64,000 nt of DNA from a virus (lineage: Duplodnaviria > Caudoviricetes). The notes beneath the pieces are model-generated. The model made no database searches. It saw only the letters and a list, made by a program, of their open reading frames with translations, and was not told the DNA's origin. The position numbers and the translations under genes are program-made. Where the stretch lies: IMG/VR virus record IMGVR_UViG_3300015606_001334, positions 128,001-192,000 of that record; one strand, 5' to 3'. Shown here piece by piece: positions 1 to 64,000 of this stretch (position 1 is the stretch's first letter; every line of letters begins with the position of its first letter).

Positions 1-236
1 TTGATCAACGTGCTTATAGATTAGCTCGCGTAACTCATCAATAGTGAAAGAACTAAAATGATGAACTTGAAGAACTGTGTGACCTTTGCGGCGTAGGAAA
101 TGGCCAAGTCGTAGAACTGCTGAGCTTTTAATGAAATTTCGATGTGCTTGTGGATTTGCAAGATAATGCGAACCAGAACACTCACCGAAAAGGACGACTT
201 TGACTGCCATGATGTTCCTTGTTGTTTTTATTCTTT

Positions 237-312
237 TGGCCCGCCAGGAGGGAATCGAACCCCCAACCTACTGCTTAGAAGGCAGTTGCTCTATCCGTTG
301 AGCTACTGGCAG
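237..312 (-). tRNA. tRNA-Arg(TCT)
   Basis: Full cloverleaf, loop CTTCTAA, encoded CCA. Confidence 0.95.
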
Positions 313-317
313 AAAAA

Positions 318-584
318 GTTCTAACAAAAAGTGGTTATTGGGTTTCAGAATAGTCGTAACTATCCCTAAGACAGTTTATCCAACTGACAAGCATCTGATT
401 ATTCTTTCAGCAAATATCCGATTTTCTCTTACCGGCAAAATGTTAGGATTCTTCCCAACGCATATCAAGTTTAATTCAAGGAGGATTTTAGTCCTTGTTC
501 CCTATGTTGCTACAAAACTTGCAAATCTATCAACTCCAAAGGACGGGTATCATATTTAGGTAACCAATTCCCAACGGTTAGAAC
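318..584 (-). ncRNA. Y-RNA-like ncRNA (long form)
   Basis: GTTCTAAC-C-G / TTTTTGTTAGAAC terminal helix with bulged C; upper stem followed by GTTACC. Confidence 0.65.
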
Positions 585-670
585 ATTAACTTTTAACCTA
601 ATCACTAGTGACATTTCTACAATAGCAGAATAATTTCTGCATATAAAAACTAATAGGTACTAATAGGTTT

Positions 671-744
671 TGGAGCGGGATAGGAGAATCGAACTCCTTT
701 AGCCAGCTTGGAAGGCTGGAACTCAACCAATGAGCCAATCCCGC
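671..744 (-). tRNA. tRNA-Gly(TCC)
   Basis: Cloverleaf, loop CTTCCAA, U73-CCA. Confidence 0.93.
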
Positions 745-748
745 AAAT

Positions 749-873
749 GATAAACGAAAGTAGTAATCGAAAGATAGCGCCTTTCAGCGAACTATTTGAT
801 GGGCTTGAACCATCTAACACGTGGATTATTAGTCCTCTTGTATTAACCGATAATCAATTACTTGCGGTTTATC
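749..873 (-). ncRNA. Y-RNA-like ncRNA with T-arm (YrlA-like)
   Basis: GATAAAC-C-G / CGTTTATC helix, ATTATC motif, internal GATGG-TTCAAGC-CCATC T-arm. Confidence 0.75.
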
Positions 874-875
874 TT

Positions 876-951
876 TGGTGGGTGTACGTGGATTTGAACC
901 ACGGACCATCGCCTTATCAAGACGGTGCTCTACCAACTGAGCTATACACCC
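876..951 (-). tRNA. tRNA-Ile(GAT)
   Basis: Cloverleaf, loop TTGATAA, CCA. Confidence 0.95.
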
Positions 952-956
952 ATTAA

Positions 957-1086
957 GCATCAACAAAATTTGCAGACCGAGAGAAGTAATTTCGGCATCC
1001 GTGAGGATTTAGGCTACTACAACCTTACCGTTTTTGTTTTCACCAAATTGAAGTAGATAGATAACAGTCCACAGGTCGGTTGGTAC
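957..1086 (-). ncRNA. Y-RNA-like ncRNA
   Basis: GTACCAAC-C-G / TTTTGTTGATGC helix, upper stem TGTGGACT/GGTCTGCA, GTTATC. Confidence 0.7.
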
Positions 1087-1087
1087 T

Positions 1088-1163
1088 TGGTGGAGCTAGT
1101 CGGACTCGAACCGACCACCTACAGCTTGCAAAGCTGCCGCTCTCCCAGATGAGCTATAGCCCC
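1088..1163 (-). tRNA. tRNA-Ala(TGC)
   Basis: GGGGCTA start, G3:U70, CCA. Confidence 0.96.
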
Positions 1164-1229
1164 AAGTAAAATACTGCATATAGACTATATATTGTTTCCT
1201 GCAGTATTTTTGTATTCTATCAAGAAAAA

Positions 1230-1523
1230 TTATTGTTGTAAACTGTTTTGCGCAACTTTATTTTCAGAGTTTTTACCAATATGGAATCCATCACAATGCA
1301 CACACTTGTAATTGCTGAAATAGACTCCACGCTTCTTCGCCATAGCTTGAGCTGCTTTGGTTGCAGAAGCTTTTGAGCTGTAAGAAATCTTTGGTTTGCC
1401 GTCTGCATTTTCGTGCGACCGCTTACTGAACAAACCAATCAAATGACCCTTTCGAAGGTTACGAATAAACCTTGAAAGAGGCAACTGATCTTTCAGTGCT
1501 AGATAAATGTTTCGGAGTTTCAC
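1230..1523 (-). CDS. hypothetical protein with Cys/His motif (YKCVHCDGFH)
   Basis: ORF; start overlaps upstream stop. Confidence 0.7.
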   Translation of the reverse strand: MKLRNIYLALKDQLPLSRFIRNLRKGHLIGLFSKRSHENADGKPKISYSSKASATKAAQAMAKKRGVYFSNYKCVHCDGFHIGKNSENKVAQNSLQQ

Positions 1524-1723
1524 TTGAGTATTTCGCGTAATTGATTTTGACGATCTGCTTTGTCGAGAAGGTCAGTTAGATCCAAGTCGGCTGGAGGAAC
1601 CCTGTCAGAGAGCTTATTGCGGTACAACAGCTCATTGACCTTCTCCTCCACCCTATAATATCGAGTCAAAATCCAATCAGCGATCGATTGAAAGTTCATG
1701 ATATGCAGCCTTGCGAGTAACAT
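1520..1723 (-). CDS. hypothetical protein
   Basis: ORF with AAGGAG RBS. Confidence 0.65.
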   Translation of the reverse strand: MLLARLHIMNFQSIADWILTRYYRVEEKVNELLYRNKLSDRVPPADLDLTDLLDKADRQNQLREILK

Positions 1724-1764
1724 GGTTTTCTCCTTAAGTGCATTATATCATAAATCCCGAAAAA

Positions 1765-2301
1765 TTACATGACTGGATCAACAGCCTTAACTTCTGGTTC
1801 AACTTTTGCTTGGGATACAGCTTGAGCGCCCTTAGTTCTGAGAAGAGAAACAAGAGAGCTTAGATCACGAGCAATACGGTCCAACTCAATTTGAAGCTTT
1901 TGCTTGTCTTCTGCGTTGATTAGCTCAGCCCAAAAGTTGATGCGTTCTTCTTGATCATGGGACTGTTTAACAATCTTTTCGATTGCAGTAGCATGGTCAA
2001 AGTCAGAAGTAACTAGAATCGAAAAGACAACGTCTCTTAGATTTTGCTGAAGAGTATTCGAAGAAATTTGCTTGTTGATGACGCGCTCGATCTTTTCAAG
2101 AGCTGCGCAGAACTTAGCAACATGTTCGCTAGACCAAAGTTCACCAACAGTTTCTGCTGGAGTTTTGCCGTTAGCGTAGGTGGTACGAAGGTTACGAATC
2201 ATTTCAGCCGCAGATTCGAATAGAAGATCAGAAGCTTGTGGGCTTGAGGACTCTAGAACCTGTTGGAATGAAAGAACCTGTTTGATGTCATTGATTTTCA
2301 T
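1765..2301 (-). CDS. hypothetical protein, probable late/virion-internal
   Basis: ORF; AATAAATA late-type box upstream; MKINDIK..LE N-terminus. Confidence 0.7.
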   Translation of the reverse strand: MKINDIKQVLSFQQVLESSSPQASDLLFESAAEMIRNLRTTYANGKTPAETVGELWSSEHVAKFCAALEKIERVINKQISSNTLQQNLRDVVFSILVTSDFDHATAIEKIVKQSHDQEERINFWAELINAEDKQKLQIELDRIARDLSSLVSLLRTKGAQAVSQAKVEPEVKAVDPVM

Positions 2302-2359
2302 AATAGAAATAGGGAGTAGTTGTCTACTCCCTATTTATTACTTCTTGATCTGAAAGCGA

Positions 2360-2770
2360 TTAAGCGAAGGACTTACGGGCCAGATCAACCGAGAAGGTCT
2401 TGAATTCGCCGGTGGCAGTTTCACGAACAATGATCGGCAAACGAGCATTTGCGCTACGGGCGCCGACGATCGTATATGCGCGACCTTGATGGGTCAGCTT
2501 ACGGCCAAGGTCTTCACGAGAAAGACCAAAGGAGAAGTAGTTTCGCATGAAGTTGGAAACCCACTTTGGATCGACGTCAGAACCGGCAGCCGAAGTATCT
2601 TCATTGAGGACCATCGACGTCATTTTGGCAGAGAACTCATTTTCAGAGTAGGTAATCTTGCCAACGCCGATCTTGATGCCGAACTTCTTTTCGACTTCAG
2701 CCAATGCCGCGGTCATTTCAGCACGGATCTGGTTGAGGTTGGAAGGATTGAAAGCGGCGATCTTGGTCAT
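2360..2770 (-). CDS. hypothetical early protein
   Basis: GAGGAG RBS, early promoter upstream. Confidence 0.75.
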   Translation of the reverse strand: MTKIAAFNPSNLNQIRAEMTAALAEVEKKFGIKIGVGKITYSENEFSAKMTSMVLNEDTSAAGSDVDPKWVSNFMRNYFSFGLSREDLGRKLTHQGRAYTIVGARSANARLPIIVRETATGEFKTFSVDLARKSFA

Positions 2771-2804
2771 CTTTGAAACTCCTCATCAGTTAATCGATAA
2801 GTTG

Positions 2805-2835
2805 TATTCTACACTCAAACCCGAAAAAGTAAACA
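2805..2835 (-). promoter_or_regulatory. early sigma70-type phage promoter (GTTTAC...TAGAAT)
   Basis: The GTTTAC(A/T)-~17-TA(T/G)AAT pattern recurs upstream of many minus-strand genes. Confidence 0.75.
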
Positions 2836-2840
2836 ACTTT

Positions 2841-3056
2841 TTATTCGTCGCTGTCTCTAAAGCGGAAGCCACAAGCCTCTAGATCTAGATCGGCAGGGAA
2901 GGTGTAATAATCTGGACCACCGTCATTTGCCCAATATGATTCTGGATCTTCTTCAATTAGATCTTCTGCCTTCTTGGTATCACGATACCAGTCAATACAG
3001 GAGGAACCATCACCCAAATCTCGAATTATGCTGCAGATTACTTGTTGTTCCGACAT
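2841..3056 (-). CDS. hypothetical protein
   Basis: ORF in tightly packed operon. Confidence 0.7.
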   Translation of the reverse strand: MSEQQVICSIIRDLGDGSSCIDWYRDTKKAEDLIEEDPESYWANDGGPDYYTFPADLDLEACGFRFRDSDE

Positions 3057-3214
3057 TTTGCTTCCTTTAGAAGTTCGTCTAAAATCTCTTGGTCGATTGC
3101 GTCAGAAAGGCGTCTAGCCGCAAGATCATAGCTTTTGTCCATGATTTGCTGCATAGGCGCCTTTTCTTTTATGAGTCCGTCTAGTTCTTGTTGTAATTGT
3201 GCGACGGACGTCAT
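3038..3214 (-). CDS. hypothetical protein
   Basis: ORF; likely start MTSVAQ. Confidence 0.6.
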   Translation of the reverse strand: MTSVAQLQQELDGLIKEKAPMQQIMDKSYDLAARRLSDAIDQEILDELLKEAKCRNNK

Positions 3215-3216
3215 GA

Positions 3217-3501
3217 TTAGCGGCTTGCTACTGCGAGACGCTTGGAGTCGTAAGTGACTTCGCCGACACAACCAACTTTACGCATTGCTGCTGCCATCTT
3301 TTGACGGATGTCGTATTCTTGACCGCCCCAAACTGGGCCATACGTAGCAACGATTTCAGCGCCATCAGAATAGATGTTTGCAGAAATCAGTTTGATACCA
3401 GAACGCTTGGCAAAATCGAGAACAACTTCTTTAGCCTTGGCGCCACGAGTTTTGGATAGGTTGATTTTGGACGTAACAACGCCCTGAGTCTTTTGTTGCA
3501 T
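3217..3501 (-). CDS. hypothetical protein
   Basis: ORF in operon. Confidence 0.7.
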   Translation of the reverse strand: MQQKTQGVVTSKINLSKTRGAKAKEVVLDFAKRSGIKLISANIYSDGAEIVATYGPVWGGQEYDIRQKMAAAMRKVGCVGEVTYDSKRLAVASR

Positions 3502-3502
3502 T

Positions 3503-3706
3503 TCAGGATTCCTTATCTAAGGAGTGGTTAAAAAACTTTTGATTGTACGGGGCCTTGCGCTCACAATGAACGCTTGTGATGATAGACAGAATTGCCAGTA
3601 GAACTGCAGCAAATCCGCTAATTGTATCTGACTGGTACAGTCCCGAAATTAGGGACATTGTAAGGCAATCAAAAAGATTTAGACGACGGCCGAAAAGAAA
3701 ATTCAT
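3503..3706 (-). CDS. small membrane protein
   Basis: Hydrophobic segments. Confidence 0.6.
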   Translation of the reverse strand: MNFLFGRRLNLFDCLTMSLISGLYQSDTISGFAAVLLAILSIITSVHCERKAPYNQKFFNHSLDKES

Positions 3707-3936
3707 TGATTAGATGGAGGGATTTCTCCCTCCACATCCTTACTCTTCGGACTTCTTCGGCTTACGGGCATTGCGCCAGTAGTTGGAAGAGGAGGCGCTC
3801 CACCAAGAATGCTTCTTGGTCTTGTTTTGGCGAGCACCAACGTTGAACGGCTGGGCTGCTGGGTTGGAAGGATGATTTTGGTACTGAAGCTTCTGAGACA
3901 TTTAGTCTTCTCCTTGTTGAAATTTATTGAATCTTG

Positions 3937-4134
3937 TTAGTCGCCGCCGAAATCGCCAAAAGAATCAGCCAAACCGGCAGCACCTTCGCCAGATGCGAAT
4001 CGAAAAATTAGCCCGATTACCGCGCCAATAATCGATCCGATAATGCAATGCTGGTCAAAAGCAAATTCGCCTACCAAACCGCCAATCGAACCGAAAATCA
4101 GAACTAAAACAAAAGTAATCATCACTTTCTCCAA
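3937..4134 (-). CDS. small two-TM membrane protein
   Basis: Gly-rich hydrophobic helices. Confidence 0.6.
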   Translation of the reverse strand: MEKVMITFVLVLIFGSIGGLVGEFAFDQHCIIGSIIGAVIGLIFRFASGEGAAGLADSFGDFGGD

Positions 4135-4156
4135 AAGATGAGAAATTATAAACTAC

Positions 4157-4453
4157 TCATTTCTTATTGTAAACTGGTTTTTCAATCAGGGCATTAAAAT
4201 ATTCATTGATGAAATTACTAATAACTGCTTGCAACGCCCTCATAGAACGAGCAAAAGTTAAACTGACTGCGATAATTTGGTATGGGGTCTCAATGTACTT
4301 ATCTACTAGTTGTCTAATTTGGTCATGAGAAAACTCATCGAGCATCTGAAGAGTATCAACAGAATATCCATGATCAATCAGTAGAGAGGAAATGTATAAG
4401 GGACCAGCTGAAAGACTAAATGTCTCTGCGCTGATTACAACTACTTCTGCCAT
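4157..4453 (-). pseudogene. truncated B12-binding-domain (radical SAM N-terminal)-like fragment
   Basis: GPLYISSLLIDHGYSVD...IIAVSLTF resembles the cobalamin-binding N-domain; no CxxxCxxC domain follows. Confidence 0.4.
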
Positions 4454-4458
4454 TATTC

Positions 4459-5124
4459 TTAAAATTTAATCTTTCTGCCTTCACCCCATCCATCAGGAAG
4501 ACATTCTATCTTTTTTATTTTCTTGGAAATTTTCAATTCTAGATTGTGAATCCATCTTAATCCAAATTGAGAATTATTTTCTCCGGCATTTTTAGACTTT
4601 TGCATTTTCTGTTTGGTCTCTTCACTATGAGTCTTTCCTAAGAATGCGGTATTTCCTTTTCCGCCGAATGGCTTTTCACCATTTTCAGAACGAAGTTTCC
4701 AAGCTTCTGATAAACTATTACTCACTTTCGACTTGTACGTCGGGTCTGAAGACATTTTATCTGAATGCGCTTTTACCCATTGCCAGCATCTCTTGTCTAT
4801 CTCTTCGCGAGACGAATTTACGTGATACCATCCACCTTCTCCTCCTTGACGAAGATTCATGCAGAGCTTGTCGCTAATCAATTCAATAGTAACAAGCTCT
4901 TTCTCTCTCGCTACTAAATCTTCTCTTGAAAAGTAGTGCTCAAGAATTTCCATTTCATGGTTTTCTTTACCATATTTGTTTATCGATTTCCACAAATATG
5001 TTCCACTTCCAAAATAACCGTCATTTAGGTTATCTGTTGAATGCATTCCAATGTAAAACTTACCATTAAGCTTATTGATGATTCGATAAATATAATGGTA
5101 CTTTCTTCTTGACGCTCTTGTCAT
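4459..5124 (-). CDS. GIY-YIG homing endonuclease (Seg-like, NUMOD3)
   Basis: YIYRIINKLNGKFYIGMH; GKTHSEETKQKM; TATAAATA upstream. Confidence 0.9.
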   Translation of the reverse strand: MTRASRRKYHYIYRIINKLNGKFYIGMHSTDNLNDGYFGSGTYLWKSINKYGKENHEMEILEHYFSREDLVAREKELVTIELISDKLCMNLRQGGEGGWYHVNSSREEIDKRCWQWVKAHSDKMSSDPTYKSKVSNSLSEAWKLRSENGEKPFGGKGNTAFLGKTHSEETKQKMQKSKNAGENNSQFGLRWIHNLELKISKKIKKIECLPDGWGEGRKIKF

Positions 5125-5185
5125 TTCAAAATACTCTTAAACTAATAGGAGTATTTATATGAGGAAATGGCACTTTTATTCCGGG

Positions 5186-5259
5186 TCGGAGTAGAGAGAT
5201 TCGAACTCCCGACATCCTGCTCCCAAAGCAGGCGGTCTACCAGGCTGACCTATACTCCG
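5186..5259 (-). tRNA. tRNA-Pro(TGG), CCA not encoded
   Basis: Cloverleaf, loop TTTGGGA; 3' end reads A-CCCGG. Confidence 0.93.
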
Positions 5260-5399
5260 AAATGAGGGTCCTAACTTATACCACGTCATCTAAATCCCTA
5301 CCCTCGGAAGGAAGTAGCACTTTGGCGCTGTATAAGCCATCAATCACTGGGTAACGAACTTCAGGTCCAGCTGCATTGATGTTGTAAAACTATTTATTG

Positions 5400-5429
5400 A
5401 ATTATATCAACTTACCAGAAAAAGTAAAC
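5400..5429 (-). promoter_or_regulatory. early promoter GTTTACT...TATAAT
   Basis: Matches the recurring consensus. Confidence 0.75.
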
Positions 5430-5447
5430 TGATGTTGTGAAATTCTT

Positions 5448-5693
5448 TTAGGAATTTGCCCAAGCTCTGAGGTCATCGACTGTCTTGACACCAGACACTC
5501 GCTTTATTTCTTTGCCTGATTCAAGCATTACAAGGGTAGGAACGCCACGAATCTTGTACTCGGCGGAAAGGTCGCCCATTTCATCGACGTCAATTTCTTC
5601 TACAGGAACAGTCAGTTGAGCCTGTTCTAGATTCTTTGCCAGCATCTTACAAGGTTGGCACCACGTTGCGGAGAACTTTAGGATCTTTTTCAT
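5448..5693 (-). CDS. trxA: thioredoxin
   Basis: FSATWCQPC active site, IRGVPT. Confidence 0.9.
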   Translation of the reverse strand: MKKILKFSATWCQPCKMLAKNLEQAQLTVPVEEIDVDEMGDLSAEYKIRGVPTLVMLESGKEIKRVSGVKTVDDLRAWANS

Positions 5694-5895
5694 TTTTTAC
5701 CTTTCAAGGATTTTTCGTAGTCTTTGATTGCTTTAGCTACGTCTTTTTCGATTTTCGCCCAATGGAACTCCCATACTTCCTTACCGTCGACCTTGCTTAT
5801 GGTAAAGTGGTTGTTCTTAGCGACGATGCTCTTCTTTGATGCCATAATGTTCTCCGAAATGTTGATTGACGGAAATATTTATGGAAAGAAAACTG

Positions 5896-6270
5896 CTATT
5901 TCGCGACTTTCTTCTTTACACCAAAGATTTTTTCATACGACAGAAGAGCCTCTTGCTTGTACTTCAGTTCGCGCTTTTCTGCGTTCTCTTGACTAGTCTG
6001 GATGGTCTTAGCCGTTTCGACTGTCGACGATAGAAAGTTAGAGATTGCAATGACGCGCTCTTTAGCTTCCCTTCGTTTCTTTAGTAGTTGTCGAAGACTC
6101 TTTGTAACCTTTGACAACTCTGCTGCGTTGAGCTCAAGAAGCTCAATCATGTGATAATGATCATTGATCTGCTTATCGAAAGAACTCATTTGAGAATTCA
6201 AATCAGATTTTTGGGTTTTTATTTTATCGATCAGGTCGAGAGCGGAAGACAGCTCTTTAAGTTCGTTCAT
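5896..6270 (-). CDS. coiled-coil hypothetical protein
   Basis: Helical heptad pattern. Confidence 0.7.
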   Translation of the reverse strand: MNELKELSSALDLIDKIKTQKSDLNSQMSSFDKQINDHYHMIELLELNAAELSKVTKSLRQLLKKRREAKERVIAISNFLSSTVETAKTIQTSQENAEKRELKYKQEALLSYEKIFGVKKKVAK

Positions 6271-6304
6271 ACGAAATCAAATTAAATTGTAGATGGCAAC
6301 ATCC

Positions 6305-6577
6305 TTAGATGTCAAATCCTTCTTGTTCACATTCATCTTTGCTGTCAAATGATAAGACAGTAGAGAATGCGGTTCTCCAAATTTTCAACTTGAATCCATT
6401 TCCTGCTGAATTCAAAATTTGGTAAAGGACCTTTGTGCCTTGTTTGTGGAGTGCTTTTTCGTTATTTGCTGATGTCATTTCAACATCATACGGCAACAGA
6501 AGCGTTTTCTGGCTAGAAGACACCATCAAATTATTGTTAGACTGAGGAGTAACAGTGATGAACTCGATTAGCTTCAT
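6305..6577 (-). CDS. hypothetical protein
   Basis: ORF in late unit. Confidence 0.65.
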   Translation of the reverse strand: MKLIEFITVTPQSNNNLMVSSSQKTLLLPYDVEMTSANNEKALHKQGTKVLYQILNSAGNGFKLKIWRTAFSTVLSFDSKDECEQEGFDI

Positions 6578-6813
6578 TTGACGTATTTGGCAATTTCTTC
6601 TTGGATTGCAGCCATCTTCTTCGCGATAACTTCTTGCTTATTGCTAAGCTCACGAACCTTCTTCATGAATTCGGATTGAAGCGATTGCATTTCTTTGTAG
6701 ATCTCGTTAGAATCTTTTAGGAGCTTCTGATATTCCTGATCTAGGACAGAGACTACTCTACCTTTTTCTTGGATTGATACGGTTGCTTCTTCTAGGTGTC
6801 TAATGAGTTTCAT
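6574..6813 (-). CDS. coiled-coil hypothetical protein, late
   Basis: TATAAATA at 6841-6848; MKLIRHLEE. Confidence 0.65.
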   Translation of the reverse strand: MKLIRHLEEATVSIQEKGRVVSVLDQEYQKLLKDSNEIYKEMQSLQSEFMKKVRELSNKQEVIAKKMAAIQEEIAKYVK

Positions 6814-6959
6814 GATGGGTTCTTTCAATTGCTATGGGAATATTTATAGCCAACTTCAGTCGTTCATCAATCCGTCAAACAACTCTTGAGAGTATTTGTG
6901 TAGCTCGTCATAAAGCTCTGGAATGTCAAAGGTGTCGCTTAAAACACTATTCTTAGTGT

Positions 6960-7418
6960 TCACCAACTTGGGCGAACCGCCTCATTCTCGTCTTCAAGGA
7001 CGTAGAAGTTGGTTTTCGAAGTGTAAGCATTCAGAATCGGGAAATTGACGACATGCGAACGTCTACCACGATCTGTGTGAGGATAAAGCTTACTACCGTT
7101 TTTGAATACTAGTGCAGTCCCTAGCGGCCATTGGATCCCCTTCATTAGCTCCTCGAGGAATGGGAACTTCTCTATGTTTGGAATGAGACTGAATGAAAAC
7201 GGCTGGAACTCATAAGCTTTTTCGACTTGCTTATTTTCGTCAGGAACAATTGGGATACCTTCCTCAACTCGAGTTCTGAAGTAACGATCTACAGCTTCTT
7301 GTAGTTGAGGAGTAGGATGCTCTGACAGCTCAAGAACATGGTCAGCAAATGCTTGAATGTCTGAGTCTGGAATATCAGGAAAAGCCTTGATGTCTAGATG
7401 AAATACTTTTTCGGTCAT
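6960..7418 (-). CDS. 2OG-Fe(II) oxygenase-like protein, probably truncated or frameshifted
   Basis: LYPHTD (HxD) and VNFPI motifs; LVNTK continuation lies in another frame; distal His absent. Confidence 0.5.
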   Translation of the reverse strand: MTEKVFHLDIKAFPDIPDSDIQAFADHVLELSEHPTPQLQEAVDRYFRTRVEEGIPIVPDENKQVEKAYEFQPFSFSLIPNIEKFPFLEELMKGIQWPLGTALVFKNGSKLYPHTDRGRRSHVVNFPILNAYTSKTNFYVLEDENEAVRPSW

Positions 7419-8233
7419 TTTTTACATGCTGAAATGAGATAGTTCTTTGAACGTTCTGGGTAGGCAGTACTAAACATTGCCATGAAGAATCCATAAGAGA
7501 ACCTTCTAGTCAAGTCGCTCAATGGCTTTTCTTGTTCTGACGGATTATCAAGATCTAGCATTACAGAACGGGTGATAGCACCAAAATGATCTAGTAGGGC
7601 GAAGTTTGTTACTTCTAAAGCGTCTTTCAGTTCTTCAAAAGAGAACTCGTAAATGTGACCGTGCTTAGTGTATTGGCCACCAACTGCCTTTGAGATGAAT
7701 TCTTCTCCAAGATGCTTCTTGGGATTTGGTGCGCTTAGTACAAGGCGGCCATGATCAAACAGAAGTTTATTGCATGAATCAAGCATTCTGATTGCATCTT
7801 CTTTTCCAACATGCTCTAAAACCTGTTGGGCTGAAATGACGTCGAATTGCTCCGTTATCACATCGTGAATCGCGGCGTCATCATTGATGTCTAAGTGTAT
7901 GAGTCTAATTTCGTCGCCGTAAATACTTCTGGCATCATCTAAAGATGATTGACGAACGTCTATGCCGACATACTCGATTTCTTTAGCTTCAAAGAACTTG
8001 AAATTGTTCTTCAGAAATCCAAATAGGGTGGCATTGCTGCACCCTATGTCTAGAATTTTAATTTTTGGTTTGGAATTTGAAAAAGCCACTGCTTCAATAA
8101 TCTGACACACGAACATGTAACGAAGAACGTTACCCCAAATTCGTGGTGAATTGAAATCAAGGTGCGAATCTCTAATCAATTTGAAAAGATCTTCTGCTCC
8201 GTCAATATGTGCTCTACTGTAATCTTCTTTCAT
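7415..8233 (-). CDS. class I SAM-dependent methyltransferase
   Basis: ILDIGC, YVGID, FDVISAQQVLEH, GRLVLSAPN. Confidence 0.88.
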   Translation of the reverse strand: MKEDYSRAHIDGAEDLFKLIRDSHLDFNSPRIWGNVLRYMFVCQIIEAVAFSNSKPKIKILDIGCSNATLFGFLKNNFKFFEAKEIEYVGIDVRQSSLDDARSIYGDEIRLIHLDINDDAAIHDVITEQFDVISAQQVLEHVGKEDAIRMLDSCNKLLFDHGRLVLSAPNPKKHLGEEFISKAVGGQYTKHGHIYEFSFEELKDALEVTNFALLDHFGAITRSVMLDLDNPSEQEKPLSDLTRRFSYGFFMAMFSTAYPERSKNYLISACKK

Positions 8234-8277
8234 ACAAGCTCAATTCTCTTTAAAGGAGTATTTATCCTTTTGCGATT

Positions 8278-8482
8278 TCATACTTTAGCGTTCTGATGCT
8301 CGCTTTCCTGACTCAAGGATAATGTCCAATCGTCCGCCGTACTAGCGAGATTTCTCCTTGCTTAAGGGAGCAACGGTTTTAAGAGGTTAAGCGGACCTCT
8401 TCTTTGTGCCGTTCTTTTAGATTTGCCTTCAATTGTAATAACATCCGAAGATGCCTGGCTACATCAGAACGCTTAAGTATGA
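8278..8482 (-). ncRNA. orphan structured ncRNA (~205 nt)
   Basis: ~20-bp terminal helix, internal hairpins, TCCGC/GCGGA pseudoknot potential. Confidence 0.6.
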
Positions 8483-8504
8483 ATAGTCAATCATTACAAT
8501 TGAC

Positions 8505-8649
8505 TGGTGGAGCCGACGGGTCTCGAACCACGTACGTCGCAAGGACACCGGTTTTACCTTAGATAACCATTTTCTGTCGGCTTATTTCTAAGCAAAAGTT
8601 TGAAAACGACTTTTTTGACCGGCGCGTCTACCAATTTCGCCACGACTCC
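8505..8649 (-). ncRNA. tRNA-Leu-type body with Y-RNA-like module in anticodon loop
   Basis: Leu D-loop, variable arm, A-CCA; CCGGT/ACCGG stem encloses CTTTTGCTTA-GAAA-TAAGC-C-G...GGTTATC. Confidence 0.8.
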
Positions 8650-8652
8650 ATT

Positions 8653-8770
8653 CGGTGGGGAGGAGTGGGTTTGAACCACTGACCTTCAGCGGAATACTGA
8701 TCACCTCAAGGCGGCCGCCAGATGAATGTTCTTCCAAACGCTGATGCTCTACCAACTGAGCTACCTCCCC
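8653..8770 (-). ncRNA. tRNA-like RNA with ~49-nt anticodon-loop insertion
   Basis: Normal acceptor, D and T arms; TCAGC/GCTGA stem; ends A-CCG. Confidence 0.75.
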
Positions 8771-8980
8771 AAATTCTCGCACAAGACCATATTTCGTCTA
8801 GAGCGGCTACACCCCAGCTTTATTTTTGGTTACCTGCCAGGTATACGAGAAAGTAAACAATCTTAGCTTGCCTGCAAATCCTGAGAAGGAATTTATCGGT
8901 TTTACCAGCAGTCTATCGCTATTCACGGGTTGTCTCGTTTACTGTTTTAAGTAGCTATTACACTACCCCGTTAGATTGTT

Positions 8981-9057
8981 TGGTGGGAATCCTGGGACTC
9001 GAACCCAGAACCTTCTGCTTAAGAGGCAGATACTCTAACCAATTGAGTTAGATTCCC
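8981..9057 (-). tRNA. tRNA-Lys(CTT)
   Basis: Cloverleaf, loop CTCTTAA, CCA. Confidence 0.95.
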
Positions 9058-9064
9058 GAATTAC

Positions 9065-9346
9065 TTAGGCGTAAACACGTGTGATGTAATTCAAAATGTT
9101 CACCATACCTTCGTAGGACATTTTACCTTCAACGTGTTGTTCAAAAATTTGACGGCGTTTTACGCCTTGTTCGTCAAGGGAACGGATAAGTTGAACTTCT
9201 TCAAACGTCAACTTCCGGTTCTTGTTTGCCTTCGGCTTTTCAGCCTTATCTTTTGCTTTTTCGCCTTGGTTACGGCCAGTTGCCATACCACGAAAACCGC
9301 GAGAAGCAGTAGAAGCCAAACCCATACCAATGAAGAACATAGACAT
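9065..9346 (-). CDS. small basic HTH-like protein
   Basis: RKLTFEEVQLIR...QIF pattern; AAGGAG RBS. Confidence 0.6.
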   Translation of the reverse strand: MSMFFIGMGLASTASRGFRGMATGRNQGEKAKDKAEKPKANKNRKLTFEEVQLIRSLDEQGVKRRQIFEQHVEGKMSYEGMVNILNYITRVYA

Positions 9347-9430
9347 TTTTAACTCCTTGTTATGATTTACTACAAGGAGAATTATATTTCAATTTTCAAT
9401 TTTTGTAAACTGAAATTGAAAATTTGTTTT

Positions 9431-9558
9431 TGGTTGAGGCGGAAGGAATCGAACCTTCTCTAGTCGGATATGAGTCGAGATAACCATCCACGAGCGGCGT
9501 ATCTCTACGCAAAAGTTGCAGGCGATGTTTTCCTGTGCTGCCAGTACACTACGCCTCA
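9431..9558 (-). ncRNA. tRNA(CAT)-like body with Y-RNA-like module before the anticodon hairpin
   Basis: TGAGGCG/CGCCTCA-A-CCA; CTTTTGCGTA-GAGA-TACGC-C-G...GGTTATC, then CTCATAT loop and T-arm. Confidence 0.8.
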
Positions 9559-10097
9559 ATTGAACTACAATTATCAAAATGCCATCTCATCATGACATTT
9601 CTTGCACCCTCTTTACCGCAATGAGGACACTTGATCTTTTCCCTGATTTTACCAAGGTTTTTCTTACCACCGGATGAACAATTAGGATGCTGACTAATTT
9701 TCTTTTTCGTTTCCATTGGCATTTCAAATTTTCCATTCGGACCATTTTTAATGCCGCCAATACGAGAAAAATAATCTTCACCGTACTTCTTTTTCATTGT
9801 TTCTTTTCGTTTATGTCCATCTTCATTCCATCCACCTAACGTTTCAGGAATTAGATTTGCCCAGAGTTCTGACTTAACTATGTTATTGTCATCACTAAAC
9901 TGACGGGCAATTCTTGCACATTCTTCGCGATCCTCGTAGGATCCAATAACTTCAGTAGAAACATCGTTACCAAATTCGTTAAGATGCTTACACCAGTTTT
10001 TACCTGATCCACGGTATTTCATTGGATCATGGGTAGTCTTTCCGAAATACTTAAGACCTGTTTTATTATGGGTCTTAACGTAAAGAAAGATCATCAA
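9549..10097 (-). CDS. GIY-YIG-like homing endonuclease with C-terminal Zn ribbon
   Basis: FLYVKTHNKTGLKYFGKT, YRGSG, CPHC. Confidence 0.8.
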   Translation of the reverse strand: MMIFLYVKTHNKTGLKYFGKTTHDPMKYRGSGKNWCKHLNEFGNDVSTEVIGSYEDREECARIARQFSDDNNIVKSELWANLIPETLGGWNEDGHKRKETMKKKYGEDYFSRIGGIKNGPNGKFEMPMETKKKISQHPNCSSGGKKNLGKIREKIKCPHCGKEGARNVMMRWHFDNCSSIEA

Positions 10098-10411
10098 TTA
10101 ATTCCCATCTTCTTTACTAGCAAAACGTCTTGTAGATGCTCAAGCGATTCGAATGCATCCATCAATGTCAAAGCCTTTTCAACTGTGTTGTTACGACGAC
10201 GCATTTTGCGAAGTTCACTAATAGTATCTTCTTCGTCCTCGTCAATAAATGCTTTTTCGAAATGCTCAAAAATTCTATCTACACATGCAGCTTCAGATCC
10301 GAATACTTCCATGTTTTCGAATATGTCGTCATCGGCAAATTGACCATTGTTAAGGTCTAGCACGATGATCCAAACATCGCCAGCTGATTCAAAAAGAGTT
10401 TGAAGTCTCAT
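10094..10411 (-). CDS. hypothetical acidic protein, late
   Basis: AATAAATA upstream; MRLQTLFE. Confidence 0.65.
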   Translation of the reverse strand: MRLQTLFESAGDVWIIVLDLNNGQFADDDIFENMEVFGSEAACVDRIFEHFEKAFIDEDEEDTISELRKMRRRNNTVEKALTLMDAFESLEHLQDVLLVKKMGIN

Positions 10412-10443
10412 TTTACACCTCTTAAAGAGGTTATTTATTACTT

Positions 10444-10623
10444 TGGTACCCCAAGTAGGATTCGAACCTACGACCTATCGGTTAAATACCGATTGCTCTA
10501 CGTTTTTGGGCTGGCTTTATTACCTACTTTGACGTCATTTTCGGAAACCAAAGACAGCTTAAACGAAAGACTTTGACGAGTTAGCTAATCTCGCCGTTTC
10601 CTTTGCCACTGAGCTATTAGGGT
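10444..10623 (-). ncRNA. tRNA-like RNA (Lys TTT?) with ~100-nt insertion in D-loop
   Basis: GCTCAGTGG-[insert]-TAGAGC; anticodon loop TATTTAA; T-arm; A-CCA. Confidence 0.75.
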
Positions 10624-10751
10624 TGGTGCCCCGACCCGGGATCGAACCGGGATGACCGAAGTCGACAGATTTTCTTAAGCGGGCTCAGTCACTAAGTTTC
10701 AGAACCCGCTTCGTGAAAGTCTGTTGCGTCTACCAATTTCGCCATCGGGGC
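10624..10751 (-). ncRNA. tRNA-Leu body with hairpin insertion in anticodon loop (possible intron)
   Basis: Leu D-loop and variable arm, CCA; AAGCGGGTTC/GAGCCCGCTT helix inside the loop. Confidence 0.8.
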
Positions 10752-11024
10752 ATTAAAAAGCTAAGCTAAGAGTGATAGTGATTTCAATCTTCTTGTGTTC
10801 ACGTGCATCGTCAGGCTTATTCAACTCTTTGTGTTCAATAGCTTTATCAATAACTTCAGAAAGATCCTTACGGTTCTGACCTGATTTTGACTTATCTACC
10901 TTTTCTAGGTTGCCATAAATTTTCATGATTTCCTCTACTACTACTGCTTTTAAAGTAGTATTTATCGGACATAGACAAAAATCAAGAAAAAATAGGTGAA
11001 AAAGTCATTTGTTATCAATTACTT

Positions 11025-11133
11025 ATTGTTACTAAAGGCATATGTCGAAAGTAACAATTGACTTAAGACATGTATCTAAAGGCATATGCCTTTAGTAACA
11101 ATTTGACCATAAGGCATATGCCTTATGGTCAAA
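11025..11133 (+). repeat. cluster of nested palindromes (AAGGCATATG x3)
   Basis: Perfect 32-bp palindrome 11102-11133, 20-bp palindrome 11076-11095, inverted repeat 11025-11042/11085-11102. Confidence 0.85.
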
Positions 11134-11167
11134 ACTGTTGAGGAAGCGTTGCACTTCCTCTGCTGGA

Positions 11168-12064
11168 TTACTTGATCGATACCGGTGCCAGAGCTCGGGA
11201 GAGACTAGCTTCACCGCGACCATAAACTTCAGGGCGATAATTTGCAACCGTGTCGGTACGAGCAGTGGTCAACAGTTGATTGGTGATTTGCTTTGCACTT
11301 GCACCAACGAACTTACTTCCGAGGATCGCAGCATAACCATCGATGATCGGGGCTGCGAAGGAAGTTCCAGCAAGGTTAGTCGTCGTGCTAACAACGCCAA
11401 CCGAAAGAAACTTGTTTTGAACATTTACGTCAGAACCTGCGACGTTGGAGTAGCTGGTCATCGAAGCCTTGCTAGCAGTCGTTCCGTTCTTGTTGAGAGC
11501 GCCTGCAAAGATGGTCGTTTGACCACTGATCAGTGCAGATGCGAGGAAATCCTTGGTGCCGTTCTTGGTCGTTTGACCAACTGCAACGCTATCGTTACCT
11601 GCAGCCTTGACAACAATGGCAGTACCATTTTGGGCTGCTGCGATGATCGACTTTTCAGTTGCGTTGGTGATGATGTACTTTTGGTCGATCGTAGTGGGTG
11701 CGAACAGACCGTAACTTGCGTTGACGATGTTCAGCTTACCAGGTTCCAGATTGATCGCAGAACCATTCATATAACCAGTGGTGCTGATCTTCGCTTCAGG
11801 GGCAACCAAACTTGCTTCTTGAGAAACCCAGAAACCGTGACCCTTGACTTCGATGCTGTTGGTAAGACGACCAACGATCAGAGAGCGGTTGGAGAAATCA
11901 TCGACAACCAAAATGTTGGTACCTTGGCCCTTGTAACCCTGCGACCATGCAGACTTGACATCAGCATGTTCCCAGTTGGACCAGTAAGTGGGTTCGACAG
12001 CTTGAACAGAGAGGGAAGTAACTGCCAGAGCGATCATCGTGAGGGACTTATTCAGGGAGGTCAT
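11168..12064 (-). CDS. secreted subtilisin-like (S8) serine protease
   Basis: Signal peptide; ILVVDD, HG, AAGN, GTSFAAP catalytic motifs. Confidence 0.9.
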   Translation of the reverse strand: MTSLNKSLTMIALAVTSLSVQAVEPTYWSNWEHADVKSAWSQGYKGQGTNILVVDDFSNRSLIVGRLTNSIEVKGHGFWVSQEASLVAPEAKISTTGYMNGSAINLEPGKLNIVNASYGLFAPTTIDQKYIITNATEKSIIAAAQNGTAIVVKAAGNDSVAVGQTTKNGTKDFLASALISGQTTIFAGALNKNGTTASKASMTSYSNVAGSDVNVQNKFLSVGVVSTTTNLAGTSFAAPIIDGYAAILGSKFVGASAKQITNQLLTTARTDTVANYRPEVYGRGEASLSRALAPVSIK

Positions 12065-12136
12065 GGCTTTTCCTTTCGTTTGAATGACTACCACAATTGA
12101 AATTATATCAAAATTTCGGGAAATGTAAACAAATTT

Positions 12137-12700
12137 TCAAAAAGAATATTTGAATTGAACGCTGATAGTTTTGTAATTTACAGGGCGCTCATTCAAGTTG
12201 TACTTGAGAGTTTCAGAAGGTTGAAGCTCAGTTGCAGCCAACCGACAGTTGACTTCTTGAACTCCACCAATCTCGCCATAATCAGCAATACAGGACTTTT
12301 CCCGCAAGCGACCTCCAAATGTATAAAAACCATTCATGGAAATCGTAGCTTGCTTGTTGAAACTATGGATATAAACTGCGCCGAGCTTGAAGCTCGGATC
12401 AATTGTGTACTTAGGCGCCTTTTCACCCGTCGAAAATCCCCAAAGAATACCGAACTCCTTAGAGACTTGAGTCACATAGTCGACCTTAACATCTGTCCAC
12501 TTGGACGTATACCACTTATCAAATTTAATTTGGGAGCCAGTAGCAGATTCATAACCTGTAAAACTGGAAAGGCTGTGTGCCTTTGAGGAGAGAGGGGATC
12601 CTTGCTGGATCCCAATCAGGTAAGTATCATCGAAAAAGTCGAAGGCATTCGCATTAAACGATACCACCAAAAGCATTCCAATAATTGACTTACGCATCAT
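12137..12700 (-). CDS. exported, outer-membrane beta-rich protein
   Basis: Signal peptide ANA-F, alternating beta pattern, C-terminal YSF. Confidence 0.6.
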   Translation of the reverse strand: MMRKSIIGMLLVVSFNANAFDFFDDTYLIGIQQGSPLSSKAHSLSSFTGYESATGSQIKFDKWYTSKWTDVKVDYVTQVSKEFGILWGFSTGEKAPKYTIDPSFKLGAVYIHSFNKQATISMNGFYTFGGRLREKSCIADYGEIGGVQEVNCRLAATELQPSETLKYNLNERPVNYKTISVQFKYSF

Positions 12701-12758
12701 GATAATTCTCCGTCTATGATTGAATTATATCACAAACCGAAAGAATGTAAACAAAATT

Positions 12759-12834
12759 TGGAGCGGGCAGCGAGTCTCGAACTCGCGACCTTCTGCTTGG
12801 CAAGCAGATGTTCTACCAACTGAACTATGCCCGC
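12759..12834 (-). tRNA. tRNA-Gly(GCC)
   Basis: Cloverleaf, loop TTGCCAA, U-CCA. Confidence 0.95.
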
Positions 12835-13010
12835 GTATAAGCTGTTGTTTTACTGCCTAGGAGGTCAAATCTCCCATGGATATGTACTCGTTCGGTCATG
12901 ACTCCGACTATCCTACATAACTCTAACCTTTCAATCAATAGTTTCCTAGGACAATTGATAACTCTGGCTAGCAAGGTGTTCCCACTGAAGGGTCACTATA
13001 CAACAACTTA

Positions 13011-13152
13011 AGGTCTCCCTGGATGGACTCGAACCATCGGCCCCCATAATTCCGCAGCTTAAGATGAGTTGCTACCCATCTCCGAAAATTCCATTTCGAT
13101 TTGGTCCTTTACCATGAGCGGTGGAGAGCTCTACCAACTGAGCTACAGGAAG
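13011..13152 (-). ncRNA. tRNA-like RNA with ~70-nt structured anticodon-arm expansion
   Basis: Intact acceptor, D and T arms; ends A-CCT. Confidence 0.75.
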
Positions 13153-13154
13153 AT

Positions 13155-13514
13155 TTACATTTGCGAAGAAACCCACCTTCGGACTTCTTCAATCTTGAAC
13201 GGCTTAACGAAGTATCGATCGGCCTGTCTTTCTACTAAAGCTAGAATATTTTGCTCTTCTGGATCTTTTCCAGACATGAGAGCTATCTTAACGTCATCAA
13301 AATCCTTAAAGGACTTTATTGCGGCGAGTGTTTGATAGCCATTCATTTTGGGCATCATCAGATCAAGCAGGATCACCTTTGGTTTTACTTGGCATAAGAT
13401 TTCTAATGCTTCCAATCCATCTTTAGCCTGGATCACCTCATACTGCTTCTCAAGTATTGCTTGTAGTAATCTGCGAACATGCGGATTATCGTCTATGATT
13501 AGGACCGTTCCCAT
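13155..13514 (-). CDS. single-domain response regulator (receiver)
   Basis: VLIIDD, ILLDLMMPKMNG, FVKPF; start MGTVL with AGGA RBS. Confidence 0.9.
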   Translation of the reverse strand: MGTVLIIDDNPHVRRLLQAILEKQYEVIQAKDGLEALEILCQVKPKVILLDLMMPKMNGYQTLAAIKSFKDFDDVKIALMSGKDPEEQNILALVERQADRYFVKPFKIEEVRRWVSSQM

Positions 13515-13531
13515 AATATTTCCTATTGGCT

Positions 13532-13616
13532 TGGTGCCCAGGGTGGGACTCGAACCCACACGCCTTTCGGCACTGGCTTCTAAGACCAGCGCGTCTACCA
13601 ATTCCGCCACCTGGGC
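13532..13616 (-). tRNA. tRNA-Leu(TAG)
   Basis: Class II cloverleaf, loop CTTAGAA. Confidence 0.95.
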
Positions 13617-13716
13617 ATTTGATGGTATCAACTAACTTTTCGATCGCATTGTCCGTCTCTCCTATGCTCGAATACCTAAAGTACGGACTTTCTATCATGA
13701 CATCGTTTCAACCATC

Positions 13717-13792
13717 TGGTGGGACTTGACGGGTTCGAACCGCCGACCCTCTCCTTGTAAGGGAGACGCTCTACCAACTGAGCTAAAGTCCC
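13717..13792 (-). tRNA. tRNA-Val(TAC)
   Basis: Cloverleaf, loop CTTACAA. Confidence 0.95.
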
Positions 13793-13912
13793 AAGATTTA
13801 GAACTTTTCCAAGCGTTACCAAGGATTCTCTTCGAGGATTCTCCACATACCCGTTAATAGATATGCTTCAAATTGTTCTACCCCTAGTTGGGAATCTACC
13901 CAACACGGATAC

Positions 13913-13985
13913 TGGAGCGGGCGACGAGATTCGAACTCGCCTGTTCCGGCTTGGAAGGCCAGACGTTCTCCAGTTGACCGCCCGC
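13913..13985 (-). tRNA. tRNA-Gly(TCC), shortened D-arm
   Basis: GCGGGCG acceptor, loop CTTCCAA, U-CCA. Confidence 0.8.
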
Positions 13986-13990
13986 ATAAG

Positions 13991-14096
13991 ACTAACAAAA
14001 GTAGAAATTGACTAAAGTTGCATCCAGCATTCAAGAGGAGAATCGAACTCCTAACTCCATTTTCGCAGAATAGATAACCAATTTCAAGCGGTTAGC
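13991..14096 (-). ncRNA. YrlA-like Y RNA (T-arm, then D-like loop)
   Basis: GCTAAC-C-G / CTTTTGTTAGT, GGTTATC, AGGAG-TTCGATT-CTCCT. Confidence 0.8.
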
Positions 14097-14098
14097 TT

Positions 14099-14174
14099 TG
14101 GCTCTGTAGGGTGGGCTCGAACCACCGACCGACGGATTAACAGTCCGTTGCTCTACCAACTGAGCTACTACAGA
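14099..14174 (-). tRNA. tRNA-Asn(GTT)
   Basis: Loop CTGTTAA, G-CCA. Confidence 0.95.
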
Positions 14175-14211
14175 ATAGAAAGGAACTTTGTTAAGAGTTC
14201 CTTTTTGTTAA

Positions 14212-14481
14212 TTAAGCGCTTTCAGAGCCGCTCTTAACGAATGCATCTAGCGACTTTTGAGCTGCTTCGCTAAATGGGGTGACTTCGATTACTTGAGACC
14301 AAGTAACTGCACCAAGATCAACAGATTCACCAACTGCAACGGTGACTTCGTCGAATGGATAAGAAGTCTTATCAGCTTCGTCGACTACTGGACCGTCGCC
14401 GTTTGCGACGTTGTAAACCTTACCAGACTTTTTGAATTGAACCTTGACTGGATTTTGTGCTTCGTTTTTGAAAACAGACAT
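14212..14481 (-). CDS. hypothetical protein
   Basis: AGGAG RBS, start MSVFKN, terminator hairpin downstream. Confidence 0.7.
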   Translation of the reverse strand: MSVFKNEAQNPVKVQFKKSGKVYNVANGDGPVVDEADKTSYPFDEVTVAVGESVDLGAVTWSQVIEVTPFSEAAQKSLDAFVKSGSESA

Positions 14482-14554
14482 TTTATTTCTCCTATAAGAA
14501 AACAACATGTTGTGGGTAACCAACAATGCTATTTATATTTTTCGGAGATTCATT

Positions 14555-14630
14555 TGGTGCCCCAGGACTAGAATTGAACTGTCGACCCCTTCCTTACAAG
14601 GGAAGTGCTCTACCACTGAGCTACAAGGGC
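14555..14630 (-). tRNA. tRNA-Thr(TGT)
   Basis: Loop CTTGTAA. Confidence 0.92.
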
Positions 14631-14706
14631 ATTTGCGATTTAAACCTTGAAGGCCTCCATTTCTGGACGTTACTACAAACCTTAAGATGACGCATGAGTT
14701 ATTTAT

Positions 14707-14791
14707 TGGTGCCCATCGCCGGACTCGAACCGGCACTCCTTTCGGAAGTAGATTTTGAGTCTACCGCGTCTACCAATTCCGCCAGACGGGC
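14707..14791 (-). tRNA. tRNA-Leu(CAA)
   Basis: Loop CTCAAAA, variable arm. Confidence 0.95.
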
Positions 14792-14923
14792 AAGGCGTTT
14801 ACTTAACCGTATGATCCAAGATGCCATCCTTCAAAGGTGGCCTATGTCAGTCACGATTTCTACGGTCTTCTCTGACTCAGCTGTCATACTCACTGCAGAA
14901 TTTTGTATGACAAACAAGTAAAC

Positions 14924-14998
14924 TGGTGCCCAAGGTTGGAATCGAACCTACGACCTCTTTCGTACCAAGAAAGCGTTCTACCACTGAACTACGAGGGC
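14924..14998 (-). tRNA. tRNA-Thr(GGT)
   Basis: Loop TTGGTAC. Confidence 0.92.
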
Positions 14999-15008
14999 AT
15001 AAAATGTT

Positions 15009-15095
15009 TGGTGCTCTAGGAGGGACTCGAACCCTCACGTCCTTTCGGACACAACGACCTCAACGTTGCGCGTCTACCAATTCCGCCACCAGAGC
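15009..15095 (-). tRNA. tRNA-Leu(GAG)
   Basis: Loop TTGAGGT, variable arm. Confidence 0.95.
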
Positions 15096-15099
15096 ATTT

Positions 15100-15202
15100 T
15101 GGCCCATCGCGAAGGATTTGAACCTTCATTTAACCTGGACGGAATCGAACCGTCTCGTTGGGATTCGCGCGAATAGTACCCAGGGAACCAACCCACGATG
15201 GA
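15100..15202 (-). ncRNA. tRNA-like RNA with two T-arms
   Basis: GACGG-TTCGATT-CCGTC and GAAGG-TTCAAAT-CCTTC inside a TCCATCG/CGATGGG helix with CCA. Confidence 0.65.
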
Positions 15203-15516
15203 TGGTGGAAACTGGCGAGGGGCTCATTCCCCACAACCTTCCAATCACGAAGTCTTATTAAGCTACAACACTCCACTTAATGGACTGGCCGGTCCAAGAA
15301 GCTTCATCATGTTGGGAGGACTTGTTTCCTCCACCTCGGCGTCTTCTGAGCTATAATAATTTATTAGAGCTACCACCTTGGAGCGCTCTCGAATGCATGG
15401 TATCCAGCCCCTACATTCTACACTCTTCTGCTTTAGACTCCGTGACCTACTCAGTACCAATGGCTGGCCCATTGTACTTTTATCCCGAAGAACGGATATA
15501 ATCAGTCACAGTTTCC
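15203..15516 (-). ncRNA. ~314-nt structured RNA with acceptor-like stem and CCA
   Basis: GGAAACTG/CAGTTTCC-A-CCA; multiple internal helices. Confidence 0.65.
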
Positions 15517-15594
15517 GGCGCTGAAGGTAGGATTCGAACCTACAACCCCCACACAATGAGGCAGGAGCTCTTACCAAACGAGACTTACATCAGC
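15516..15594 (-). tRNA. atypical tRNA (CAT-containing 8-nt loop)
   Basis: T-arm intact; D and anticodon arms irregular; ends G-CCG. Confidence 0.55.
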
Positions 15595-15715
15595 AAAATC
15601 GAAAGGTATCAGTTACCAGGCTGATCTTTATTCATTAGTTCAGCATCTCTCGCATCCACTTTTTCAGGGGAGAGCAACCTTCCTAACTATTCGCCTAAAT
15701 TTCTTAGGACCTTTC

Positions 15716-15800
15716 TGGTGCCCTGGGAGGGACTCGAACCCACACGCCTTGCGGCGCCAGAACCTAAATCTGGTGCGTCTACCAATTTCGCCACCAGGGC
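15716..15800 (-). tRNA. tRNA-Leu(TAG)
   Basis: Loop TTTAGGT. Confidence 0.95.
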
Positions 15801-15876
15801 AATTCATTATGGCTAACTTCGGATCCTTGGCCTTCGGCGTTCTAGTAGTTAGCAACGTACCCGTCATAATGAAATT

Positions 15877-15962
15877 TGGAGCGCAGGGTGTGATTCGAAC
15901 ACACGTGGGATTTCTCCGAGAGGTTTGCAATCTCCCGCCTTCGACCGCTTGGCTACCTGCGC
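15877..15962 (-). tRNA. tRNA-Cys(GCA) with long variable arm
   Basis: Loop TTGCAAA, U73-CCA, extra GGA-GAAA-TCC arm. Confidence 0.85.
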
Positions 15963-16243
15963 AAAGTGTACGTGGTGACTAGCCTTAAGTATCATGCCTG
16001 ATACAATTGGTGCCGTACGAACCATTCGTAATTTTTACATCTTCGATCAGATGGCTACCATCAGCGGTTTGCCTTTCTGCCAGTCGAATAACCCAGAGAT
16101 TGGTCAAATGGGCTTCTTTTGATTATCGATTCACGAAGAGAAAAACGGCTTTCATACGATGCAAGCAGCACGCCTAGCGACTCAGTCCTAGGAGAGGTCC
16201 CTTAACCTGGAAATCTAGGAGATTCACTTAGTCAAAATGAATC

Positions 16244-16321
16244 TGGCCTCGCGAGAGGGATTCGAACCCCCGACCCGCTGCTTAGAAGGCAGCTGCTCTA
16301 GTCCAACTGAGCTACCGCGAG
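16244..16321 (-). tRNA. tRNA-Arg(TCT)
   Basis: Loop CTTCTAA. Confidence 0.95.
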
Positions 16322-16503
16322 AAAAACAATTCTTAGCCCTGGAATTACTTATGAGAATCCGCATAGTTCCAGTTTAACGGCCCTCACTAAGAATTGGGCG
16401 CATATGGAGATCATTGAAATCGTCTATCACCGTGCTTAGTTTCGTACTGAAGCGTACGTCTTTAGACTTATCGGCACCGTCACCCTTCCGGCTCATATGC
16501 GTA

Positions 16504-16765
16504 GTCATTGACAAAATTTAGATATCGGATATTCAGAGAAAAGCGAACTTAACTCCTAGTTAGATGGGTCAGTCACCTAACAACCGCCTACTTATTCTTA
16601 GTAGGAAATATCGACGTTATTCTATGTCGACAATAATCAAATTGTAATCGAGGAGGAGCAAGCTCCTTGTTCCCTCTGTTGTCCGTCAATTTGAAAAAAT
16701 AGACAACATCTCAATTAAGGACGATCATTAGCTATTAAGATAACCAATATCTCGCGGTCAATGAT
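16504..16765 (-). ncRNA. Y-RNA-like ncRNA (long form)
   Basis: CATTGAC-C-G / TTTTGTCAATG, AGATATTGG/CCGATATCT, GTTATC. Confidence 0.75.
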
Positions 16766-16841
16766 TGGTGGAACTGAAGGGAATCGAACCCTCAACATCT
16801 AGCTTGCAAAGCTAGCGCTCTCCCAATTGAGCTACAGCCCC
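16766..16841 (-). tRNA. tRNA-Ala(TGC)
   Basis: G3:U70, loop TTTGCAA. Confidence 0.95.
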
Positions 16842-17014
16842 AAAGTAAATGATATTTAATGTTCCAGCTTTTGGCATACTCTCTTAGGCTTCAGACCCAG
16901 GGATGTCAGCCCTTTTGCGCCTGCCAGGTTTCTTGCATGAACTTTTGACAGATTTTCTCATGCTCAAGGAATCCACCCAAACCAGCGTGTAACTTAGAGG
17001 GCTTCCATATCATT

Positions 17015-17100
17015 TGGTGCACCAGGTAGGATTCGAACCTACTCACCCAGAGGGAACAGATTTACAGTCTGCCGTAACTCTCCAACTTTACCGCTAGTGC
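17015..17100 (-). tRNA. tRNA-Tyr(GTA)
   Basis: Loop CTGTAAA, variable arm. Confidence 0.92.
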
Positions 17101-17106
17101 AATACA

Positions 17107-17224
17107 ATCAAACAAAGATAAAAATCGAATTGCTGCGCCCAATTTCTTGCAGCTCATAAATCCGAAGACCTATGATGGAGTCGAACCATTCATCTGATAG
17201 ATAATCGATTTTCGACGGTTTGAT
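17107..17224 (-). ncRNA. YrlA-like Y RNA (complete permuted tRNA domain)
   Basis: Bulged-C helix, ATTATC, T-arm, acceptor-like stem closed by TTCG, D-like arm. Confidence 0.85.
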
Positions 17225-17310
17225 TGGTGGTCTATCTAGGTAACGATCCTAGCCAACCCGAAGGTATCAGTTTTACAGACTGCGCGGCGTCCTTAGCCGA
17301 ATACTAGACC
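17225..17310 (-). tRNA. atypical tRNA-Tyr(GTA)
   Basis: Loop CTGTAAA; non-canonical T-loop ATCGTTA. Confidence 0.75.
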
Positions 17311-17317
17311 TTGAAAC

Positions 17318-17467
17318 TTAAAAATGCTCTTTTGTTACTTGATACTCAGGAGAAGGATATTCTTCCTTCTTAGCTTTCAAAAGCTCATTTGCTTCTGCTA
17401 CAGTGAGACACTTACGAGTAAAAACCGTAGTGTATCCCTTCATAACCACAATGTGCCAAAACTTCAT
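17318..17467 (-). CDS. hypothetical protein (49 aa)
   Basis: GGGAG RBS, start MKFWH. Confidence 0.65.
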   Translation of the reverse strand: MKFWHIVVMKGYTTVFTRKCLTVAEANELLKAKKEEYPSPEYQVTKEHF

Positions 17468-17488
17468 GCTTACTTCTCCCTTAATAAT

Positions 17489-17562
17489 TGGTTGCGGGCA
17501 GGGGAATCGAACCACCTTCCCAACTGGCTTATGAGACCAGCGTCAGACCTTCTGAACCCGCA
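17489..17562 (-). tRNA. tRNA-Met/Ile2(CAT), short D-arm
   Basis: Loop CTCATAA, A-CCA. Confidence 0.8.
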
Positions 17563-17569
17563 ATTGAGA

Positions 17570-17644
17570 GATAAACAAAGGAGTGGAAATTGGGGATTGG
17601 ATCAAAGTGGAAGTTTGAGATAACCAATTTCCTTTCGGTTTATC
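17570..17644 (-). ncRNA. minimal Y-RNA-like RNA with pyrimidine-rich loop
   Basis: GATAAAC-C-G / CTTTGTTTATC, GGAAATTGG/CCAATTTCC, GTTATC. Confidence 0.8.
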
Positions 17645-17735
17645 TGGCGGAGGCGGTGAGATTCGAACTCACGGACCTTTTTAGGGATCGGTAGTTTTCA
17701 AGACTACTGCGTTAAACCAGCTCTGCCACGCCTCC
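17645..17735 (-). tRNA. tRNA-Ser(TGA)
   Basis: Loop CTTGAAA, long variable arm, G-CCA. Confidence 0.95.
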
Positions 17736-18068
17736 ATTTTTACGATTCCTCGACTTGTAAGTACTCAACTGTGAATCACAATTGCTACAGACAAATCTTA
17801 GATTTTCTAATCTATTGTCGTTGTTAACACCGTTGATGTGGCCAAGAATTAATGGCATAGGTTTCCCTTGCCATTCAGGACCAATTCCACAGCATGCGCA
17901 ACGATATTCGATTAACTTTCCATCTAATATTCGACTCTTTACATGATGTCTAGCGAGAGTCGAATTTTCAGAAAAAACTTCTTCATCCGTCTTTCTTATC
18001 GACCGATGATACTCTGTTAATCCTGGTTTCTTTCCTTTATTCCAAGGGACACTTCCTTTTGATGCCAT
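17712..18068 (-). CDS. HNH endonuclease
   Basis: CACCG...HINGVNNDNRLENLRFVCSNC. Confidence 0.85.
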   Translation of the reverse strand: MASKGSVPWNKGKKPGLTEYHRSIRKTDEEVFSENSTLARHHVKSRILDGKLIEYRCACCGIGPEWQGKPMPLILGHINGVNNDNRLENLRFVCSNCDSQLSTYKSRNRKNGGVAELV

Positions 18069-18128
18069 AATCTGCTAAAAGTTATTTCAACAGATGTATT
18101 TATTGCACCAGTTTGTGAAACAATAGGG

Positions 18129-18192
18129 AATCAAACAAAAAGCGATGATCGACGCTTTTCCAATAAGATAACCAATCATCAACGGTTTGATT
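18129..18192 (-). ncRNA. minimal (64 nt) Y-RNA-like RNA
   Basis: AATCAAAC-C-G / TTTTTGTTTGATT, GATGATTGG/TCGATCATC, GTTATC. Confidence 0.8.
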
Positions 18193-18283
18193 TGGCTCCG
18201 GCCTCAGGGATCGAACCTGATTGAAACCTTATGAGGGCCTCCTGGTTAACAGCCAGTTGCTCTACCAATTGAGCTACGCCGGA
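18193..18283 (-). tRNA. tRNA-Asn(GTT) with extra CAT-loop arm
   Basis: Loop CTGTTAA; variable arm GGCC-CTCATAA-GGTT. Confidence 0.85.
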
Positions 18284-18290
18284 ATTGTAA

Positions 18291-18400
18291 ACTAACAAAA
18301 ATAGATATCGAGTAATGCGGCACCCAGCTTCCAAATCGGGAATCGAACCCAATCCTTCGTTTTTTCCATAAAAAGAGATAACCGATATCAAGCGGTTAGT
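18291..18400 (-). ncRNA. YrlA-like Y RNA
   Basis: ACTAAC-C-G / TTTTTGTTAGT, GGTTATC, T-arm TTGGG-TTCGATT-CCCGA. Confidence 0.8.
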
Positions 18401-18476
18401 TGGTTGCGGGAGTTGGACTTGCACCAACCTTGGCCAGCTTATGAGACTGGTGATGAACTTTCTCCTCTATCCCGCA
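18401..18476 (-). tRNA. atypical tRNA-Met/Ile2(CAT)
   Basis: Loop CTCATAA, T-loop TGCAAGT. Confidence 0.75.
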
Positions 18477-18483
18477 ATCAAAA

Positions 18484-18599
18484 GATAAACAAAACTAGTA
18501 ATCGATGAACCTCTTTCGAGGGTGAAGGGCTTGAACCTTCTAACTTGTGGATGATTAGTCCTCTCGTATTATCCGATAACCAATTACTCACGGTTTATC
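18484..18599 (-). ncRNA. Y-RNA-like RNA with T-arm; paralogue of 749-873
   Basis: Same helix and GAGGACTAAT...TCCAC segment. Confidence 0.8.
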
Positions 18600-18982
18600 A
18601 ATTACTTCTTCCTTTTCCTCCTTTAGCTGACATATTCCTATGCCATTCTTTGAACTCTTCAGGAGAAAGAGAATTCTTCATTTTTGTTATGTATGAAATT
18701 CGTTTATTCTGACGATAATCATCTCTCAAATTATCTGAGTATGTTCCCCAATACAAATGATTTGGATTTGAGCATTTACCATTTCCACAGCCATGACAAC
18801 AAATAACTTTCTTACCTGTCGGTATTGTGGTTTTAAGATGGTGTGCTAATAACCCTCTAAATTCTACAGAGCTATATCCACCAATTTCAATACAAGGCTC
18901 GTCAAGTTTAAGGTGCTTCTGTCTATCTTCTACAGGAAGCTCAATATACTCAAGAATTTCTACGAAACTGGTAGGAGACATG
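18598..18982 (-). CDS. HNH-type (Zn-binding) homing endonuclease
   Basis: CCHGCGNGKCSNPNHLYWGT..DN; nearest ATG lies inside tRNA-Lys. Confidence 0.7.
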
Positions 18983-19043
18983 GGACTCGAACCCACAACC
19001 TCGACATTAAAAGTGTCTTGCTCTACCATTGAGCTAATCTCCC
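18969..19043 (-). tRNA. tRNA-Lys(TTT)
   Basis: Loop CTTTTAA. Confidence 0.92.
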
Positions 19044-19055
19044 ATTAAATGAATC

Positions 19056-19130
19056 TGGTGGTCGATGCTGGATTTGAACCAGCGACCTATCGCTTATCAA
19101 GCGAGTGCTCTACCACTGAGCTAATCGACC
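19056..19130 (-). tRNA. tRNA-Ile(GAT)
   Basis: Loop TTGATAA. Confidence 0.95.
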
Positions 19131-19169
19131 AGCAGGAATGACTGCAATCATTCCTTTACTACTATGTAC

Positions 19170-19298
19170 CGGTGCAGTCTGAAGGAATCGAACCTCCGTC
19201 TTCGCCTTGTAATGGATAACCATTTTCAAGCGGTTCATTTTCATGAACAAATTCAGAAAACGATGTTTATCGCTGTTCTACCACTGAACTAAGACTGC
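19170..19298 (-). ncRNA. tRNA-Val(TAC)-like body with Y-RNA-like module
   Basis: TTTGTTCAT-GAAA-ATGAAC-C-G...GGTTATC, then CC-ATTACAA-GG; ends A-CCG. Confidence 0.8.
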
Positions 19299-19353
19299 AA
19301 AAATGAATCTGGCCTAAATACCATTAGGTTGGTACAACTTTACCGCAGATTCA

Positions 19354-19482
19354 AGGTGGAGAGTAGAGGATTCGAACCTCTGACCACGTGCTTAACAGGC
19401 AGATAACCAATTTCGGCCGGTTTGAGCAAACAAACAAAGAGTGAAATCGACATTTACGTGCTCTACCACTGAGCTAACTCCC
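19354..19482 (-). ncRNA. tRNA(GTT)-like body with Y-RNA-like module in anticodon stem
   Basis: ACG-[insert ending GGTTATC]-TGC-CTGTTAA-GCACGT; ends A-CCT. Confidence 0.8.
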
Positions 19483-19563
19483 CAACAAAATCAGCAAGAT
19501 GACACCACTTGGTATACGTGGCTAATTAAGCATTATGTCCCCACAAATGCTCATCTTCGCTGA

Positions 19564-19639
19564 AGGTCCGCCGCGAGGGATTTGCACCCACTACCTGAGG
19601 TTTATGAGACCTCTGCTCCTCTACTCAAGCTGCCGGCGG
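19564..19639 (-). tRNA. atypical tRNA-Met/Ile2(CAT)
   Basis: GAGGT-CTCATAA-ACCTC; T-loop TGCAAAT; no CCA. Confidence 0.7.
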
Positions 19640-19921
19640 ATCGATGAGCTTCATAATCAAACCTACCAACTTTACGGGAAGGAGGGTTGAATGTCTTCCA
19701 GTTGCCTCGCGGCAAGTTGGTTCTTCCAGACTTCTGAAGCTCATTGATAACGATATCAGAGACTTGATCGTTAGTTAAGAGATTTTCACTGAAGCTTGTC
19801 TTTCGACTGCTACGAGCTCCGAGTACTCTTATCTGATTTGGCTTTTCCGAATTGTTAAAGAATCAACTACTTACTGAAGAATTTGAATTGTATCTCATTC
19901 ATCAGCTTTTGTAAACTGCTA

Positions 19922-20103
19922 AATTTGTTTTGTTCTGACTGCTGGACTCGAACCAGCACTACGTTCCTGGCCGCAGCCAGTGCATTACCAGTTATGCTAC
20001 TCGGGGCGGACCCCAAGGTTGGATTCGAACCAACATTTGAACAACCGCAGAATCAAAGATGCGGCGCGTCTACCAATTTCGCCAAGTCAGAACAAAACAA
20101 ATT
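19922..20103 (-). ncRNA. double-elbow fused tRNA mimic
   Basis: D1-AC1-T1-hairpin-D2-AC2-T2 closed by a 19-bp perfect helix. Confidence 0.8.
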
Positions 20104-20113
20104 GTTAAAGAAC

Positions 20114-20217
20114 AACAACTTAGGTGAGGCGTCTAGGATTCGAACCTAGGAAGTAAACCCTCATTCGTGGATGGCGAACCTGACCCGCCATTATAACCAC
20201 GCCTCAACTAAGTTGTT
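20114..20217 (-). ncRNA. tRNA-like RNA with sealed, extended acceptor stem
   Basis: T-arm CTAGG-TTCGAAT-CCTAG; AACAACTTAG.TGAGGCG / CGCCTCA.CTAAGTTGTT. Confidence 0.65.
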
Positions 20218-20244
20218 TAAAGATCGTTTGCTGCAAGTGAAGTT

Positions 20245-20277
20245 GAATTATATCTTCAACTTCAGGTTTTGTAAACT
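20245..20277 (-). promoter_or_regulatory. early promoter
   Basis: GTTTACA...TATAAT. Confidence 0.75.
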
Positions 20278-20313
20278 GTTTCTTCAACAAATTTTCAAAA
20301 CCTTTACTACATT

Positions 20314-20399
20314 TGGCGGAGACGGTGGGAATCGAACCCACTGAACCTTTCGGTCCTACACCTTAGCAGGGTGCTGCATTACCGGCCTGCCCCGTCTCC
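20314..20399 (-). tRNA. tRNA-Ser(GCT)
   Basis: Loop CTGCTAA, variable arm, G-CCA. Confidence 0.92.
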
Positions 20400-21055
20400 A
20401 ATTTTCTTCCTGCTTTCCAACCTTGATTTTCCCAAGATTGAAGTTCATCTTTCTTTATCTTCTTCGCTTCGGAACCATTGTTTATCCAACAAGTACCAAA
20501 TTGAGAATTCTTTTCACCTCTTACTGCTTCCTTCATCGAAGAACTAATTTTTATCTTAGTTTCCTCTTTATGGGTTTTTCCTGTCCAATCTCCAGAAGGA
20601 ACCTTCCCATACTTTTTCATCTTACCTTCTATGCCACGACGATGCCGCTCTTTTGCGGCCTCTGATCCTTTACTAAATATCTCAGCTCTTTTACTTCCAC
20701 CAGCTGAAGACCTAGCGATTTGAATCCTGTTTCGCTCTACATCATCTGAATTGATATGATCCCAACCACCTTCTCCACCAAACTTCAAGTTCATGCAGAG
20801 CGGGTGTTTCAACATCTCCTCGTTTACTACTTCAGCTTCTCTCTTCTTGAGTTCTTCTCTTGAAGGTAGAAACTCTAAAATCTCAAACTTGTGGTTTTCC
20901 AACCCATATTTCCGGATCGAATAACCTAACCTCTTTCCACTTCCTACATAACCATCTTCCAAGTTATCCGTTGAGTGCATCCCAACGTAGAACTTTTCAT
21001 TCAGAAGATTTGTGGTCCTATAAATGAAGTGGTACTTCTTTTGTTTCCTTGGCAT
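20363..21055 (-). CDS. GIY-YIG homing endonuclease, paralogue of 4459-5124
   Basis: FIYRTTNLLNEKFYVGMHSTDNL; GKTHKEETK; TATAAATA upstream. Confidence 0.9.
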   Translation of the reverse strand: MPRKQKKYHFIYRTTNLLNEKFYVGMHSTDNLEDGYVGSGKRLGYSIRKYGLENHKFEILEFLPSREELKKREAEVVNEEMLKHPLCMNLKFGGEGGWDHINSDDVERNRIQIARSSAGGSKRAEIFSKGSEAAKERHRRGIEGKMKKYGKVPSGDWTGKTHKEETKIKISSSMKEAVRGEKNSQFGTCWINNGSEAKKIKKDELQSWENQGWKAGRKLETGQAGNAAPC

Positions 21056-21115
21056 TCATTTTGCTCCAAACTCCTATAAGTTTATTTATAGAAGGAGGAA
21101 CAAAATGTTACCGGG

Positions 21116-21198
21116 CGGAGAGTAAGGGACTCGAACCCTTAAGACGTTTCCGTCGCTACCTTTCCAGGGTAGTGCCATACCAATTAGGCGAACTCTCC
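21116..21198 (-). tRNA. tRNA-Ser(GGA), CCA not encoded
   Basis: Loop CTGGAAA; 3' end G-CCCGG. Confidence 0.92.
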
Positions 21199-21249
21199 AA
21201 CAAAGTAAGATGAATTATAAACTAAACTTCTTACTTCGTAAACTACTTT

Positions 21250-21441
21250 TTAAATCTTTCCAAACCGTGATTTGAAATCTCCCAAACAACGATCTGCCCA
21301 ACGAGTGGCTGCATCAGCATTGGTGCAATTGTCAGCTCTTGCAACATTGATCCACGCTTGTAGCCAAACATGTTCTTCTTTTGAAAGAACCGGAATCTGA
21401 ACTTGTGGTTCATTCTTTTCCAATCGGATACCTTCTGTCAT
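21250..21441 (-). CDS. hypothetical protein
   Basis: ORF with RBS and early promoter. Confidence 0.65.
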   Translation of the reverse strand: MTEGIRLEKNEPQVQIPVLSKEEHVWLQAWINVARADNCTNADAATRWADRCLGDFKSRFGKI

Positions 21442-21747
21442 CTTGAACTTCCCTTAAAGAAAGAGAAATTTTATATCAATGCTGCACTTTTGTAAACTAT
21501 AAAACAATTTTGGGAATCTTTTTACGGATTCCCAAATCTAAACTATTCAAACGAAACGTGCGTTGTAACTTAGACTGGGAATTCTCCACCTCTATATCCA
21601 TATGATTTGGACACGAGCAGAGACTTGGCATTATTTGCCAAGGTTGTGCTAATGTTTAAAATCGAAGATATAGAAGACATGATTCCTCAGGGTTAAAAGT
21701 TAAGTTGCTATAATTCTATATATAGTTTCGGTCAGAATTTTTGTTTT

Positions 21748-22314
21748 TCAATACACTTCATGTTTTTTGGAGTCGATATCGAACTCACCGGCAATCGCCT
21801 TGATAGAAGGCTTGTCAACCTTGCTCTTATGGTCGACATACATCTTTACCTTACCGTATTCACCAGTGATGTCAAGATACCAGTCGTGGAACATATCAGA
21901 AAGTTCAATGATGTCCTCAGAAGCCTTCTTCAACCCATCAATAAATTGCTGCTCACTATGAGGCTGGATTTTGGTAGCTCTATAAGTTTTGATCGCGGTA
22001 GGAAGCGTGTTGCCACCACCAATTGCAAAAGCGTCTGATATTGAAAACTGAATTTCGAAGCTTAGTACTTCATCGCCTGAATTTTGACCTGCATTGATTT
22101 GTACTTCAAGCATGATGTCAAGGACTTTGTTTGAAAACACTACGCCTAGGTATGTTTCATCGTCAGGCTCGGCCATGAAGTCAACGATCTTGTAGCCCTT
22201 CTTGTCAAGATCATTTTCAAAGTCGACGATTGCTTCACCGATCTCGTCTCTGAATTTCTCAAGATATTCGAAATCGATCTGTTGTTTGTTCTCTGTTAAT
22301 TGTGTTAGTTTCAT
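21748..22314 (-). CDS. paralogous family protein 1 (putative virion-internal)
   Basis: Shares F.(D/E)WY.D..G..GKVK motif with the next two ORFs. Confidence 0.75.
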   Translation of the reverse strand: MKLTQLTENKQQIDFEYLEKFRDEIGEAIVDFENDLDKKGYKIVDFMAEPDDETYLGVVFSNKVLDIMLEVQINAGQNSGDEVLSFEIQFSISDAFAIGGGNTLPTAIKTYRATKIQPHSEQQFIDGLKKASEDIIELSDMFHDWYLDITGEYGKVKMYVDHKSKVDKPSIKAIAGEFDIDSKKHEVY

Positions 22315-22895
22315 TAGAATACTCTCTTTTCAGTTTCTTTTGAGCTGGAATCTGAAGGATCTCGATCCGCGCAGAAATCTCCAGCTATTGCGACGAAACG
22401 ATTCTCTCCGCCTCGTGAATAACCTTCTACCGTGCTTCCTTGTACTTTTAGAAGCTTCACCTTACCATATTCACCAGACATATCGAAGTACCATTCAACG
22501 AAGTCTTCTACGGTCTGTTGGAATCTACGAGATGTATTTGCTATTTCCTTTTCAGCGTTGGAGTCGTGCATAAACAAGTGGAAATTTACCAATAACCGGT
22601 CATCATCTCGATAGTTAGATCCTTTGATCATCAGTTTATCAATAACTTTGGTGTTCACCATAACCATGACATACGGATCGTCTTTACCAGAAACTGCAGC
22701 GAGAATTTCGGTTTCAAGCAGTCTATTTGAAAAGATGAATGAGGTTTGGTTTCCTTTATCTTCAGAACGAACAAAGCTAAACCCTTTTGTCAGAGCAGTG
22801 ATACCATCAGAAAACACACTGAACTTTTCGGTTGATAGCTTATCTTTGAACTCTGAGAAATCAGGAGAACCCTCTTTTAGAAATTCTAGTCTCAT
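22314..22895 (-). CDS. paralogous family protein 2
   Basis: FVEWYFDMSGEYGKVKL. Confidence 0.75.
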   Translation of the reverse strand: MRLEFLKEGSPDFSEFKDKLSTEKFSVFSDGITALTKGFSFVRSEDKGNQTSFIFSNRLLETEILAAVSGKDDPYVMVMVNTKVIDKLMIKGSNYRDDDRLLVNFHLFMHDSNAEKEIANTSRRFQQTVEDFVEWYFDMSGEYGKVKLLKVQGSTVEGYSRGGENRFVAIAGDFCADRDPSDSSSKETEKRVF

Positions 22896-23491
22896 GCTGT
22901 TCTCGCTACAGTGCTATCGCCGTTGACAAAGAACTGACCGAGATACGGTGTCCACTTCCAAAGATTGTTGCTATGACCAGCCTCAAGGTCTTCAGTGATC
23001 TTGATTAGCTTCACTTTTTTTCCTGCGTCGCCAGCAATATCGAAATACCATTCTTCAAAATCCTGAGCAATCTTAAGAATCCTGTCAACGTAATCAAACA
23101 TTCTTTCCTCGCGAACCATATCAAAGTCGCGTGAGAAAGTATTTGCTAAAGCGTACTTGTGAGTGTCATGCTCTTGCATCTTCTCATGACCGAACACAAT
23201 AGTGTGATTGACCATGGATGCAATTTCTACAGTAGGATAGTACGGATATTGCTCATTGTCGTTGAACGCTGTATCCTTTCCGAAGGAAAAATCGAAATCC
23301 ACTAAACCGTTTGACACATGAAAGAACATATCTTCAGCTGAAACGTCATTCAACGTGATCTTTGTGTATTTTTTGAACTTCTCTAGAAGCTTCTTGATCG
23401 CACTGACATGCTTTGGGTCTAAGTTATCAGTGAACTCAGAAACGTCAATATCTGCTAGAGTTTCTTCTTTTAGGAATGATTGTAGTTTCAT
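22892..23491 (-). CDS. paralogous family protein 3
   Basis: FEEWYFDIAGDAGKKVKL. Confidence 0.75.
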   Translation of the reverse strand: MKLQSFLKEETLADIDVSEFTDNLDPKHVSAIKKLLEKFKKYTKITLNDVSAEDMFFHVSNGLVDFDFSFGKDTAFNDNEQYPYYPTVEIASMVNHTIVFGHEKMQEHDTHKYALANTFSRDFDMVREERMFDYVDRILKIAQDFEEWYFDIAGDAGKKVKLIKITEDLEAGHSNNLWKWTPYLGQFFVNGDSTVARTA

Positions 23492-23492
23492 T

Positions 23493-24143
23493 TTAGTGAT
23501 GATGTAAATTTTTGAAGATCAACGCACCATACATGGCTTCGTCGTGGAATTTATAATCGCTCTCGTCGAGATCTCTGTCATCGTCATAGCTAGTATCTCT
23601 ACTCATCCATTTGTTACGTGCTCTACGCCAGAGGTAAGCATCAGTGTCACCGTCAACATCACCGTCATCCCAACTAACAGGTTTACGGTCACCAATTCGT
23701 TTGTATTTAAACAGCTCGGTGTCGTTGAATTGAGCGAATACTTTTTCACCTTCTTCTTTTGTCAGCTCAAACTTTGAGCCTCTGAAAGTAATTATGAACA
23801 TTCCTGGCTTGGTTGACTTTCTCACCACGATTTCTGGATTATTTGGCGGGATGTAAGCTTCTTCCCAATTACCGTCAAATCCAGCGACGAACAGCTCAAC
23901 CTTTTCTTTTTCGGCAAAATCGAGTATTTCAGAAGCATCAGCGAGACGTTTACCGAATTCGTCGAAAAGAGACGACTTTCCGTTCATGAACTCCCCTTTA
24001 TGGGCCTCCATTGTGCCATCACTGTAATCATAATCGATATCGTCTTCAATTTCTTTTCCAGCCTTGATCAGGAGGGAAAGAAGAGCATGTTCCTGCTGGA
24101 CAGAAGCATCTTCATTAATCGATAAAAGGGAAGAGATTTTCAT
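23493..24143 (-). CDS. hypothetical acidic protein, late
   Basis: ATAAATA boxes at 24178-24185. Confidence 0.7.
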   Translation of the reverse strand: MKISSLLSINEDASVQQEHALLSLLIKAGKEIEDDIDYDYSDGTMEAHKGEFMNGKSSLFDEFGKRLADASEILDFAEKEKVELFVAGFDGNWEEAYIPPNNPEIVVRKSTKPGMFIITFRGSKFELTKEEGEKVFAQFNDTELFKYKRIGDRKPVSWDDGDVDGDTDAYLWRRARNKWMSRDTSYDDDRDLDESDYKFHDEAMYGALIFKNLHHH

Positions 24144-24199
24144 AATTCCAAACAAAAGGAAAGGGTACTAATAGTGTTTATTTATTAGTACCCTTGAGA

Positions 24200-24532
24200 T
24201 TAGTCGTAGTAATACCACCACAGACCACAGATTTCGCGACGGCCGGTCATTTGAAGATTTTCTTCTTCGCCATTCTTCATGGCTTTGATGAGCTCTTGAC
24301 GATTCTTTGCACGAAGCATCCAGCGGCAATACCACTTCTTATGCTTGCCGCCAATCCAGTTCGGCGGAGTTTCACCATGATACCAAGCATTCTTTCTTGC
24401 GAGAATCTGCTCATCGGTAAGACCGTGATACTTTACATGACGGATGCGCTCTTGGAACCATTCCCAATCGATTTCATCCTCAATGTACTTACGCTTGTCC
24501 CAAGCGTTTTTGCGACGAATTGTACGAGACAT
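24200..24532 (-). CDS. hypothetical phage protein (MSRTIRRK type)
   Basis: GGAGG RBS. Confidence 0.7.
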   Translation of the reverse strand: MSRTIRRKNAWDKRKYIEDEIDWEWFQERIRHVKYHGLTDEQILARKNAWYHGETPPNWIGGKHKKWYCRWMLRAKNRQELIKAMKNGEEENLQMTGRREICGLWWYYYD

Positions 24533-25052
24533 TTGACACCTCCATTAAGTAGTTAAACTTAATAGGTGTCAAACTCCATGTAAAATTTGATCTTCATTTC
24601 ATTCAATCCCAAAATGTTGTTTCAATACTTTTGCCATCCATTCACCATAGAATGAATCGGCTTCTTCCATTACTCGACAACCTTCCGCGAGTAAGAGCTC
24701 AGCGAAAAGCTTTTTGTCGAACACCTGAATCGTGGCATCCCACTGACGTTCATGTGGAACTTCGACTGTTGCTTTACGAATGAGCTTGTCAATTACCTTA
24801 CTCACTTGCCCATTCTCCTTTATGACGAAGAGCATCCTCAATGGAGGTATATCCACCCACTTCAGAGCGACCAATCTTCACGGTACAGACCGAGTCGTCA
24901 TACTCACCGTTGATGTACAGCTCCTTCTCAATGAGGGTTGCCTTACCGACCTTGAGCTTGCGAGCAACTTTGATCTTTACCTTAGCCATCGAAATTCTCC
25001 TCAATCAACTTGAAGAGAATTCTATATCAAATTTCGATCAATGTAAACTGAT

Positions 25053-25691
25053 TTATTCAGAGATGTACGATCTGAAGTTCTTAAGCATGCTTTGAATCTC
25101 GGTCTTAGCACTGTTACCAGCCCACGCAAAGGCAAACTTGAACCAATCCTTTGAGAACTTCGGCATTTCATTTCCAAAAACTGATTGGTAAATTTGATAG
25201 TGAGCGGTGTCTCCACTCAGAACTTTAGTGAATGGGATCTCATTGAACTCAAGCATTCGAATGATCGAAGCATCGATTTCACGGGCTTCTTCTTCATTCT
25301 GATTGCGACCAGTCGGGTCGTATGGATGATTACGCTCAATGAAGAAATTGTGGTTCTCGTAAGTACCCCACAGTTCGAAAATCAGATCTTCGAAAGTATT
25401 TGGCAGATAATCAGGCGTCTTGTAATGGATACCCAAGAGGATTGGAGAGTCCGAAACTACCCATTCAACTTGATCCTTAAGACGATCTAGACGACGGTTC
25501 TGGTTAGCAAGAACAAACAATTGATCAGAAAGAGCGCTGAAATTCTTTTCCCAAGTCTTATCCTTGGCGAACTCAGTTACTTCCTCGACATCCTTCTGAT
25601 TCTTCTTCATGAGACCAAAAAGGTCTGCACGAAGAGTAGATTTGCCAGCCCCAGGGCCAGCGAATAGGTTAATGACTTTCAACTTTGCCAT
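25053..25691 (-). CDS. P-loop NTPase/kinase (NadR-kinase/AAA_28-like)
   Basis: INLFAGPGAGKST, VSDSP, GRNQ. Confidence 0.8.
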   Translation of the reverse strand: MAKLKVINLFAGPGAGKSTLRADLFGLMKKNQKDVEEVTEFAKDKTWEKNFSALSDQLFVLANQNRRLDRLKDQVEWVVSDSPILLGIHYKTPDYLPNTFEDLIFELWGTYENHNFFIERNHPYDPTGRNQNEEEAREIDASIIRMLEFNEIPFTKVLSGDTAHYQIYQSVFGNEMPKFSKDWFKFAFAWAGNSAKTEIQSMLKNFRSYISE

Positions 25692-25987
25692 TCTGTTACC
25701 TCAACATTTACTGACATTGACACTGATGCAGGTAGCATCTTATAAGCTCGAAACTCTTTCTTTTGGAAGTATGGACGAATTGAATCCATACGCTGAGCAA
25801 TTTCTGCCTTCCATTCCTCTTCACTGTCAAAGACGATCAGATTAGGATAATGGGTGGTACAGGATGCACCGCTTCCAGGTCGCTCATATGGATCATCATA
25901 CGTGACTGAATCAATCTCTACGATCACATACACAGGTTTTGTAGGAAGATCCTTGATAGATTTTGGGTATTTCGAAGAAATCGACAT
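25679..25987 (-). CDS. hypothetical protein
   Basis: ORF. Confidence 0.65.
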   Translation of the reverse strand: MSISSKYPKSIKDLPTKPVYVIVEIDSVTYDDPYERPGSGASCTTHYPNLIVFDSEEEWKAEIAQRMDSIRPYFQKKEFRAYKMLPASVSMSVNVEVTEWQS

Positions 25988-26017
25988 AGCAAATAGGAGC
26001 CCGAAGGCTCCTTCAAA

Positions 26018-26326
26018 TTAGCCGTTAAGAGCTATACCAGAAGAGGCAATCTTGATGCCTGAGATTTGGGATAGATAACCATCTTGCACTTCCTTATCAG
26101 GAGTAGCAAGACACATGATTTGAGAAACGCTGACTTCAATTTCTCCAGATCGCTGAGAATGGATCCAAGGAATTAGACCTAGACCGAATCCGCCCTGTGG
26201 GGTAGGCATGACTTGAAGAACCAATGGGGATTCAATGGTAAAAACACCAGAATCCTCATCAATTTCATTCACTTTACAAAGTACTTCTTCGCCTGATACC
26301 ATTTTTAGAGTTTTTATTTCAGACAT
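26018..26326 (-). CDS. Sm-like fold phage protein
   Basis: TLKMVSGEEVLCKV...PW pattern of T4-like Sm-domain proteins. Confidence 0.65.
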   Translation of the reverse strand: MSEIKTLKMVSGEEVLCKVNEIDEDSGVFTIESPLVLQVMPTPQGGFGLGLIPWIHSQRSGEIEVSVSQIMCLATPDKEVQDGYLSQISGIKIASSGIALNG

Positions 26327-26335
26327 TGTGTTTCC

Positions 26336-26686
26336 TTATTCTCGTTTTTGTGTGGATAAAAAATTGCGAATATGAGTGAAAGTTCTCGATATTGCGCGGT
26401 GCTTCATTGACATTTGGTCACTCGTGAGATGCTCATGTTGCGGAGCCCAAATCAGGTAGAAGTCCAAGAAGCTCATCATAGCATCATGGAGCTCTTGATA
26501 CTCGTAGTACTGGCGGCGAACTTTAACGTCGAGATGCTCATCTTCAGTGAGGATGGTTTGAGTAATCTTCTCGGAAATCGGATGAAGATCGTCTGTCCTA
26601 CCATCCAATGCATCAAGAATCTTTACAACCAATCCTGAGTAAACTTTGAAGGGAGCGTACTCATCAATACGAAAGTCTTCCATCAT
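26336..26686 (-). CDS. hypothetical protein
   Basis: AAGGAG RBS. Confidence 0.65.
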   Translation of the reverse strand: MMEDFRIDEYAPFKVYSGLVVKILDALDGRTDDLHPISEKITQTILTEDEHLDVKVRRQYYEYQELHDAMMSFLDFYLIWAPQHEHLTSDQMSMKHRAISRTFTHIRNFLSTQKRE

Positions 26687-26693
26687 TGTCTCC

Positions 26694-27176
26694 TTAGTAC
26701 ATGCGGCGAGGATTGTTCAGGTAGCGACGTTGTTCGTTCGAAAGAATTTCATCGATTGCCATGGTTTCAGGACTTTGGTACTTGCTCATGATTGCGCTCT
26801 TGTAAACACAATCATCTTCAGGTCCATCACAATTCCTTACGACTTCAAACCAAACATCGTGAGGGAATTGAGCCTTCGTCAAGATTGTAAACTGAAGGCG
26901 ACCGTTTGTGAACGTCGTCGCGTAATACTTTGGAGGTTGTCCCATAAGGAAACACTTAGTATTTCCATCAGTGAGAGCAACACATTGCTTCTTGTATTCT
27001 TGGCCTTCACCGTAGTACGGTGCCGATTGAATAACGTTTGCGAGGATAACCTCATCGGCGGCTACGGCAGGCTTAGAAAAATAGAGTGCTGCAATCAGGA
27101 CAACTGCCCAAAATACAACACTCTTGAAAGTTTCGATATGGAAATCCAGCTTAGAATTGCTCATCATCATCTCCAA
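26694..27176 (-). CDS. exported hypothetical protein
   Basis: N-terminal TM/signal, Cys pairs. Confidence 0.65.
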   Translation of the reverse strand: MEMMMSNSKLDFHIETFKSVVFWAVVLIAALYFSKPAVAADEVILANVIQSAPYYGEGQEYKKQCVALTDGNTKCFLMGQPPKYYATTFTNGRLQFTILTKAQFPHDVWFEVVRNCDGPEDDCVYKSAIMSKYQSPETMAIDEILSNEQRRYLNNPRRMY

Positions 27177-27228
27177 AGGCTACTTAACTTAAGATGAATT
27201 ATATACTGAATTCCGAAAAAAGAAACTG

Positions 27229-27552
27229 TTAGTAAGTGGCTTCGATCGCCTCTCTGATTTGCTCAAACTCTGGCTTGGTAACCTTACGCTTGATTTCTAA
27301 ACAGTTAGCAGCGAAGGTTGCGGACATCATGCGAATCGTCTTTGGATTCAAACCATTCATGACTCGAACTCGAACTGAATTTGGGTTCTCGTTAACGAGA
27401 CTGTTGATTGCAACAAAGACTTTTAGTTCTCCAGAACGCTTAGAAGGGGAAGGGTAGAACGAATCACTGAAGATTGACATCGCTGCTGGCTTAAGAGCTG
27501 CGACGAACCATTCATTCTGTTGTTCTAAACGTGGTGGGGCTTTTTTGCGCAT
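27229..27552 (-). CDS. hypothetical protein
   Basis: GAGG RBS. Confidence 0.65.
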   Translation of the reverse strand: MRKKAPPRLEQQNEWFVAALKPAAMSIFSDSFYPSPSKRSGELKVFVAINSLVNENPNSVRVRVMNGLNPKTIRMMSATFAANCLEIKRKVTKPEFEQIREAIEATY

Positions 27553-27563
27553 AAGACCTCTTG

Positions 27564-28007
27564 TTATTTTCTGTTGATGGTTGGGGCAATTGCTTGGAAA
27601 ACATCGAGAAATCTTTCGCTTGAAAGACCATTCTTAAACATGAACGGAAGATCGATGTCAAAAATTATGTCGTCAAGAGTAAGGCCTCTTGCTGCCAATG
27701 GCATCGCTTCAAACGTTGAGAATCGAACTGACTTTTGGCCAGTAATCGAATCAAACCTTAGAAGATTTTGATTGTGGACATCAATCTTTATTCCATAGTC
27801 ACGAGGAGCTTTATCGAAGAAGTCTTGAAACACCTTACGAACGTAGTTCGTCATGCCTGAGTTGTAGCTCACGAACATGATTTGAGCTGGACCGTTGATG
27901 TTCATCAAACGATTCAGAGTTTCTTTGACAGCTTCGGTGGTCTTACCGTTCTGACGCTGGCAGAGCTCGGCAATATGCGAGAAACTTTGGAAGTCTAGAT
28001 ACTTCAT
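27564..28007 (-). CDS. small P-loop (terminase/helicase ATPase-like) protein
   Basis: RQNGKTT, ARGLTLDDIIFD. Confidence 0.55.
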   Translation of the reverse strand: MKYLDFQSFSHIAELCQRQNGKTTEAVKETLNRLMNINGPAQIMFVSYNSGMTNYVRKVFQDFFDKAPRDYGIKIDVHNQNLLRFDSITGQKSVRFSTFEAMPLAARGLTLDDIIFDIDLPFMFKNGLSSERFLDVFQAIAPTINRK

Positions 28008-28035
28008 TTTATTGTTCTTATTATGGAAGTGAGGG

Positions 28036-28420
28036 TGGGGAAATGTTTCTGTTGCCAAGTACAACTTCCCCAAAAACTCCGACAGCTTTACCTATTTAAA
28101 GGATCAAGCAGCCACGCGGTAACTTTCGTCGTTTGCGTTTAACTTTTTTCTTCCACTAACGCAGGTTGCTCTCGAGTCGTTCCAATCTTGTTACTCATGC
28201 CATGTCGAGACCTGTCGACCCCATTAAAAAGAAACCTAGTATGACGATCACGTTCTCTTACTCTTTCGTCATCCTGCCTTGCCTTCTCATAGGTAAGATC
28301 GAAGAACGATCCATCTTACCTCGGGCGACCTCCTTGCGAGAGGACTTGGTTTCTTTTTGGTGGAGTCGAGGGGAATCGAACCCCTTTCCACAACACTTTC
28401 CCAATCAAAGTCTCAGGTAT
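28036..28420 (-). ncRNA. ssrA: two-piece (circularly permuted) tmRNA, tag (A)ANDESYRVAA*
   Basis: Acceptor piece ...GGGTTCGATTCCCCTCGACTCCACCA (28358-28420) precedes the GGGGTCGA...CTCGAC 5' piece (from 28222); tag frame 28136-28104; G3:U70. Confidence 0.9.
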
Positions 28421-28592
28421 TTCTACCCATACGACTATAAAAACTCTCGGTCATTCTTTCGATCGTCTTCCCATTTATCCCAGTTGTAATGAAAGATGGA
28501 ATAAATCCAACCACCAACACAACCAATGATTGTTACAACAACGAGAAGTTTTTCTACTTGATCAACCATGAAAAGAATTATATCACTATTTA

Positions 28593-28988
28593 TTAGCGTT
28601 GTAAACTGTTTTGTATCTTTTTTATCTTATCAGCCAAAGTTTCTGGAGTAAATGGCTTTACGATGTAAGAGCTTGCGCCCGCTTGAGCGGCAGCAATGAT
28701 GTTTTCTTTCTTTGCCTCAGCCGTAACCATCATCACTGGAATGTGAGCGGTCTTTGGATTCGCCTTTAGAGCTCGAAGCATATCCAAACCGTCCATGTTC
28801 GGCATGTTCCAGTCTGACACGATCAAAGTGATAGACTCAGCCATGTTTTCTGCAACAGAGTATCCTTTTCTTCCATCGTCAGCTTCGACAATGTTAGTGA
28901 ATCCTGCTTCCTTAAGGCACGCGATCAAGATTCTTCGCATAGTAGCGAAGTCATCCACGACTAATACTGGTTTGCTCGGGTCAATCAT
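28593..28988 (-). CDS. cheY: chemotaxis response regulator CheY
   Basis: VLVVDDFATMRRI, SDWNMPNMDG, MVTAEAKKENIIAAAQAGASSYIVKPFT. Confidence 0.92.
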   Translation of the reverse strand: MIDPSKPVLVVDDFATMRRILIACLKEAGFTNIVEADDGRKGYSVAENMAESITLIVSDWNMPNMDGLDMLRALKANPKTAHIPVMMVTAEAKKENIIAAAQAGASSYIVKPFTPETLADKIKKIQNSLQR

Positions 28989-29251
28989 TTTGGAGTGTAG
29001 CGAAGGTAAATTCCTAAAAGAGTATTTACACAGTCTTGACAGAAATCACCCTCAATTTTGGTACCATCTCCGAAAATTGATCCGTAACCGCCTTCCATTC
29101 GAATGTGCAACATCTCATTAGCTTCAGATCTTTCTAGAGGATCTTCGGCAGCTGGATGAAACGCGGCACCGCATTTGTCACAAACAAATTCATCAATAAC
29201 TTCTGCAGGCTTTAGGATCTTTTTAGTCTTTTCCATGATACGTCTGTTCAA
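28985..29251 (-). CDS. Zn-finger hypothetical protein
   Basis: CDKC...GYGSIFGDG...CQDC. Confidence 0.7.
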   Translation of the reverse strand: MNRRIMEKTKKILKPAEVIDEFVCDKCGAAFHPAAEDPLERSEANEMLHIRMEGGYGSIFGDGTKIEGDFCQDCVNTLLGIYLRYTPK

Positions 29252-29921
29252 ATAGTTCTTTTAGCCAATTGAAATCATTTACTTTTTTGATTTCTTCTGG
29301 ATTTCCTCGATTAGCCAGGCCAAACAAAGCTCCTAGTTTAGCTCCTTCAAGCACCTTATCAGCATGGAAGGAATTTGGGTTCGCGACGTTCTGCCAGGTT
29401 TTAAGTCGAGTTTCGGTTTCAGTGTCGACTTGTTTGTCAATTACTTTGCTGGCAAGTTTAGCGCATTCTCTAAAGGCGCCTCGCCAGGATCTAAACTCAT
29501 CTGAATTGAAGTTAGTAAATGACACTACGTCATCGATGTACTTTACGTCCTTCGTTAGGGAAGTCGTAAAGTCTATTGAATTCGTTTTTAGATTTCTGAA
29601 AAATTTCTTTGAGAATAGTTTGACCCCACCGTATCCGTATTCGAGACCATTTACTGGATTGCGGCTTTTCCAAATATGAACGTAGTCCTGATCCCATGAC
29701 GCAGGTTTAAACGAGAAGTCAAATGATGGAAAAACTTCAGTGTCGCCGTCAACTACATAAAATAAGCTAGTGTCAGCAATTTTTGAGGCCTCATTATGGG
29801 CATTTGCGATACCCTCTACGCCGTGAACCCGCTTAGCGTATTGGAATTTTGAACGAAGTAGCTCAAAATTAGCATCCGCGTTTGGTTCGTCGTATGAAAT
29901 GAAAATGATGTCTAACGCCAT
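29223..29921 (-). CDS. GT-A fold glycosyltransferase-like protein
   Basis: DIIFISYDE, VVDGD (DxD), YGYGGVKL. Confidence 0.7.
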   Translation of the reverse strand: MALDIIFISYDEPNADANFELLRSKFQYAKRVHGVEGIANAHNEASKIADTSLFYVVDGDTEVFPSFDFSFKPASWDQDYVHIWKSRNPVNGLEYGYGGVKLFSKKFFRNLKTNSIDFTTSLTKDVKYIDDVVSFTNFNSDEFRSWRGAFRECAKLASKVIDKQVDTETETRLKTWQNVANPNSFHADKVLEGAKLGALFGLANRGNPEEIKKVNDFNWLKELFEQTYHGKD

Positions 29922-29924
29922 AAC

Positions 29925-30173
29925 TTATTCTTCTCTTGGTATATCAGGTGGAGCTTCTTGTATCAAGGATTGGTATTTATCAGCATGATATTTACACACT
30001 GAAAGCTGCTCTCGAGTAGTACTCAAATCAGCAATCATTCGTTCTACTGTTCTTGCTGACTTTGCAAGGGCATCAGCAGAATCCGCGATCTGTGCCTTGA
30101 GATGATAATTCTCCGAAAGGACATATGCTAACCCTAGCGCTTGCACAATCATTATTACATTAGCGGGTTTCAA
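29925..30173 (-). CDS. membrane-anchored coiled-coil protein
   Basis: N-terminal TM. Confidence 0.55.
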   Translation of the reverse strand: MKPANVIMIVQALGLAYVLSENYHLKAQIADSADALAKSARTVERMIADLSTTREQLSVCKYHADKYQSLIQEAPPDIPREE

Positions 30174-30205
30174 GATTATCTCTTATAGATTTTGGTTGGG
30201 CCGTA

Positions 30206-31156
30206 TCAATTATTTACATCTTTTGCGAGGCGCACTTGCGCGGTTTCATTACACAACGTCACCATCATACCTGAGACTTCGAACTTATCATCACGTTTGG
30301 GTCCATTGATCCGCTTTTGGACTTCCTCGATAGCATTGCGAGTCAAGTACTTTCCAAACTTCACGGAGAAATGATGGTAAAGAAAGTTCCGTTGACGATA
30401 GTCGCTTAGCTTTCTTAGGTTCACCCGATCAATTCCGGTTTCACCCGATCCGCATGATTGATTGTCTATATGGTAGAGGTCCTCAATGAGAGCCGAACAC
30501 TCCGACATATTTTGCATGGCTCGCTCAAGTGATGCATAGAACTTCCAGCTTGTGAAATGTTCCTTGAGCAATGGAATCACTTTGTTCCGAATAAAGCCCC
30601 GTGACAGTTCGGTACTATCGTTGGTAGAATCGTGCCCGTATAGTATACTGAGCGCCTCCACTTGCTGCAGGATTTCTTCTTTAGATAGATGGATAAGAGG
30701 ACGAATAAGACGGGAGTTTTTCGGATTCGAAGAAATCCCAGACAGACCTTTGACAGAACTTCCACGACATAGGCGGAAGAAAAACGTTTCGATTGAATCA
30801 TCAAGATGATGACCAGTCAGGAGAGTCTCGTTGAGCAAAAGATTGCTGTACAAAGCATCGTATCTACCCGCTCTTTCGGCAGCTTCGATTCCCTGTGACT
30901 TAACCATTCTTTCGTCAACCGTTGCCGTTAACACGGTGATTTCAAGCCCGTAGTATTTCGCCCACTCAACACAAAAATCCCGAATCTTTTCAGCGCCATT
31001 CGACGCCTTGGAATCAGGATGCATGACATGGACTAATCGAAAGTCGTATCCACCTTGCTTAAGTAGGAAAGCAAGAAGGGCAGAATCTGCCCCTCCGGAA
31101 AATGCTACGACGTAACGAAGACCAATGTGTTTTGGTAGGTTAATCATCTTTGTCAA
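30206..31156 (-). CDS. tilS: tRNA(Ile)-lysidine synthetase
   Basis: AFSGGADS PP-loop, E.A.R..RY, GHHLDDSIET, IRPL, D.TN, R..IR. Confidence 0.9.
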   Translation of the reverse strand: MTKMINLPKHIGLRYVVAFSGGADSALLAFLLKQGGYDFRLVHVMHPDSKASNGAEKIRDFCVEWAKYYGLEITVLTATVDERMVKSQGIEAAERAGRYDALYSNLLLNETLLTGHHLDDSIETFFFRLCRGSSVKGLSGISSNPKNSRLIRPLIHLSKEEILQQVEALSILYGHDSTNDSTELSRGFIRNKVIPLLKEHFTSWKFYASLERAMQNMSECSALIEDLYHIDNQSCGSGETGIDRVNLRKLSDYRQRNFLYHHFSVKFGKYLTRNAIEEVQKRINGPKRDDKFEVSGMMVTLCNETAQVRLAKDVNN

Positions 31157-31421
31157 TCTTGAGCAACGCGTATCTGATTAAATTAATCGCAACTAAATTG
31201 ATGATTGTATACTCAAGTTTTGCCGAAGGAAACAGAAGATTTATTCCGAAGATCGCCAAAATTCCAACAAGTGCAAAATTGAAAATTCCGACAAGAGCAC
31301 TAACTATTGCAAGAACTCTTGTGCTGGTCGACTCTCGATCAATCTCAAGAGTCGTGAATCCTGCGATGTTAAACCTTGATGGAACTTGGACGTAGAAATT
31401 TTCGGAGATAAATTTTCTCAT
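31140..31421 (-). CDS. membrane protein
   Basis: Two TM segments. Confidence 0.6.
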   Translation of the reverse strand: MRKFISENFYVQVPSRFNIAGFTTLEIDRESTSTRVLAIVSALVGIFNFALVGILAIFGINLLFPSAKLEYTIINLVAINLIRYALLKIDKDD

Positions 31422-31798
31422 TGTGTAATTGTGATTTTGAACGTGCGATTTTCTTGTTTGGCGTTGATCACTCGATCAAGCGGGAACTTGTAGACGCGAA
31501 CCTTCCAATGAGCACGATGAATAACTTCTGTCTTGAACTTGTCGCCGTTCGTACCATTTTTCTTCGTGTGCTTCTTGGTAAGAGGAACGATTTGCGTTTT
31601 CTTACGGAACTTTTGAGTTGTGTAAAGGTAGATGAAGCCATCCTTCACCCGCCCGCTGTAGCTCTTTTCGCGGGTCCCACCAAACGTGATGTGACCATAA
31701 TTTGCCATGCGGTAATCAATATCACCGCGCCGAGAAACTTCGAAAGAAGAGTAAAGAAAGTTATTCGGACGAGGAACAACAGTAATCATGCGAGGCAT
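31418..31798 (-). CDS. basic hypothetical protein
   Basis: AGGAG RBS. Confidence 0.65.
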   Translation of the reverse strand: MPRMITVVPRPNNFLYSSFEVSRRGDIDYRMANYGHITFGGTREKSYSGRVKDGFIYLYTTQKFRKKTQIVPLTKKHTKKNGTNGDKFKTEVIHRAHWKVRVYKFPLDRVINAKQENRTFKITITQ

Positions 31799-32026
31799 CG
31801 TAATTCTCCTTAGGCAGCCATGAAGGTAAAACCAGTGTTACGGTTCAGGTGGCGAACTTCCTTGTCGTTCAAGAACGTTTCGAAAGCCATAACATCCGGC
31901 ACGATGCAGGTCTTCTCGCCAACAACTTTACCATCGCGCAAAACCAAATACGTGAATTCCATGGTCATCTCCTTATCTATCAACGTGAGATGAATTATAA
32001 AATCAAAATTTGGTTTTGTAAACTGT

Positions 32027-32314
32027 TTATCCACCCCAAGGGATATGTTTTACTTCAACTTGAACTTTTTGTTTTCGTTTGGATCTGCTCTCAGGCCAAG
32101 GTTCAGCACCAGTCAAATATGCTTTGTACTTCTCTTTGTCAACAAACCAATAATCTTCTGGATTCTGACCACATTCGTTGATCATTTGAACTTCATAACC
32201 GCCAAGTTCTAATGCAGCATGAACCAAAGCGGCAGGAAAATTGATACCACCACCCATCCCAGAAAGTAGTACATAGTCACCGTCCAATGGGGAAATTTTT
32301 GCAGGTTTTGTCAT
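32027..32314 (-). CDS. hypothetical protein
   Basis: ORF. Confidence 0.65.
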   Translation of the reverse strand: MTKPAKISPLDGDYVLLSGMGGGINFPAALVHAALELGGYEVQMINECGQNPEDYWFVDKEKYKAYLTGAEPWPESRSKRKQKVQVEVKHIPWGG

Positions 32315-32658
32315 TTCACGATTTCAAGTTTTGGTCGTTGCTTAGGAGGTTCCTCAGGAGGAGGCTCAATTGTACAAACTTGGGCTTCTCCGCTCGGATG
32401 AGGAATCTCACCACATTTGTTTTCAGGAGCAGATGCGTTCTGCACAGTCTGAGCTTGTTGTTCCATTTGTTGAAGGAACATCAACACCGTTTTCGGGGTG
32501 ACAGGCATCTCATTCTCGTTGAAATGTTGAATCACATTGAGGATGTCCATTACACCTTGAGAACGTCCTTGATTGAATGAATTCTGAATGTGAATATCGA
32601 ATTTCTTACGATAATGCTGTTCAAAAATTGGGTCAACAACAATCATTTTTATCTCCAA
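32311..32658 (-). CDS. hypothetical protein
   Basis: ORF. Confidence 0.6.
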   Translation of the reverse strand: MEIKMIVVDPIFEQHYRKKFDIHIQNSFNQGRSQGVMDILNVIQHFNENEMPVTPKTVLMFLQQMEQQAQTVQNASAPENKCGEIPHPSGEAQVCTIEPPPEEPPKQRPKLEIVK

Positions 32659-32661
32659 AAG

Positions 32662-32683
32662 AAAAGGGACCGAAGTCCCTTTT
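32662..32683. terminator. intrinsic terminator after NAMPT
   Basis: AAAAGGGAC-CGAA-GTCCCTTTT. Confidence 0.8.
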
Positions 32684-32699
32684 CAACACATTACGACAT

Positions 32700-34190
32700 T
32701 TAGTCGTTGCGTTCACCATAAGCGCGAGCGCGAATGGTTTCAAGATCGGTGAATTCCTTGAACCAACCACAGTCGTAAATGACTTCCATGATGTCTTCCC
32801 ATTCCGGATTGGTGGGTTCATCAGGGTTGGTCGGCAGGGTCATGATCTCGCCAGTCAGACGGCTACGGTAGGTGTTGAGGAAACCAGCCTTGGACTTCTT
32901 ACCGGGATCGGTAATCGGGTCCTTGAAGATTTCTTGCCACTTACCATCGACCTTGATGGCGCAAACCTTCTGAGCGAACTTGTAGGTATCGCGGTTCAGC
33001 TTTTGCAGCAATGCACCACCAGAACCGAACACCAAGTTCTGCGCAGAGTAGCCAAGATCGGTCACCAGTTGCAGAATCTTGCGGATCATCTCGATGTCGA
33101 TGCCATCGCCTTGGATGACGCCAACAGTGTTGATGACCTTATAGCCCTTGCTGTTAACAGTGAAGCCGAAAGTTGCAGCTTGCATGTCAAGCAGACGAGG
33201 AATGACTTCCAGCGGATCACCACTGTCAGGACGGAAGACGATACGAGCGCCGGACTTTTCGATCTGTTCCTTGAATTCAGTGCAAAGCAGCATGGATTCG
33301 CGGTACACGTCGTAACCGTCGAGCACGATCGAAACAATCGCACCAGGTTTCGCGTAGGTATCGAGGATCTTCTTCAGATATTCGCGTTGACGTTTCGGAC
33401 CGAACGAACACTGGATGCTGTGCTCAGTTGCAGGAACCGAGAAAGCAGCCATCGTGCAGTTGTAGTAGAAATTCGCAGCACGGATACCAGAGATGGTGTC
33501 AGAGCCAGTGAAGTTGACCAAGTGGGCCATGCCGCCGATCTGGGCGGATTCTTCAGAACTTACCCCACGGCCGCCAAAGTCATGCAACATGAACGGCAGA
33601 CCAGGATACTTGCCACGAAGGGTCGTTGCACCAGGAACCGGATCAACAGAGAGTTCGAAGAACTGTTCGATCACCTTGCGGATTTCGTAGTCCATCGAAG
33701 CAATCGTGGTCGGATACCAAACGGCACGCTGCATGGAAGTTTCGAGGTAGGAGGCAATCCATGCGACTTTCTTGTCTTCGCAGGTCGCGACATACAAGGC
33801 GTTGGCAGAAGGAATGGGGATACCTTCCTTGACGGCCTTGATCTTGAGGGGAATGAAGCCGTTGTACTTTTCGACGATGTATTCCCAAGGTTCACGGTCA
33901 AACGGTTCACCGTGGGCCTTTGCGAAATCTTCAGCTTCGTCGATCATGTCGATCGTAATCGGAGTGGAGAGGCGTTTGCGAATCCACATTTGGAGACCGA
34001 TCGGAACGACGATCTTGCCCTTGATGCGCGGCTCACCGTACGAAACTTGACCTTCCATCTCGTCCGGATAGACGGGACCGTGGGACAGTTTGTAGGAATC
34101 GGCGTCGAGGATGAAGTTTACCCCAAGAACATTGGGATTTTCGCGTTGGATTTGGCGACGGATTGCACGAGGCAGATCATTAAAATTCAT
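32700..34190 (-). CDS. nadV: nicotinamide phosphoribosyltransferase
   Basis: DSYKLSH, LHDFGGRG, SVPATEHS, RPDSGDP, IQGDG, FGSGGALLQKLNRDT. Confidence 0.95.
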   Translation of the reverse strand: MNFNDLPRAIRRQIQRENPNVLGVNFILDADSYKLSHGPVYPDEMEGQVSYGEPRIKGKIVVPIGLQMWIRKRLSTPITIDMIDEAEDFAKAHGEPFDREPWEYIVEKYNGFIPLKIKAVKEGIPIPSANALYVATCEDKKVAWIASYLETSMQRAVWYPTTIASMDYEIRKVIEQFFELSVDPVPGATTLRGKYPGLPFMLHDFGGRGVSSEESAQIGGMAHLVNFTGSDTISGIRAANFYYNCTMAAFSVPATEHSIQCSFGPKRQREYLKKILDTYAKPGAIVSIVLDGYDVYRESMLLCTEFKEQIEKSGARIVFRPDSGDPLEVIPRLLDMQAATFGFTVNSKGYKVINTVGVIQGDGIDIEMIRKILQLVTDLGYSAQNLVFGSGGALLQKLNRDTYKFAQKVCAIKVDGKWQEIFKDPITDPGKKSKAGFLNTYRSRLTGEIMTLPTNPDEPTNPEWEDIMEVIYDCGWFKEFTDLETIRARAYGERND

Positions 34191-34474
34191 TTGAAAGCTC
34201 CTTTCAAAGATTGAGAAATGTAACTGTCTATCAGCTACAGGAATATTTATTCCATCACGAACTCAGAAAAAGTAAACTGATTTTTCAAATATCTTCTACT
34301 TGATGATCAGGAGGAAATTCGCACTGCATTGGTTGACCGTCACGATCGAGGTATTCATGGTCCTCATCGATGATGTAAACCCAAGCGGACTTTTCAGACT
34401 TCTTGATGTAGTACTCACCAGTCTCGCCTTCGAAGAAGACTTCACCGACAGAAATTTGATCAAACGTTGCCATG

Positions 34475-34774
34475 TTAACCTCCGATGTTCAGTGAACCAA
34501 GATTATAGGACTTTTCTCCAGTGAAGAGGCTGTAGATCCCATAATTGAGGCTGTTGTAATGCTTCACTTCAGCTTCAGTCAATTCACGCGTTGTTTCTTT
34601 CGGGAAATGGACATCAACGAAGCCCAAGCCAGTAACCCAATTACCGATGTATTCAGTTTCGGTTTCTTTCGTGACTACACAAATATCGGGTTCTTCGCTG
34701 CTGATGTCACCAATCTTATGAAAAGCTTTGGTTGCCATCAGATATTTCGGTTGCTCAAGCTTAATAGGTTCCAT
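34475..34774 (-). CDS. hypothetical protein
   Basis: ORF. Confidence 0.65.
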   Translation of the reverse strand: MEPIKLEQPKYLMATKAFHKIGDISSEEPDICVVTKETETEYIGNWVTGLGFVDVHFPKETTRELTEAEVKHYNSLNYGIYSLFTGEKSYNLGSLNIGG

Positions 34775-34948
34775 TATCGTTCTCCGAGCGAGGCATTGTG
34801 GAGGTTCACAATATGCGAAGCCACCTCACGACCAAGATTGAAGGCGATGGCAATTTGCATGTTAACAAATTTGAACTCCAGCTTAACCTTGTACTCTTCT
34901 TCTGTAAAGATAGAGCTATCTTTTACGGTCCAGCGGACCTTACGAACA

Positions 34949-36220
34949 TCAACACTCATCTTCTTCATCTCCATAGAATTCTTCAATATGTTGCGGATTC
35001 ATCAACCTGCCTTCAGTGATGAGGTAGTCTTCTTCACCATGACACATAACCACATGAGAAGCATTGATGCGTGTACCAAATTCCGCAGCGAAAACCTTAG
35101 GTGAAAACATGTAAGGCCTACCATCAAGTACTGCGGGAAAACCATTTTCGCCAACAGCTTGATCTAGACAGGTAATAGCCAAAGAAATTCTACCAATCCT
35201 TTTTACAGGAACTTTGAACTGGTCCTTCAAGATCCGAGCGATCGCATCATCGATATCAAGAATGGCGAGTCGCAGAGAACCTTGGAATTCATGCGGCTTG
35301 TTGGTTTCATCGACCACATTGAATAGGCGACCAAAGCCATCCTCTCCGTCGGTGATTTCACGCTTCAACGGTCCTGCGCCATGGCGGGTGAGGTACGGTC
35401 GGGTCACATAAGCAAGGTTGATAGGATCATCAATCTTTGCGGTGTCAAGAACACGGAGGACATTGTCGATACCAGTGAAAGACCTCGTCACATGAGGAAA
35501 ATCCGCAGACTCCTGATCGAGTGCCAGTCCTTGAGCACCTTCAAAAACGAGGTTATCAAACTGATTCAATGCCTCAGCCTCATCCATGACGATTACCCGC
35601 TCAAGGAAAGCTCGACATTGTAGCTCATATTGATGGTAGACATGGCGCAGATTCCCCATCACGACGTTGTCGATGCCGAGTTCTGCCAATCTCATTGGTA
35701 TGTACTCACCAAGGATGGCATTGATCTTCATGCAAAGGGTAGGACGATGGATGATGTCCTCAACCGTCAGTTGAAAATCGCAATAGTCGTAACCATGGCG
35801 TTCGACAGTCTCACCGAAGCCAACACCAACTGAGCCATGTCGGCCATCGCCTCGTGCACGCTCAATCTCTTGATTGATAAACATATCCCATGGTGTAGTG
35901 ATGGGACATTTCGGATCCACGTAGATGTCAGGCCTGATGACTCCCTTTCGGATCAGCTCGTTGTTCTCCTTCATGAACAGGTACGGAGAGCAGACGAAAT
36001 CCTTCGTCAAGATGGTAGGGATGTAGTCAAAGCTTCCAGAGCCGAAGTGCGAGAACACATGGCGCTGACGACCACTGACGACCGTATGTCCTGCTTGGGC
36101 ACCACCATTAAATCGGACGACTGCGCACTTGTCGTAATTTTTAGCGGCGAAGTAGTTGGTCATACGACCTTTACCTTCGTCGCCGTAGTTGGCGCCAATG
36201 ACGACTTGAATATTTTTCAT
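34949..36220 (-). CDS. purA: adenylosuccinate synthetase-like protein
   Basis: GANYGDEGKG, GGAQAGHT, FEGAQG, TRHGAGP. Confidence 0.85.
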   Translation of the reverse strand: MKNIQVVIGANYGDEGKGRMTNYFAAKNYDKCAVVRFNGGAQAGHTVVSGRQRHVFSHFGSGSFDYIPTILTKDFVCSPYLFMKENNELIRKGVIRPDIYVDPKCPITTPWDMFINQEIERARGDGRHGSVGVGFGETVERHGYDYCDFQLTVEDIIHRPTLCMKINAILGEYIPMRLAELGIDNVVMGNLRHVYHQYELQCRAFLERVIVMDEAEALNQFDNLVFEGAQGLALDQESADFPHVTRSFTGIDNVLRVLDTAKIDDPINLAYVTRPYLTRHGAGPLKREITDGEDGFGRLFNVVDETNKPHEFQGSLRLAILDIDDAIARILKDQFKVPVKRIGRISLAITCLDQAVGENGFPAVLDGRPYMFSPKVFAAEFGTRINASHVVMCHGEEDYLITEGRLMNPQHIEEFYGDEEDEC

Positions 36221-36436
36221 TATTACGCCTTAAACGTCATGAGTTGAAGAAACACTTTATTTCTACGAACACCATCGTAATCCAGAGAAGTTGCGACCGC
36301 GCAAAGGGCAATTGGATCAACTTCTTCAGCATAATGCTTGCTGAAGTAGTCAATCGTTGTTAAAAAATCAGTACACCCATTTTCGCATTCTTCAGCGATA
36401 ATCTTTATGATCTTTTTGATGTCCACGATTTATCCT

Positions 36437-36748
36437 TTAAAGGAAGAACCGAGTGTCATCAATCAGAACCATCGCCTCGTTCATGTCGAGGCTGATGTCG
36501 TGATCGTTCATTTCGTTGAAGTTGGCGGCAAACTTCCCATCGACGCCGATGATGGAATACGCATCATGCACCGGAGAAAGAATCAGATGGGGCTTGGAGT
36601 CAGACGTTCCAGAAGCAATGCCTCGAATGACGTAAATGCCGAGCTCGACGTTGAAGAACATGTCGCCGTGGAAGGTATCTTCACGGAGTTCGGGAACTTG
36701 GAACATCAGACCAGTTTTAACGCAACGCATGGATTTCTCCTTCATCAA
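36437..36748 (-). CDS. hypothetical protein
   Basis: ORF. Confidence 0.6.
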   Translation of the reverse strand: MMKEKSMRCVKTGLMFQVPELREDTFHGDMFFNVELGIYVIRGIASGTSDSKPHLILSPVHDAYSIIGVDGKFAANFNEMNDHDISLDMNEAMVLIDDTRFFL

Positions 36749-36763
36749 TATAGAGACATTATA

Positions 36764-37519
36764 TCATGTCGGGAAGAGTTTGGAAACGATTTTCTTCAAT
36801 GTCGACGGAGCATAGCACTCACGTTTGCCAGCAACAGTGACCATGATTGCTTTGTCAGGCTTTTCTGCAGCCTTCATAAGATCGATCGCTTCGTCTAGAG
36901 AGTCTTCATGATATTCTATCGAAGCATTGCGATCAGAAAAATTGACTCCTGAAATATTTCCAGTATGGGATCTAAAGTATTTCTCAAGATCTTCGCAAAG
37001 TTCCTCGGCGATTTTTTCAACGAGTTCAGGAGGAGAAATGAGGCTGAACTGGATTTCCATGACGCCTTCAGAGGTGTAGATGTCTCCATCCTTACTAGGA
37101 TTCAGCGTGACATCGTAGTAAAACTCGGTGAAGGTGAAACGGCGTGGGATCATCCGATTCTCAGAAAGATAGTACTTTCCAATAGGACAATATGAAAAGG
37201 CTTGGAGAGCTGTCAACGCATTGTCAAGACTACGTTGCACTGCCTGACGATCATCGTTATTACCGTAAGCTCGAAAATGGAAGGTGCAAGTGAGTGCACA
37301 AGACCAAGCCCGATTCGACGTGACACTGATTAGGTCTTGAAGAGACTCAAAATATTCCTTGTAGGTCTCACCATTTGACAGCGAGATAGTCACATTACTA
37401 TCGTCACCAGCCGCCATTTGACGAACCATCTGAACAGGATTCTTTGGGTCATTCGTTGCAAGAATGAACTTCTTGTTGATGAACTTGATTTCTGCCGGGT
37501 CTTCGTATTTCGGATTCAT
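36764..37519 (-). CDS. hypothetical protein
   Basis: 251-aa ORF. Confidence 0.7.
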   Translation of the reverse strand: MNPKYEDPAEIKFINKKFILATNDPKNPVQMVRQMAAGDDSNVTISLSNGETYKEYFESLQDLISVTSNRAWSCALTCTFHFRAYGNNDDRQAVQRSLDNALTALQAFSYCPIGKYYLSENRMIPRRFTFTEFYYDVTLNPSKDGDIYTSEGVMEIQFSLISPPELVEKIAEELCEDLEKYFRSHTGNISGVNFSDRNASIEYHEDSLDEAIDLMKAAEKPDKAIMVTVAGKRECYAPSTLKKIVSKLFPT

Positions 37520-37596
37520 ATCACATCGTATTCAGAAAATTGCATTATAAACTAAAAAAGGGAACCTAGGTTCCCTTTTTCTAACGAATGTTTTCG

Positions 37597-38520
37597 TTAC
37601 AGGCCGAGCGCGTGACGAACTACAGCTTGAGCCTTACTGTTTTCCCAGCTACCGATGACCTTTTCAGGATCAGCGCCTTCATTGACTTCCATGACGGAGA
37701 TGATGACTTCCGAAATGTAGTCGTAGTCGCTCAACAGAATTGCCTTCTTGCCGAGCAGGTTGCGCCATTTCGCAACAGTATCGTTGCGGCTTTGGCTGTA
37801 AGAACAGTGACTGCCTTGTTCACAGATGATGTGGAAGACGTTGTACTTTTCTTGGGCCAGTTCAAGCATTTCCTTGGAGGAATAGCTCTTTTCTTCGCCA
37901 CCGTTAAAGATGTTGTTGATCTGAGCAGAGGTGAGACCTTGAGGCGGTGGCGGCTCATCACCAATCGTGAACAGATAACCCTTTTGACCGCGCTTTTCGA
38001 AGCAGTCGATTGCGGTACGCTTACCAGCGAAGTACCACGGAATGTCGTACGACTCGAAAGCGTTACCACCACCGCCACCTTCCAGCCACAGTTCCTTCAG
38101 TTGTTCAGCGATACGAATATCGGCTTCGAACTGAGAAACTTGCAGAGGAGCACGATCGCAGAAGGCGTCGCCAATAGCCATGACCATCACGTGCGGATCA
38201 TCGACCGGCTTGCGGGTGAGGATACCATCAACCAGTTTGCCGAGACCTTCAGTTGCAATCTTTTCAGCAACGATGCCCATGGAACCAGTAACGTCCAGGC
38301 CGAGGATGATCGCGTTGGAATTCGGATTGGCTTCGGAATCGCGAGATTCGCGGAGCATCACGCCCTTCGGATCAAAGATCGACTTGATGGAAGTTTGCTT
38401 GAAAACTTGAGCACGAGCTGCGGTATCGGAAAAACCTTTTGCGCGAGCAGTACTCAAAGTTGCGGAAGTTGCGCTTGCATAAGCGCGATAATCATTGTTG
38501 TCCCAACGACTGTAACCCAT
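37597..38520 (-). CDS. vWA (MIDAS) domain protein
   Basis: LDVTGSM, GGGGN..ESY, TIGDE. Confidence 0.85.
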   Translation of the reverse strand: MGYSRWDNNDYRAYASATSATLSTARAKGFSDTAARAQVFKQTSIKSIFDPKGVMLRESRDSEANPNSNAIILGLDVTGSMGIVAEKIATEGLGKLVDGILTRKPVDDPHVMVMAIGDAFCDRAPLQVSQFEADIRIAEQLKELWLEGGGGGNAFESYDIPWYFAGKRTAIDCFEKRGQKGYLFTIGDEPPPPQGLTSAQINNIFNGGEEKSYSSKEMLELAQEKYNVFHIICEQGSHCSYSQSRNDTVAKWRNLLGKKAILLSDYDYISEVIISVMEVNEGADPEKVIGSWENSKAQAVVRHALGL

Positions 38521-38531
38521 CTTGATTCTCC

Positions 38532-39032
38532 TTAAAAACAATCTGCTTCATCGATACCACCGAACATTTCTTGGTCAATGTCGTAATCAACATAACCATA
38601 TTGGTCTTTTACGTACTTCTTCGAAACCGTTTTAAATGTAAGTGGATCAACTACTTGCTTTTCGTAAACTTGCTGAACCGGCTTTTTCTTACCACCGAAA
38701 ATTCCAGTATCATTCTTGAGCTTTTCATCCCGAGCGATCAGAGATTTTGGGTCATAAATTGCACCGTTGATCTCGACCTCGTACATGTCAGGCTTTCCAG
38801 AAGCATTCTTCAATCTACCAATGACATAAATGTCTCTGTTGTTGTAGACTTCAGGATTACCAGGGCCTTGCATGACCGAAGCAATCTTTGCTGCTGAATG
38901 ACGTTGGACATATCCTACATGGTTGAACTTGTCGTACTTCCAAACAAGGACCTTGTAAGCATTTTTGTCGTATGCATTCGTCGGTTCGGCCTTCAAAAAG
39001 ATTCTAGCGCCAGGACCAACTTCTTCCAACAT
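38532..39032 (-). CDS. HIRAN domain protein (probably expressed as a -1 frameshift fusion)
   Basis: EPTNAYDKNA..V...VGYV; the IVGQYYRG strand lies upstream of the first ATG. Confidence 0.8.
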   Translation of the reverse strand: MLEEVGPGARIFLKAEPTNAYDKNAYKVLVWKYDKFNHVGYVQRHSAAKIASVMQGPGNPEVYNNRDIYVIGRLKNASGKPDMYEVEINGAIYDPKSLIARDEKLKNDTGIFGGKKKPVQQVYEKQVVDPLTFKTVSKKYVKDQYGYVDYDIDQEMFGGIDEADCF

Positions 39033-39172
39033 ACGAGTTGCCCATGCGCCGCGATAATACTGACCGACGATAGGAACTACGAGTCCAGATAACGAAGGAA
39101 CCGGTTTGATTCCTTCATTAGCCGTCGCATTGGTGGAAGGAGAAACCTTCTCTCCTTCCTTACCTGAACCCG

Positions 39173-40036
39173 TTACTCGAAAAAACTCTTGCCGCCCTTG
39201 TTACCACCCATGAGCTTCGACATGAGCATCATCTGCATCATGCCACCCATCGGGTTGGCAGCAGCCGGAGCTGCAGGAGCTGTAGCCTTTACGGTAGCCG
39301 CAGCTTCAACGATCTTGGCCCAAGCAGAAATTGCTTCCTGATAGGCAACCAATGCTTCGTTGTTGCGCTTGTTGATTTCGACGATTTCTGCCTTGGTAGC
39401 AGAAGCAGGAATGTCTTCCTGAACCAGCTTCGGTTGAGCAGGAATTTCGATGGCGACGCCACCAGCTGCTGCCGGAGCGGCCTGATCTTGACCCATCATG
39501 CTCATCATGAGCATCATTTGGACCATGTCACCAGCATCTTCATTGGTGGAGCCGGCCATCAGCATCGGCAGCATCATTTGGAAGTTTTGCTGGCCAGTAG
39601 CACCGGTCAGGGAGAAGAGGTTACGGAGAACCATGACGCCAGATTGATCCATGCCCATGGTAACGACCTTGTTGCGGCGCAGAGTGCCTTCGCTGGAGTC
39701 GGTGTTCAGAAGGATCAGAGAATTCGGGTTCTTTTCAACAACCCAGCCCGGACGACCACCAGGACGGAAGGCCAGATCACCGAGTTGGACGTCATCGAAC
39801 GGGACGCTTTGAGCGAAAGCCGGAACGGCCATGCCGAATTCAGAGAACATGTTTTCAACGACTTGGGCTGCTTCGCCTTCGCCGTTCAGAGAGAAGATGG
39901 AACCGTTCTTGCCGAGGATACCCATCTTACCGGTGGAAATATCCCAAACGACGTCCTTGACCGGCTGGAACATTCGAGCCAGCATCTTGTCGCCGATGGT
40001 TTGACCGAACTTGTTAAGTGCTTGATTTGCTTGCAT
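39173..40036 (-). CDS. Met/Ala-rich hypothetical protein
   Basis: High-expression codon bias, AAGGAG RBS. Confidence 0.8.
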   Translation of the reverse strand: MQANQALNKFGQTIGDKMLARMFQPVKDVVWDISTGKMGILGKNGSIFSLNGEGEAAQVVENMFSEFGMAVPAFAQSVPFDDVQLGDLAFRPGGRPGWVVEKNPNSLILLNTDSSEGTLRRNKVVTMGMDQSGVMVLRNLFSLTGATGQQNFQMMLPMLMAGSTNEDAGDMVQMMLMMSMMGQDQAAPAAAGGVAIEIPAQPKLVQEDIPASATKAEIVEINKRNNEALVAYQEAISAWAKIVEAAATVKATAPAAPAAANPMGGMMQMMLMSKLMGGNKGGKSFFE

Positions 40037-40343
40037 GTCTAAAACTCCTTTTTGACAGAAAAAACTACAGAAAGTCTATCTTCCTGTAGGATCGATTGAG
40101 TTATTCAACCGATACATAAATTATATACTAATTCCAGAAAGAGTAAACTGATTTTGAAAAATTTAATCTGATTTTTGATTCAAATAACTCAGATGTTCTT
40201 GAACCCTCTCGAACCATTCACGAACATAATGCTCGTACAATGATCCGAACTTTTTGACGGCTTCTTCAGCATCCCCGAACCAGGCTTCATTTACCCCTGT
40301 TCAAGAGGTTCAAACCATTCTTCAAAGCTTTTAAGCTGTTCAA

Positions 40344-40970
40344 TCATTTAGGTGCTACCTTTCGAAATTCGGTTGAGAGATTATTGTAGACAATTCGGAA
40401 CTTCTCGTCAATCTCTTCCCAAGTTTCACATGACATCACGTCGTAGTACTCTAGATTCTTTGACGTGATGTCATGGATTTTACCAGTCGTCGCTAGCTGA
40501 ATACCAAAATCGATAATACGAATTGCGTGCCAAGCAGACTTCTTACCAATAAGCGGCGCATAGTCTTCTGGAACTTTCAGCTTCTTCTTAGCTTTTACCC
40601 AGCTATTCGAAGCCTTACGAGAAATACTTTCGCGTAACATAGGCAGAGAAATCTTAGGCATCGCATGCATCTTGCCATATACCAAAGTGCCATTAATGCT
40701 ATAAGCGCGAACGTTGTTGACACATTCAAGGAATGAAATTTCCATTCCATCCAAGCCCCTGAGAAACTCTTCCTCAGTGTAGAGATTTACGTCAAACTTC
40801 GAGAATGAAAGCTGGAAGTATTCCCTTGCAATGGCAATAGCACGAGATTGAATGGTGACATCATCTTTACGATCAACAATAACGATTAAATCGAAATCTG
40901 ATCCAGGTTGAGCGGTCCCATAAACTGTTGAACCGTAAAGATAAATTGAAATGATATTAGCGGATGCCAT
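40344..40970 (-). CDS. nucleotidyltransferase (Pol beta superfamily)
   Basis: YGSTVYGT...SDFD. Confidence 0.8.
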   Translation of the reverse strand: MASANIISIYLYGSTVYGTAQPGSDFDLIVIVDRKDDVTIQSRAIAIAREYFQLSFSKFDVNLYTEEEFLRGLDGMEISFLECVNNVRAYSINGTLVYGKMHAMPKISLPMLRESISRKASNSWVKAKKKLKVPEDYAPLIGKKSAWHAIRIIDFGIQLATTGKIHDITSKNLEYYDVMSCETWEEIDEKFRIVYNNLSTEFRKVAPK

Positions 40971-41529
40971 ACTTAAGTTTGAGTTCCTTGATCTTGTCAT
41001 CCCAATTATAATCTACTGCCATGGAAATTGACATAGGAACTTCATCTTTAGCTTCATCATGTGACCACAACAATTGATATTTACCATTTGGTGTTTCATA
41101 AACCTGATCGTGACAATGCAGCGAATTACCTACCGAAATCGGTTCGAGTTTGAGAGTGTTAATGTAGTTGAAAATTTCCCATCTTCCCCGCTCACTCTCA
41201 ACTTCTTCCCATCGAGTTTCGCCATTTAGACGTCTGAGGAAATTTAGATTCTTAAGTTCCTTTTCATATTCGATTTCTTCAGGAGTTGGTTCCTTAACCT
41301 CTTCCATAATCAAACGGAACTTGACAATCTCGCAATCTTCTACTTTGTAACGTCCCCAACGAGACTCATTCTCAAGGGACTTCGTCGCTACCTTAGGAGA
41401 GTTGTAGACTGAAGGGATATCGGTCTCGTAGAACGAATGACCAGGAGTTTTCTTCAGATACCTACCAGTTGGAATATAACGAATGGCGTACTGAAAAACT
41501 TCCTTATTTGGAACAATAGACTTAGTCAT
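40957..41529 (-). CDS. hypothetical protein
   Basis: ORF. Confidence 0.6.
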   Translation of the reverse strand: MTKSIVPNKEVFQYAIRYIPTGRYLKKTPGHSFYETDIPSVYNSPKVATKSLENESRWGRYKVEDCEIVKFRLIMEEVKEPTPEEIEYEKELKNLNFLRRLNGETRWEEVESERGRWEIFNYINTLKLEPISVGNSLHCHDQVYETPNGKYQLLWSHDEAKDEVPMSISMAVDYNWDDKIKELKLKYGIR

Positions 41530-41861
41530 TAGAACATCCGAATATTTGAAACCACGCCATCGTTTACATACAAGTTCCAACGGAACGGTAGATGACTGGC
41601 TGTAAGTTCATACCCTTTACCATCACGCTCAGCAACGCGGAACACACAACGATCTTTAATCGCTGACATAACTTCGTGTTCACTTTTCCCGATGAACGAC
41701 TGAGGATCTAGAATTTCGCTTTTCACGTTTGAGCCTTTCTCTATGTTGCTTTCGATTTTCTCCTGGTAAACGACCAATAGGAACCTATTGGTCTTGCCGA
41801 CGGAGATAGTATGCATTTTGTCCATATTTTGTAAATTCGTCCTCAAAATCTAAAGCTGCCA

Positions 41862-42740
41862 TTACGTCCATAAACTCCTACGAATCTTGATGAGGCGAAT
41901 GAGCATCTCTTCATCTTCTTTTTCGTATGCTTCTTCGATTTCATTACAGGCGATACTACATTTGCGACCTTCTTCAGCGAGGTCTGGGGACTGGTCATTT
42001 AGTCCTGCCAGGAAATCTCCATCATGACGTTCTTCGAGCTTTTTGAAATATTCGGAATACCCAGAAGCGTCATGAGGATCAGGTCGCTGTGGACGAATAT
42101 GCTTCCACCAATGGTACAACTCAAACTGTTCTTTAGCCGCTTCGGCCTGCCCGGTCAACTTCCCATAATCTCCGGATTCTTTAGCTTGTTGGATTGATTC
42201 TTCATCATTACCATACCAGCTATCATCCTTAACGAGGGACATTTCCCATTCAAGGTACTCGATTCCTGCCAAGGGATGACGCTTCTCGCTTGCGAACCAA
42301 TTCAGCCAACCATTCATCTCGTACCATTTGTAGCCATACTTCTTACGATTTTCGTCCTGGCCCCAAATGACGTGCATCCATGCTTTTTCGATTTCGATAA
42401 AGTCTACCAATGTTTCAAACATCCCATGGAGAATACGAGTGTCGACTTCATGATACTGCCAAGGATTTAACTTTGTCGGAAGATAGTGGTATTTGTCGAA
42501 GTACTTGGCATTAATCGCACAACGAAGATCCCACAGCTTATCTTTCGGCCAACAAAAGAAATCTTGGATCTTGTTGAAAGCAGTGTCAGTCAACCAATGA
42601 ATAAAGGGCGCTTTGCCCTCACTCATTTCTCTCCAAAGCTTCCAATCTTCGCTAGTCAAAGCGTGTGGATTGGTTAAGCCAAATTTTACACGGAGCCAAT
42701 GAGCAAAGCTGCTATTGCTCCAATAATTGATACGACTCAA
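41862..42740 (-). CDS. conserved hypothetical phage protein (..LIRLIKIRRSLWT)
   Basis: Trp-rich ORF. Confidence 0.75.
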   Translation of the reverse strand: MSRINYWSNSSFAHWLRVKFGLTNPHALTSEDWKLWREMSEGKAPFIHWLTDTAFNKIQDFFCWPKDKLWDLRCAINAKYFDKYHYLPTKLNPWQYHEVDTRILHGMFETLVDFIEIEKAWMHVIWGQDENRKKYGYKWYEMNGWLNWFASEKRHPLAGIEYLEWEMSLVKDDSWYGNDEESIQQAKESGDYGKLTGQAEAAKEQFELYHWWKHIRPQRPDPHDASGYSEYFKKLEERHDGDFLAGLNDQSPDLAEEGRKCSIACNEIEEAYEKEDEEMLIRLIKIRRSLWT

Positions 42741-43051
42741 ATTACGATTTCCTTTAGAAATTCAGACCGTGGCAAATTCTGGAATGCCTTCGACTCGTCA
42801 AAGTACATGACGGTCCAGTCTGGTAGATTTTGTTTCAATTTGAACGCAAGAGCGTAGCCATTCTTGGCAAAGAGCTGAACATCAAACAGATCTTCTTCGA
42901 GCGAAACGCGATCGTATTCTGCTTGCCATTCAGTGATCATTGATTTCAGCCAATAATGAATTGGTAGGTCGTTGATGTCAATATTAGTCCCATTTTCGTC
43001 CCATACTCCAGACGAACAATAATCAGCCATTAGTCGGACATATTTTGCCAT
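42737..43051 (-). CDS. hypothetical protein
   Basis: ORF. Confidence 0.7.
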   Translation of the reverse strand: MAKYVRLMADYCSSGVWDENGTNIDINDLPIHYWLKSMITEWQAEYDRVSLEEDLFDVQLFAKNGYALAFKLKQNLPDWTVMYFDESKAFQNLPRSEFLKEIVI

Positions 43052-43052
43052 T

Positions 43053-43583
43053 TTAACTTTCCTTCTTTTCTAATTTCTTTTTAAACTCGTCAACGATAAT
43101 AGGATCAACGTACTGCTCGACGATTCGTTCCCAACCTTGGAAGCCAACAAGACCCTTCACTGTAGAAGAGCTGACTTCCGTCATAGCTGAAGGAGGGATG
43201 AAGAAAACGGTCTCAACATTCGGGTTGATCTTGCGATTGACTTGCTGAATCTGTGATTCGTAGTTGAAGTCTTCTGTGTTGCGAATACCGCGGAAGATAT
43301 ACGAAGCTCCAATCTTACGAGCGTGGTTGATTAGCAACTCATCGCTGATAGTTTCAATGACAATGTTCTCAAACAGCGAAACTGGAAGAGTATTGTGAAG
43401 GACTGATCGGATTTGTTGCTCACGCTCCTCAACAGAGAAGTAACCTTTCTTCGCTGAGTTCGTGCCAATTACGACATGGAGTTTTCCATCAGGAGCAATC
43501 ATGCCTCCAGCAGCTCGAATCAGCCACATGTGACCGAGAGTAATTGGGTCGAATGAGCCTGCAACAATTCCAATCTTAGCCAT
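43053..43583 (-). CDS. coaD: phosphopantetheine adenylyltransferase
   Basis: GSFDPITLGH, RGIRN..DFNYE, VSSSTVK. Confidence 0.9.
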   Translation of the reverse strand: MAKIGIVAGSFDPITLGHMWLIRAAGGMIAPDGKLHVVIGTNSAKKGYFSVEEREQQIRSVLHNTLPVSLFENIVIETISDELLINHARKIGASYIFRGIRNTEDFNYESQIQQVNRKINPNVETVFFIPPSAMTEVSSSTVKGLVGFQGWERIVEQYVDPIIVDEFKKKLEKKES

Positions 43584-43585
43584 TT

Positions 43586-44032
43586 TTATTTCCGAATTTC
43601 GATATCAGGGACGATTGCAGCCGGCTTAAACGTAACACGATAGTTGTACTGGCTGACGTTGGACGGTTCCATTTGTTCAGCGAAGTAGGTCACGTTTTCA
43701 GAAATGCCGAGGAAGCTCTTCTTAAAGCTGTTCGGACCAGTCTTGCAGGTAACAGCTACCGCCTTGGTTTCAGAAGCGCTGCCAATCGAGCAGAGACCTT
43801 CGATAACCAGCATATACTCGCCGTTCATGGTGTTGTAGAAAACAATTCGACGATTGATTTCGAAATTGTCGGCAGCCTTCTTCAAGTTGTCTGAAGCAAT
43901 TTGCGCATCACTACACCCAACTGCTAGTATACCAATCAGACATGCTGAAATAATGATAGTCAGAATATTCGTTATCTTCTTGTGAGTTTTCATTTCTTGG
44001 TTCATTTCAATCTTTCTTTTGTAGTTGCTCAA
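43586..44032 (-). CDS. conserved phage lipoprotein
   Basis: Lipobox AVG-C; A.NFEINRRIVFYN. Confidence 0.75.
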   Translation of the reverse strand: MSNYKRKIEMNQEMKTHKKITNILTIIISACLIGILAVGCSDAQIASDNLKKAADNFEINRRIVFYNTMNGEYMLVIEGLCSIGSASETKAVAVTCKTGPNSFKKSFLGISENVTYFAEQMEPSNVSQYNYRVTFKPAAIVPDIEIRK

Positions 44033-44660
44033 TTAGTATCTTGACATTTTCACGTCCGATTTGTTCCCAACCTGCATCTTTGGCAAATTCAGAAAAGTAC
44101 AGCTTTGGTCGTCCCAAGAAGCTTTGAAGGACTTGGGTACGGCCATGAGAATAAATCTCGTCATTGTATTGAGAGAATTCTTTACGAATGTCCTTCTCAA
44201 ATTGTTGTAGACGTTTTTCAGTTTCAGAAAGAATTCGAAGATCTGCATCAAGGAACATTTTGATGTCTTCAATTTCGGCTTCGGAGAACTTTCCACGATT
44301 TCGAACTCGATCAAGAGTATGACCTTTAGTGCAGCCGATCATCGCCAAAGCTAGACGAACGGTCCGATATTCGGGATCATCAATGTCAAGATCCTTCAAA
44401 TGAGGATTGTCTTCTTCAATCTTTTCGAGAAACATTCGACACGAGTTGATTTCATTGTGCTCATAGGCTTCATCAACTTCGTAGACGATATCATGAAATT
44501 CTGCAGCAAGTTCAGCAGCTCTAAAGTTACTGAACTTGTGCTTCATTAGATACAGAGTATCAAGCACATGACAAACATGTGCGTAGTTATGGTAGTGTCG
44601 ATGCTTCCTGCTAAGCTCTTTAAGCAGAAACTTTCGAGTCTTGTCGCTGATCTGCAACAT
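44007..44660 (-). CDS. HD-superfamily phosphohydrolase
   Basis: RHYHN..H, FHDIVY, NE..S, FLDADL.IL. Confidence 0.85.
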   Translation of the reverse strand: MLQISDKTRKFLLKELSRKHRHYHNYAHVCHVLDTLYLMKHKFSNFRAAELAAEFHDIVYEVDEAYEHNEINSCRMFLEKIEEDNPHLKDLDIDDPEYRTVRLALAMIGCTKGHTLDRVRNRGKFSEAEIEDIKMFLDADLRILSETEKRLQQFEKDIRKEFSQYNDEIYSHGRTQVLQSFLGRPKLYFSEFAKDAGWEQIGRENVKILIEQLQKKD

Positions 44661-45288
44661 GGAAGAAAACCTTTCTGAACTTGTGCTTCATTAGGTCGGT
44701 TACATGAACATCACAATGACCATGAGTATTGTCGATGACGTAATCGGCGTTTTCAATCTTGTACTGTTGAGGTACTTGAGTTGACATTATATCACGAACT
44801 TTTTCTTCTGTAAACCCGTCGCGATTTTTGACGCGTTGTACACGAACTTCGTCGTCAGCTGCAACCACGATAACCTTGACCTTGGTTCGAACCAATTGCA
44901 TTTTGGTAGAGAGCTTCTTCATCTCGAAGAACATTGGCATCTCGATCACCATGGTATTCACAGGCTTACGATTTACCAGTTCGATGAATTTGTCTTCAAC
45001 CAGCTTAAAGAAGAATTGGTTGAGCTCATCCAGGAGAATTTTGGTTGTTTCGGTTTTACCAAGCTGTCGACTCTGATTGAACACGATGTCGCTGATTTCC
45101 TTTTTATCGGAGGTGCCAAACATCGTTTTCAGGAACTGCTTGACATCCTCTCGTTCGTACAACTCTCGAGTGTAGTCATCAAAATTGAAGAAGCCAACTT
45201 TGACTTCAGAACTCCGCTTAATGGACTCGATCACGCTCGACTTGCCGGAACCGATCCCGCCAGTAATTACAATGGTTTCAATTTTCAT
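44620..45288 (-). CDS. coaE: dephospho-CoA kinase
   Basis: ITGGIGSGKSS, E.P..FE, RV.R...RDG, ADYVIDN. Confidence 0.88.
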   Translation of the reverse strand: MKIETIVITGGIGSGKSSVIESIKRSSEVKVGFFNFDDYTRELYEREDVKQFLKTMFGTSDKKEISDIVFNQSRQLGKTETTKILLDELNQFFFKLVEDKFIELVNRKPVNTMVIEMPMFFEMKKLSTKMQLVRTKVKVIVVAADDEVRVQRVKNRDGFTEEKVRDIMSTQVPQQYKIENADYVIDNTHGHCDVHVTDLMKHKFRKVFFHVADQRQDSKVSA

Positions 45289-45564
45289 TTTAGAGTTTCT
45301 TCAGTTTTTCAGATAGATGATAAGCAAGACGTTTGCGAACTTTCTCGCCAACTTCCTCGCGCCATTTTTGAGTTCGCTCGTTAAAGGCGAAAATGGATTC
45401 TTCTTCAGGATTTCTGATAGGCTTTGGAAATTGCTTCCACTCCTCTTCGCGAATCATCGAACCCGCAAATTGGAAAGGGTGGTTAATTCCCATCATCACA
45501 TAAACAGCAGCTTCCGTTTTATTGAATACCGGAATCTGTTTCAATTCATCGCTCATTGCTTTCC

Positions 45565-46227
45565 TTATTTTGGAAACTTCAAACCTGTCTTGATGTTGAT
45601 CTTGTCGATAGTTGTGGAATGGACGCCAGAGGTTTCGTTGTTGTCTGCGTAGAAAGCTTTCGAACTTCCATCCGATAGATAGATAATTTTATAATATCCC
45701 GCCGGAATTGGAACAAGATTTACAATTTTTTCATCACCTTCATAAACTGCACCAGTGACTACATTGATCGGCTTTTTGCCAGCGATAGCCATCTTACGAG
45801 TCAAATGCTCAAGCTTCTTCCATTGGCCGCGATTTAGCTTTGGATCTTGTGGAGTCATGTTCGTCATGAGGTAAGTATCGAACATTTCTTCTGGTGAAGT
45901 TGAATCGTCAGAAGGGACCAAATGACCCTTATCTTTCTGGGTTCCTGCATAAACAGCAGGCTTTACAGGATCTTTTAGTCGCTTATCTGCGTGGAACGAA
46001 TTCTTGCGGGACAAATCATGTCCGCTTGGTTGAAGCAGCTCAGAAGAGAATAGAGCACGTTTGTTATCGTCGTCGTATTGGGTAACGAAGAATGAATTGC
46101 AAAGCTCAACTGCGCCCTTTGGTTGGATGGTTTTACCATTTGGGTAAAATTGCGGACATGAAGCAAAAGCCACTCCACTAATTAGTAGCAGAATGTCCAG
46201 AATGAGAAATTTTTTCAAAATGTTCAT
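45565..46227 (-). CDS. secreted DNA/RNA non-specific endonuclease
   Basis: Signal peptide, DKGHL, MTNMTPQ...LNRG.WK.LE. Confidence 0.9.
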   Translation of the reverse strand: MNILKKFLILDILLLISGVAFASCPQFYPNGKTIQPKGAVELCNSFFVTQYDDDNKRALFSSELLQPSGHDLSRKNSFHADKRLKDPVKPAVYAGTQKDKGHLVPSDDSTSPEEMFDTYLMTNMTPQDPKLNRGQWKKLEHLTRKMAIAGKKPINVVTGAVYEGDEKIVNLVPIPAGYYKIIYLSDGSSKAFYADNNETSGVHSTTIDKINIKTGLKFPK

Positions 46228-46289
46228 AAGTAATCCTAAACAAGAAAAGGAGAGAAACACTCTCTCCTTCTCTTATTTACTTCAGTCGG

Positions 46290-47384
46290 TTAGAGATTAC
46301 CAACCAACTTTTGCACGATGAATGAGTGATCTTCGAACATCATGTTTTCCATTTGCTTGAACTCAGCAAGAGGGACCCATTTGACTCGAGTTACATCACA
46401 TTCAGGATCGGTGTTACCTTGCTGTGAACCCTTGACTTTCGGCAGACCTTCTGGAACGGCATCCAAAGCGAAGTAGAAACCGAAGGTAACGGTACGACCG
46501 CGAAGAGAACGCTCAGGATCGTCGAAGTAATCGCGATTCTTGACTGAACCACGAAGTTTGGCTTCAGGAACCTTGATCTTCGTTTCTTCTTGCAGCTCAC
46601 GGATGACGGCATCGAAGATACGTTCTTTCGGATTCACGAAGCCGCCAGGCAGAGCCCAAAGACCTTCACCAGGCATAGCACCACGACGGACAAGAAGAAT
46701 GTGACCGGCTTGGATTACCACTGCATCAACAGTGATAAAAGTCGGTTCATAAGGAGCGGCTTCCCAAGCGCCCTTATACTTCTTGACATGTTGGTATTCT
46801 GATCGGAAACGGTCAGCTTGATCGCGCTCAGTCGAGAAGAATTCTTCGATCCAGTGCATTGCTGCACGAGGGATGTCATTGCGAATCGATTCAGGAAGAG
46901 CGTGAACGTTCAGGTAACCAGTGGATTCAAACAGGAAGTTGCGAATTTCAGTTGCGTTGATCTTGCCGAATTCTTCGATTTCGACACGTTCCCACTGAGG
47001 GAAAAGGTCAAGGTAGAAGGAGGTGTGATCACGCTTGAAACCGATGATGCCGATCTTTGCATCATCTTTGTCGGTCTTGACGTTGACGACAGCTTGAACT
47101 TCAGACAGCCAAAGTTCATCGTTGTACGGATAGTCGTGGATCGGTACGACCTTGACGCGCTTTTGTGAAATGCCTTCATCCTTGAGAACGGCACGAATCA
47201 TGTTTTCACGTTGTTGTGCAGTCCACGGGTTACGGATGTTATTTGCGCGATTGCTACTGCCAAGAAGAATGAGAACTTCATCAGCTTGGTCGAGAGCGGC
47301 CTTCAGAGTTTGAAGGTGACCGTTGTGAAATGGTTGAAAACGGCCGATGTAGACGATGCTGTCGAACTTGCGAGTCTTAGACAT
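46290..47384 (-). CDS. nadM: bifunctional NMN adenylyltransferase / Nudix ADP-ribose pyrophosphatase
   Basis: IGRFQPFHNGH, NATEIR, ALPGGF...RELQEET. Confidence 0.93.
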   Translation of the reverse strand: MSKTRKFDSIVYIGRFQPFHNGHLQTLKAALDQADEVLILLGSSNRANNIRNPWTAQQRENMIRAVLKDEGISQKRVKVVPIHDYPYNDELWLSEVQAVVNVKTDKDDAKIGIIGFKRDHTSFYLDLFPQWERVEIEEFGKINATEIRNFLFESTGYLNVHALPESIRNDIPRAAMHWIEEFFSTERDQADRFRSEYQHVKKYKGAWEAAPYEPTFITVDAVVIQAGHILLVRRGAMPGEGLWALPGGFVNPKERIFDAVIRELQEETKIKVPEAKLRGSVKNRDYFDDPERSLRGRTVTFGFYFALDAVPEGLPKVKGSQQGNTDPECDVTRVKWVPLAEFKQMENMMFEDHSFIVQKLVGNL

Positions 47385-47471
47385 ATATAGAGCTCCTCTA
47401 TAAATATTGATAAATTGTTGGTCTTTCCAACAGGAATATTTATTGTATCAAGACTTCAAGAGATTGTAAAC

Positions 47472-47864
47472 ATGAAAATCACAGAAATTCACCAAGCAGA
47501 TCTTGCCGAACCAACACATGAGGTTCCACTGTCAAAAGCTGAGCAGCTTGACGAGATCCTTTTGTTCTTCAGAGAGAACCCTTCCGCTGGCCGCAAAGAT
47601 CTTCTAGCTCTAAACAAAGCTCTTGGTGTTTCAGAGGAAGAAGTTGAGAACCTTGAGTTTGAACTTTGCAAAGCCCTATGCTCACGGATTGGCAAGAACG
47701 TCAACCATGGCGATGAAAAGGTAGACGAAGCTGAGCTAGAAAAGGGAGTTCAACACGAGATGGAACATACCAACGATCAGTATATCGCAAGATTGATCGC
47801 TCTTGACCATCTTTACGAAATTCCAGATTACTACACCCAACTAGCTAAGTTTGACAAAGATTAA
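47472..47864 (+). CDS. DUF5661-like protein
   Basis: G..HEMEHT....A..IALDHL.E.PDYYT.L; the only clear plus-strand gene. Confidence 0.7.
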   Translation: MKITEIHQADLAEPTHEVPLSKAEQLDEILLFFRENPSAGRKDLLALNKALGVSEEEVENLEFELCKALCSRIGKNVNHGDEKVDEAELEKGVQHEMEHTNDQYIARLIALDHLYEIPDYYTQLAKFDKD

Positions 47865-48634
47865 AACTTCGCTTGACGCTCAAGGTTAGCATCCACCAAA
47901 GCATCTTGGGCGTCAAAAATATCCCCACCAGATTTTTCAATTTGATCAAGAATATCGCCAGCCCGAGCAAGCGATGAATCTTCATTGCCGGTTCTGTAGG
48001 TGAGTGACTTAATTTTGAAGGTTGGGATCTTCATTAGACTTAGAAGACCCTCTTCAACTGGACTAGCGTTGATCTGAAGGTGCTCAAGTTTTGGTGCTTT
48101 CTTTTGGATGCCAGCTAAGGTCTTAATCCCAGTTGCGCAAGCGGTAATTCTAAGAATCGTTGATGGTAGATAATCCATCTCTTGAAGATTTCTGCAGAAG
48201 CCAATGTTTAGATACTCAGCGTTCTCTGCAATACCTTTTAGCGAAACCAGATTCTTACACTGATCCGCATAATACGTGTTGGTGTATTCCTTATTTGAAG
48301 TGCCAACAAGTTTTGGTCCGCCTTCAAGACTGGTGATATGAGTGTAGCTGCAATTGAACCCTTCACCAACCTCGTCTGGACATCCTTCAAGAGTAGTCAA
48401 AGGAGTATTCTGAATGTGGAATCTTCCAGTCACCTTCTTGAACTTTACAGGCAACTTAGTGAATGACATTTTGGTTAAGTCAACAGATCCTTCTACAGTA
48501 ACTTGAAGGTTGTCGTCGACAGTAAACTCACCATCAATTCTTCGACCCCTTTTCTTTACCCACTCTTGTACCTTTTCTTTAGTGTCAAGGTCAGGAGTTT
48601 TTCTCTCTTCAGAAATTAGATCGGCAATTCTCAT
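47861..48634 (-). CDS. LRR-like (LTSLEG) repeat protein
   Basis: LTTLEGCP / ITSLEGGP / LVSLKG repeats. Confidence 0.8.
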   Translation of the reverse strand: MRIADLISEERKTPDLDTKEKVQEWVKKRGRRIDGEFTVDDNLQVTVEGSVDLTKMSFTKLPVKFKKVTGRFHIQNTPLTTLEGCPDEVGEGFNCSYTHITSLEGGPKLVGTSNKEYTNTYYADQCKNLVSLKGIAENAEYLNIGFCRNLQEMDYLPSTILRITACATGIKTLAGIQKKAPKLEHLQINASPVEEGLLSLMKIPTFKIKSLTYRTGNEDSSLARAGDILDQIEKSGGDIFDAQDALVDANLERQAKF

Positions 48635-49686
48635 TGCTTTGCTGCCTTTTCGTACCCAAGATCTAACAATTCATCTTGTACATCTAGAAGGTCAGCTTGG
48701 TTCTTTATGACCTTATTTAGCAAATCGAAAACGTTCTTTATTTCTTTGTCTTTCAAAAGACGAGTATCTCCATTCTTATCAATTGAGACAGCTTCGTGGC
48801 AAATTTTTGGCAATGACAACAATGGCATTTGAAGAGGATTCACCTTAAAGTAGACGAATCTAATATTGTTACCGCTCATAGTCTTAGCTATCTCTTTAAA
48901 GTTTGGATTCGGAGATTCGATCACAATCGAGAGCAATCCTGACGAGAAGAATTTTTCCAAACCTTTGTACGACTTAATATTCTCTCCGCGAATGATGAGC
49001 TTCCAAATACCTTCAACCCGACCAATATCAACGTTTGGTCCAAGCTCTGGGTTATTTCCAAAATCTAGAACGGTCAAACCAATTTTACCACCAGCCTTGG
49101 CGTTAATCAATACTTGACCTTCATCCATAGAGATATATTTGTCATCTTTTTCTGCGCCTTCCTGATAAATTCTGAATCCTTCAGGGAAGCCAAACTTCTT
49201 CATTCTTTCGTCTACAGCCGCTAGACCACCTGCCTTTTTATCATTCTTACGATCGTATGAATTGATGACAGACTGTAAAGATTTCTTCAAGTTGTCAAAT
49301 AAAACTTCAACGGCCTTTGATGGATCATCAAGTTGAGTTGGCTGAAGAGTCGGAATAGGTGATGCGATAAACATTTTGTTATTGTATCCGCCACGGTTAG
49401 CTCTTCTTGCTTGTCCTGTAGCATAACAAGTTATTTGTGTATTTCCGTCTTCAGATTCAAAATACATGGTAGCTCTCTTTTCTTGTAGAGCTGAAGACTT
49501 ATACACGAACCCAAGACCGACAACCTTCTGATACTCACTTGACTTTTTAGCCTTATTCATCGCAGCAGTAATGTCTGCTAGTTGAATGTCGTTGAGTTTG
49601 ATGAAATCAATAATTGATGACTTGTTCTTTTTCTTGGTCAAGTCATAGTCAATTTTATAGGCTTCTAGTAGATTTTGCAGTTTCAT
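48631..49686 (-). CDS. hypothetical protein sharing C-terminal motif with the LRR proteins
   Basis: DLLDVQDELLDLGYEKAAK. Confidence 0.75.
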   Translation of the reverse strand: MKLQNLLEAYKIDYDLTKKKNKSSIIDFIKLNDIQLADITAAMNKAKKSSEYQKVVGLGFVYKSSALQEKRATMYFESEDGNTQITCYATGQARRANRGGYNNKMFIASPIPTLQPTQLDDPSKAVEVLFDNLKKSLQSVINSYDRKNDKKAGGLAAVDERMKKFGFPEGFRIYQEGAEKDDKYISMDEGQVLINAKAGGKIGLTVLDFGNNPELGPNVDIGRVEGIWKLIIRGENIKSYKGLEKFFSSGLLSIVIESPNPNFKEIAKTMSGNNIRFVYFKVNPLQMPLLSLPKICHEAVSIDKNGDTRLLKDKEIKNVFDLLNKVIKNQADLLDVQDELLDLGYEKAAKQ

Positions 49687-49721
49687 GGTGGTTAACCTGT
49701 AGGTATTCTTGTCTTATTTAC

Positions 49722-50489
49722 TTAAAGCTTAGCAAACTCTTTAAAACCGTCAGCATAAAGCTCTTCTTGACAGTCGTACATCGCATCTTCATTTGGATTA
49801 GAATTCATCAAATGATTATTGATGATAGTCCATGGACCATATTGAGCATACGATTTAGAAATGTTTCCTATGCCAGCCTTAACTTGGCTAATCCCTGGAA
49901 TAAGGAAAATCCCAAGAACTGCCTCTTCTAGGAAGCATTCACCTTCAGGGCCAATCATAATCGTTCCGCCTAAAACGTCTTTATTGACGATATTTGCGGT
50001 GTAGTTAAACTTCTTGATGTACTTGTGGATGTTATGGAGAGACTTTAGACCTCTACATCTTCGAATGTTTAGAGCACCAAGTTCTTCAGAGATTCCTTCA
50101 AGAGAAGTAAGCCTATCACAAGCGCCTATGAATAGTGATCCGCCAACAATTTTCGGACAGCCTTTCAAGGAAGTAATGTCATTCCCCTTTAGGTTCAAGT
50201 TACCTTCAACCTCGTCAGGGAAATTTTCAAGTGTCTTAAGCTTTGAGTCGTTCACAATGAAATTATTGGTGACCTTCCCAAATTTGAATGGTAGTTTATC
50301 CATCTTTAATCCATGGAAATCTACCATTGCGTCGATATCGACAGCACCGTCATTTCTGAAAGTCACATAATTTCTGCTAATGTCAAGCTTCTTCTCAATG
50401 AAGTCGATAATCTCTTCTTCAGTCTTGAGTTCTTTATTGAAGACTGGAGCCGAAGCCCCAGTCTCATTTATTAGTCCACTTAGTTTCAT
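49722..50489 (-). CDS. LRR-like repeat protein
   Basis: LKTLENFP / ITSLKGCP / LTSLEG. Confidence 0.8.
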   Translation of the reverse strand: MKLSGLINETGASAPVFNKELKTEEEIIDFIEKKLDISRNYVTFRNDGAVDIDAMVDFHGLKMDKLPFKFGKVTNNFIVNDSKLKTLENFPDEVEGNLNLKGNDITSLKGCPKIVGGSLFIGACDRLTSLEGISEELGALNIRRCRGLKSLHNIHKYIKKFNYTANIVNKDVLGGTIMIGPEGECFLEEAVLGIFLIPGISQVKAGIGNISKSYAQYGPWTIINNHLMNSNPNEDAMYDCQEELYADGFKEFAKL

Positions 50490-50490
50490 A

Positions 50491-52350
50491 TCATTCGAAG
50501 TATGTGACGTTCTTTGCTACTTGTTTCAATTGCTTACACATCGCTTCAAATGTGCGACGGGAATCAAGGATGACGAAGATGTTACGATTTTCAGTAATAA
50601 GCTTCTTGATGTTTTCAAAGTTTTCACCATAAAGAATATCCGAGTCGGACATGATCAATAGGTTAAACTTCTTATGCGCAAGTTGTTCAGCTTCATGAGT
50701 AAGCTGATCGCTGAAATTCGTTGACGATCCAATGTGCTTAGAGAACAGTTCCTTCACACTTCCAGTCTTTTCTTCCTTGGACTTGTCAAATACTGAGCTT
50801 AGCTCCTTGTATTTGTTTTGAACAAAGTTACACTTGTAAATGTGGTGATTAGAGGAGAACTTAATTAGGAAGAACTCGCTCTTGCGGACGTTCGCTTTGC
50901 TCTTCATTAGGTTATGAAGGTTAGCGTAAACCTGATCGATCACGGAGGTCATAGAGCCAGATGAGTCGACGATGAATCCCATCTTAATGTCGCTATCAAG
51001 TGTGATCTCACCTGGCTTCATAGCAGCAGCGCCGGTCTGTCGAGCCAAGTCGACACCAGTGATGTTACGTCTATGCGGCTTCTGGAATGTCTCATCAACG
51101 TTATTGCTGGCGTCAGTGATCATCTTAGACAAGAGCTTTTTCCAAGTAAAGGTTGGCTTGATCTTGGAATAGTCGAAGGTTGTTCCTTCACCGTCTCTGC
51201 CACCGCTTCGGCCGCCACGACCACTACCTTGGCCTGCTGAAGAGGACTTCTTGTCATCCTTTGGTGCGTCTTCTTCCTTATCGATTTCCTTACCGCCAGA
51301 AATCTTCTTCTCGATGTCTTTGTTGTTCTTATCTAGTTCGTCAAAGACGTCATCGCCGTCACCCTCAGACGATTTATTTTTGTCGTCATTTTGGTCTCCA
51401 TCACCCTTCTGAGGTTTTCCGCCGCCTTCACCTGGTTCACCAGGCTCGCCTTGATCGTGATTGTCACCAAGGCCGTCCATCATGTTCTCGACCTTTTCTT
51501 GTTGGTCTTTGTTTAGCTTTTCGAACTCTGCCTTGACGATGTCGTACATTTCTTTGTAGGACTTCTGTCTGTCATAGTTGACGTGATCGCTGAAAAGACC
51601 GATAGGAAGCTGTTCAAAGCCACTCTTAACAAGAAGATAATTCGTTCTGAAGTCGCCAACCCAATTGATAATCTTTGGGTTTGCCTTAAGCTTTTTCTGG
51701 TAATGGAAGTCAGCATAAGTATAATGCATGAACTCGTGAATGATCAAGAATTCAATGTAAGCATACTCATCTGGAATTTCACCGCCATTGCTGGCATACT
51801 TCTTGCCCTTCGGAGTTATTCCTTTGAGGTGAGCGTAGTCAATTAGCTTCTGCATGAATGGTTTGCAGAAGATAAATTCGCCAGTCGGTGTAGCCGCAGC
51901 AGTGTCCACATCATTGAACTTCTGATGTTCAGGCTTAGTAGACGGAACTAAGATGATGACTGGATTGTAGAGATACTTGTGATCAATGAAGTTGCGAAGC
52001 GGGAAGAACTGATCATGCTCGATCTTAATGAAGCGGAGAAGCTTTGAGAAGATCTTCACGTCAAAGCGTGGTGCCTTATCAGCAATCTTATGCTTCTCGA
52101 TCAGGTTAAAGATTTCCTGCTCGACGATATTCTTCTTAATGGTATCGTAAAGGATCGGAGACTTCTTAGCGATGTCATCAAATTCTTTGATTCGATCTTC
52201 GACCGCCTTAATGAGTTCTTCCTTCTTTACGCCATACTTGTTGACTATTTCGTCGATGATCTTTTTGACGTGAGGATCATCGAGGGAGGTCGCTGAGAAC
52301 TTGACCTCCCCGAATTCTCTACGTTTGTTGTCAAACGCTTCGTTAATCAT
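50491..52350 (-). CDS. metallopeptidase-like + vWA protein (DUF2201-type)
   Basis: TAAAT, HEFMH, acidic linker, VDSSGSM. Confidence 0.85.
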   Translation of the reverse strand: MINEAFDNKRREFGEVKFSATSLDDPHVKKIIDEIVNKYGVKKEELIKAVEDRIKEFDDIAKKSPILYDTIKKNIVEQEIFNLIEKHKIADKAPRFDVKIFSKLLRFIKIEHDQFFPLRNFIDHKYLYNPVIILVPSTKPEHQKFNDVDTAAATPTGEFIFCKPFMQKLIDYAHLKGITPKGKKYASNGGEIPDEYAYIEFLIIHEFMHYTYADFHYQKKLKANPKIINWVGDFRTNYLLVKSGFEQLPIGLFSDHVNYDRQKSYKEMYDIVKAEFEKLNKDQQEKVENMMDGLGDNHDQGEPGEPGEGGGKPQKGDGDQNDDKNKSSEGDGDDVFDELDKNNKDIEKKISGGKEIDKEEDAPKDDKKSSSAGQGSGRGGRSGGRDGEGTTFDYSKIKPTFTWKKLLSKMITDASNNVDETFQKPHRRNITGVDLARQTGAAAMKPGEITLDSDIKMGFIVDSSGSMTSVIDQVYANLHNLMKSKANVRKSEFFLIKFSSNHHIYKCNFVQNKYKELSSVFDKSKEEKTGSVKELFSKHIGSSTNFSDQLTHEAEQLAHKKFNLLIMSDSDILYGENFENIKKLITENRNIFVILDSRRTFEAMCKQLKQVAKNVTYFE

Positions 52351-54926
52351 TACTTGATGCCCTTAATAAATTGAGCAATGCTGATGTTGAACTCTAGTAG
52401 CTCATCCATGTAGTCAGCGCCATGCTTGTCCTTGATGTGACGTAGCGCTTCACGGACAGCGAGGCGGATAATTTCACGGTGATCGTTAGATAGCTTATGG
52501 ATTTCGATAGCGTTGACCATTTCGCGGATCAAGTGTTCGAACTTAGACACTTCTTGATTTTCGAATTCGATCTGATCGTTCTTGACAACCTTACCCTTAT
52601 GCTTCTTCTCAATTAGCTTGTCCTTGACATCTTCGTCCTTTTCAAACTGAGCTAGCAAGAAGCCAGCTAGTTCTTCCTTGAACTTCTGAGGATCATGGTT
52701 TTCAATGAAGCTTACGAAGTCCATATCATCTGCTAGGTGTGCATCATCGCTTGGGTTCTGGAAGAACGAGCCAAGGATGGAGCCGACGTCGACAGTCTTA
52801 GCCTTCTTGTAGTACAAACCTTCACCGAAATCAATCTCACTAGAATGTAGGAACCAGTCCTTCAAGTCATGCAAGAACTCAGGAGATTGAACCTGTTGCT
52901 TGGTGAAGATGTTGGATAGCTTATGCTTGAACGAGTCGTACAGGCCGGTGCGTAGCTTAGATTCGGTCTCAGCGATCTCGTCGTTGGTCATGTCAGCGAC
53001 GTTCTTGCGCTTCAATAGACGATTGAACTTTTGATCGAAGTCGATGACTGCGTTGCCATAAAGGTCAGAGTACTCACGAGGAGAAATGTAGACTGGTTGA
53101 GCGCCGATATCTAGGTAGAACGGCTTCTGAGCATTCTTGATCTGGCTAGAAGAGGTCTTCACACGGAACTTGTCAGAGAACTTCATCAACACGTCGTACA
53201 CAACTTCCTTAGACTTCTCGTTCTTTAGAGAAGTGAATGGCATGTTCTGTAGGTACTTCTTGGTCTTTTCGAAGTCTGCTTTAGAGTCGATAACATCAAC
53301 AACGTCACGCATGTGGTGGGTCAAAGGTTCAGCACCGTGGTCAGAAGGGTTAATTGCTGAGATGATGACAGAGCCCTTTGGTAGATCATAGCCGCCACCG
53401 AAAGACTTTTCTAGTAGAACACGACGAATACCGTTGAAGACCTTTGCGGAGTTACGGTTCAATTCGTCGAAGAAGATTAGGTACTTCCACTCTTTGTCTT
53501 GATATTCCTTGATTGCCTTCTTAGCTTCATCACCCTTTAGGGAGTGCTTCAAGAATTCAATATGGTCAGCATCTGCTTGCTTCGCATCATTAAGGATCTG
53601 GTGGTAAAGAGTTGGTTCAGAGAACTGAGTTTCGATATTCTTCTTCTGTTTACCATTGCCCTTTGGAAGTGGTAGACCGACGACGTCTTCTGGATTCAAG
53701 TTAGAACAGTCGACGTAGATATAGCGTAGGTCTAGATCCTTAGCGATCTCGACAGCGTGAGTGGTCTTACCGATACCTGGAGCGCCAGATACGATTGGGA
53801 TGTACTTACGATGTTCACCAAGCTTCATCTTCTGCTTGATCTGATGCTCAAGGGTATCTTGCCATTCTTCTTCGGAGTTTTCCTCAGTTGAAGAGATATC
53901 GATATCAGAAGTTTCTTTGATTAGTTGAGAGACTGCGTCTAGCACTTTAGCTGCTAGGACAGACTTTTCACCGGTCAAATAGTTCTTGAAGTTCGCTTTG
54001 ATGTTGGTGAGAAGGCTCTTTGCTTCTTTTTCGTTCTCTACAGGTAGCGAGCTGTTGATGTAAAGAAGGATTTGTTCCCAACGACGTGGAGAGGTACGAA
54101 CCTCATGATTGACGTCGTCATGGTTAAGCTCTTCCTCTTCTAGGAGGTCATAGAACTTCTGAATGATCTTTGGATTTAGCTTGACCTTCTCATCTTTTTC
54201 GAACTTAGCTAGTAACCAAGAGAACCATTCGTCCTTGTTTGGTGCTTCAAAGTCGATTTGCTGGAAGTCATTGTTTGCTGGGATTTCGCCTACGCCCTCG
54301 TCATTCATGTTAGATGCGTAGATAACGAAAGCACCTGGAGGAATGTCGTGAGAACCGATCTTTCCGTTTAGGATGCCACGTAGCATGTTGCGGATCTTAG
54401 TAGAGGTCTGACGATAGTATTCGTCAAGGAACAAGATCACATTGCGGTGGTCACGGGCTTCACTGATAACTTCTGGGATTGTATCCTTATCGCCACCTAG
54501 TTCTTCAAACACCTTGATCACGTCAGCACTTGAACGATAGATGTTCTGAAGGTACTGCTTGTCAGTAATCTTTTTGGTCGCCTTTAGGCTACTGAACAAA
54601 TGGGAGTCTGATAGAACAACCTTGAAATCGCTAACTTCGAATTCAGTTTCACCTGGCTTTTCAGACTTGGTGACTGGGTCGTAAACGATAAATGGGATAT
54701 TGATGATGTGTTCTTCAGTGATGTGTGGAGCTTCAATGGTGATAAGCTCTAGACCGACCAAAGTGGAGAAGAATCTGATGAAGGAGGTTTTACCTACACC
54801 AGGATCGCCTGCCAAAAGGATGCCGGATTTGCTCACTGATTGTTGTTGGCCCTTCATGTTGGCCAAAATTCGTTCAGATATGTCAATACGCTGATCGAAT
54901 GAGCTTGAGGATGCGTTGATGTCCAT
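52350..54926 (-). CDS. tandem MoxR-type AAA+ ATPase
   Basis: GDPGVGKT/LFLDE and GAPGIGKT/FFDELNR; SPR sensor motif twice. Confidence 0.88.
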   Translation of the reverse strand: MDINASSSSFDQRIDISERILANMKGQQQSVSKSGILLAGDPGVGKTSFIRFFSTLVGLELITIEAPHITEEHIINIPFIVYDPVTKSEKPGETEFEVSDFKVVLSDSHLFSSLKATKKITDKQYLQNIYRSSADVIKVFEELGGDKDTIPEVISEARDHRNVILFLDEYYRQTSTKIRNMLRGILNGKIGSHDIPPGAFVIYASNMNDEGVGEIPANNDFQQIDFEAPNKDEWFSWLLAKFEKDEKVKLNPKIIQKFYDLLEEEELNHDDVNHEVRTSPRRWEQILLYINSSLPVENEKEAKSLLTNIKANFKNYLTGEKSVLAAKVLDAVSQLIKETSDIDISSTEENSEEEWQDTLEHQIKQKMKLGEHRKYIPIVSGAPGIGKTTHAVEIAKDLDLRYIYVDCSNLNPEDVVGLPLPKGNGKQKKNIETQFSEPTLYHQILNDAKQADADHIEFLKHSLKGDEAKKAIKEYQDKEWKYLIFFDELNRNSAKVFNGIRRVLLEKSFGGGYDLPKGSVIISAINPSDHGAEPLTHHMRDVVDVIDSKADFEKTKKYLQNMPFTSLKNEKSKEVVYDVLMKFSDKFRVKTSSSQIKNAQKPFYLDIGAQPVYISPREYSDLYGNAVIDFDQKFNRLLKRKNVADMTNDEIAETESKLRTGLYDSFKHKLSNIFTKQQVQSPEFLHDLKDWFLHSSEIDFGEGLYYKKAKTVDVGSILGSFFQNPSDDAHLADDMDFVSFIENHDPQKFKEELAGFLLAQFEKDEDVKDKLIEKKHKGKVVKNDQIEFENQEVSKFEHLIREMVNAIEIHKLSNDHREIIRLAVREALRHIKDKHGADYMDELLEFNISIAQFIKGIK

Positions 54927-54935
54927 TATTCTACC

Positions 54936-55169
54936 TTAGTCGAAATTTACGATTTTCTTGAAAGCCTTTGGGTTACGCTTCTTTAGCTGCTTAAGGATAA
55001 AGCGATAGTCAGCATGCTCGCTGTCATTAGCCCCAAACATAGGTAGAATCATTTCGATTTCAGGATCGTTGTCTAGCTCGACTACAGCCCCTTTTGATTC
55101 TAATACAACGTCGTCAGATTGTAAACGTTCTTGTTCTTTGATTTTTTGATCTAGTATCTGCTTAAGCAT
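54936..55169 (-). CDS. hypothetical protein
   Basis: First ORF of the late operon. Confidence 0.6.
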   Translation of the reverse strand: MLKQILDQKIKEQERLQSDDVVLESKGAVVELDNDPEIEMILPMFGANDSEHADYRFILKQLKKRNPKAFKKIVNFD

Positions 55170-55242
55170 GTGGGTCCCCAAATGGTTGATCATGTATTTA
55201 TGAATGAAGTATTTATTCGAATCAAAGGGACCACGCAATAAA

Positions 55243-55265
55243 AAAGAGGCCCGAAGGCCTCTTTT
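55243..55265. terminator. intrinsic terminator
   Basis: AAAAGAGGCC-GAA-GGCCTCTTTT. Confidence 0.8.
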
Positions 55266-55284
55266 CAACATCAGGGAATTGATG

Positions 55285-55866
55285 TTAGCGGAGTTTCATC
55301 GGACCGCTTTCCTTACCGTTCTTGTAGATGTCTTGAACGGCATCGGTAACGATCGGCTTGAACTTGTTCATGTCGACCTTCGGGAAGCCAGCGATACGCA
55401 ACCACATACCGCGCCAGAAGAGACCTTGCTCGGCTTCGTATTGACGCTTGACGTCGATCATCTTGGTCTGGGAGTTCTTGAACTCATCACGATAGGATTC
55501 GATCAGTTGCTGAATCTTGCGATAGAGTTCCTTGTCGATCTGAACATTGTGTTCCTTCAGCCATTGGAAGGTAGCCTTGGAACCATCCTTGCCATAGCGA
55601 CCTTGAACATCAGCAGTGATGATTTCCTTGAAGTCGTCCTTGTACATCGTAGGGACTTGAGCGGCTTCCATCACCTTTTGCTGGCCTTGAGCCAGGATGT
55701 TCTGGTTGTTTTCATATTCAGCATTCAGCTGAGCTTCGATGCGGGCGCCGTAGTTGTTGGCACTGATGTAGGAAGTTGCGGCAACGATCAGAATCGCGAG
55801 GATGAAACCGGCGAAACCGAGACCGATTACGGCACCAGTAGAAATTGCACCTTTTTGCTTATTCAT
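55285..55866 (-). CDS. membrane-anchored protein (LemA-like) with prepilin-like leader
   Basis: MNKQKG-AIS plus TM helix. Confidence 0.7.
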   Translation of the reverse strand: MNKQKGAISTGAVIGLGFAGFILAILIVAATSYISANNYGARIEAQLNAEYENNQNILAQGQQKVMEAAQVPTMYKDDFKEIITADVQGRYGKDGSKATFQWLKEHNVQIDKELYRKIQQLIESYRDEFKNSQTKMIDVKRQYEAEQGLFWRGMWLRIAGFPKVDMNKFKPIVTDAVQDIYKNGKESGPMKLR

Positions 55867-55888
55867 TTGTGTAAAGCTCCTTGAGAAA

Positions 55889-56002
55889 TTAGAGGGAATT
55901 GAAGATCAGTTGCTTCAGAACCGGCCAGGCAACCGAAGCCAGAATGGCGATGATTGCAACGACAATCATCAATTCAATCAGCGTAAAACCTTTTTGCATC
56001 AT
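55889..56002 (-). CDS. 37-aa type IV pilin N-terminal-domain peptide
   Basis: MMQKG-FTLIELMIVVAIIAILASVAWP; GAGG RBS; early promoter at 56033-56061. Confidence 0.85.
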   Translation of the reverse strand: MMQKGFTLIELMIVVAIIAILASVAWPVLKQLIFNSL

Positions 56003-56395
56003 TTATTCCTCTTTAAGAAAGTTGGTATGGTGATTATATCAACTTTCCAAATTTTGTAAACTGATTTAGTGAAAAATACCCTTGATTGCTTCAACTAAAA
56101 TAACCAAAGCTCCAGTTGACACTAAAACGGCGAAACTTACTACGATCACTGCGCCTGACCACTCGATTATTTTACCTGGGCTCATATGCTTCTCCGAAAT
56201 TTAAACCTACTGGAACAACTTCCCAATGTCCATCATCTGGATGGTGTGGATGTTTGTTAAACTTCTTGCACCACGCTTCTGCTTGACCTTTAGAGTAAAG
56301 CTTAGGAGTCGCACCACTTGTTCCGCTGGCACCCTTGTACCAATGAGACTTTGAGGTGCGAATCATGTAAAGAGGTTTGTCAATGTAGCACATAG

Positions 56396-56986
56396 TTAGA
56401 ACGTGAAGATCGCGATCAGACCAGCAATTAGAACAAGACCATAAGCAATCAACCAACCTGCGGCATTGTCATCGCTCATAGCGATTGGCTCAACGCTTTC
56501 AATTGCATAGTTGCCAAAAATGTTCTTGACTTCTTTGCTGTAAGTGATCTTGCTTGGGTAAGCTCGACGGATGGTGTGACGAATGATTGAGATACCAACG
56601 ATCCAAATTAGGATGCCACCGAACACATGAATAAGCTGAGCACCAATCATGTGCCAAACGATCAGCAGCATGGTGAGTTGACCGACAGGAGTCGTTGCGA
56701 AATCATTCACTGCAACGCCGACTTCTTTTGCTGCCCCAGCCAGACCTTGACCGATGTTCGAACCGATCTTGACCCACTTTTCGACCTTGTCTTCGGTCAT
56801 GGTAGGCATGACGTCCTTTTGGCTTGCTTTATCGGCCACCATCTTGATGATTTCAGCCTTTTCGGTTTCCGACAGCTTGTTAAAACCGGCAGAATGTACA
56901 GCATCAGTCGTGTTCCCCGCCCAGGCAGAAATAGAAACCATCATCAGAATTACTGCAAAAAACTTCTTCATTGTATTTTTCTCCAA
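56396..56986 (-). CDS. conserved phage membrane protein
   Basis: Signal peptide, A.EVGVAVNDF..TPVG, TM helices. Confidence 0.75.
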   Translation of the reverse strand: MEKNTMKKFFAVILMMVSISAWAGNTTDAVHSAGFNKLSETEKAEIIKMVADKASQKDVMPTMTEDKVEKWVKIGSNIGQGLAGAAKEVGVAVNDFATTPVGQLTMLLIVWHMIGAQLIHVFGGILIWIVGISIIRHTIRRAYPSKITYSKEVKNIFGNYAIESVEPIAMSDDNAAGWLIAYGLVLIAGLIAIFTF

Positions 56987-57193
56987 GGACCAATGTGATC
57001 ATAACGGTGTACTGGAATGTGTCCTTGCCATTCATCAGTATCCCAAACTTCTTGACGATCTTTCGCGCCTGAGTAAGTAATTCCTACATCAGGTCCCCAA
57101 AGGCAGAGGATTCCACCTACAGGGTCAAGAGGGTAAATGTCTATTTCTTCATTAGAGGGAATATGAAGCCATACTCCCTCCGAATCTGGAATG

Positions 57194-58324
57194 TTAACGG
57201 AATCGATATCGGCGTCCATAAACCCTAGCAGTCTTGTTGAAGTAGATAACGGTGCCGATATTACCTGCAAGAAGAATCACGATAGCCAGAACGATAACCC
57301 AAGTAGGAGGTTCAATTTCGTTGTCGAGGTATTCGAAGTCCTTCATGCTCTTACGCTTGAACTCAGCCAAGGTGGTTGCTCGAATCGTCTCAATAATTTT
57401 CGGACGATCGATGTTTTCCATATCTTGGAGAGAGTCACGAAGCTTAACTTTGAAGAGTTCCTTATCAGTCCAGCTCATCACTCGAACAAAATCGATCTTC
57501 GGATACGAAGTAGTTCCAATGATGACTACGATATCGTTCTTCTTACCACCAAGCCAGGCCGAACGCAAAGCATATTCGTAATTTGGGTCGCTAGTGTTGA
57601 CAAACAGAACGATGACGTTTGCTTGCTTTTGAGGACCGAGCTGCTTGAGCATGTTCGAAATATCGTTCGACCAATCTTGAAGATCGGGAACAGGAACCCC
57701 GACGGTCAAAGCACGATTCAGGCGATAGTAATCATAAACTGCATGTGGATATGCGGGAATCATGTTCGCAAACTTAGCAGCAGTCATGTTTTGAGCGGTG
57801 TTTAGAACGCTTTCAGGAACACCTTTGATGTAGTTCGTATGAAGATGCTCTTTCGAGAACGGCTCGCCCTTTTGAACTGCGGCCCAACGAGGAGGAGTGT
57901 GAACGCCTTGACGGTCGACGCGATCAATATCAACATCGCCAATATTCGAATGAACTACCCAGTCGTAATCATGATTATGCTCATAACAAGTATCACATGA
58001 AGTAGACGTTGAGCATGAACGATTTGATCCAGAACCTGAGCAAGACGTGGTAGTCTTACAGTTGCAGGAATAAGAATGAGAGCACGAAACTTGCTGTTGT
58101 TCTTTTCCGGTTACTTCACCATTCCAAACTTCAACATCGAGAGTTTTGCCAGCTTTTCCAGCATAGAAAGCTCCACATGAAACCAGGAGTCCAACAGCCA
58201 CCAATACGCCTACTGCACGAATGTCCAAATCCTTGGCGATAAATGCTTTCACACTTATCGGAAGGATGATCGCTGCTAAAATCAAAAGTACAAGAGTGAT
58301 GTTCATCAAAAGCTCCTTAATCAA
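57194..58324 (-). CDS. membrane protein with Cys-rich periplasmic domain
   Basis: CSHSYSCNC...CDTCYEH; W.GGKKND. Confidence 0.8.
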   Translation of the reverse strand: MIKELLMNITLVLLILAAIILPISVKAFIAKDLDIRAVGVLVAVGLLVSCGAFYAGKAGKTLDVEVWNGEVTGKEQQQVSCSHSYSCNCKTTTSCSGSGSNRSCSTSTSCDTCYEHNHDYDWVVHSNIGDVDIDRVDRQGVHTPPRWAAVQKGEPFSKEHLHTNYIKGVPESVLNTAQNMTAAKFANMIPAYPHAVYDYYRLNRALTVGVPVPDLQDWSNDISNMLKQLGPQKQANVIVLFVNTSDPNYEYALRSAWLGGKKNDIVVIIGTTSYPKIDFVRVMSWTDKELFKVKLRDSLQDMENIDRPKIIETIRATTLAEFKRKSMKDFEYLDNEIEPPTWVIVLAIVILLAGNIGTVIYFNKTARVYGRRYRFR

Positions 58325-58348
58325 CTAAGTGGTATTATATCACATTTC

Positions 58349-58957
58349 TCAGAATTTGATACCGCTAAGTTCAATTAATTCACCTCTTGATCCTATTCGA
58401 GCGGACACTGCAAAAATTTCTTTTACCGTCCGTTCAAGTTTTTGCAGCTCAGAGACGATAGACTCAACTGCTGAAGGATCATTAATGAGCGTATCAATTG
58501 AGTTCTTGTAGTTTTGCGACTCGAATTGGATAATGGACTTGTTCTTTTGCTTACCTTCAATATCGATCAAATGCGCGATGATACTGATTTTTGGAGGAAG
58601 AAATCCAGGACCATAAGGCTTGTCCGCTTTTTCTTTAGGTGGGGTAACTTGAAGATTTTTCGCTTCAGTTAGTTGTTGTTCACTGATTGATTTGACGAGG
58701 TTTGCGTAGAAGTTAATCGGAAGAACCGTGATTAGAGTTCCGAACACCACATCGCGAATGACAACGAAATGTTCCTTTTTATCGATATCGTAAAATAGGC
58801 AATGCTCTCGATTTAGAGCCGATTCTTTACCAACTACTACGTATCGCTTCTTTTCAAGGATCTTAGAAAGAGCGGCTGTGCTTAGCAATGTCCTCTCTTT
58901 AAGGCGTTGCTTTGCGTGATCTGAGAAATATTCGAAACTTTGGAAGCTCATGATCAA
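58349..58957 (-). CDS. hypothetical protein (HA..R..ER motif)
   Basis: SDHAKQRLKER...LITV, RelE/Barnase-like pattern. Confidence 0.6.
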   Translation of the reverse strand: MIMSFQSFEYFSDHAKQRLKERTLLSTAALSKILEKKRYVVVGKESALNREHCLFYDIDKKEHFVVIRDVVFGTLITVLPINFYANLVKSISEQQLTEAKNLQVTPPKEKADKPYGPGFLPPKISIIAHLIDIEGKQKNKSIIQFESQNYKNSIDTLINDPSAVESIVSELQKLERTVKEIFAVSARIGSRGELIELSGIKF

Positions 58958-59496
58958 TAGGAAATATTTACGAAGCTTTCGTCAGCCCAGTTGAGAATGA
59001 ATTGCTCAATGAAGTTTTCCACACATTCAGGGCCATCGCACATTTGGGTCATTGACTTTACCGTCGCTTTATCCCACACCATTTGATTTTCGTCAAATGT
59101 TTGGAAGAAGATAGGCTTCATGCAATTGCGCTGGTAACCTTCACACTTTGCGTTTATGTGAGGATCATTTTGAACCATGGTTTCGCACTGATCTACATGG
59201 ATCGCAAACTTATTGGGATCATCCCAAGGATTCTCATGACCACTTGAACAAAAGTGGAAGACCCCTTCGGATGTTTCCATGAATTGGTCATACTTTTCAT
59301 GAAACTCGTCAAATGACATCTGCATTAGCTTCTGAAAGGTTGCTGGCCAATCGATGTACTCGACCTCTCGATAGAAGATAAAGTCCTTGAATTTCTCTTT
59401 GAACTCTTCAGGAGCATCAACGAGATTAAATTCATGGATACTGGGACCAGTCTTGCCTTCCCGTATTACCTTGAAATGAGAAAGATCGAGTCCCAT
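58954..59496 (-). CDS. hypothetical protein (MGLD type)
   Basis: ORF. Confidence 0.7.
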   Translation of the reverse strand: MGLDLSHFKVIREGKTGPSIHEFNLVDAPEEFKEKFKDFIFYREVEYIDWPATFQKLMQMSFDEFHEKYDQFMETSEGVFHFCSSGHENPWDDPNKFAIHVDQCETMVQNDPHINAKCEGYQRNCMKPIFFQTFDENQMVWDKATVKSMTQMCDGPECVENFIEQFILNWADESFVNISY

Positions 59497-59497
59497 T

Positions 59498-59905
59498 TTA
59501 AGTCTCCAGTTTGCCGCCTACAGCTTCAAGGAACTTAGGCAGCTCCTTAATGAAATTGCTGAAAGCCTCATCTCCATCTGCGTATGTCGGCCAATCAGGG
59601 CAACCGATTTTGCGAAGAAGCTGCAAGACCAGGATTTCGCGTTGGCACGTATCGCTGATACCATTGGTCGCATTTTCGGCGGCCAGGTCCAAATCGTTCT
59701 GGAAAAGCTCGATCAGCAATTGATCCGGTACGGTGATGCTGTAGTAGTCAGACAAAACGTCCTTTGCCGGCTTGAGGTCCTCACTAGTCCAGCAAGAAAC
59801 CAAAGTTTTGAGAACCAGTTGCTCAGCCATTGAAAGGTTGTTGGCAGTCAATTCCCATCCAGAGGCCTTTTGGGCCGCAAAGTATTCTTCGAAATTCGTG
59901 ATCAT
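59498..59905 (-). CDS. hypothetical protein
   Basis: ORF. Confidence 0.7.
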   Translation of the reverse strand: MITNFEEYFAAQKASGWELTANNLSMAEQLVLKTLVSCWTSEDLKPAKDVLSDYYSITVPDQLLIELFQNDLDLAAENATNGISDTCQREILVLQLLRKIGCPDWPTYADGDEAFSNFIKELPKFLEAVGGKLET

Positions 59906-60171
59906 CGTTGCACCGTAAACCGACGAACCGTTATGACCAAGAGGTCGAGCAGTTCCATGTCGGAGAATTTTTGTTCGTTGAAGAGAATGGCGTGAGGAAG
60001 GCTCAATTCTTGAATGGCCTTCTTGCCAGCCTTGGTCTTTGGGTCAGGTCCGATTTTGTTCAAGACAAATTCATACACCGGCATCCAACGACCTTTGTCA
60101 TTTCCGGGATCGCCATAAGTCGTGAGGACTTCGCGAATTTTCTCGACGGTTTGAGCTCGCATGTTCATCAA
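59902..60171 (-). CDS. hypothetical protein
   Basis: AAGGAG RBS, early promoter. Confidence 0.7.
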   Translation of the reverse strand: MMNMRAQTVEKIREVLTTYGDPGNDKGRWMPVYEFVLNKIGPDPKTKAGKKAIQELSLPHAILFNEQKFSDMELLDLLVITVRRFTVQR

Positions 60172-60539
60172 TTACTCCTTGGCATCATATGAGTCTATTC
60201 TAAACCAAAATTTGGCTAAAGTAAACGTTTAAATCGTGATTGAATCTTTCCATGAGATGGTAAAGTACCAACCATCAGAAAGTTGTTGGAATCGGCAATC
60301 ATATCGCAGCCGCAGCATGTCATTGCGGAATACTCTGAACGCCATTGGATGATTGCCGATCAGGTTGATGTCTTCTGCCCTGAAAGGACCGAACATCTCC
60401 GAAAGCTGAGACATGCTGAGATTAATCTCAGTTTTTCGATTATCGGCCGCTTGAGCAATCATGTCGGTGATATCGATTTTCTTTACTTGCTCACGAATTG
60501 CATTCAACGTACGTTGACCGGCATCAGCTGCTGACATCA

Positions 60540-61574
60540 TCATTGTTCCTTCTGAAAAGCTTCGAAAAGAGGAGTAACGAACTTCTTCATTCCTTCTTGG
60601 CCTGCGGCCAGCACCATGGAATCCCATGCTTCCTTACCCATGACCAGCATTTGGGTTTCACGAAGATGCTTCATGAAGTTTCCAAGCTCTTGGTTTTCAA
60701 GGCCAGTCCATTCACGAACCAGATTTCCGTTAAAGGTAGCCTTCACTTGCTTCCAAGTCTCAAAGTCTGCCATTGTCTTGTCATAGACCGGACCAAATTC
60801 AGCAAAGAATTCGCGAGCTCGTTTGACAAACTCTTCCTTGTACTTAGGACCGCCTTGTTCCTTCATGCTCGCCCACGGGTAGGCAGGAAGTCCTTCAGCA
60901 GTCTCTATCCATTGAAGGAAAGAGTTGTAGGACTTGCGCTTACGATCGCGAGTACGAGAGGTGTGGTTGCGATTCTCCAAGGAGTAGATTTCTTTGTTGA
61001 AGAACGGAGTCGACGCGGCAAACTCAAACATCTCTTGAAGGGTATCGAACCCCTTGAGCAGACGTTCGTAGTCGTAACCAAGGAACTTGGTCATTTGCTT
61101 GACGTCACGAGTTACCACAACTTCGGCAAACTGATAGTCACCATCACGGAAAACCATCTTGAGTCCGTCATGACCGTACTTGAAGCCCATTTTGTGAGCA
61201 ACTCGGCCCATGAGGTTACCAAGGTCGTTCCATGCAAAGTAGTTCACTGAAGTTTCGTACTCTTCGGTTGGAGTGAAGATCAAATCCACTTGGAAACCTT
61301 CGCATTCGAATGACGTAACATCGCCATTCTTGAAGACTTGTTTGGAGTCAAAGACGTTCTTCACGTACTCAGCCATATTCTGCTTAAGGCCAGTCGATTC
61401 AAACAGGACATCCATGTCACCGAAAGAATCCTTCTCGCGATAAGCACGAACTGCTTCAACACGATGACCAGGGAAATCCTTGCGGAGCTGCCCAACAACC
61501 TTTGCTTCCAAAGCAAAGTACTCGTCTTTCATCAGTCGGCGAGTTTCGACTTCTTTAAGAGCATTACCGCCCAT
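60540..61574 (-). CDS. PolX/Pol-beta-like nucleotidyltransferase
   Basis: MGGNAL, K.SFGDMDVL, FQVDLI, DLGNL.G. Confidence 0.75.
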   Translation of the reverse strand: MGGNALKEVETRRLMKDEYFALEAKVVGQLRKDFPGHRVEAVRAYREKDSFGDMDVLFESTGLKQNMAEYVKNVFDSKQVFKNGDVTSFECEGFQVDLIFTPTEEYETSVNYFAWNDLGNLMGRVAHKMGFKYGHDGLKMVFRDGDYQFAEVVVTRDVKQMTKFLGYDYERLLKGFDTLQEMFEFAASTPFFNKEIYSLENRNHTSRTRDRKRKSYNSFLQWIETAEGLPAYPWASMKEQGGPKYKEEFVKRAREFFAEFGPVYDKTMADFETWKQVKATFNGNLVREWTGLENQELGNFMKHLRETQMLVMGKEAWDSMVLAAGQEGMKKFVTPLFEAFQKEQ

Positions 61575-61801
61575 GTTAATCTCCCATCTCGCAGAGGTCT
61601 GCGTAATTGGTGTAACCATCGATCACGATACCCGAAAGAGTTTGAAGCATGTCACATGCATGATAGACAGACCATGCTTCAAATTCAAACACTCGGGAAA
61701 TTTGCTTTTTGGTATGCTTTTCAGCAACACATCCAAGAAACTTAATCATCATGATCTCCAAAATTTAGAGATATTCTAAACCAAAATTTTCAGTTTGTAA
61801 A

Positions 61802-62389
61802 CTACTTTAGTGCGCTTACTGCGGAACTGAGGATTGAAAGCGTTTTCTGCAGGAGTTCCTTCTGCTCAGCGGTACAGTAAGCGTTGTCAGAACGAACCAG
61901 CTTCGGAAGATCTGCGATCAGTTCAGCGTATTCTTCTTTCGATAGTTTTCCATCAGCTATCGACTTGTTGTAGACATCGAAACGCTGAAGAGCATCAGAT
62001 TCACAGAGCTCGATGTGCATTGAGCTTAGTGTTTTAGCTAGAGCACGAGACGTTGACTGAACTTCAGAGAGCTTATGGATGCAGTACGTTTCAGAGTACT
62101 TGCTTTCATTCTTCATGAAGTCCATAACTAATTGGCGAAGATTGGTGACGCCAACCAAAACTTGTTCGTTTTCAGCATGATGCTTCTCATACTCAAACAA
62201 GTACATCGTTTGAGTGTTCAGCTCTTTGATGTACTCTTGGTACGTTGGAGTTTTGTTTCCACATTGGTGGATTGCCCTTGTTGCCAACACTGAAGAGCTG
62301 ATGGCAAAATTGTATTCGACTGGGTCAAATGGCCGAGTGGCGCAGGCGCTAAGCAGTAGGACTGCGACAATAGCAAATAGCTTTTTCAT
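61802..62389 (-). CDS. lipoprotein
   Basis: Lipobox LSA-C. Confidence 0.75.
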   Translation of the reverse strand: MKKLFAIVAVLLLSACATRPFDPVEYNFAISSSVLATRAIHQCGNKTPTYQEYIKELNTQTMYLFEYEKHHAENEQVLVGVTNLRQLVMDFMKNESKYSETYCIHKLSEVQSTSRALAKTLSSMHIELCESDALQRFDVYNKSIADGKLSKEEYAELIADLPKLVRSDNAYCTAEQKELLQKTLSILSSAVSALK

Positions 62390-62784
62390 TTCTTTATCCT
62401 GTAAAAAATCACGGCATTGTAGCTTCCATTACCAGTCGGTGCAATGCCAATGTACTCAACAATCCCTTTACCAAATTCATTGTCAAGGTATTCTTGTGCA
62501 GTAACAGACTTGACAATTTGTGAGAATTTGTAATGACCGTCCCATGCTGATCCTTTTCCGTAAGGACCACAACCATATCCTTTTGGACCGTCATCAATCT
62601 CGTTGACATGATAACCTTCAGGGCAGAACTTAAAGACGGGTCCCTTGTTAGATTTGTCAATGTTTGCGTAAACAAAGCCATCATTGCCAGTTGAAGGGTA
62701 AATCGCAGGAACTGGAGGTGCAGGAGCTGCGAAAGCTCCGACCGCCCAAAGAGCCATCATTGTTGAGGACATAATGCGTGTCAT
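62386..62784 (-). CDS. exported hypothetical protein
   Basis: Signal peptide AFA-A. Confidence 0.65.
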   Translation of the reverse strand: MTRIMSSTMMALWAVGAFAAPAPPVPAIYPSTGNDGFVYANIDKSNKGPVFKFCPEGYHVNEIDDGPKGYGCGPYGKGSAWDGHYKFSQIVKSVTAQEYLDNEFGKGIVEYIGIAPTGNGSYNAVIFYRIKK

Positions 62785-63143
62785 TTCTTGTCCAATTCAT
62801 AGGCCAAAGCAGAAAGACGACGGAGTTCATCAACGAATTCCGGTTCACGCTTGCCAATTTGCATCTTGAAACCTGGTGAATGTTCTTTGATGAAGGCAAT
62901 GAAATCTTCATACGGAGCGATGTCAAATTCGAAGGCACCGTTATCGGCTGCTTCTTCAAAAAGTTGACCAATCTCGTCGAAGGTTGCCTTGTACTTGTGA
63001 GCCATTGTTTTCTCCTTGGTTGATACTAAAATTATATCATGAACTTCAGAAAAAGAAAACAAAAAAGGGAAGAAAATTCTTCCCTTTTTAGATTCCCACT
63101 CTTTTTATTATTGTTATCGTGGCTTGGGCGCCATGGGCAACGC

Positions 63144-63425
63144 TTATTTTGCTACGGTTTTTGCAGCGCGCTTACGAGGACGGAACGGCTCGGAAATAGA
63201 AACCACACCAGCTTTCGGATCGACCTTGAGCTCGACCAGAGTTTCAGCAGGGCGGAGAGGAATTTCAAAGCGGTTGCTAAACCACTTGGCCAGGAGCGGA
63301 TCAGATACATGAGACGGCTTGTTTTCAGCAGCATTAAAGCCAGCAAAAAATTGACCATCAGCCCCGCGGACAGCGTATAGCGAATGCGTGAACTTCTCTT
63401 CTTTGGTTTGGATTTCTTGGTTCAT
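63144..63425 (-). CDS. hypothetical protein
   Basis: ORF. Confidence 0.65.
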   Translation of the reverse strand: MNQEIQTKEEKFTHSLYAVRGADGQFFAGFNAAENKPSHVSDPLLAKWFSNRFEIPLRPAETLVELKVDPKAGVVSISEPFRPRKRAAKTVAK

Positions 63426-63457
63426 CTTTGGTTTCCCTATTAGTAAGTTACATCAAA

Positions 63458-63910
63458 TCAAGCAAATGTCATTTCCCTCAATTTGAGGAATAAAAGAATG
63501 GCAAATGCCCGTGCTTTAGCTTCTGATTCCATCTCTGGAGACGAAAACATACAGCTAGTTTCATTGAACCCAGAAATCCATCCTGACAAATTTGCATCCG
63601 TGCAGGTCGGGGAAAAGATAACTGGATTCACATTCAACATCCTCTCAATTTTCGAAAGAATGTTTAAATCTTCTAAAGCGTTATCAAGTGAGACTTCTCT
63701 ACGATTAAAATCGTGAACTACTTCGTCTGGAAGAGCATTCTTGAAGTATTTGAGGAAATCTCGATCGGTCTTCCCAATAACTTCCTTGATAACCGCTTGG
63801 GCTACATTGACAAATCGGAGCTTCGAGTTGATGTTACTACCATCAACTGTGGAATCGTTTTCTCTAAGCGCTTTCATCAATGTTATGTCTATAATTTTTC
63901 GATCTGGCAT
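63458..63910 (-). CDS. hypothetical protein
   Basis: ORF. Confidence 0.65.
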   Translation of the reverse strand: MPDRKIIDITLMKALRENDSTVDGSNINSKLRFVNVAQAVIKEVIGKTDRDFLKYFKNALPDEVVHDFNRREVSLDNALEDLNILSKIERMLNVNPVIFSPTCTDANLSGWISGFNETSCMFSSPEMESEAKARAFAILLFLKLREMTFA

Positions 63911-64000
63911 ATTCTTTAAAGTGTGAATGTCTAAAAAGAATATTTATTTTGCGTTTGCTATAAATGAATTATATCACAGTTTGTTAATTTGTTAACATTC

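What the first reader, a model, noticed from the sequence alone, without database searches (positions are those of the whole stretch)
17107..17224. Textbook YrlA topology alongside degenerate versions
Seen: Ro stem, then T-arm (ATGG-TTCGACT-CCAT), acceptor-like stem sealed by TTCG (CATAGGTC/GATTTATG), then D-like arm (GCTGC..TTGG..GCAGC). 13991-14096 and 18291-18400 keep T- and D-like loops but lose the acceptor stem, and 17570 and 18129 lose the whole tRNA domain. This graded series in one genome anchors the Y-RNA interpretation.
Basis: partly seen in the sequence, partly recalled or inferred. Interest (0 to 1): 0.7.

Follow-up and report, generated by a model that had tools for sequence, protein, structure and literature searches.

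The report
Phage Y RNA among tRNA genes
Among the tRNA genes of a 360-kb phage lies a small RNA built like a bacterial Y RNA (a long closing stem carrying a scrambled tRNA), one of a multi-copy family whose stem sits just in front of Ro60 genes in many other phages, so it is very probably a partner RNA of the phage's own Ro60 protein.

Summary
On the minus strand, 17107-17224 folds into a two-part closing stem, a T arm, an 8-bp UUCG-capped acceptor-like hairpin and a D-like arm.

The closing stem ("handle") is a conserved module. It has an outer helix ending AAC/GUU, a bulge (5' CGNNN, 3' U-rich), an 8-bp inner helix, then UUAUC. It occurs at least 11 times, only on the tRNA strand of the array, with strong covariation.

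The phage (359,550 bp) encodes a genuine Ro60 about 95 kb away. A model built only from tRNA-array copies hits the kilobase upstream of Ro60 genes in dozens of other viral contigs. At eight or more of those places Rfam's YrlA model also scores, below threshold.

The finding's own copy gets no YrlA hit. I file it as a divergent phage variant of YrlA-type Y RNAs, not a proven member. Ro60 binding is inferred, not shown.

The same handle also sits closed inside otherwise complete tRNAs, which is the most novel aspect.

This scan had already noted the family in this genome. On other DNA it noted Ro60-like proteins paired with handle RNAs, apparently a different handle and protein family.

The parts
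17107..17224 (-). The finding: a 118-nt YrlA-like RNA, a handle plus a permuted tRNA-like domain.
   Evidence: MFE fold. Seed of model R1, 71.8 bits in the own-genome scan. Orthologues in G003 and G002.
17218..17224 (-). Handle, outer helix 5' strand (AUCAAAC). It starts directly after the CCA of the upstream tRNA-like gene.
   Evidence: Pairs with 17107-17113. Four of 7 outer-helix pairs change on both sides; the AAC/GUU end is invariant.
17213..17217 (-). Handle bulge, 5' side (CGUCG). CG is invariant in the family. With the following bases it reads GUCGAA, matching GNCGAA.
   Evidence: Alignment A3. Motif GNCGAAN0-1G from PMC4201824; CGAA bulge of the phiLo Yrl RNAs, PMC12135203.
17205..17212 (-). 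Handle, inner helix 5' strand (AAAAUCGA). It stands where a tRNA has its anticodon stem.
   Evidence: Pairs with 17121-17128. Seven of 8 inner-helix pairs change on both sides.
17190..17204 (-). UUAUC motif plus linker (UUAUCUAUCAGAUGA). It can form a 4-bp mini-hairpin where a class II variable arm would be.
   Evidence: UUAUC is near-invariant in A3. The linker is conserved in the orthologues.
17175..17189 (-). T arm, AUGG-UUCGACU-CCAT in DNA letters. The loop has U54 U55 C56 G57 A58.
   Evidence: Identical in the G002 and G003 orthologues. The T-arm columns covary across the family.
17155..17174 (-). Acceptor-like hairpin, 8 bp closed by UUCG.
   Evidence: The orthologues have 8-bp hairpins of unrelated sequence (GGAGUCUC-GAAA-GGGAUUCC; CCCGCAGC-CACAA-GCUAAGGG).
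17132..17153 (-). D-like arm, GCUGC-AAGAAAUUGGGC-GCAGC, with GG in the loop.
   Evidence: The orthologues have GCUCC-AGUCGG-GGAGC, one compensatory pair change.
17107..17128 (-). Handle 3' strand: inner helix UCGAUUUU, U-rich bulge UAUCUUU, outer helix GUUUGAU.
17015..17100 (-). Downstream tRNA-Tyr (GUA), 6 nt after the handle. RNase P cleavage at its 5' end would set the 3' end of the Y-like RNA.
   Evidence: ARAGORN and Rfam tRNA. The processing step is inferred.
17225..17310 (-). Upstream unannotated tRNA-Tyr-like gene (GUA loop, class II variable arm, odd T loop AUCGUUA) ending in CCA flush with the handle.
   Evidence: Cloverleaf MFE fold. Not called by ARAGORN or Rfam.
18484..18599 (-). 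Sister copy: handle, anticodon-like arm, T arm and a GAAA mini-hairpin. No D arm.
   Evidence: R1 82.4 bits.
18290..18401 (-). Sister copy: handle, T arm and one small hairpin.
   Evidence: R1 90.7 bits.
18130..18191 (-). Bare handle (62 nt), 1 nt after tRNA-Asn.
   Evidence: R1 46 bits; not in the seed.
17570..17644 (-). Bare handle (75 nt), flush with the CCA of tRNA-Ser.
   Evidence: R1 35 bits; not in the seed.
13990..14097 (-). Sister copy: handle, T arm and one small hairpin, between tRNA-Asn and tRNA-Gly.
   Evidence: R1 85.5 bits.
749..873 (-). Sister copy, a paralogue of 18484-18599, between tRNA-Ile and tRNA-Gly.
   Evidence: R1 85.7 bits.
16506..16763 (-). Probable handle enclosing a 217-nt insert.
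   Evidence: My helix descriptor finds 15 of 15 pairs. R1 did not list it.
19357..19483 (-). Chimeric tRNA-Asn (GUU). The closed handle (3' strand, loop, 5' strand) is inserted in the 5' strand of the anticodon stem.
   Evidence: Rfam tRNA 49.5 bits over 127 nt; sequence reading.
19173..19298 (-). Chimeric tRNA-Val (UAC) with a closed handle at the same place.
   Evidence: Rfam tRNA 46.9 bits over 126 nt.

Best explanation
The 118-nt element is a phage-encoded Y RNA of the YrlA type.

Its two-part closing stem (the handle) consists of an outer helix, a bulge beginning CG, an inner helix and UUAUC. It is the docking site for the phage's own Ro60/Rsr ring protein. This step is inferred.

The domain the stem carries is a circularly permuted tRNA body: a T arm, a capped acceptor stem and a D arm, with the inner helix in place of the anticodon stem. 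That domain presents a tRNA elbow to some tRNA-binding effector, or acts as a tRNA look-alike. This step is also inferred.

The RNA is made as part of the polycistronic tRNA transcript and released by ordinary tRNA processing. Its 5' end would come from 3' maturation of the flush upstream tRNA. Its 3' end would come from RNase P cutting 4-7 nt downstream, at the next tRNA. The flush arrangement is shown; the processing is inferred.

The genome holds a graded set of such RNAs: a full tRNA-like domain, a T arm only, and a bare handle. This parallels YrlA and YrlB in bacteria and would give Ro60 several alternative adaptors.
For: 1. The layout is shown by the MFE fold. Orthologues in two other phages keep the T arm and replace the acceptor-like hairpin and one D-stem pair by compensating changes.

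2. Handle covariation over 12 copies from four phages: 94% of cells paired against 28-49% in slid controls, 15 of 20 pairs with double changes, and 0 of 500 shuffles reach the observed values.

3. Model R1 finds copies only in the tRNA array of the own genome. It finds 37 more places in five related records.

4. The phage has a genuine Ro60.

5. The handle lies immediately upstream of the Ro60 gene, with no tRNA nearby, in G003, G004 and G005.

6. In 80 viral Ro60 loci, 44 of 60 R1 hits fall in the 1 kb upstream on the same strand, which is 5.7% of the space searched.

7. Rfam YrlA scores the same RNAs at 33-55 bits at eight or more R1 places, and one array copy in G005 at 39 bits.

8. Y RNAs encoded next to rsr, a stem-bulge-stem with a CGAA-type bulge, and tRNA-like domains are the published signature of bacterial and phage Y RNAs (PMC4201824, PMC12135203, bioRxiv 10.1101/312249).

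9. Handles begin 0-2 nt after the upstream CCA and end 4-7 nt before the next tRNA.
Against: - This copy gets no Rfam YrlA hit, even at E <= 10 on a 151-nt search.
- It lies about 95 kb from the Ro60 gene, and that gene has no handle beside it in this genome.
- Only the CG of the published GNCGAAN0-1G motif is conserved in the family.
- The Ro60 loci are related to one another, so the positional statistic overstates independence.
- No expression, binding or modification data exist for this uncultivated phage.
- The handle also occurs inside apparently intact tRNAs, which a pure Ro60-adaptor model does not predict.
Confidence: 0.7

Rival explanations
1. The handle is an intron-like or processing module, recognised by an endonuclease and ligase pathway rather than by Ro60. 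The free-standing copies would then be permuted or decayed leftovers of interrupted tRNA genes.
For: - The closed handle interrupts the anticodon stem of otherwise complete tRNAs in at least five phages. Canonical 7-nt anticodon loops and 5-bp stems are restored if it is removed, and the 3' junction is mostly UUAU|C.
- Other tRNAs of the array carry unrelated 40-65-nt insertions.
- The phage has Rnl1-type and Rnl2-type RNA ligases.
- 'Enigmatic' tRNA introns are reported in Lak megaphages (PMC6784885).
Against: - The genome has no tRNA splicing endonuclease and no RtcB.
- The 5' junction sits 1-5 nt from the module, which is not a fixed distance.
- This reading does not explain handles upstream of Ro60 genes with no tRNA nearby, nor their overlap with YrlA hits.
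- The finding's copy has no anticodon arm to restore.
Confidence: 0.12
2. The handle is an RNase III-type or similar processing and stability signal for polycistronic phage transcripts. It would resemble the stem, internal loop and stem sites of T7 early RNA. The tRNA-like pieces would be incidental.
For: - Two helices of 7-8 bp are separated by an asymmetric internal loop.
- The handle lies between genes of a long co-directional transcript, and in the 5' region of Ro60 genes.
Against: - The conserved unpaired bases (CG, U-run, UUAUC) and the regular attachment of a T arm (12 of 12 in A3) are not features of RNase III sites.
- The association is specific to Ro60 genes rather than to intergenic regions in general.
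Confidence: 0.08
3. These are decaying tRNA pseudogenes and a selfish repeat with no function.
For: - Phage tRNA arrays turn over quickly.
- Homing endonuclease genes lie in the array.
- Several copies are reduced forms.
Against: - Copies share structure but not helix sequence: mean column identity is 42% with compensatory changes. This indicates selection on the fold rather than recent spread.
- Orthologues are kept across phages whose Ro60 proteins are only about 50% identical.
Confidence: 0.05

Closest known systems
YrlA (Rfam RF02553), the tRNA-like Y RNA bound by bacterial Rsr. See Chen et al. 2014 (PMC4201824) and the structure paper bioRxiv 10.1101/312249.
   Same: - The order of parts: long 5'/3' stem with an asymmetric bulge, T arm, loop-closed acceptor-like stem, D arm.
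- The T loop UUCGA and GG in the D loop.
- Encoded with a Ro60 gene in the genome. Family members lie just upstream of Ro60 genes and score 33-55 bits with RF02553.
- Reduced sister RNAs exist, like YrlB.
   Different: - This copy does not score with RF02553 at all.
- The handle sequence is its own: AAC|CGNNN, AUUGG, UUAUC and a U-rich 3' bulge. Only CG of GNCGAAN0-1G is kept.
- There are 7-12 copies per genome, spread through a tRNA array and flush with tRNAs, about 95 kb from the Ro60 gene.
- The T and D stem sequences, which are strongly conserved in YrlA, are not conserved here.
Yrl1 and Yrl2 of Thermus phage phiLo, which bind phage Ro60 (PMC12135203).
   Same: - They are phage-encoded and lie upstream of the phage Ro60 gene.
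- They have a stem-bulge-stem with a CG(AA) bulge.
- They are proposed to co-opt a host enzyme through Ro60.
   Different: - The phiLo Ro60 is only distantly related: E = 5e-7 to 9KOP, against 1e-102 to D. radiodurans Rsr.
- No tRNA-array context or tRNA chimeras are reported there.
Circularly permuted and intron-bearing tRNA genes: archaeal and Cyanidioschyzon BHB introns (PMC3978253) and the 'enigmatic' Lak megaphage tRNA introns (PMC6784885).
   Same: The same module occurs both in an inserted arrangement (in the anticodon stem) and in a permuted arrangement relative to a tRNA body.
   Different: - No BHB motif could be defined, and the genome has no splicing endonuclease or RtcB.
- The finding's copy lacks an anticodon arm, so it cannot yield a tRNA.
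Ro60-like (DUF2828-type) proteins with 'handle' RNAs in tRNA arrays of Felix O1-type and other phages, noted earlier in this scan (for example e1-272486).
   Same: A Ro-like ring protein is paired with several small RNAs that share one closing stem and sit among tRNA genes.
   Different: - Here the protein is a canonical TROVE plus vWA_Ro60 Ro60.
- The handle appears to be different; those notes liken theirs to the Dictyostelium Class I motif.
- I did not compare the sequences.

Membership tests
YrlA (Rfam RF02553) | Scores at or above the gathering threshold (69 bits) with the covariance model. | tested here: not met
   There is no hit at E <= 10 on 17090-17240. Homologous family members reach 33-55 bits. 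The weak YrlA hits inside the window are tandem-tRNA junction artefacts.
YrlA (Rfam RF02553) | Layout: 5'/3' closing stem, T arm, loop-closed acceptor-like stem, D arm. | tested here: met
   MFE fold. Compensatory changes in the orthologues.
YrlA (Rfam RF02553) | Encoded within about 4 kb of a Ro60/rsr gene (criterion of Chen 2014). | tested here: not met
   The Ro60 gene is at G000:C1:47688-49322, about 95 kb away, with no handle beside it. The criterion is met by family members in G003, G004, G005 and many other viral loci.
YrlA (Rfam RF02553) | GNCGAAN0-1G motif near the 5' end. | tested here: inconclusive
   This copy has GUCGAA followed by AA, with no closing G. Across the family only CG is invariant.
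YrlA (Rfam RF02553) | tRNA elbow bases: T loop U54 U55 C56 R57 A58 and two G in the D loop. | tested here: met
   The T loop is UUCGACU and the D loop is AAGAAAUUGGGC. The contact itself is not testable with these tools.
YrlA (Rfam RF02553) | Bound by Rsr, and carries tRNA-type modifications (TruB, DusA). | not testable with these tools
   This needs RIP or EMSA and modification mapping.
Metazoan Y RNA (RF00019) | Conserved bulged helix GGUCCGA/UUGACUA. | tested here: not met
   There is no Rfam hit. The sequence shows no such helix.
tRNA (RF00005) | Cloverleaf with an open acceptor stem and an anticodon arm. | tested here: not met
   There is no ARAGORN or Rfam tRNA call at 17107-17224. The acceptor stem is capped and the anticodon arm is absent.
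BHB-type tRNA intron or permuted tRNA gene | A splicing endonuclease is present, and a functional tRNA is restored after excision and ligation. | tested here: not met
   PF01974 and PF01139 are absent from the genome. The finding's copy has no anticodon arm.

The most novel reading that the evidence does not exclude
The handle is a portable Ro60-docking module that this phage group grafts onto tRNA bodies in both topologies, including complete tRNAs that look able to decode (Asn GUU, Val UAC, Tyr GUA, CAU). In those it sits closed in the anticodon stem. Two outcomes follow. Either Ro60 is recruited directly to phage tRNAs, as a Ro60-based tRNA surveillance, repair or anti-defence decoy system working with the phage Rnl1/Rnl2 ligases. 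Or the 'enigmatic introns' of huge-phage tRNAs are Ro60 handles removed by an unknown bacterial or phage splicing route.
Probability: 0.25. Interest if true: 0.85.

Novelty: new variant of a known kind. Interest (0 to 1): 0.58.

Why it matters
Bacterial and phage Y RNAs are known, but their effectors and purpose remain open, especially the role of the tRNA-like domain.

This phage lineage offers a natural series on one shared handle: a full tRNA mimic, a T arm only, a bare handle, and whole tRNAs carrying the handle. All are made inside a tRNA operon, in a genome that also encodes a Ro60 very close to the structurally solved ones.

That makes two questions directly testable with a few constructs. 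Which part binds Ro60? What does the tRNA part recruit?

It also shows that Rfam's YrlA model misses a large phage branch of the family. Unannotated spacers in phage tRNA arrays may therefore often be Y RNAs.

Tried and rejected
- **Rfam on the finding itself.** No YrlA hit. The window's weak YrlA hits (19967-20051, 14944-15066, 18985-19111) are T-arm/D-arm junctions of adjacent tRNAs, the false-positive type described by Chen 2014.
- **Megablast of the array against 50,697 phage records.** Only single-tRNA matches; no close cultured relative.
- **A 14-base pattern scan of IMG/VR.** Mostly chance matches; only about 7 of 116 stretches were real relatives.
- **MAFFT alignments of bare handles (A1, A2).** They shifted the outer helix and were not used.
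- **Intron reading.** RtcB and the tRNA splicing endonuclease are absent. The 3' junction is regular, but the 5' junction varies by 1-5 nt, and two chimeras could not be resolved by hand.
- **Own Ro60 locus.** No handle within about 1.5 kb on either side.
- **Likeness of UUAUCU to the same letters in human Y1.** I judged it coincidental, from memory of that sequence, and did not test it.

Full report
**Context.** The window is G000:C1:128001-192000 of a 359,550-bp virus record, which CheckV estimates to be 100% complete. Bases 240-21,200 hold a minus-strand tRNA array. ARAGORN tRNAs there and Rfam finds several more. A permuted tmRNA lies at 28013-28450. Homing-endonuclease genes are interspersed in the array. 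No close cultured relative exists in the phage collection.

**The observation.** In RNA sense (minus strand), 17224 to 17107 reads in this order:
- outer helix AUCAAAC/GUUUGAU
- bulge CGUCG on the 5' side and UAUCUUU on the 3' side
- inner helix AAAAUCGA/UCGAUUUU
- linker UUAUCUAUCAGAUGA
- T arm AUGG-UUCGACU-CCAU
- hairpin CAUAGGUC-UUCG-GAUUUAUG
- a single A
- D-like arm GCUGC-AAGAAAUUGGGC-GCAGC
- AAU

The unconstrained MFE fold reproduces this layout (-37.1 kcal/mol, z = -3.1). The element fills the whole spacer between two tRNAs. It starts directly after the CCA of an unannotated tRNA-Tyr-like gene (17225-17310). It ends 6 nt before tRNA-Tyr (17015-17100).

**The handle is a defined, conserved module.** The 5'-strand motif CCG-N4-9-AUNGNUUAUC occurs nine times on the minus strand, all inside the array. 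Looser copies lie at 8561, 9478 and 19215. Only two stray matches occur in the other 340 kb.

Pairing each 5' strand with its best partner gave a uniform anatomy:
- an outer helix that always ends AAC/GUU
- a 5' bulge that begins CG
- a 3' bulge that ends in a run of U
- an 8-bp inner helix ending AUUGG/YCGAU
- then UUAUC

A MAFFT alignment of 12 open copies from four phages (A3) aligned both strands, and a T arm is present in all 12. On that alignment 94.1% of cells pair, against 28-49% when the partner is slid. Fifteen of 20 pairs change on both sides, and no shuffle out of 500 reaches any observed measure.

The covariance model R1 built from A3 finds seven strong matches in the own genome, all in the array and all on the minus strand. 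Two of them are bare handles that were not in the seed. R1 finds 37 further places in five related records, G001-G005.

**Orthologues of the finding's copy.** G003:74050-74163 and L024:6922-7037 (L226 is identical to the latter) share the linker and the exact T arm. Their 8-bp acceptor-like hairpins have unrelated sequences (GGAGUCUC-GAAA-GGGAUUCC and CCCGCAGC-CACAA-GCUAAGGG). Their D-like arm is GCUCC-AGUCGG-GGAGC. The YrlA-like layout is therefore maintained by selection on structure and is not a one-off.

**Link to Ro60.**
- The genome encodes a 545-aa Ro60: TROVE 138 bits, vWA_Ro60 191 bits. It matches D. radiodurans Rsr 2NVO at E = 1e-102 and vertebrate Ro60 at about 1e-100.
- In this genome the gene has only a 95-nt upstream gap and no handle.
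- In G003, G004 and G005 the 460-520-nt gap just upstream of the Ro60 gene holds one or two handles on the same strand. No tRNA lies in those loci.
- I fetched 80 viral loci encoding Ro60 relatives of 42-93% identity and scanned them with R1. Of 60 hits at E <= 1, 59 are on the Ro60 strand and 44 lie within 1 kb upstream of the gene. That zone is 5.7% of the space searched (binomial tail about 1e-41). The loci are related to one another, so this figure is only an indication.
- R1 was built only from tRNA-array copies, so the scan is an independent test of the association.

**Link to YrlA.** Rfam's YrlA model gives no hit on the finding's copy. It does score an array copy in G005 at 39 bits. 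It also scores at least eight of the R1 places upstream of Ro60 genes at 33-55 bits, below its 69-bit threshold. The two models recognise the same RNAs from different ends: R1 through the handle and T arm, RF02553 mostly through the tRNA-like domain. The family is therefore a divergent phage branch of YrlA-type Y RNAs.

Published work agrees with this reading. It reports Y RNAs upstream of rsr in more than 250 bacteria and in 22 phages, a stem-bulge-stem with a CGAA-type motif, a tRNA-like domain resembling a circularly permuted tRNA, and a smaller YrlB that carries a T arm.

**Mechanism, with status of each step.**
- Shown: the fold, its conservation, its flush position between tRNAs, and the genomic association of the handle with Ro60 genes.
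- Inferred: the handle binds Ro60.
- Inferred: the RNA is cut out of the tRNA precursor by tRNA 3' maturation upstream and RNase P downstream. This would leave a short 3' tail (UGUAUU here).
- Inferred: the tRNA-like domain forms an elbow that engages a tRNA-binding factor.
- Speculation: the 8-bp capped stem stacked on the T arm could be an RNase P substrate, as in M. smegmatis YrlA.

**The unexpected part.** The same handle occurs closed (3' strand, loop, 5' strand) inside otherwise complete tRNAs. Examples in the window are 19357-19483 (Asn GUU), 19173-19298 (Val UAC), about 8480-8650 and 9431-9558. Further examples occur in L072, L024, L060 and L032.

In these tRNAs the handle interrupts the 5' strand of the anticodon stem between positions 27 and 30. 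In six of eight cases, removing it restores a 5-bp stem and a canonical 7-nt loop. The 3' junction is mostly UUAU|C, while the 5' junction varies.

The genome lacks RtcB and a splicing endonuclease. It does have Rnl1-type and Rnl2-type ligases. Whether the chimeras are spliced or act as Ro60-bearing tRNAs is open. Lak megaphage tRNA introns are the only reported parallel I found.

**Earlier notes in this scan.** First-stage notes on this genome (e1-5656157, e1-5656176, e1-5656160) describe the same family, and I reached the same anatomy independently. Notes on other genomes describe Ro60-like DUF2828 proteins paired with handle RNAs in tRNA arrays. I did not test whether that handle is related to this one.

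**Verdict.** Strict YrlA membership of this copy is not shown. I file it as a new variant of a known kind.

Noticed in passing
window 19357-19483, 19173-19298, about 8480-8650, 9431-9558 (all minus strand); also L072, L024, L060, L032: These are complete tRNAs (Asn GUU, Val UAC, a class II body, CAU) with the closed Ro-type handle inserted in the 5' strand of the anticodon stem. The 3' junction is mostly UUAU|C. It is unknown whether they are spliced or remain as chimeras.
   Followed up: partly
window 8656-8770, 10627-10751, 13014-13152 (minus strand): Three more tRNAs of 115-139 nt carry 40-65-nt hairpin insertions of other, unrelated sequence in the anticodon arm. These are further intron-like elements in a bacterial virus.
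   Followed up: no
window 17225-17310 (minus strand): An unannotated tRNA-Tyr-like gene with a GUA loop, a class II variable arm, a non-canonical T loop AUCGUUA and an encoded CCA. Both ARAGORN and Rfam miss it. Similar weak tRNA-like genes with CAU loops lie at 17492-17562 and 18404-18476.
   Followed up: partly
window 28013-28450 (minus strand): A phage-encoded two-piece (permuted) tmRNA with the tag ANDESYRVAA. Rfam tmRNA_permuted scores it at 94.6 bits.
   Followed up: no
window 19967-20051 and 14944-15066 (minus strand): Rfam YrlA scores 28-29 bits on the junction of two adjacent tRNAs (T arm of one, D arm of the next). This is a known false-positive type and shows how tandem tRNAs mimic the YrlA layout.
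   Followed up: yes
window 4459-5124, 20363-21055, 17712-18068 (minus strand): GIY-YIG/NUMOD3 (Seg-like) and HNH homing endonuclease genes are interspersed in the tRNA array.
   Followed up: no
G000:C1:4277-4876, 86574-87218, 95088-95600 (outside the window): The genome has one Rnl1-type and two Rnl2-type RNA ligase genes. Together with Ro60 they form a sizeable RNA-repair toolkit. RtcB is absent.
   Followed up: no
L215, L223, L212, L225 (viral Ro60 loci): In several unrelated phage contigs, tRNA genes, YrlA-like RNAs and the Ro60 gene form one co-directional block. The separation of Ro60 from the array in this genome looks secondary.
   Followed up: partly

What the first reader, a model, noticed from the sequence alone, without database searches (positions are those of the whole stretch)
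19922..20103. Double-elbow tRNA mimic: two tRNA cores fused with swapped acceptor strands
Seen on the minus strand, in order: 19-bp perfect closing helix; Leu-type D-arm (TGGCGAAATTGGTAGACGC); GCCGC/GCGGT stem with a 12-nt loop; T-arm; CTTGGGG-TCCG-CCCCGAG hairpin; second D-arm (TAGCATAACTGGTAATGC); CTGGC/GCCAG stem with a 4-nt loop; second T-arm. There is no CCA and no usable anticodon, yet every helix is intact, which implies selection. Inference: a bivalent decoy or scaffold for elbow-reading proteins such as tRNA nucleases, modification enzymes or RNase P.
Basis: partly seen in the sequence, partly recalled or inferred. Interest (0 to 1): 0.8.

Follow-up and report, generated by a model that had tools for sequence, protein, structure and literature searches.

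The report
Two-bodied tRNA look-alike phage RNA
A 360-kb uncultured phage and its relatives carry a conserved RNA gene of about 180 bases that folds into two tRNA-shaped bodies, one nested in the side arm of the other; it cannot read codons and most likely acts as a tRNA look-alike that binds tRNA-recognising proteins, though its job is untested.

Summary
On the minus strand, 20103-19922 folds exactly as described (19-bp perfect closing helix, two D arms, two T arms, two short hairpins, one closed acceptor-like hairpin; z = -5.05).

It is not decayed tandem tRNAs. Five further copies (four distinct variants) in syntenic relatives from metagenome assemblies keep every helix. 97% of cells are paired, 17 pairs carry changes on both sides, and 0 of 500 shuffles reach this.

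The two hairpin loops that stand where anticodons would be are not conserved, and no CCA is encoded.

A better reading than "swapped acceptor strands" is this. [quoted passage not shown] Where its variable-arm loop would be, it carries a complete circularly permuted tRNA body of the YrlA type (T arm, closed acceptor hairpin, D arm).

The gene has a sigma-70-like promoter and an rrn-type boxA-like motif abutting the helix.

The phage encodes Ro60/Rsr, a CCA-adding-type enzyme and two RNA ligases. The element nevertheless fails the tests for YrlA/Y RNA membership.

Function (a bivalent tRNA-shape mimic) is inferred, not shown. This scan noted other two-bodied tRNA-like RNAs in other giant phages. 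I found no published description.

The parts
20247..20275 (-). Sigma-70-like promoter TTTACA-17-TATAAT upstream of the unit
   Evidence: 11 of 12 matches. In L270 the same promoter lies about 23 nt upstream of the boxA-like motif, with no intervening gene.
20102..20112 (-). boxA-like motif TTCTTTAACAA, overlapping the start of the 5' strand of the closing helix by 2 nt
   Evidence: 2 matches in the window against 0.24 expected, both on the minus strand and each after a promoter. TCTTTAACA is invariant in all six aligned copies. The resemblance to E. coli rrn boxA is from my own knowledge.
20085..20103 (-). Closing (leader-trailer) helix, 5' strand. Its last 7 nt, UCUGACU, take the place of the outer acceptor 5' strand
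   Evidence: Cols 4-19 are paired in all copies and 6 pairs have changes on both sides. The core UUUGUUCUG is invariant.
20066..20082 (-). D arm 1, class II Leu type (3-bp stem, loop with GG)
   Evidence: 19-21 nt are 95-100% identical to the phage's tRNA-Leu genes; the tRNA-Leu genes align to model positions 12-171.
20044..20065 (-). Hairpin 1 in the anticodon-arm position (6 bp, 10-nt loop here)
   Evidence: The stem covaries (3 pairs with changes on both sides). The loop is 5-10 nt and not conserved.
20039..20042 (-). GUUC, 5' strand of the proposed shared variable-arm helix
   Evidence: In the minimum-free-energy fold of 3 of 6 copies, with pair probability 0-0.38. Invariant in 6 of 6, so there is no covariation for or against.
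20018..20034 (-). T arm 1 (GUUGG-UUCGAAU-CCAAC), part of the inner body
   Evidence: Together with the next 7 nt it is 95% identical over 20 nt to the 3' part of the phage's tRNA-Thr(GGU).
20000..20017 (-). Inner acceptor-like hairpin, 7 bp, closed by the tetraloop UCCG
   Evidence: 3 pairs have changes on both sides. The loop is UCCG, UUAGUC, or (in L272) a long extension capped by UUCG.
19982..19997 (-). D arm 2, preceded by UA at the 8-9 position; part of the inner body
   Evidence: GG is kept in the loop in all copies.
19967..19980 (-). Hairpin 2 in the anticodon-arm position (5 bp, tetraloop UGCG)
   Evidence: 3 of 5 pairs have changes on both sides, e.g. CUGGC/GCCAG becomes ACGGU/ACCGU. 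The loop is 4-5 nt.
19963..19966 (-). GAAC, 3' strand of the proposed shared variable-arm helix
19941..19957 (-). T arm 2 (GCUGG-UUCGAGU-CCAGC), Leu-like; stacks on the closing helix
   Evidence: 17 nt are 94% identical to tRNA-Leu(CAA). 2 pairs have changes on both sides.
19922..19940 (-). Closing helix, 3' strand. AGUCAGA takes the acceptor 3' strand position and is followed by ACAA, not ACCA
   Evidence: The core CAGAACAAA is invariant except for one G in L259.
19887..19915 (-). Next promoter TTTACA-17-TACAAT, starting 7 nt after the helix; it bounds the unit
   Evidence: Conserved in all relatives. No terminator-like site lies between them on this strand.

Best explanation
This is a real, conserved, non-decoding RNA gene of a jumbo phage lineage.

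Transcription and folding. It is transcribed from a sigma-70-type promoter through an rrn-like boxA. The RNA closes on itself with a 16-19 bp leader-trailer helix and folds into two tRNA-shaped bodies.

Outer body. It is a class II tRNA-Leu derivative made of the closing helix with T arm 2 stacked on it, plus D arm 1 with hairpin 1.

Inner body. It sits where the Leu variable-arm loop would be. It is a complete circularly permuted tRNA body: T arm 1 stacked on a closed acceptor hairpin, plus D arm 2 with hairpin 2. This is the arrangement solved for the YrlA tRNA-like domain.

The two bodies are joined by a short shared helix, GUUC/GAAC.

Function. With no anticodon loop and no CCA, it cannot serve in translation. 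It most likely works as a stable, bivalent tRNA-shape mimic. It would present two elbows or cores to proteins that read tRNA shape: either a dimeric partner, or two partners brought together.

Status of each step:
- Shown: the secondary structure, its conservation and its covariation.
- Inferred from motifs: the promoter and boxA roles.
- Inferred from connectivity and homology: which D loop meets which T loop.
- Not tested: the binding function.
For: Structure:
- The fold and its z-score.
- The 19-bp perfect inverted repeat.

Conservation:
- A single-sequence covariance model finds full-length copies at the same place in syntenic relatives, scoring 103-229 bits.
- Across the six copies, 97.1% of cells are paired and 17 pairs have changes on both sides. 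0 of 500 shuffles reach this, and slid controls give 33-45%.
- An independent MAFFT plus RNAalifold run recovers the closing helix, both T arms, the inner hairpin, D arm 2 and hairpin 2.

Not a decoder:
- The hairpin loops standing where anticodons would be are 4-10 nt and not conserved.
- ARAGORN calls differ between copies.
- The phage's normal tRNA-Leu genes encode ACCA, whereas the element has ACAA inside a helix.

Nested reading:
- D arm 1 and T arm 2 both match tRNA-Leu. The phage's tRNA-Leu genes align to model positions 12-171 with the middle skipped.
- In those genes the site is a 3-bp variable stem capped by GAAA or GCAA.

Inner body:
- It gives the best YrlA hit in the genome (29.1 bits).
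- It has the T / closed acceptor / D order described for YrlA (PMC4201824; bioRxiv 10.1101/312249).

Own gene:
- In L270 a promoter and boxA serve this RNA alone.

Context:
- The phage encodes Ro60 with TROVE and vWA_Ro60 domains, a CCA-adding-type nucleotidyltransferase and two RNA ligases.
Against:
- Only five distinct sequences are available, all from one phage lineage.
- The counting alignment was fitted to my model, which leans towards the structure.
- GUUC/GAAC never varies and has low predicted pair probability (0-0.38). The bridge helix, and therefore the D1-T2 / D2-T1 pairing, is not proven.
- The invariant 9-bp core of the closing helix points to a sequence-specific reader that I cannot name.
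- No candidate partner is linked by synteny. The tandem neighbour proteins have no Pfam family or PDB fold match.
Confidence: 0.55

Rival explanations
1. It is a Y RNA of the phage's own Ro60/Rsr. The closing helix is the Rsr site, and the two tRNA-like bodies are effector-binding modules, for example for host PNPase.
For: - The phage encodes a full Ro60.
- The same array holds about 10 copies of a bulged-helix module, CCG...GGUUAUC paired with UUUUGU, that looks like a Ro-binding helix.
- The inner body has YrlA topology.
- One strand of the closing helix (UUUGUUC) resembles the UUUUGUU strand of that module.
- Phage Ro60 binds phage Y-like RNAs and host PNPase in Thermus phage phiLo (PMC12135203).
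Against: - The closing helix is a perfect duplex with no bulge.
- It lacks the CCG/CGAA-type strand that Ro60 reads (10.1101/312249; PMC12135203).
- GGUUAUC is absent.
- The YrlA score is 29.1 against a gathering score of 69. Ordinary closely spaced tRNAs in the same genome score 28.1.
- rsr lies about 99 kb away.
Confidence: 0.15
2. It is a cis-acting processing or stability element of the stable-RNA array. The tRNA-like shapes and long helix recruit RNase P and RNase III to cut read-through transcripts and block exonucleases, with no function in trans.
For: - No terminator separates the units, so read-through transcripts must be processed.
- boxA plus a leader-trailer helix is the rRNA-operon design, where RNase III cuts (PMC10250234).
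- The neighbouring units also have 17-19 bp closing helices.
Against: - In L270 a dedicated promoter and boxA produce only this RNA.
- Two complete tRNA cores with conserved D and T loops, and covarying hairpins, are far more than a cleavage signal needs.
Confidence: 0.12
3. It is the precursor of a chargeable tRNA-Leu-like molecule. RNase III and RNase P trim the outer helix to 7 bp, the phage CCA-adding enzyme builds the end, and LeuRS, which does not read the anticodon, charges it for a non-ribosomal use or to titrate LeuRS.
For: - The outer body keeps the Leu-type D arm and T arm in all copies.
- An A follows the seventh pair in five of six copies.
- The phage encodes a PolyA_pol-family nucleotidyltransferase.
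- That E. coli LeuRS ignores the anticodon is from my own knowledge.
Against: - The helix continues perfectly past the 7-bp point, so there is no free 3' end.
- The position-73 equivalent is G in L259.
- The phage's real tRNA-Leu genes encode ACCA, but this RNA does not.
- The Leu-type core may be kept only because a class II core is needed to carry a large variable arm.
Confidence: 0.1
4. It is two decayed neighbouring tRNA genes, and the cross-pairing is chance.
For: - ARAGORN calls two adjacent tRNA-like genes.
- The array is full of homing endonucleases that could scramble genes.
Against: - A 19-bp perfect helix plus 7 of 7 cross-pairing.
- All nine helices are kept, with 17 pairs changed on both sides, across relatives whose neighbouring protein is only 68-78% identical.
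Confidence: 0.02

Closest known systems
YrlA-type bacterial and phage Y RNAs (Rfam RF02553; Chen et al. 2014, PMC4201824; Wang et al. 2018, bioRxiv 10.1101/312249)
   Same: - The inner body has the YrlA hallmark: a T arm, then a closed acceptor-like hairpin, then a UA link and a D arm, i.e. a circularly permuted tRNA.
- It has no CCA and no anticodon loop.
- It is encoded among tRNA genes, by a phage that has Ro60.
- My IMG/VR scan found 12 ordinary YrlA-like modules among about 140 pattern hits.
   Different: - It has no bulged Ro-binding stem and no CGAA/CCG strand.
- The permuted body opens at the variable arm, not at the anticodon stem.
- It is embedded in a second, tRNA-Leu-derived body, so there are two D arms and two T arms.
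- It scores 29 bits against a gathering score of 69.
- It is not next to rsr.
Class II tRNA-Leu
   Same: - D arm 1, T arm 2, the 2-nt 8-9 link and the place of the variable arm match the phage's own tRNA-Leu genes.
   Different: - The acceptor is extended to 16-19 bp, with no CCA.
- The anticodon-position loop is 5-10 nt and not conserved.
- The variable-arm loop is replaced by about 72 nt forming a whole tRNA body.
rRNA-operon leader-trailer helix with boxA (E. coli rrn; PMC10250234)
   Same: - A promoter, then a boxA-like UUCUUUAACAA, then immediately the 5' strand of a helix of at least 17 bp that closes over the structured RNA.
   Different: - It encloses a 144-nt tRNA-like RNA, not an rRNA.
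- The helix starts at boxA itself, whereas in Enterobacteriaceae boxC lies 18-19 nt downstream of boxA.
- Binding of Nus factors and cleavage by RNase III are untested.
Other two-bodied tRNA-like RNAs of giant phages, noted earlier in this scan (e1-5369352, e1-5392780, e1-5392792, e1-5402499, e1-5347828); AI notes, unpublished
   Same: - One chain, two tRNA-shaped bodies with cross-paired ends.
- Non-decoding.
- Located inside large phage tRNA clusters, with YrlA named as the closest relative.
   Different: - Those notes place the inner body in the anticodon loop or join the bodies at the anticodon end, whereas here the junction is the variable arm.
- There is no sequence likeness to this element.
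- I could not inspect their sequences.

Membership tests
Canonical tRNA (Rfam RF00005) | Score at or above the gathering threshold over the full cloverleaf | tested here: not met
   26.5 and 22.9 bits against a 29-bit threshold, model positions 8-63 only, with no acceptor stem aligned.
Canonical tRNA (Rfam RF00005) | A 7-nt anticodon loop with a conserved anticodon | tested here: not met
   The loops are 10 nt and 4 nt here. In relatives they are 5-8 and 5 nt, with unrelated sequences. ARAGORN's calls are inconsistent.
Canonical tRNA (Rfam RF00005) | A free 3' end with NCCA, encoded or addable | tested here: not met
   The outer 3' strand runs on into a 19-bp helix (ACAA) and the inner acceptor is closed by a loop. 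The phage's tRNA-Leu genes encode ACCA.
YrlA / bacterial Y RNA (RF02553) | A tRNA-like module in the order T arm, closed acceptor hairpin, D arm | tested here: met
   20034-19982 on the minus strand. The YrlA model aligns T arm 1, the hairpin and D arm 2, and these are kept in all copies.
YrlA / bacterial Y RNA (RF02553) | A terminal stem carrying the Ro60 site: a bulged helix with a conserved 5' strand (CGAA-type motif) | tested here: not met
   The closing helix is perfectly paired, with no bulge, no CGAA or CCG, and no GGUUAUC.
YrlA / bacterial Y RNA (RF02553) | Rfam gathering score of 69 bits | tested here: not met
   29.1 bits. A pair of ordinary neighbouring tRNAs scores 28.1.
YrlA / bacterial Y RNA (RF02553) | Encoded next to rsr and bound by Rsr | tested here: inconclusive
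   rsr is present in the same genome but about 99 kb away. Binding cannot be tested with these tools.
rrn-type boxA plus leader-trailer helix unit | A boxA motif just upstream of the 5' strand of a helix of at least 17 bp, formed with sequence 3' of the RNA | tested here: met
   The helix is paired over cols 4-19 in all copies.
rrn-type boxA plus leader-trailer helix unit | NusB/NusE binding and RNase III cleavage | not testable with these tools
   The phage encodes no RNase III, so a host enzyme would be needed.

The most novel reading that the evidence does not exclude
This RNA is one member of an undescribed class of multi-body tRNA mimics in giant phages. Here the design is distinct: a permuted tRNA nested in the variable arm of a class II tRNA. 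The class would work by occupying two tRNA-binding sites at once. The target could be a dimeric tRNA enzyme or nuclease, two adjacent sites on one machine, or two factors bridged together. This would give the phage control over a host tRNA-handling or tRNA-targeting defence activity.
Probability: 0.3. Interest if true: 0.85.

Novelty: new variant of a known kind. Interest (0 to 1): 0.7.

Why it matters
tRNA mimics such as tmRNA, viral tRNA-like structures, YrlA and mascRNA all carry one tRNA-like body. A conserved natural RNA with two complete tRNA cores in one chain would be a new architectural solution, and a ready probe for proteins that read tRNA shape.

It sits in a phage that also encodes Ro60, about ten Y-like modules, a permuted tmRNA, about 45 tRNAs, a CCA-adding-type enzyme and two RNA ligases. 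That makes this lineage a natural laboratory for how phages manipulate host tRNA biology and tRNA-directed defence.

The promoter / boxA / leader-trailer layout suggests that phages copy rRNA-operon logic to make untranslated structured RNAs. The design may also be useful as a stable RNA scaffold.

Tried and rejected
- Cultured-phage collection. It gave only ordinary tRNA matches and no homologue.
- IMG/VR pattern scans specific to the element. All found nothing.
- GTDB genomes. Nothing found.
- JGI metagenome scan. One near-identical copy, L270.
- Generic IMG/VR scans for a T loop, a short gap and then a D arm. They yielded ordinary YrlA-like RNAs and tandem tRNAs. My cross-pairing script found no other double form among 215 loci.
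- The only IMG/VR relative found by protein (45% identity, a 58-kb fragment) has no copy.
- Sequencing-run search for expression.
- Relatives' full records could not be searched for rsr.
- Neighbouring gene family (tandem paralogues of about 190 aa). It has no Pfam or PHROG family, and a confident model (pLDDT 84.6) has no PDB match at E <= 0.001.
- The idea that the inner loop UCCG is a masked NCCA end cut by RNase P. Rejected, because relatives have UUAGUC or a long hairpin capped by UUCG there.
- Using the 15-48 (Levitt) pair to decide which D arm meets which T arm. One relative (L255) fits the nested reading and two are ambiguous, so I did not rely on it.
- Literature searches for double, nested or fused tRNA-like RNAs. 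Nothing found.

Full report
**Setting.** The window is bases 128001-192000 of a 359,550-bp IMG/VR virus record that CheckV rates as complete.
- Nearly all genes lie on the minus strand.
- The window holds 28 ARAGORN tRNA calls and a circularly permuted tmRNA. The whole genome holds about 45 tRNA calls.
- Proteins are phage-like: NAMPT, a NadR-like enzyme, and HNH and homing endonucleases, plus a TilS-like PP-loop ATPase.
- No cultured phage is close.

**Observation.**
- The closing helix is a 19-nt, 100% complementary inverted repeat with 144 nt between its arms.
- The minimum-free-energy fold is -74.7 kcal/mol and reproduces all helices. Shuffles give -53.95 +/- 4.11, so z = -5.05.
- ARAGORN makes two abnormal calls here.
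- Rfam's tRNA model matches only positions 8-63 of each half, below threshold. The best other family is YrlA: 29.1 bits against a gathering score of 69, aligned over T arm 1, the closed hairpin and D arm 2.
- The element occurs once in the genome.

**Is it selected?** I searched for homologues of the protein encoded about 1.65 kb upstream (window 21748-22314, minus strand) and found relatives at 37-84% identity.
- Their contigs are syntenic: the same tandem small genes, a permuted tmRNA and a tRNA array.
- A covariance model built from the window copy alone finds one full-length copy at the matching place in L260, L259 (identical in L262), L255 and L272, scoring 103-146 bits. A pattern scan of JGI metagenomes added the near-identical L270.
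- On the six-row alignment, 97.1% of cells form standard pairs, and 17 of 58 pairs change on both sides somewhere. 0 of 500 shuffles reach this, and sliding the partners drops pairing to 33-45%.
- Changes on both sides occur in the closing helix, hairpin 1, the inner hairpin, hairpin 2 and T arm 2.
- An alignment made without the model (MAFFT plus RNAalifold) recovers the closing helix, both T arms, the inner hairpin, D arm 2 and hairpin 2.
- Decay of two tRNA genes is therefore excluded for practical purposes.

**What is and is not conserved.**
- Kept: both D loops with GG; both T loops (UUCRAnU); the Leu-type D arm 1; the tetramers GUUC and GAAC; and a 9-bp core of the closing helix, UUUGUUCUG/CAGAACAAA.
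- Free to vary: the loop of hairpin 1 (5-10 nt), the loop of hairpin 2 (4-5 nt), and the cap of the inner acceptor hairpin (UCCG, UUAGUC, or a long extension capped by UUCG in L272).
- There is thus no anticodon. ARAGORN names different "anticodons" in different copies, or none.
- The inner loop is not a masked CCA end.
- The phage's ordinary tRNA-Leu genes encode ACCA. This RNA has ACAA buried in a helix.

**A better anatomical reading.** D arm 1 is 95-100% identical to the D arms of the phage's tRNA-Leu genes, and T arm 2 is 94% identical over 17 nt to tRNA-Leu(CAA).
- With the covariance model, those tRNA-Leu genes align to positions 12-171 with the middle deleted.
- In these genes the variable arm is a 3-bp stem capped by GAAA or GCAA. 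In the element, the same site holds GUUC...GAAC enclosing T arm 1, the closed hairpin, D arm 2 and hairpin 2.
- So the outer body is a class II tRNA-Leu derivative. The insert is a complete cloverleaf, circularly permuted and opened at its own variable arm.
- This is the same secondary structure as "swapped acceptor strands", but it predicts that D1 meets T2 and D2 meets T1.
- That prediction fits the connectivity. Each D arm is tied by two nucleotides to the helix on which the other half's T arm stacks, as in tRNA and in the YrlA crystal structure (10.1101/312249).
- The bridge helix is only inferred. It never varies and has pair probability 0-0.38.

**Gene organisation.**
- Two sigma-70-like promoters, TTTACA-17-TAYAAT, flank the element.
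- Each is followed by TTCTTTAACAA: 2 matches in the window against 0.24 expected.
- This motif, the downstream promoter and the second motif are conserved in all relatives.
- From my own knowledge, the motif resembles the E. coli rrn boxA, UGCUCUUUAACAA.
- In L270 the promoter, the motif and the element follow one another directly. In the window, a separate 104-nt tRNA-like gene with its own 19-bp closing helix is inserted between the promoter and the motif.
- Promoter, boxA, then a leader-trailer helix of at least 17 bp is the layout of rRNA operons. There, boxA-bound Nus factors prevent Rho termination and are proposed to hold the leader strand until the trailer emerges, and RNase III cuts the helix (PMC10250234).
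- I infer the same logic here. It would also favour the long-range helix over two local cloverleaves.
- The phage has no RNase III gene, so processing would rely on the host.

**Relation to Y RNAs.**
- The phage encodes a full Ro60 with TROVE and vWA_Ro60 domains but no RtcB.
- Between 8.5 and 19.5 kb of the window there are about ten copies of a bulged-helix module, CCG-N-GGUUAUC paired with UUUUGU. Some stand alone next to T arms, and some sit inside the anticodon arms of tRNA bodies. Earlier notes of this scan read these as Y modules, and relatives carry them too.
- The double element lacks that module. Its closing helix shares UUUGUUC with one strand of the module, but it is perfectly paired and lacks the CCG/CGAA-type strand that Ro60 reads (10.1101/312249; PMC12135203).
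- The 29-bit YrlA score is no better than that of two adjacent ordinary tRNAs (28.1 bits).
- I therefore do not file it as a Y RNA, although a link to the Ro60 system remains possible.

**How common is it?**
- A scan of IMG/VR for a T loop followed after 20-22 nt by a D arm gave about 140 sites. At 12 of them the intervening strands form a perfect 7-bp hairpin, where about 0.1 would be expected. These are ordinary YrlA-like RNAs with one body.
- No other double form was found in 215 loci.
- Specific patterns found nothing more in IMG/VR or in GTDB genomes.
- This scan has noted other two-bodied tRNA-like RNAs in other giant phages. They share no sequence with this one, and by their descriptions they are joined at the anticodon end. 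Those notes are unchecked by me.
- I found no paper describing such RNAs.

**Mechanism and odds.** Four things are well supported (about 0.9):
- The RNA is a conserved structured gene.
- It has two tRNA-like cores.
- It does not decode.
- It has its own promoter.

The function is inference. I favour a stable bivalent tRNA-shape mimic that binds protein(s) reading the elbow or core (0.55 overall for the full statement).

Rivals:
- A variant Y RNA for the phage Ro60 (0.15).
- A purely cis-acting processing or stability element (0.12).
- A precursor of a chargeable Leu-type mimic (0.10).
- Decayed genes (0.02).

The phage's CCA-adding-type enzyme and two RNA ligases show heavy investment in tRNA upkeep, but they do not discriminate between these readings.

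Noticed in passing
window 20114-20217 (-): A separate tRNA-like RNA of about 104 nt: a 7-bp acceptor extended to a 19-bp closing helix (95% complementary), a normal T arm, an unusual body, and no CCA (z = -4.64). It is absent from the near-identical contig L270, where the promoter runs straight into boxA. Here it therefore looks like an insertion flanked by boxA-like repeats.
   Followed up: partly
window 19852-19862 and 20102-20112 (-); promoters 19887-19915 and 20247-20275 (-): Repeated units of promoter, boxA-like TTCTTTAACAA and a closing helix, conserved in the relatives. This suggests that the phage's stable-RNA array is organised like an rRNA operon.
   Followed up: partly
window 19640-19748 (-): A third long-range helix (17 nt, 88% complementary, 75 nt between the arms) downstream of the second boxA-like motif. 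The start of this unit, GGAAAAGCC...GAUAAGAGUAC, is conserved in the relatives. Its identity is unknown.
   Followed up: no
window 8508-8650, 9431-9558, 19173-19298, 19357-19483 (-): tRNA bodies with intact acceptor, D and T arms, whose anticodon arm carries a 55-70 nt insert containing the CCG...GGUUAUC / UUUUGU bulged-helix module. They may be tRNA-Y RNA chimeras.
   Followed up: partly
window 14091, 16757, 17638, 18185, 18395, 18593 (-): Stand-alone copies of the same CCG-N7-12-GGUUAUC module directly after tRNA genes, several enclosing a T arm. About 10 copies lie on the minus strand of the window and none lies near rsr. The relatives L255, L259 and L260 have five each.
   Followed up: partly
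window 8656-8770 and 13014-13152 (-): Two further tRNA hits of 115 and 139 nt, with 40-65 nt inserts at the anticodon loop and without the GGUUAUC module. The inserts are too short for group I introns.
   Followed up: no
window 28013-28450 (-): A circularly permuted (two-piece type) tmRNA with tag ANDESYRVAA. Relatives carry one with tag ANDSQFAVAA or ANDSQFAIAA at the syntenic place.
   Followed up: partly
window 21748-23491 (-): Tandem paralogous genes of about 190 aa sharing a WY(F/L)D..GEYGKVK motif, conserved next to the RNA array in all relatives (a fourth adjacent gene, 23493-24155, was not compared). They match no Pfam family (the one tested matched no PHROG), and a confident AlphaFold model has no PDB match.
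   Followed up: partly
G000:C1:47685-49292 (-), outside the window: A phage Ro60/Rsr orthologue of 535 aa (TROVE plus vWA_Ro60), flanked by DHFR and an HNH endonuclease. No Y-like RNA lies next to it.
   Followed up: partly
G000:C1:119950-120023 (-), outside the window: A tRNA with anticodon CUA (ARAGORN labels it 'Pyl'). It could be an amber suppressor.
   Followed up: no
window 30206-31156 (-): A PP-loop ATPase (ATP_bind_3, TilS-like), conserved in the relatives upstream of the array. It is a possible tRNA-modifying enzyme.
   Followed up: no
window 14924-14998 (-): The tRNA-Thr(GGU) call has two mismatches in its acceptor stem (GCCCUCG against CUUGGGC). Its T arm and 3' strand are 95% identical over 20 nt to T arm 1 plus the inner hairpin strand of the double element, so it may be the source of that part.
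   Followed up: no

Follow-up and report, generated by a model that had tools for sequence, protein, structure and literature searches.

A conserved two-hairpin leader RNA of phage and bacterial NAD-salvage genes, predicted to act as a translational operator

The same small two-hairpin RNA lies in the 5' leaders of three phage genes, nadV, natV (NadM-Nudix) and the gene of a protein termed here P0001, all on the minus strand of a 64,000-nucleotide stretch of a 359,550-bp genome (the window). We read the three sites as instances of a cis-regulatory leader RNA, conserved and so far uncatalogued, that belongs to NAD-salvage genes and is predicted to be a translational operator (probability about 0.5). 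That they represent a real, NAD-salvage-specific leader RNA acting on translation is highly likely, and the leader probably sets the amount of protein made. Chances are close to even that its reader is a protein such as NatV. The features are as follows.

34249..34276, minus strand: nadV early promoter, -35 TTTACT (34276-34271), 16-nt spacer, -10 TGGAAT (34254-34249)
34251-34237, minus strand: 15-mer AATAAATATTCCTGT, common to nadV and natV
34239-34219, minus strand: nadV hairpin 1, UGUAGCUG-AUAGA-CAGUUACA, 8-bp stem, loop closed by G-C
34208-34190, minus strand: nadV hairpin 2, UUUGAAAG-GAG-CUUUCAAA, its last A being the A of AUG
32700..34190, minus strand: nadV, nicotinamide phosphoribosyltransferase (Pfam, PHROGs), 496 aa
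47442..47470, minus strand: natV early promoter, TTTACA-N17-TACAAT
47444-47430, minus strand: the 15-mer at natV
47432-47416, minus strand: natV hairpin 1, UGUUGG-AAAGA-CCAACA, 6 bp, G-C closure
47402-47386, minus strand: natV hairpin 2, UAUAGAG-GAG-CUCUAUA, one nt before AUG 47384
46290..47384, minus strand: natV / NadM-Nudix, NMN adenylyltransferase fused to a Nudix hydrolase, 364 aa
40120..40147, minus strand: P0001 early promoter, TTTACT-N16-TATAAT
40091..40113, minus strand: P0001 "hairpin 0", 9 bp, loop AUAAC, an extra 5'-terminal hairpin at the predicted transcript start
40089-40065, minus strand: P0001 hairpin 1, CUACAGGAAG-AUAGA-CUUUCUGUAG, 10 bp, G-C closure
40064-40059, minus strand: U6 run after P0001 hairpin 1; hairpin plus U6 (40059..40089) is terminator-like
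40056-40037, minus strand: P0001 hairpin 2, GUCAAAAA-GGAG-UUUUAGAC, 7 pairs and one A.A mismatch, abutting AUG 40036
39173..40036, minus strand: P0001, 287 aa, first gene of its unit

The identity of the two enzymes is clear from profile matches (NadV: Pfam NAPRTase 7e-46, NAMPT_N 1e-16, phrog_448 5e-134; NatV: Pfam CTP_transf_like 3e-13, NUDIX 7e-20, phrog_395 1e-75). Each leader consists of a hairpin 1 with a variable stem and a G-A(U/A)AGA-C loop, which fits a wider A-N-N-G-A pentaloop, then a linker, and then a hairpin 2 that holds the Shine-Dalgarno (SD) GGAG within a 3-4 nt loop and terminates at the AUG. A first-pass annotation had placed the three sites at these positions on the minus strand, with differing but pairing stems under the first loop and GGAG at the apex of the second hairpin just before ATG. 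Inspection of the sequence agrees with this at all three sites, and both hairpins were recovered in the minimum-free-energy and centroid folds of 3/3 leaders, with modest z-scores (-1.5 to -2.9). In the nadV fold the first G of GGAG is paired (P=0.94), and the 3' arm spans the SD-AUG spacer and the A of AUG. Two further details of that annotation did not carry over in full: the 5' CCT is not conserved, a 93%-identical relative having CUU, and a U-rich linker characterises this phage lineage, not the whole leader family.

The element is rare in the genome. Hairpins of at least 5 bp with a G-AWAGA-C loop number only four in 359,550 bp, and three of them are the leader sites (stems of 6, 8 and 10 bp). 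The covariance model R1 gave three matches in the 359.5-kb genome (E 1e-6 to 5e-4), which are the three leaders: nadV at 40.6 bits and E 1.3e-6, natV at E 2e-4 and P0001 at E 4.8e-4; the three sites were in the R1 seed, so that their own scores hold by construction, which is not true of the absence of other matches. The next-best match (E 0.086) falls inside coding sequence and lacks a start codon. SD-in-loop hairpins of at least 6 bp ending at an AUG occur at only ~8 of 315 SD+AUG starts, the strongest being those of nadV and natV. The nadV promoter belongs to the phage's early family, cAGTTTACa-N17-TATAAT, and the 93%-identical relative has TAGAAT at the position of its -10. The element occurs on 3 of ~50 early-promoter transcripts. 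The 15-mer covers the promoter -10 region and transcript start of nadV and natV, and the 12-mer AATAAATATTCC inside it is found nowhere else in the genome. Inverted repeats flank the -10 of many early promoters in this phage.

Constraint on the leader is seen at the RNA level. In covariance alignments the paired cells make up 89-92%, and double-sided changes are numerous. The pairing figure is biased for seed alignment A2, which was chosen with a hairpin detector, and for A4 comes from an alignment fitted to the model. None of 500 shuffles reached the observed pairing, and slid controls collapsed. Stems differ among the three paralogous leaders and change compensatorily in relatives; hairpin 1 of nadV in relative L095, for example, reads GUAGUUG-AAAGA-CAACUAC. 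Throughout the family the stem of hairpin 1 is free to vary, the A-N-N-G-A loop is fixed, the closing pair is G-C or C-G, and the linker to hairpin 2 varies in sequence and in length (4-17 nt).

Likewise, the leader keeps to NAD genes in other genomes. Five other phage genomes (195-382 kb) hold 2-3 R1 matches each, every one at natV, nadV or pnuC; pnuC with a leader was seen once in these complete genomes, followed by a NadR-like NMNAT. Among independently fetched phage nadV genes 53/80 carry the leader at the start codon, all 53 matches lying on the sense strand and ending at the nadV AUG, with none elsewhere in 204 kb. Gamma- and Alphaproteobacteria, including Neptuniibacter, Dasania, Methylomonas and Caulobacter, likewise have the leader before nadM and nadV; no leader was found before NadM-Nudix operons of Betaproteobacteria. 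Leaders before a gene other than NAD salvage or uptake were P0001 here, an SPFH/Band 7 gene in Dasania and a 213-aa uncharacterised gene in L027. The first-pass annotation had called for a covariance model with a survey of downstream genes, and had named occurrence upstream of unrelated genes genome-wide as one finding that would count against it; with three matches in 359.5 kb here and 2-3 in other phages, confined mainly to NAD salvage and uptake genes, the survey supports a shared RNA-level motif specific to an NAD-salvage regulon.

As to mechanism, a translational operator closing off the ribosome site is the most probable. In the predicted folds the ribosome-binding site is locked by hairpin 2: GGAG stands in a loop of 3-4 nt, and the spacer between SD and AUG is paired. 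Hairpin 1 would serve as the recognition module: a trans-acting reader bound to it, beside the ribosome site, would block the 30S subunit or stabilise hairpin 2, and one signal would thereby tie together the output of nadV, natV and the P0001-led unit. The reader may be a protein inherited with the operon, a step on which the data bear less strongly. NatV is the best candidate, its binding possibly set by NAD-related nucleotides, which would make the feedback autogenous.

What bears on the nature of the reader is the loop-closing pair. It is G-C throughout some genomes and C-G throughout others, and of the more than 25 genomes that have at least two leaders none mixes G-C with C-G; L015 and L051 have an A-U closure beside C-G or G-C. 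On a quick, weakly supported NatV tree the class changes 2-4 times. This agreement within genomes speaks more for a co-inherited protein, such as NatV, than for a small ligand, and on these sequence patterns we lean to the protein, although gene conversion between leaders, or a small number of independent lineages, could also produce the concordance. The varying linker and the failure to find a conserved pocket or pseudoknot point the same way. The Betaproteobacterial operons indicate that NatV alone does not predict the leader. Operon-internal nadV copies have hairpin 2 and no hairpin 1, so that hairpin 2 by itself may have a role in translational coupling or tuning.

A minimal riboswitch is the strongest competitor, though we consider it rather unlikely. 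Here an NAD-related metabolite (NAD+, NMN, ADP-ribose, nicotinamide or PRPP) would be bound by the hairpin 1 pentaloop with the linker or hairpin 2 loop and shift the stability of the SD hairpin. The strict link to genes for NAD uptake and salvage in phages and in two classes of Proteobacteria, a conserved loop on freely covarying stems and the sequestered SD all suit such a switch, as does the extended hairpin 1 with an internal loop of alphaproteobacterial copies; guanidine-II (mini-ykkC), with two small hairpins, conserved loops and a variable linker, offers a precedent for so tiny a design. However, conservation is limited to ~3 loop nucleotides and the closing pair, both loops are purine-rich so that Watson-Crick kissing is impossible, and folds and alignment inspection revealed neither an aptamer-like conserved core, nor a pseudoknot, nor a mutually exclusive alternative pairing. 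No Rfam riboswitch family matches, and a universal ligand would not require a closing-pair class that is genome-specific and concordant between leaders.

The remaining readings fare less well. A constitutive structural element that has no specific reader, with hairpin 1 as a 5'-end stabiliser against RNase or pyrophosphohydrolase and hairpin 2 imposing a low fixed translation rate or translational coupling, is improbable. It would account for the modest z-scores, for the operon-internal nadV genes that retain hairpin 2 alone and for hairpin 1 beginning only a few nt from the transcript start predicted for nadV and natV, but hairpin 1 is not 5'-terminal in the leaders of P0001, L096 and L098. 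Moreover, a stabiliser needs no invariant A-N-N-G-A loop with G-C/C-G closure across phages and bacteria, and would not be expected to be limited to NAD genes, on 3 of ~50 early-promoter transcripts here. Least probable by far is control at the DNA level, by an inverted-repeat operator of a dimeric repressor such as NrtR, or a mobile promoter-stem-loop cassette of T4-type phages. All leader hairpins do double as DNA palindromes, and the inverted repeats around early -10 elements could be taken in the same sense; a separate TTAGCATAA-type palindrome occurs at the Caulobacter and Xanthobacteraceae nadM promoters, and NrtR reportedly controls nadM-nadV and prs-nadV operons, a finding attributed to Rodionov et al. 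in 2008. Yet the arms differ completely between the three sites and among relatives, only the asymmetric centre being fixed, where an NrtR-type operator has conserved palindrome half-sites. Furthermore, the hairpins lie downstream of the -10 within the transcript, the second is built on the SD, and the matches are strand-specific, 53/53 independent ones being sense-strand at a fixed distance from the AUG.

Known RNA families gave no match to any leader, whether by cmscan against Rfam 15 at the gathering threshold over the whole window, at E<=5 over 33900-47700, or at E<=1 over 15 leader-bearing phage and bacterial loci; the models compared included NAD+-I nadA, NAD+-II pnuC and the PyrR binding site. 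We found no description of the two-hairpin leader in the literature. The closest parallels to an operator read by an enzyme are autogenous translational operators: that of thrS with ThrRS in E. coli, that of gene 43 with DNA polymerase in T4/RB69, and the T4 RegA sites. As in these, a short hairpin with a sequence-specific loop stands just upstream of or overlaps the ribosome site of the controlled gene or genes, the element is phage-borne, and one operator type serves several mRNAs. Unlike these, the leader has an A-N-N-G-A loop and a second hairpin presenting the SD in its loop, and it serves an NAD-salvage regulon in phages and bacteria, with NatV as the candidate reader.

PyrR, a nucleotide-binding enzyme-like protein, reads the purine-rich apex of a Bacillus pyr leader hairpin, and the apical CC-AGAGA-GG of C-G-class relatives (e.g. 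L027, L018) looks similar to that apex. The logic would be alike, a nucleotide-metabolism protein reading hairpin loops in the leaders of its own pathway. In contrast to the PyrR site, the leader has no Rfam match at E<=1, its loops in this phage are G-AWAGA-C, an antiterminator/terminator switch is lacking and control appears translational; a PyrR-type protein is not implicated. Guanidine-II shares with the leader two small hairpins with variable stems, conserved loops, a variable linker and a second hairpin by the SD. It differs in that the leader loops have no self-complementarity, the two leader hairpins do not resemble one another and the context is NAD salvage; it was rejected as an identity because it requires ACGR tetraloops, whereas the leader loops are AWAGA and GAG/GGAG. 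NAD+ riboswitches of class I (nadA motif) and class II (pnuC motif) are also cis-regulatory leaders of NAD biosynthesis or uptake genes, and class II is further alike in targeting the SD and in standing before pnuC. The leader is set apart from both by its architecture, by the taxa that carry it (phages, Gamma- and Alphaproteobacteria) and by its genes (nadV, nadM-Nudix).

Together, NadV and NatV let phages rebuild NAD+ once bacterial immunity has depleted it. To our knowledge the control of this pathway, in phages and in bacteria with the same operon, has not been described, and the published NARP2 work that we know of concerns the enzymes, and neither a shared leader RNA nor P0001/vWA/PurA-like neighbours. 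The two leader-bearing enzymes here are the NARP2 pair. NARP2, the phage NAD+ reconstitution pathway made up of NadV and NatV, is said to have been set out by Lee et al. in 2017 and Osterman et al. in 2024. A compact, widespread leader that marks NAD-salvage genes would be a testable control point, a portable regulatory part, a genomic flag for further regulon members and a new entry for RNA family catalogues.

The leader also points to a conserved cassette otherwise devoid of any link to NAD. P0001 heads a unit in the order P0001, HIRAN, vWA-fold (37597-38541), orf251 and PurA-like (34949-36220), with no further family-type promoter before nadV; P0001, the vWA-fold protein and the PurA-like enzyme are its conserved members. 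The P0001 protein combines an N-terminal domain rich in beta structure with Met/Ala-rich helices and an FF at the C-terminus that is invariant, and it matches nothing in Pfam, PHROGs, NCBIfam, PADLOC or PDB sequences. The leader is retained, with compensatory changes, in its relatives of 84, 64 and 42% identity; further relatives stand directly behind a leader-bearing nadV, and several contigs show P0001 in synteny with nadV or natV. Judged from this sequence context, P0001 is a member of the leader regulon. The earlier proposal that 39173-40036 belongs to an NAD/ADP-ribose regulon thus stands as to membership, whereas no sign of NAD/ADP-ribose chemistry was seen for P0001 itself. The boldest version of these ideas is unlikely: a new, very small NAD-pathway riboswitch or ribo-regulator of jumbo and T4-type phages and Gamma- and Alphaproteobacteria, with a regulon reaching this cassette. 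If true, this would make the cassette a new branch of the restoration of nucleotide and NAD pools by phages (counter-defence), under the signal that also switches NadV and NatV.

The P0001 leader has peculiarities of its own. An extra hairpin likewise lies ahead of hairpin 1 in L098 and L096, and hairpin 2 of L095 has the same design, including the same A.A mismatch. Hairpin 1 (10 bp, including 4 GC) with its U6 may be an additional transcription attenuator. The U-run is absent from the nadV and natV leaders here and from most family members; the leaders of P0001 relatives have U-rich tails after hairpin 1.

Read on the minus strand, the leaders upstream of nadV, P0001 and natV fold into the two hairpins that the first-pass annotation had described. 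The stems of hairpin 1 differ among the three (UGUAGCUG/CAGUUACA, CUACAGGAAG/CUUUCUGUAG and UGUUGG/CCAACA) and carry, in the same order, the loops AUAGA, AUAGA and AAAGA, each closed by a G-C pair. Hairpin 2 displays GGAG, the Shine-Dalgarno (SD) sequence, in a loop of 3-4 nt, and its 3' arm forms the SD-AUG spacer, terminating at the AUG. Both hairpins appear in the minimum-free-energy and the centroid structures obtained with ViennaRNA, and for nadV and natV the folds pair the first G of GGAG. In the fold of the P0001 leader, an additional 9-bp hairpin precedes hairpin 1. Hairpins of at least 5 bp with a G-AWAGA-C loop occur four times in the genome, three of them being these leaders. Of 315 candidate starts, ~8 have an SD-in-loop hairpin of 6 bp or more ending at the AUG, those of nadV and natV being the strongest. 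By itself GAWAGAC shows no enrichment in the window (28 observed vs 22 expected) and is special only within its hairpin context. The 5' CCT that had been included in the motif is not conserved, reading CUU in a 93%-identical relative.

Genes of the window around the three leaders.
32700-34190, minus strand: nadV, nicotinamide phosphoribosyltransferase; Pfam NAPRTase and NAMPT_N, phrog_448 (5e-134)
34949-36220, minus strand: divergent PurA-like enzyme
37597-38541, minus strand: vWA-fold protein, phrog_2971, with MIDAS-like DxTGS
38532-39032, minus strand: HIRAN domain, downstream of P0001
39173-40036, minus strand: P0001, 287 aa, no database match
43053-43583, minus strand: cytidylyltransferase-like protein, 176 aa, between natV and P0001
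44620-45288, minus strand: CoaE-like kinase, between natV and P0001
46290-47384, minus strand: natV, NadM-Nudix; cytidylyltransferase-like and NUDIX domains, phrog_395 (1e-75)

A first screen, with a loose regular expression and a stem detector, was too noisy (32 matches vs 9-20 in shuffled sequences), and a covariance model, R1, was used instead. Its seed comprised 38 leaders upstream of NatV homologues or nadV in IMG/VR contigs, with four inner pairs of hairpin 1 and seven of hairpin 2; the 89% pairing of this seed is biased upward, as the seed was picked with a pairing detector. In the genome of the window R1 finds the three leaders and no further credible match, showing that the motif is not spread before unrelated genes. 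Ahead of NatV homologues, IMG/VR contigs repeat this design, with a promoter, often ATAAATA, and after it hairpin 1 (loop AGAGA, AGUGA, AUAGA or GUAGA), a linker, the SD hairpin and the AUG, and in contigs with a natV leader a second copy precedes the adjacent nadV. Likewise, five further phage genomes of 195-382 kb have 2-3 matches each, located at natV and nadV; one of these genomes also has a leader before a PnuC transporter gene (PF04973, 2e-37).

An independent sample consisted of 80 nadV loci (204 kb in total) chosen by protein similarity alone. R1 matched 53 times, always on the sense strand and always ending at the nadV AUG (53/53 for both), and nowhere in the 204 kb away from a nadV AUG. 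The alignment of these matches is 92% paired, a value that 0 of 500 shuffles reach. The other 27 loci mostly have a diverged hairpin 1, or hairpin 2 only with nadV directly behind natV. In loci from T4-like phages of RB43/RB16 size (~176-180 kb; L059-L064, L083) natV is operon-internal and has the SD-loop hairpin only, of sequence AACGUG-GAG-CACGUU, with hairpin 1 absent.

The leader also occurs in bacteria. In nadM-nadV operons of Gamma- and Alphaproteobacteria a leader with GG-RNAGA-CC stands upstream of both genes; Neptuniibacter, Oceanospirillum, Dasania, Psychrobacter, Methylomonas, Caulobacter vibrioides T5M6 and Aestuariispira are among the carriers. The homologues in Betaproteobacteria lack it. 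Rfam 15 families gave no match to the leaders at permissive thresholds, and the literature on nadV with riboswitches, and on natV and nadV in phages, yielded no description of it. Together the results show that NAD-salvage genes share a real and conserved leader RNA that is uncatalogued, and the NAD regulon proposed from the shared motif holds.

Leaders before other genes.
G001:239935-239979 (L108, 282-kb phage): before pnuC, followed by a NadR-like NMNAT gene
L127:5164-5232 (Dasania): before an SPFH/Band 7 gene
L027:723-770 (phage): before the gene of a 213-aa protein with no family match

P0001 had been tentatively linked to the regulon from its leader. Its close relatives in metagenomes are numerous, and others share about 40-64% identity with it. 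Relatives at 84% (L098), 64% (L095) and 42% (L096) retain the leader with stems that differ and still pair (UUGGAAG/CUUUCAG, CAUGCGG/CCGCAUG and AGACG/CGUCU) and with loops of AUAGA or AAAGA. Furthermore, a leader-bearing nadV directly precedes the P0001 homologue in L010/L014, L013 and L113, and the gene order P0001, phrog_2971, PurA-like is conserved in 14 loci, often adjoining nadV or natV. Because the leader is kept in relatives and the gene is placed beside nadV or natV, comparative sequence evidence supports P0001 as a probable regulon member. Its distant homologues (32-43% identity) are mostly operon-internal, without a leader of their own.

Profile searches of P0001 against Pfam, PHROGs, NCBIfam, PADLOC and PDB returned no significant match, and the ESM Atlas placed it in unnamed viral clusters only, at 0.84. 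AlphaFold gave a poor model (pLDDT 58.6), in which the sole fold signal, an SH3/KOW/EF-P-like barrel spanning residues 75-138, has a Z of 6.5-7.5, within the stated background of the tool. The protein ends in SFFE (39173-39190), with FF invariant across the family. The model of phrog_2971 (pLDDT 75, pTM 0.79), whose MIDAS-like motif is D-x-T-G-S, matches vWA and integrin I domains only, and the PurA-like enzyme scores far under the adenylosuccinate synthase cut-offs. In many phage contigs the cassette formed by these three genes (window 34949-40036, minus strand) neighbours nadV or natV; upstream of it are TerC/TerD in one relative and an MVP-shoulder protein in another.

Each of the three leaders lies downstream of an early-type promoter. 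The early sigma-70-like promoter, cAGTTTACa-N17-TATAATTC, has ~50 copies in the genome, mostly on the minus strand. For nadV and natV the expected transcript start is within a few nt of the beginning of hairpin 1, and the two share a 15-mer, AATAAATATTCCTGT, that covers the -10 and start region; the 12-mer AATAAATATTCC inside it is confined to these two sites genome-wide. ATAAATA lies 2-9 nt upstream of hairpin 1 in many relatives. As to reading it as a T4-type late promoter, TATAAATA is not enriched overall (31 observed vs ~32 expected). Many early promoters have an inverted repeat around the -10 hexamer, with arms in the spacer and the first transcribed bases, and thereby resemble promoter-stem-loop cassettes known from T4-type phages.

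Promoters.
Minus strand: leader promoters TTTACT-16-TGGAAT, TTTACT-16-TATAAT and TTTACA-17-TACAAT
20240-20290, 25010-25060 and 28570-28620, minus strand: examples of early promoters

Hairpin 2 closes the ribosome site, and selection acts on both the pairing and the loop of hairpin 1. The element as a whole is specific to strand and gene and internal to the transcript. A putative reader bound to hairpin 1 would govern initiation. The first-pass annotation had considered a riboswitch or a translational operator. The pair closing the loop of hairpin 1 is G-C in all leaders of some genomes, including all three here, and C-G in all leaders of others, except that L015 and L051 each have a single A-U closure; in a quick tree of NatV this class switches 2-4 times. 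Such concerted change would be expected of a co-inherited protein or of gene conversion, and not of a universal small ligand. No complementarity of the hairpin 1 loop with the linker, the arms of hairpin 2 or the SD loop was consistent, by eye and in folds, and the leaders showed neither a conserved pocket nor a pseudoknot or alternative fold. Because of this concordance and the lack of such structures, we favor, with moderate confidence, an operator read by a protein over a riboswitch, NatV being the first candidate reader. At the P0001 leader transcription attenuation may be added, since hairpin 1 followed by U6 is terminator-like.

In Xanthobacteraceae and Caulobacter (L132:2400-2500, L134:2400-2500) a TTAGCATAA-type palindrome lies over the -10 of the nadM promoter, besides the RNA leader. 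This palindrome is possibly an NrtR-type operator, and nadM of these bacteria would then be under two layers of control.

The source IMG/VR virus record is 359,550 bp long with 43% G+C, and the window is its bases 128,001-192,000; a 16-kb query gave no megablast match among 50,697 phage records. Genes around the leaders are nearly all on the minus strand, and those at 43053-45288 form a nucleotide-cofactor island with the NAD genes, the CoaE-like and cytidylyltransferase-like genes being present also in L095. The window holds ~29 tRNA genes (237-21199), several with long inserts, and a tmRNA (28013-28450) that is permuted, two-piece and of alpha type, with the tag ANDESYRVAA.
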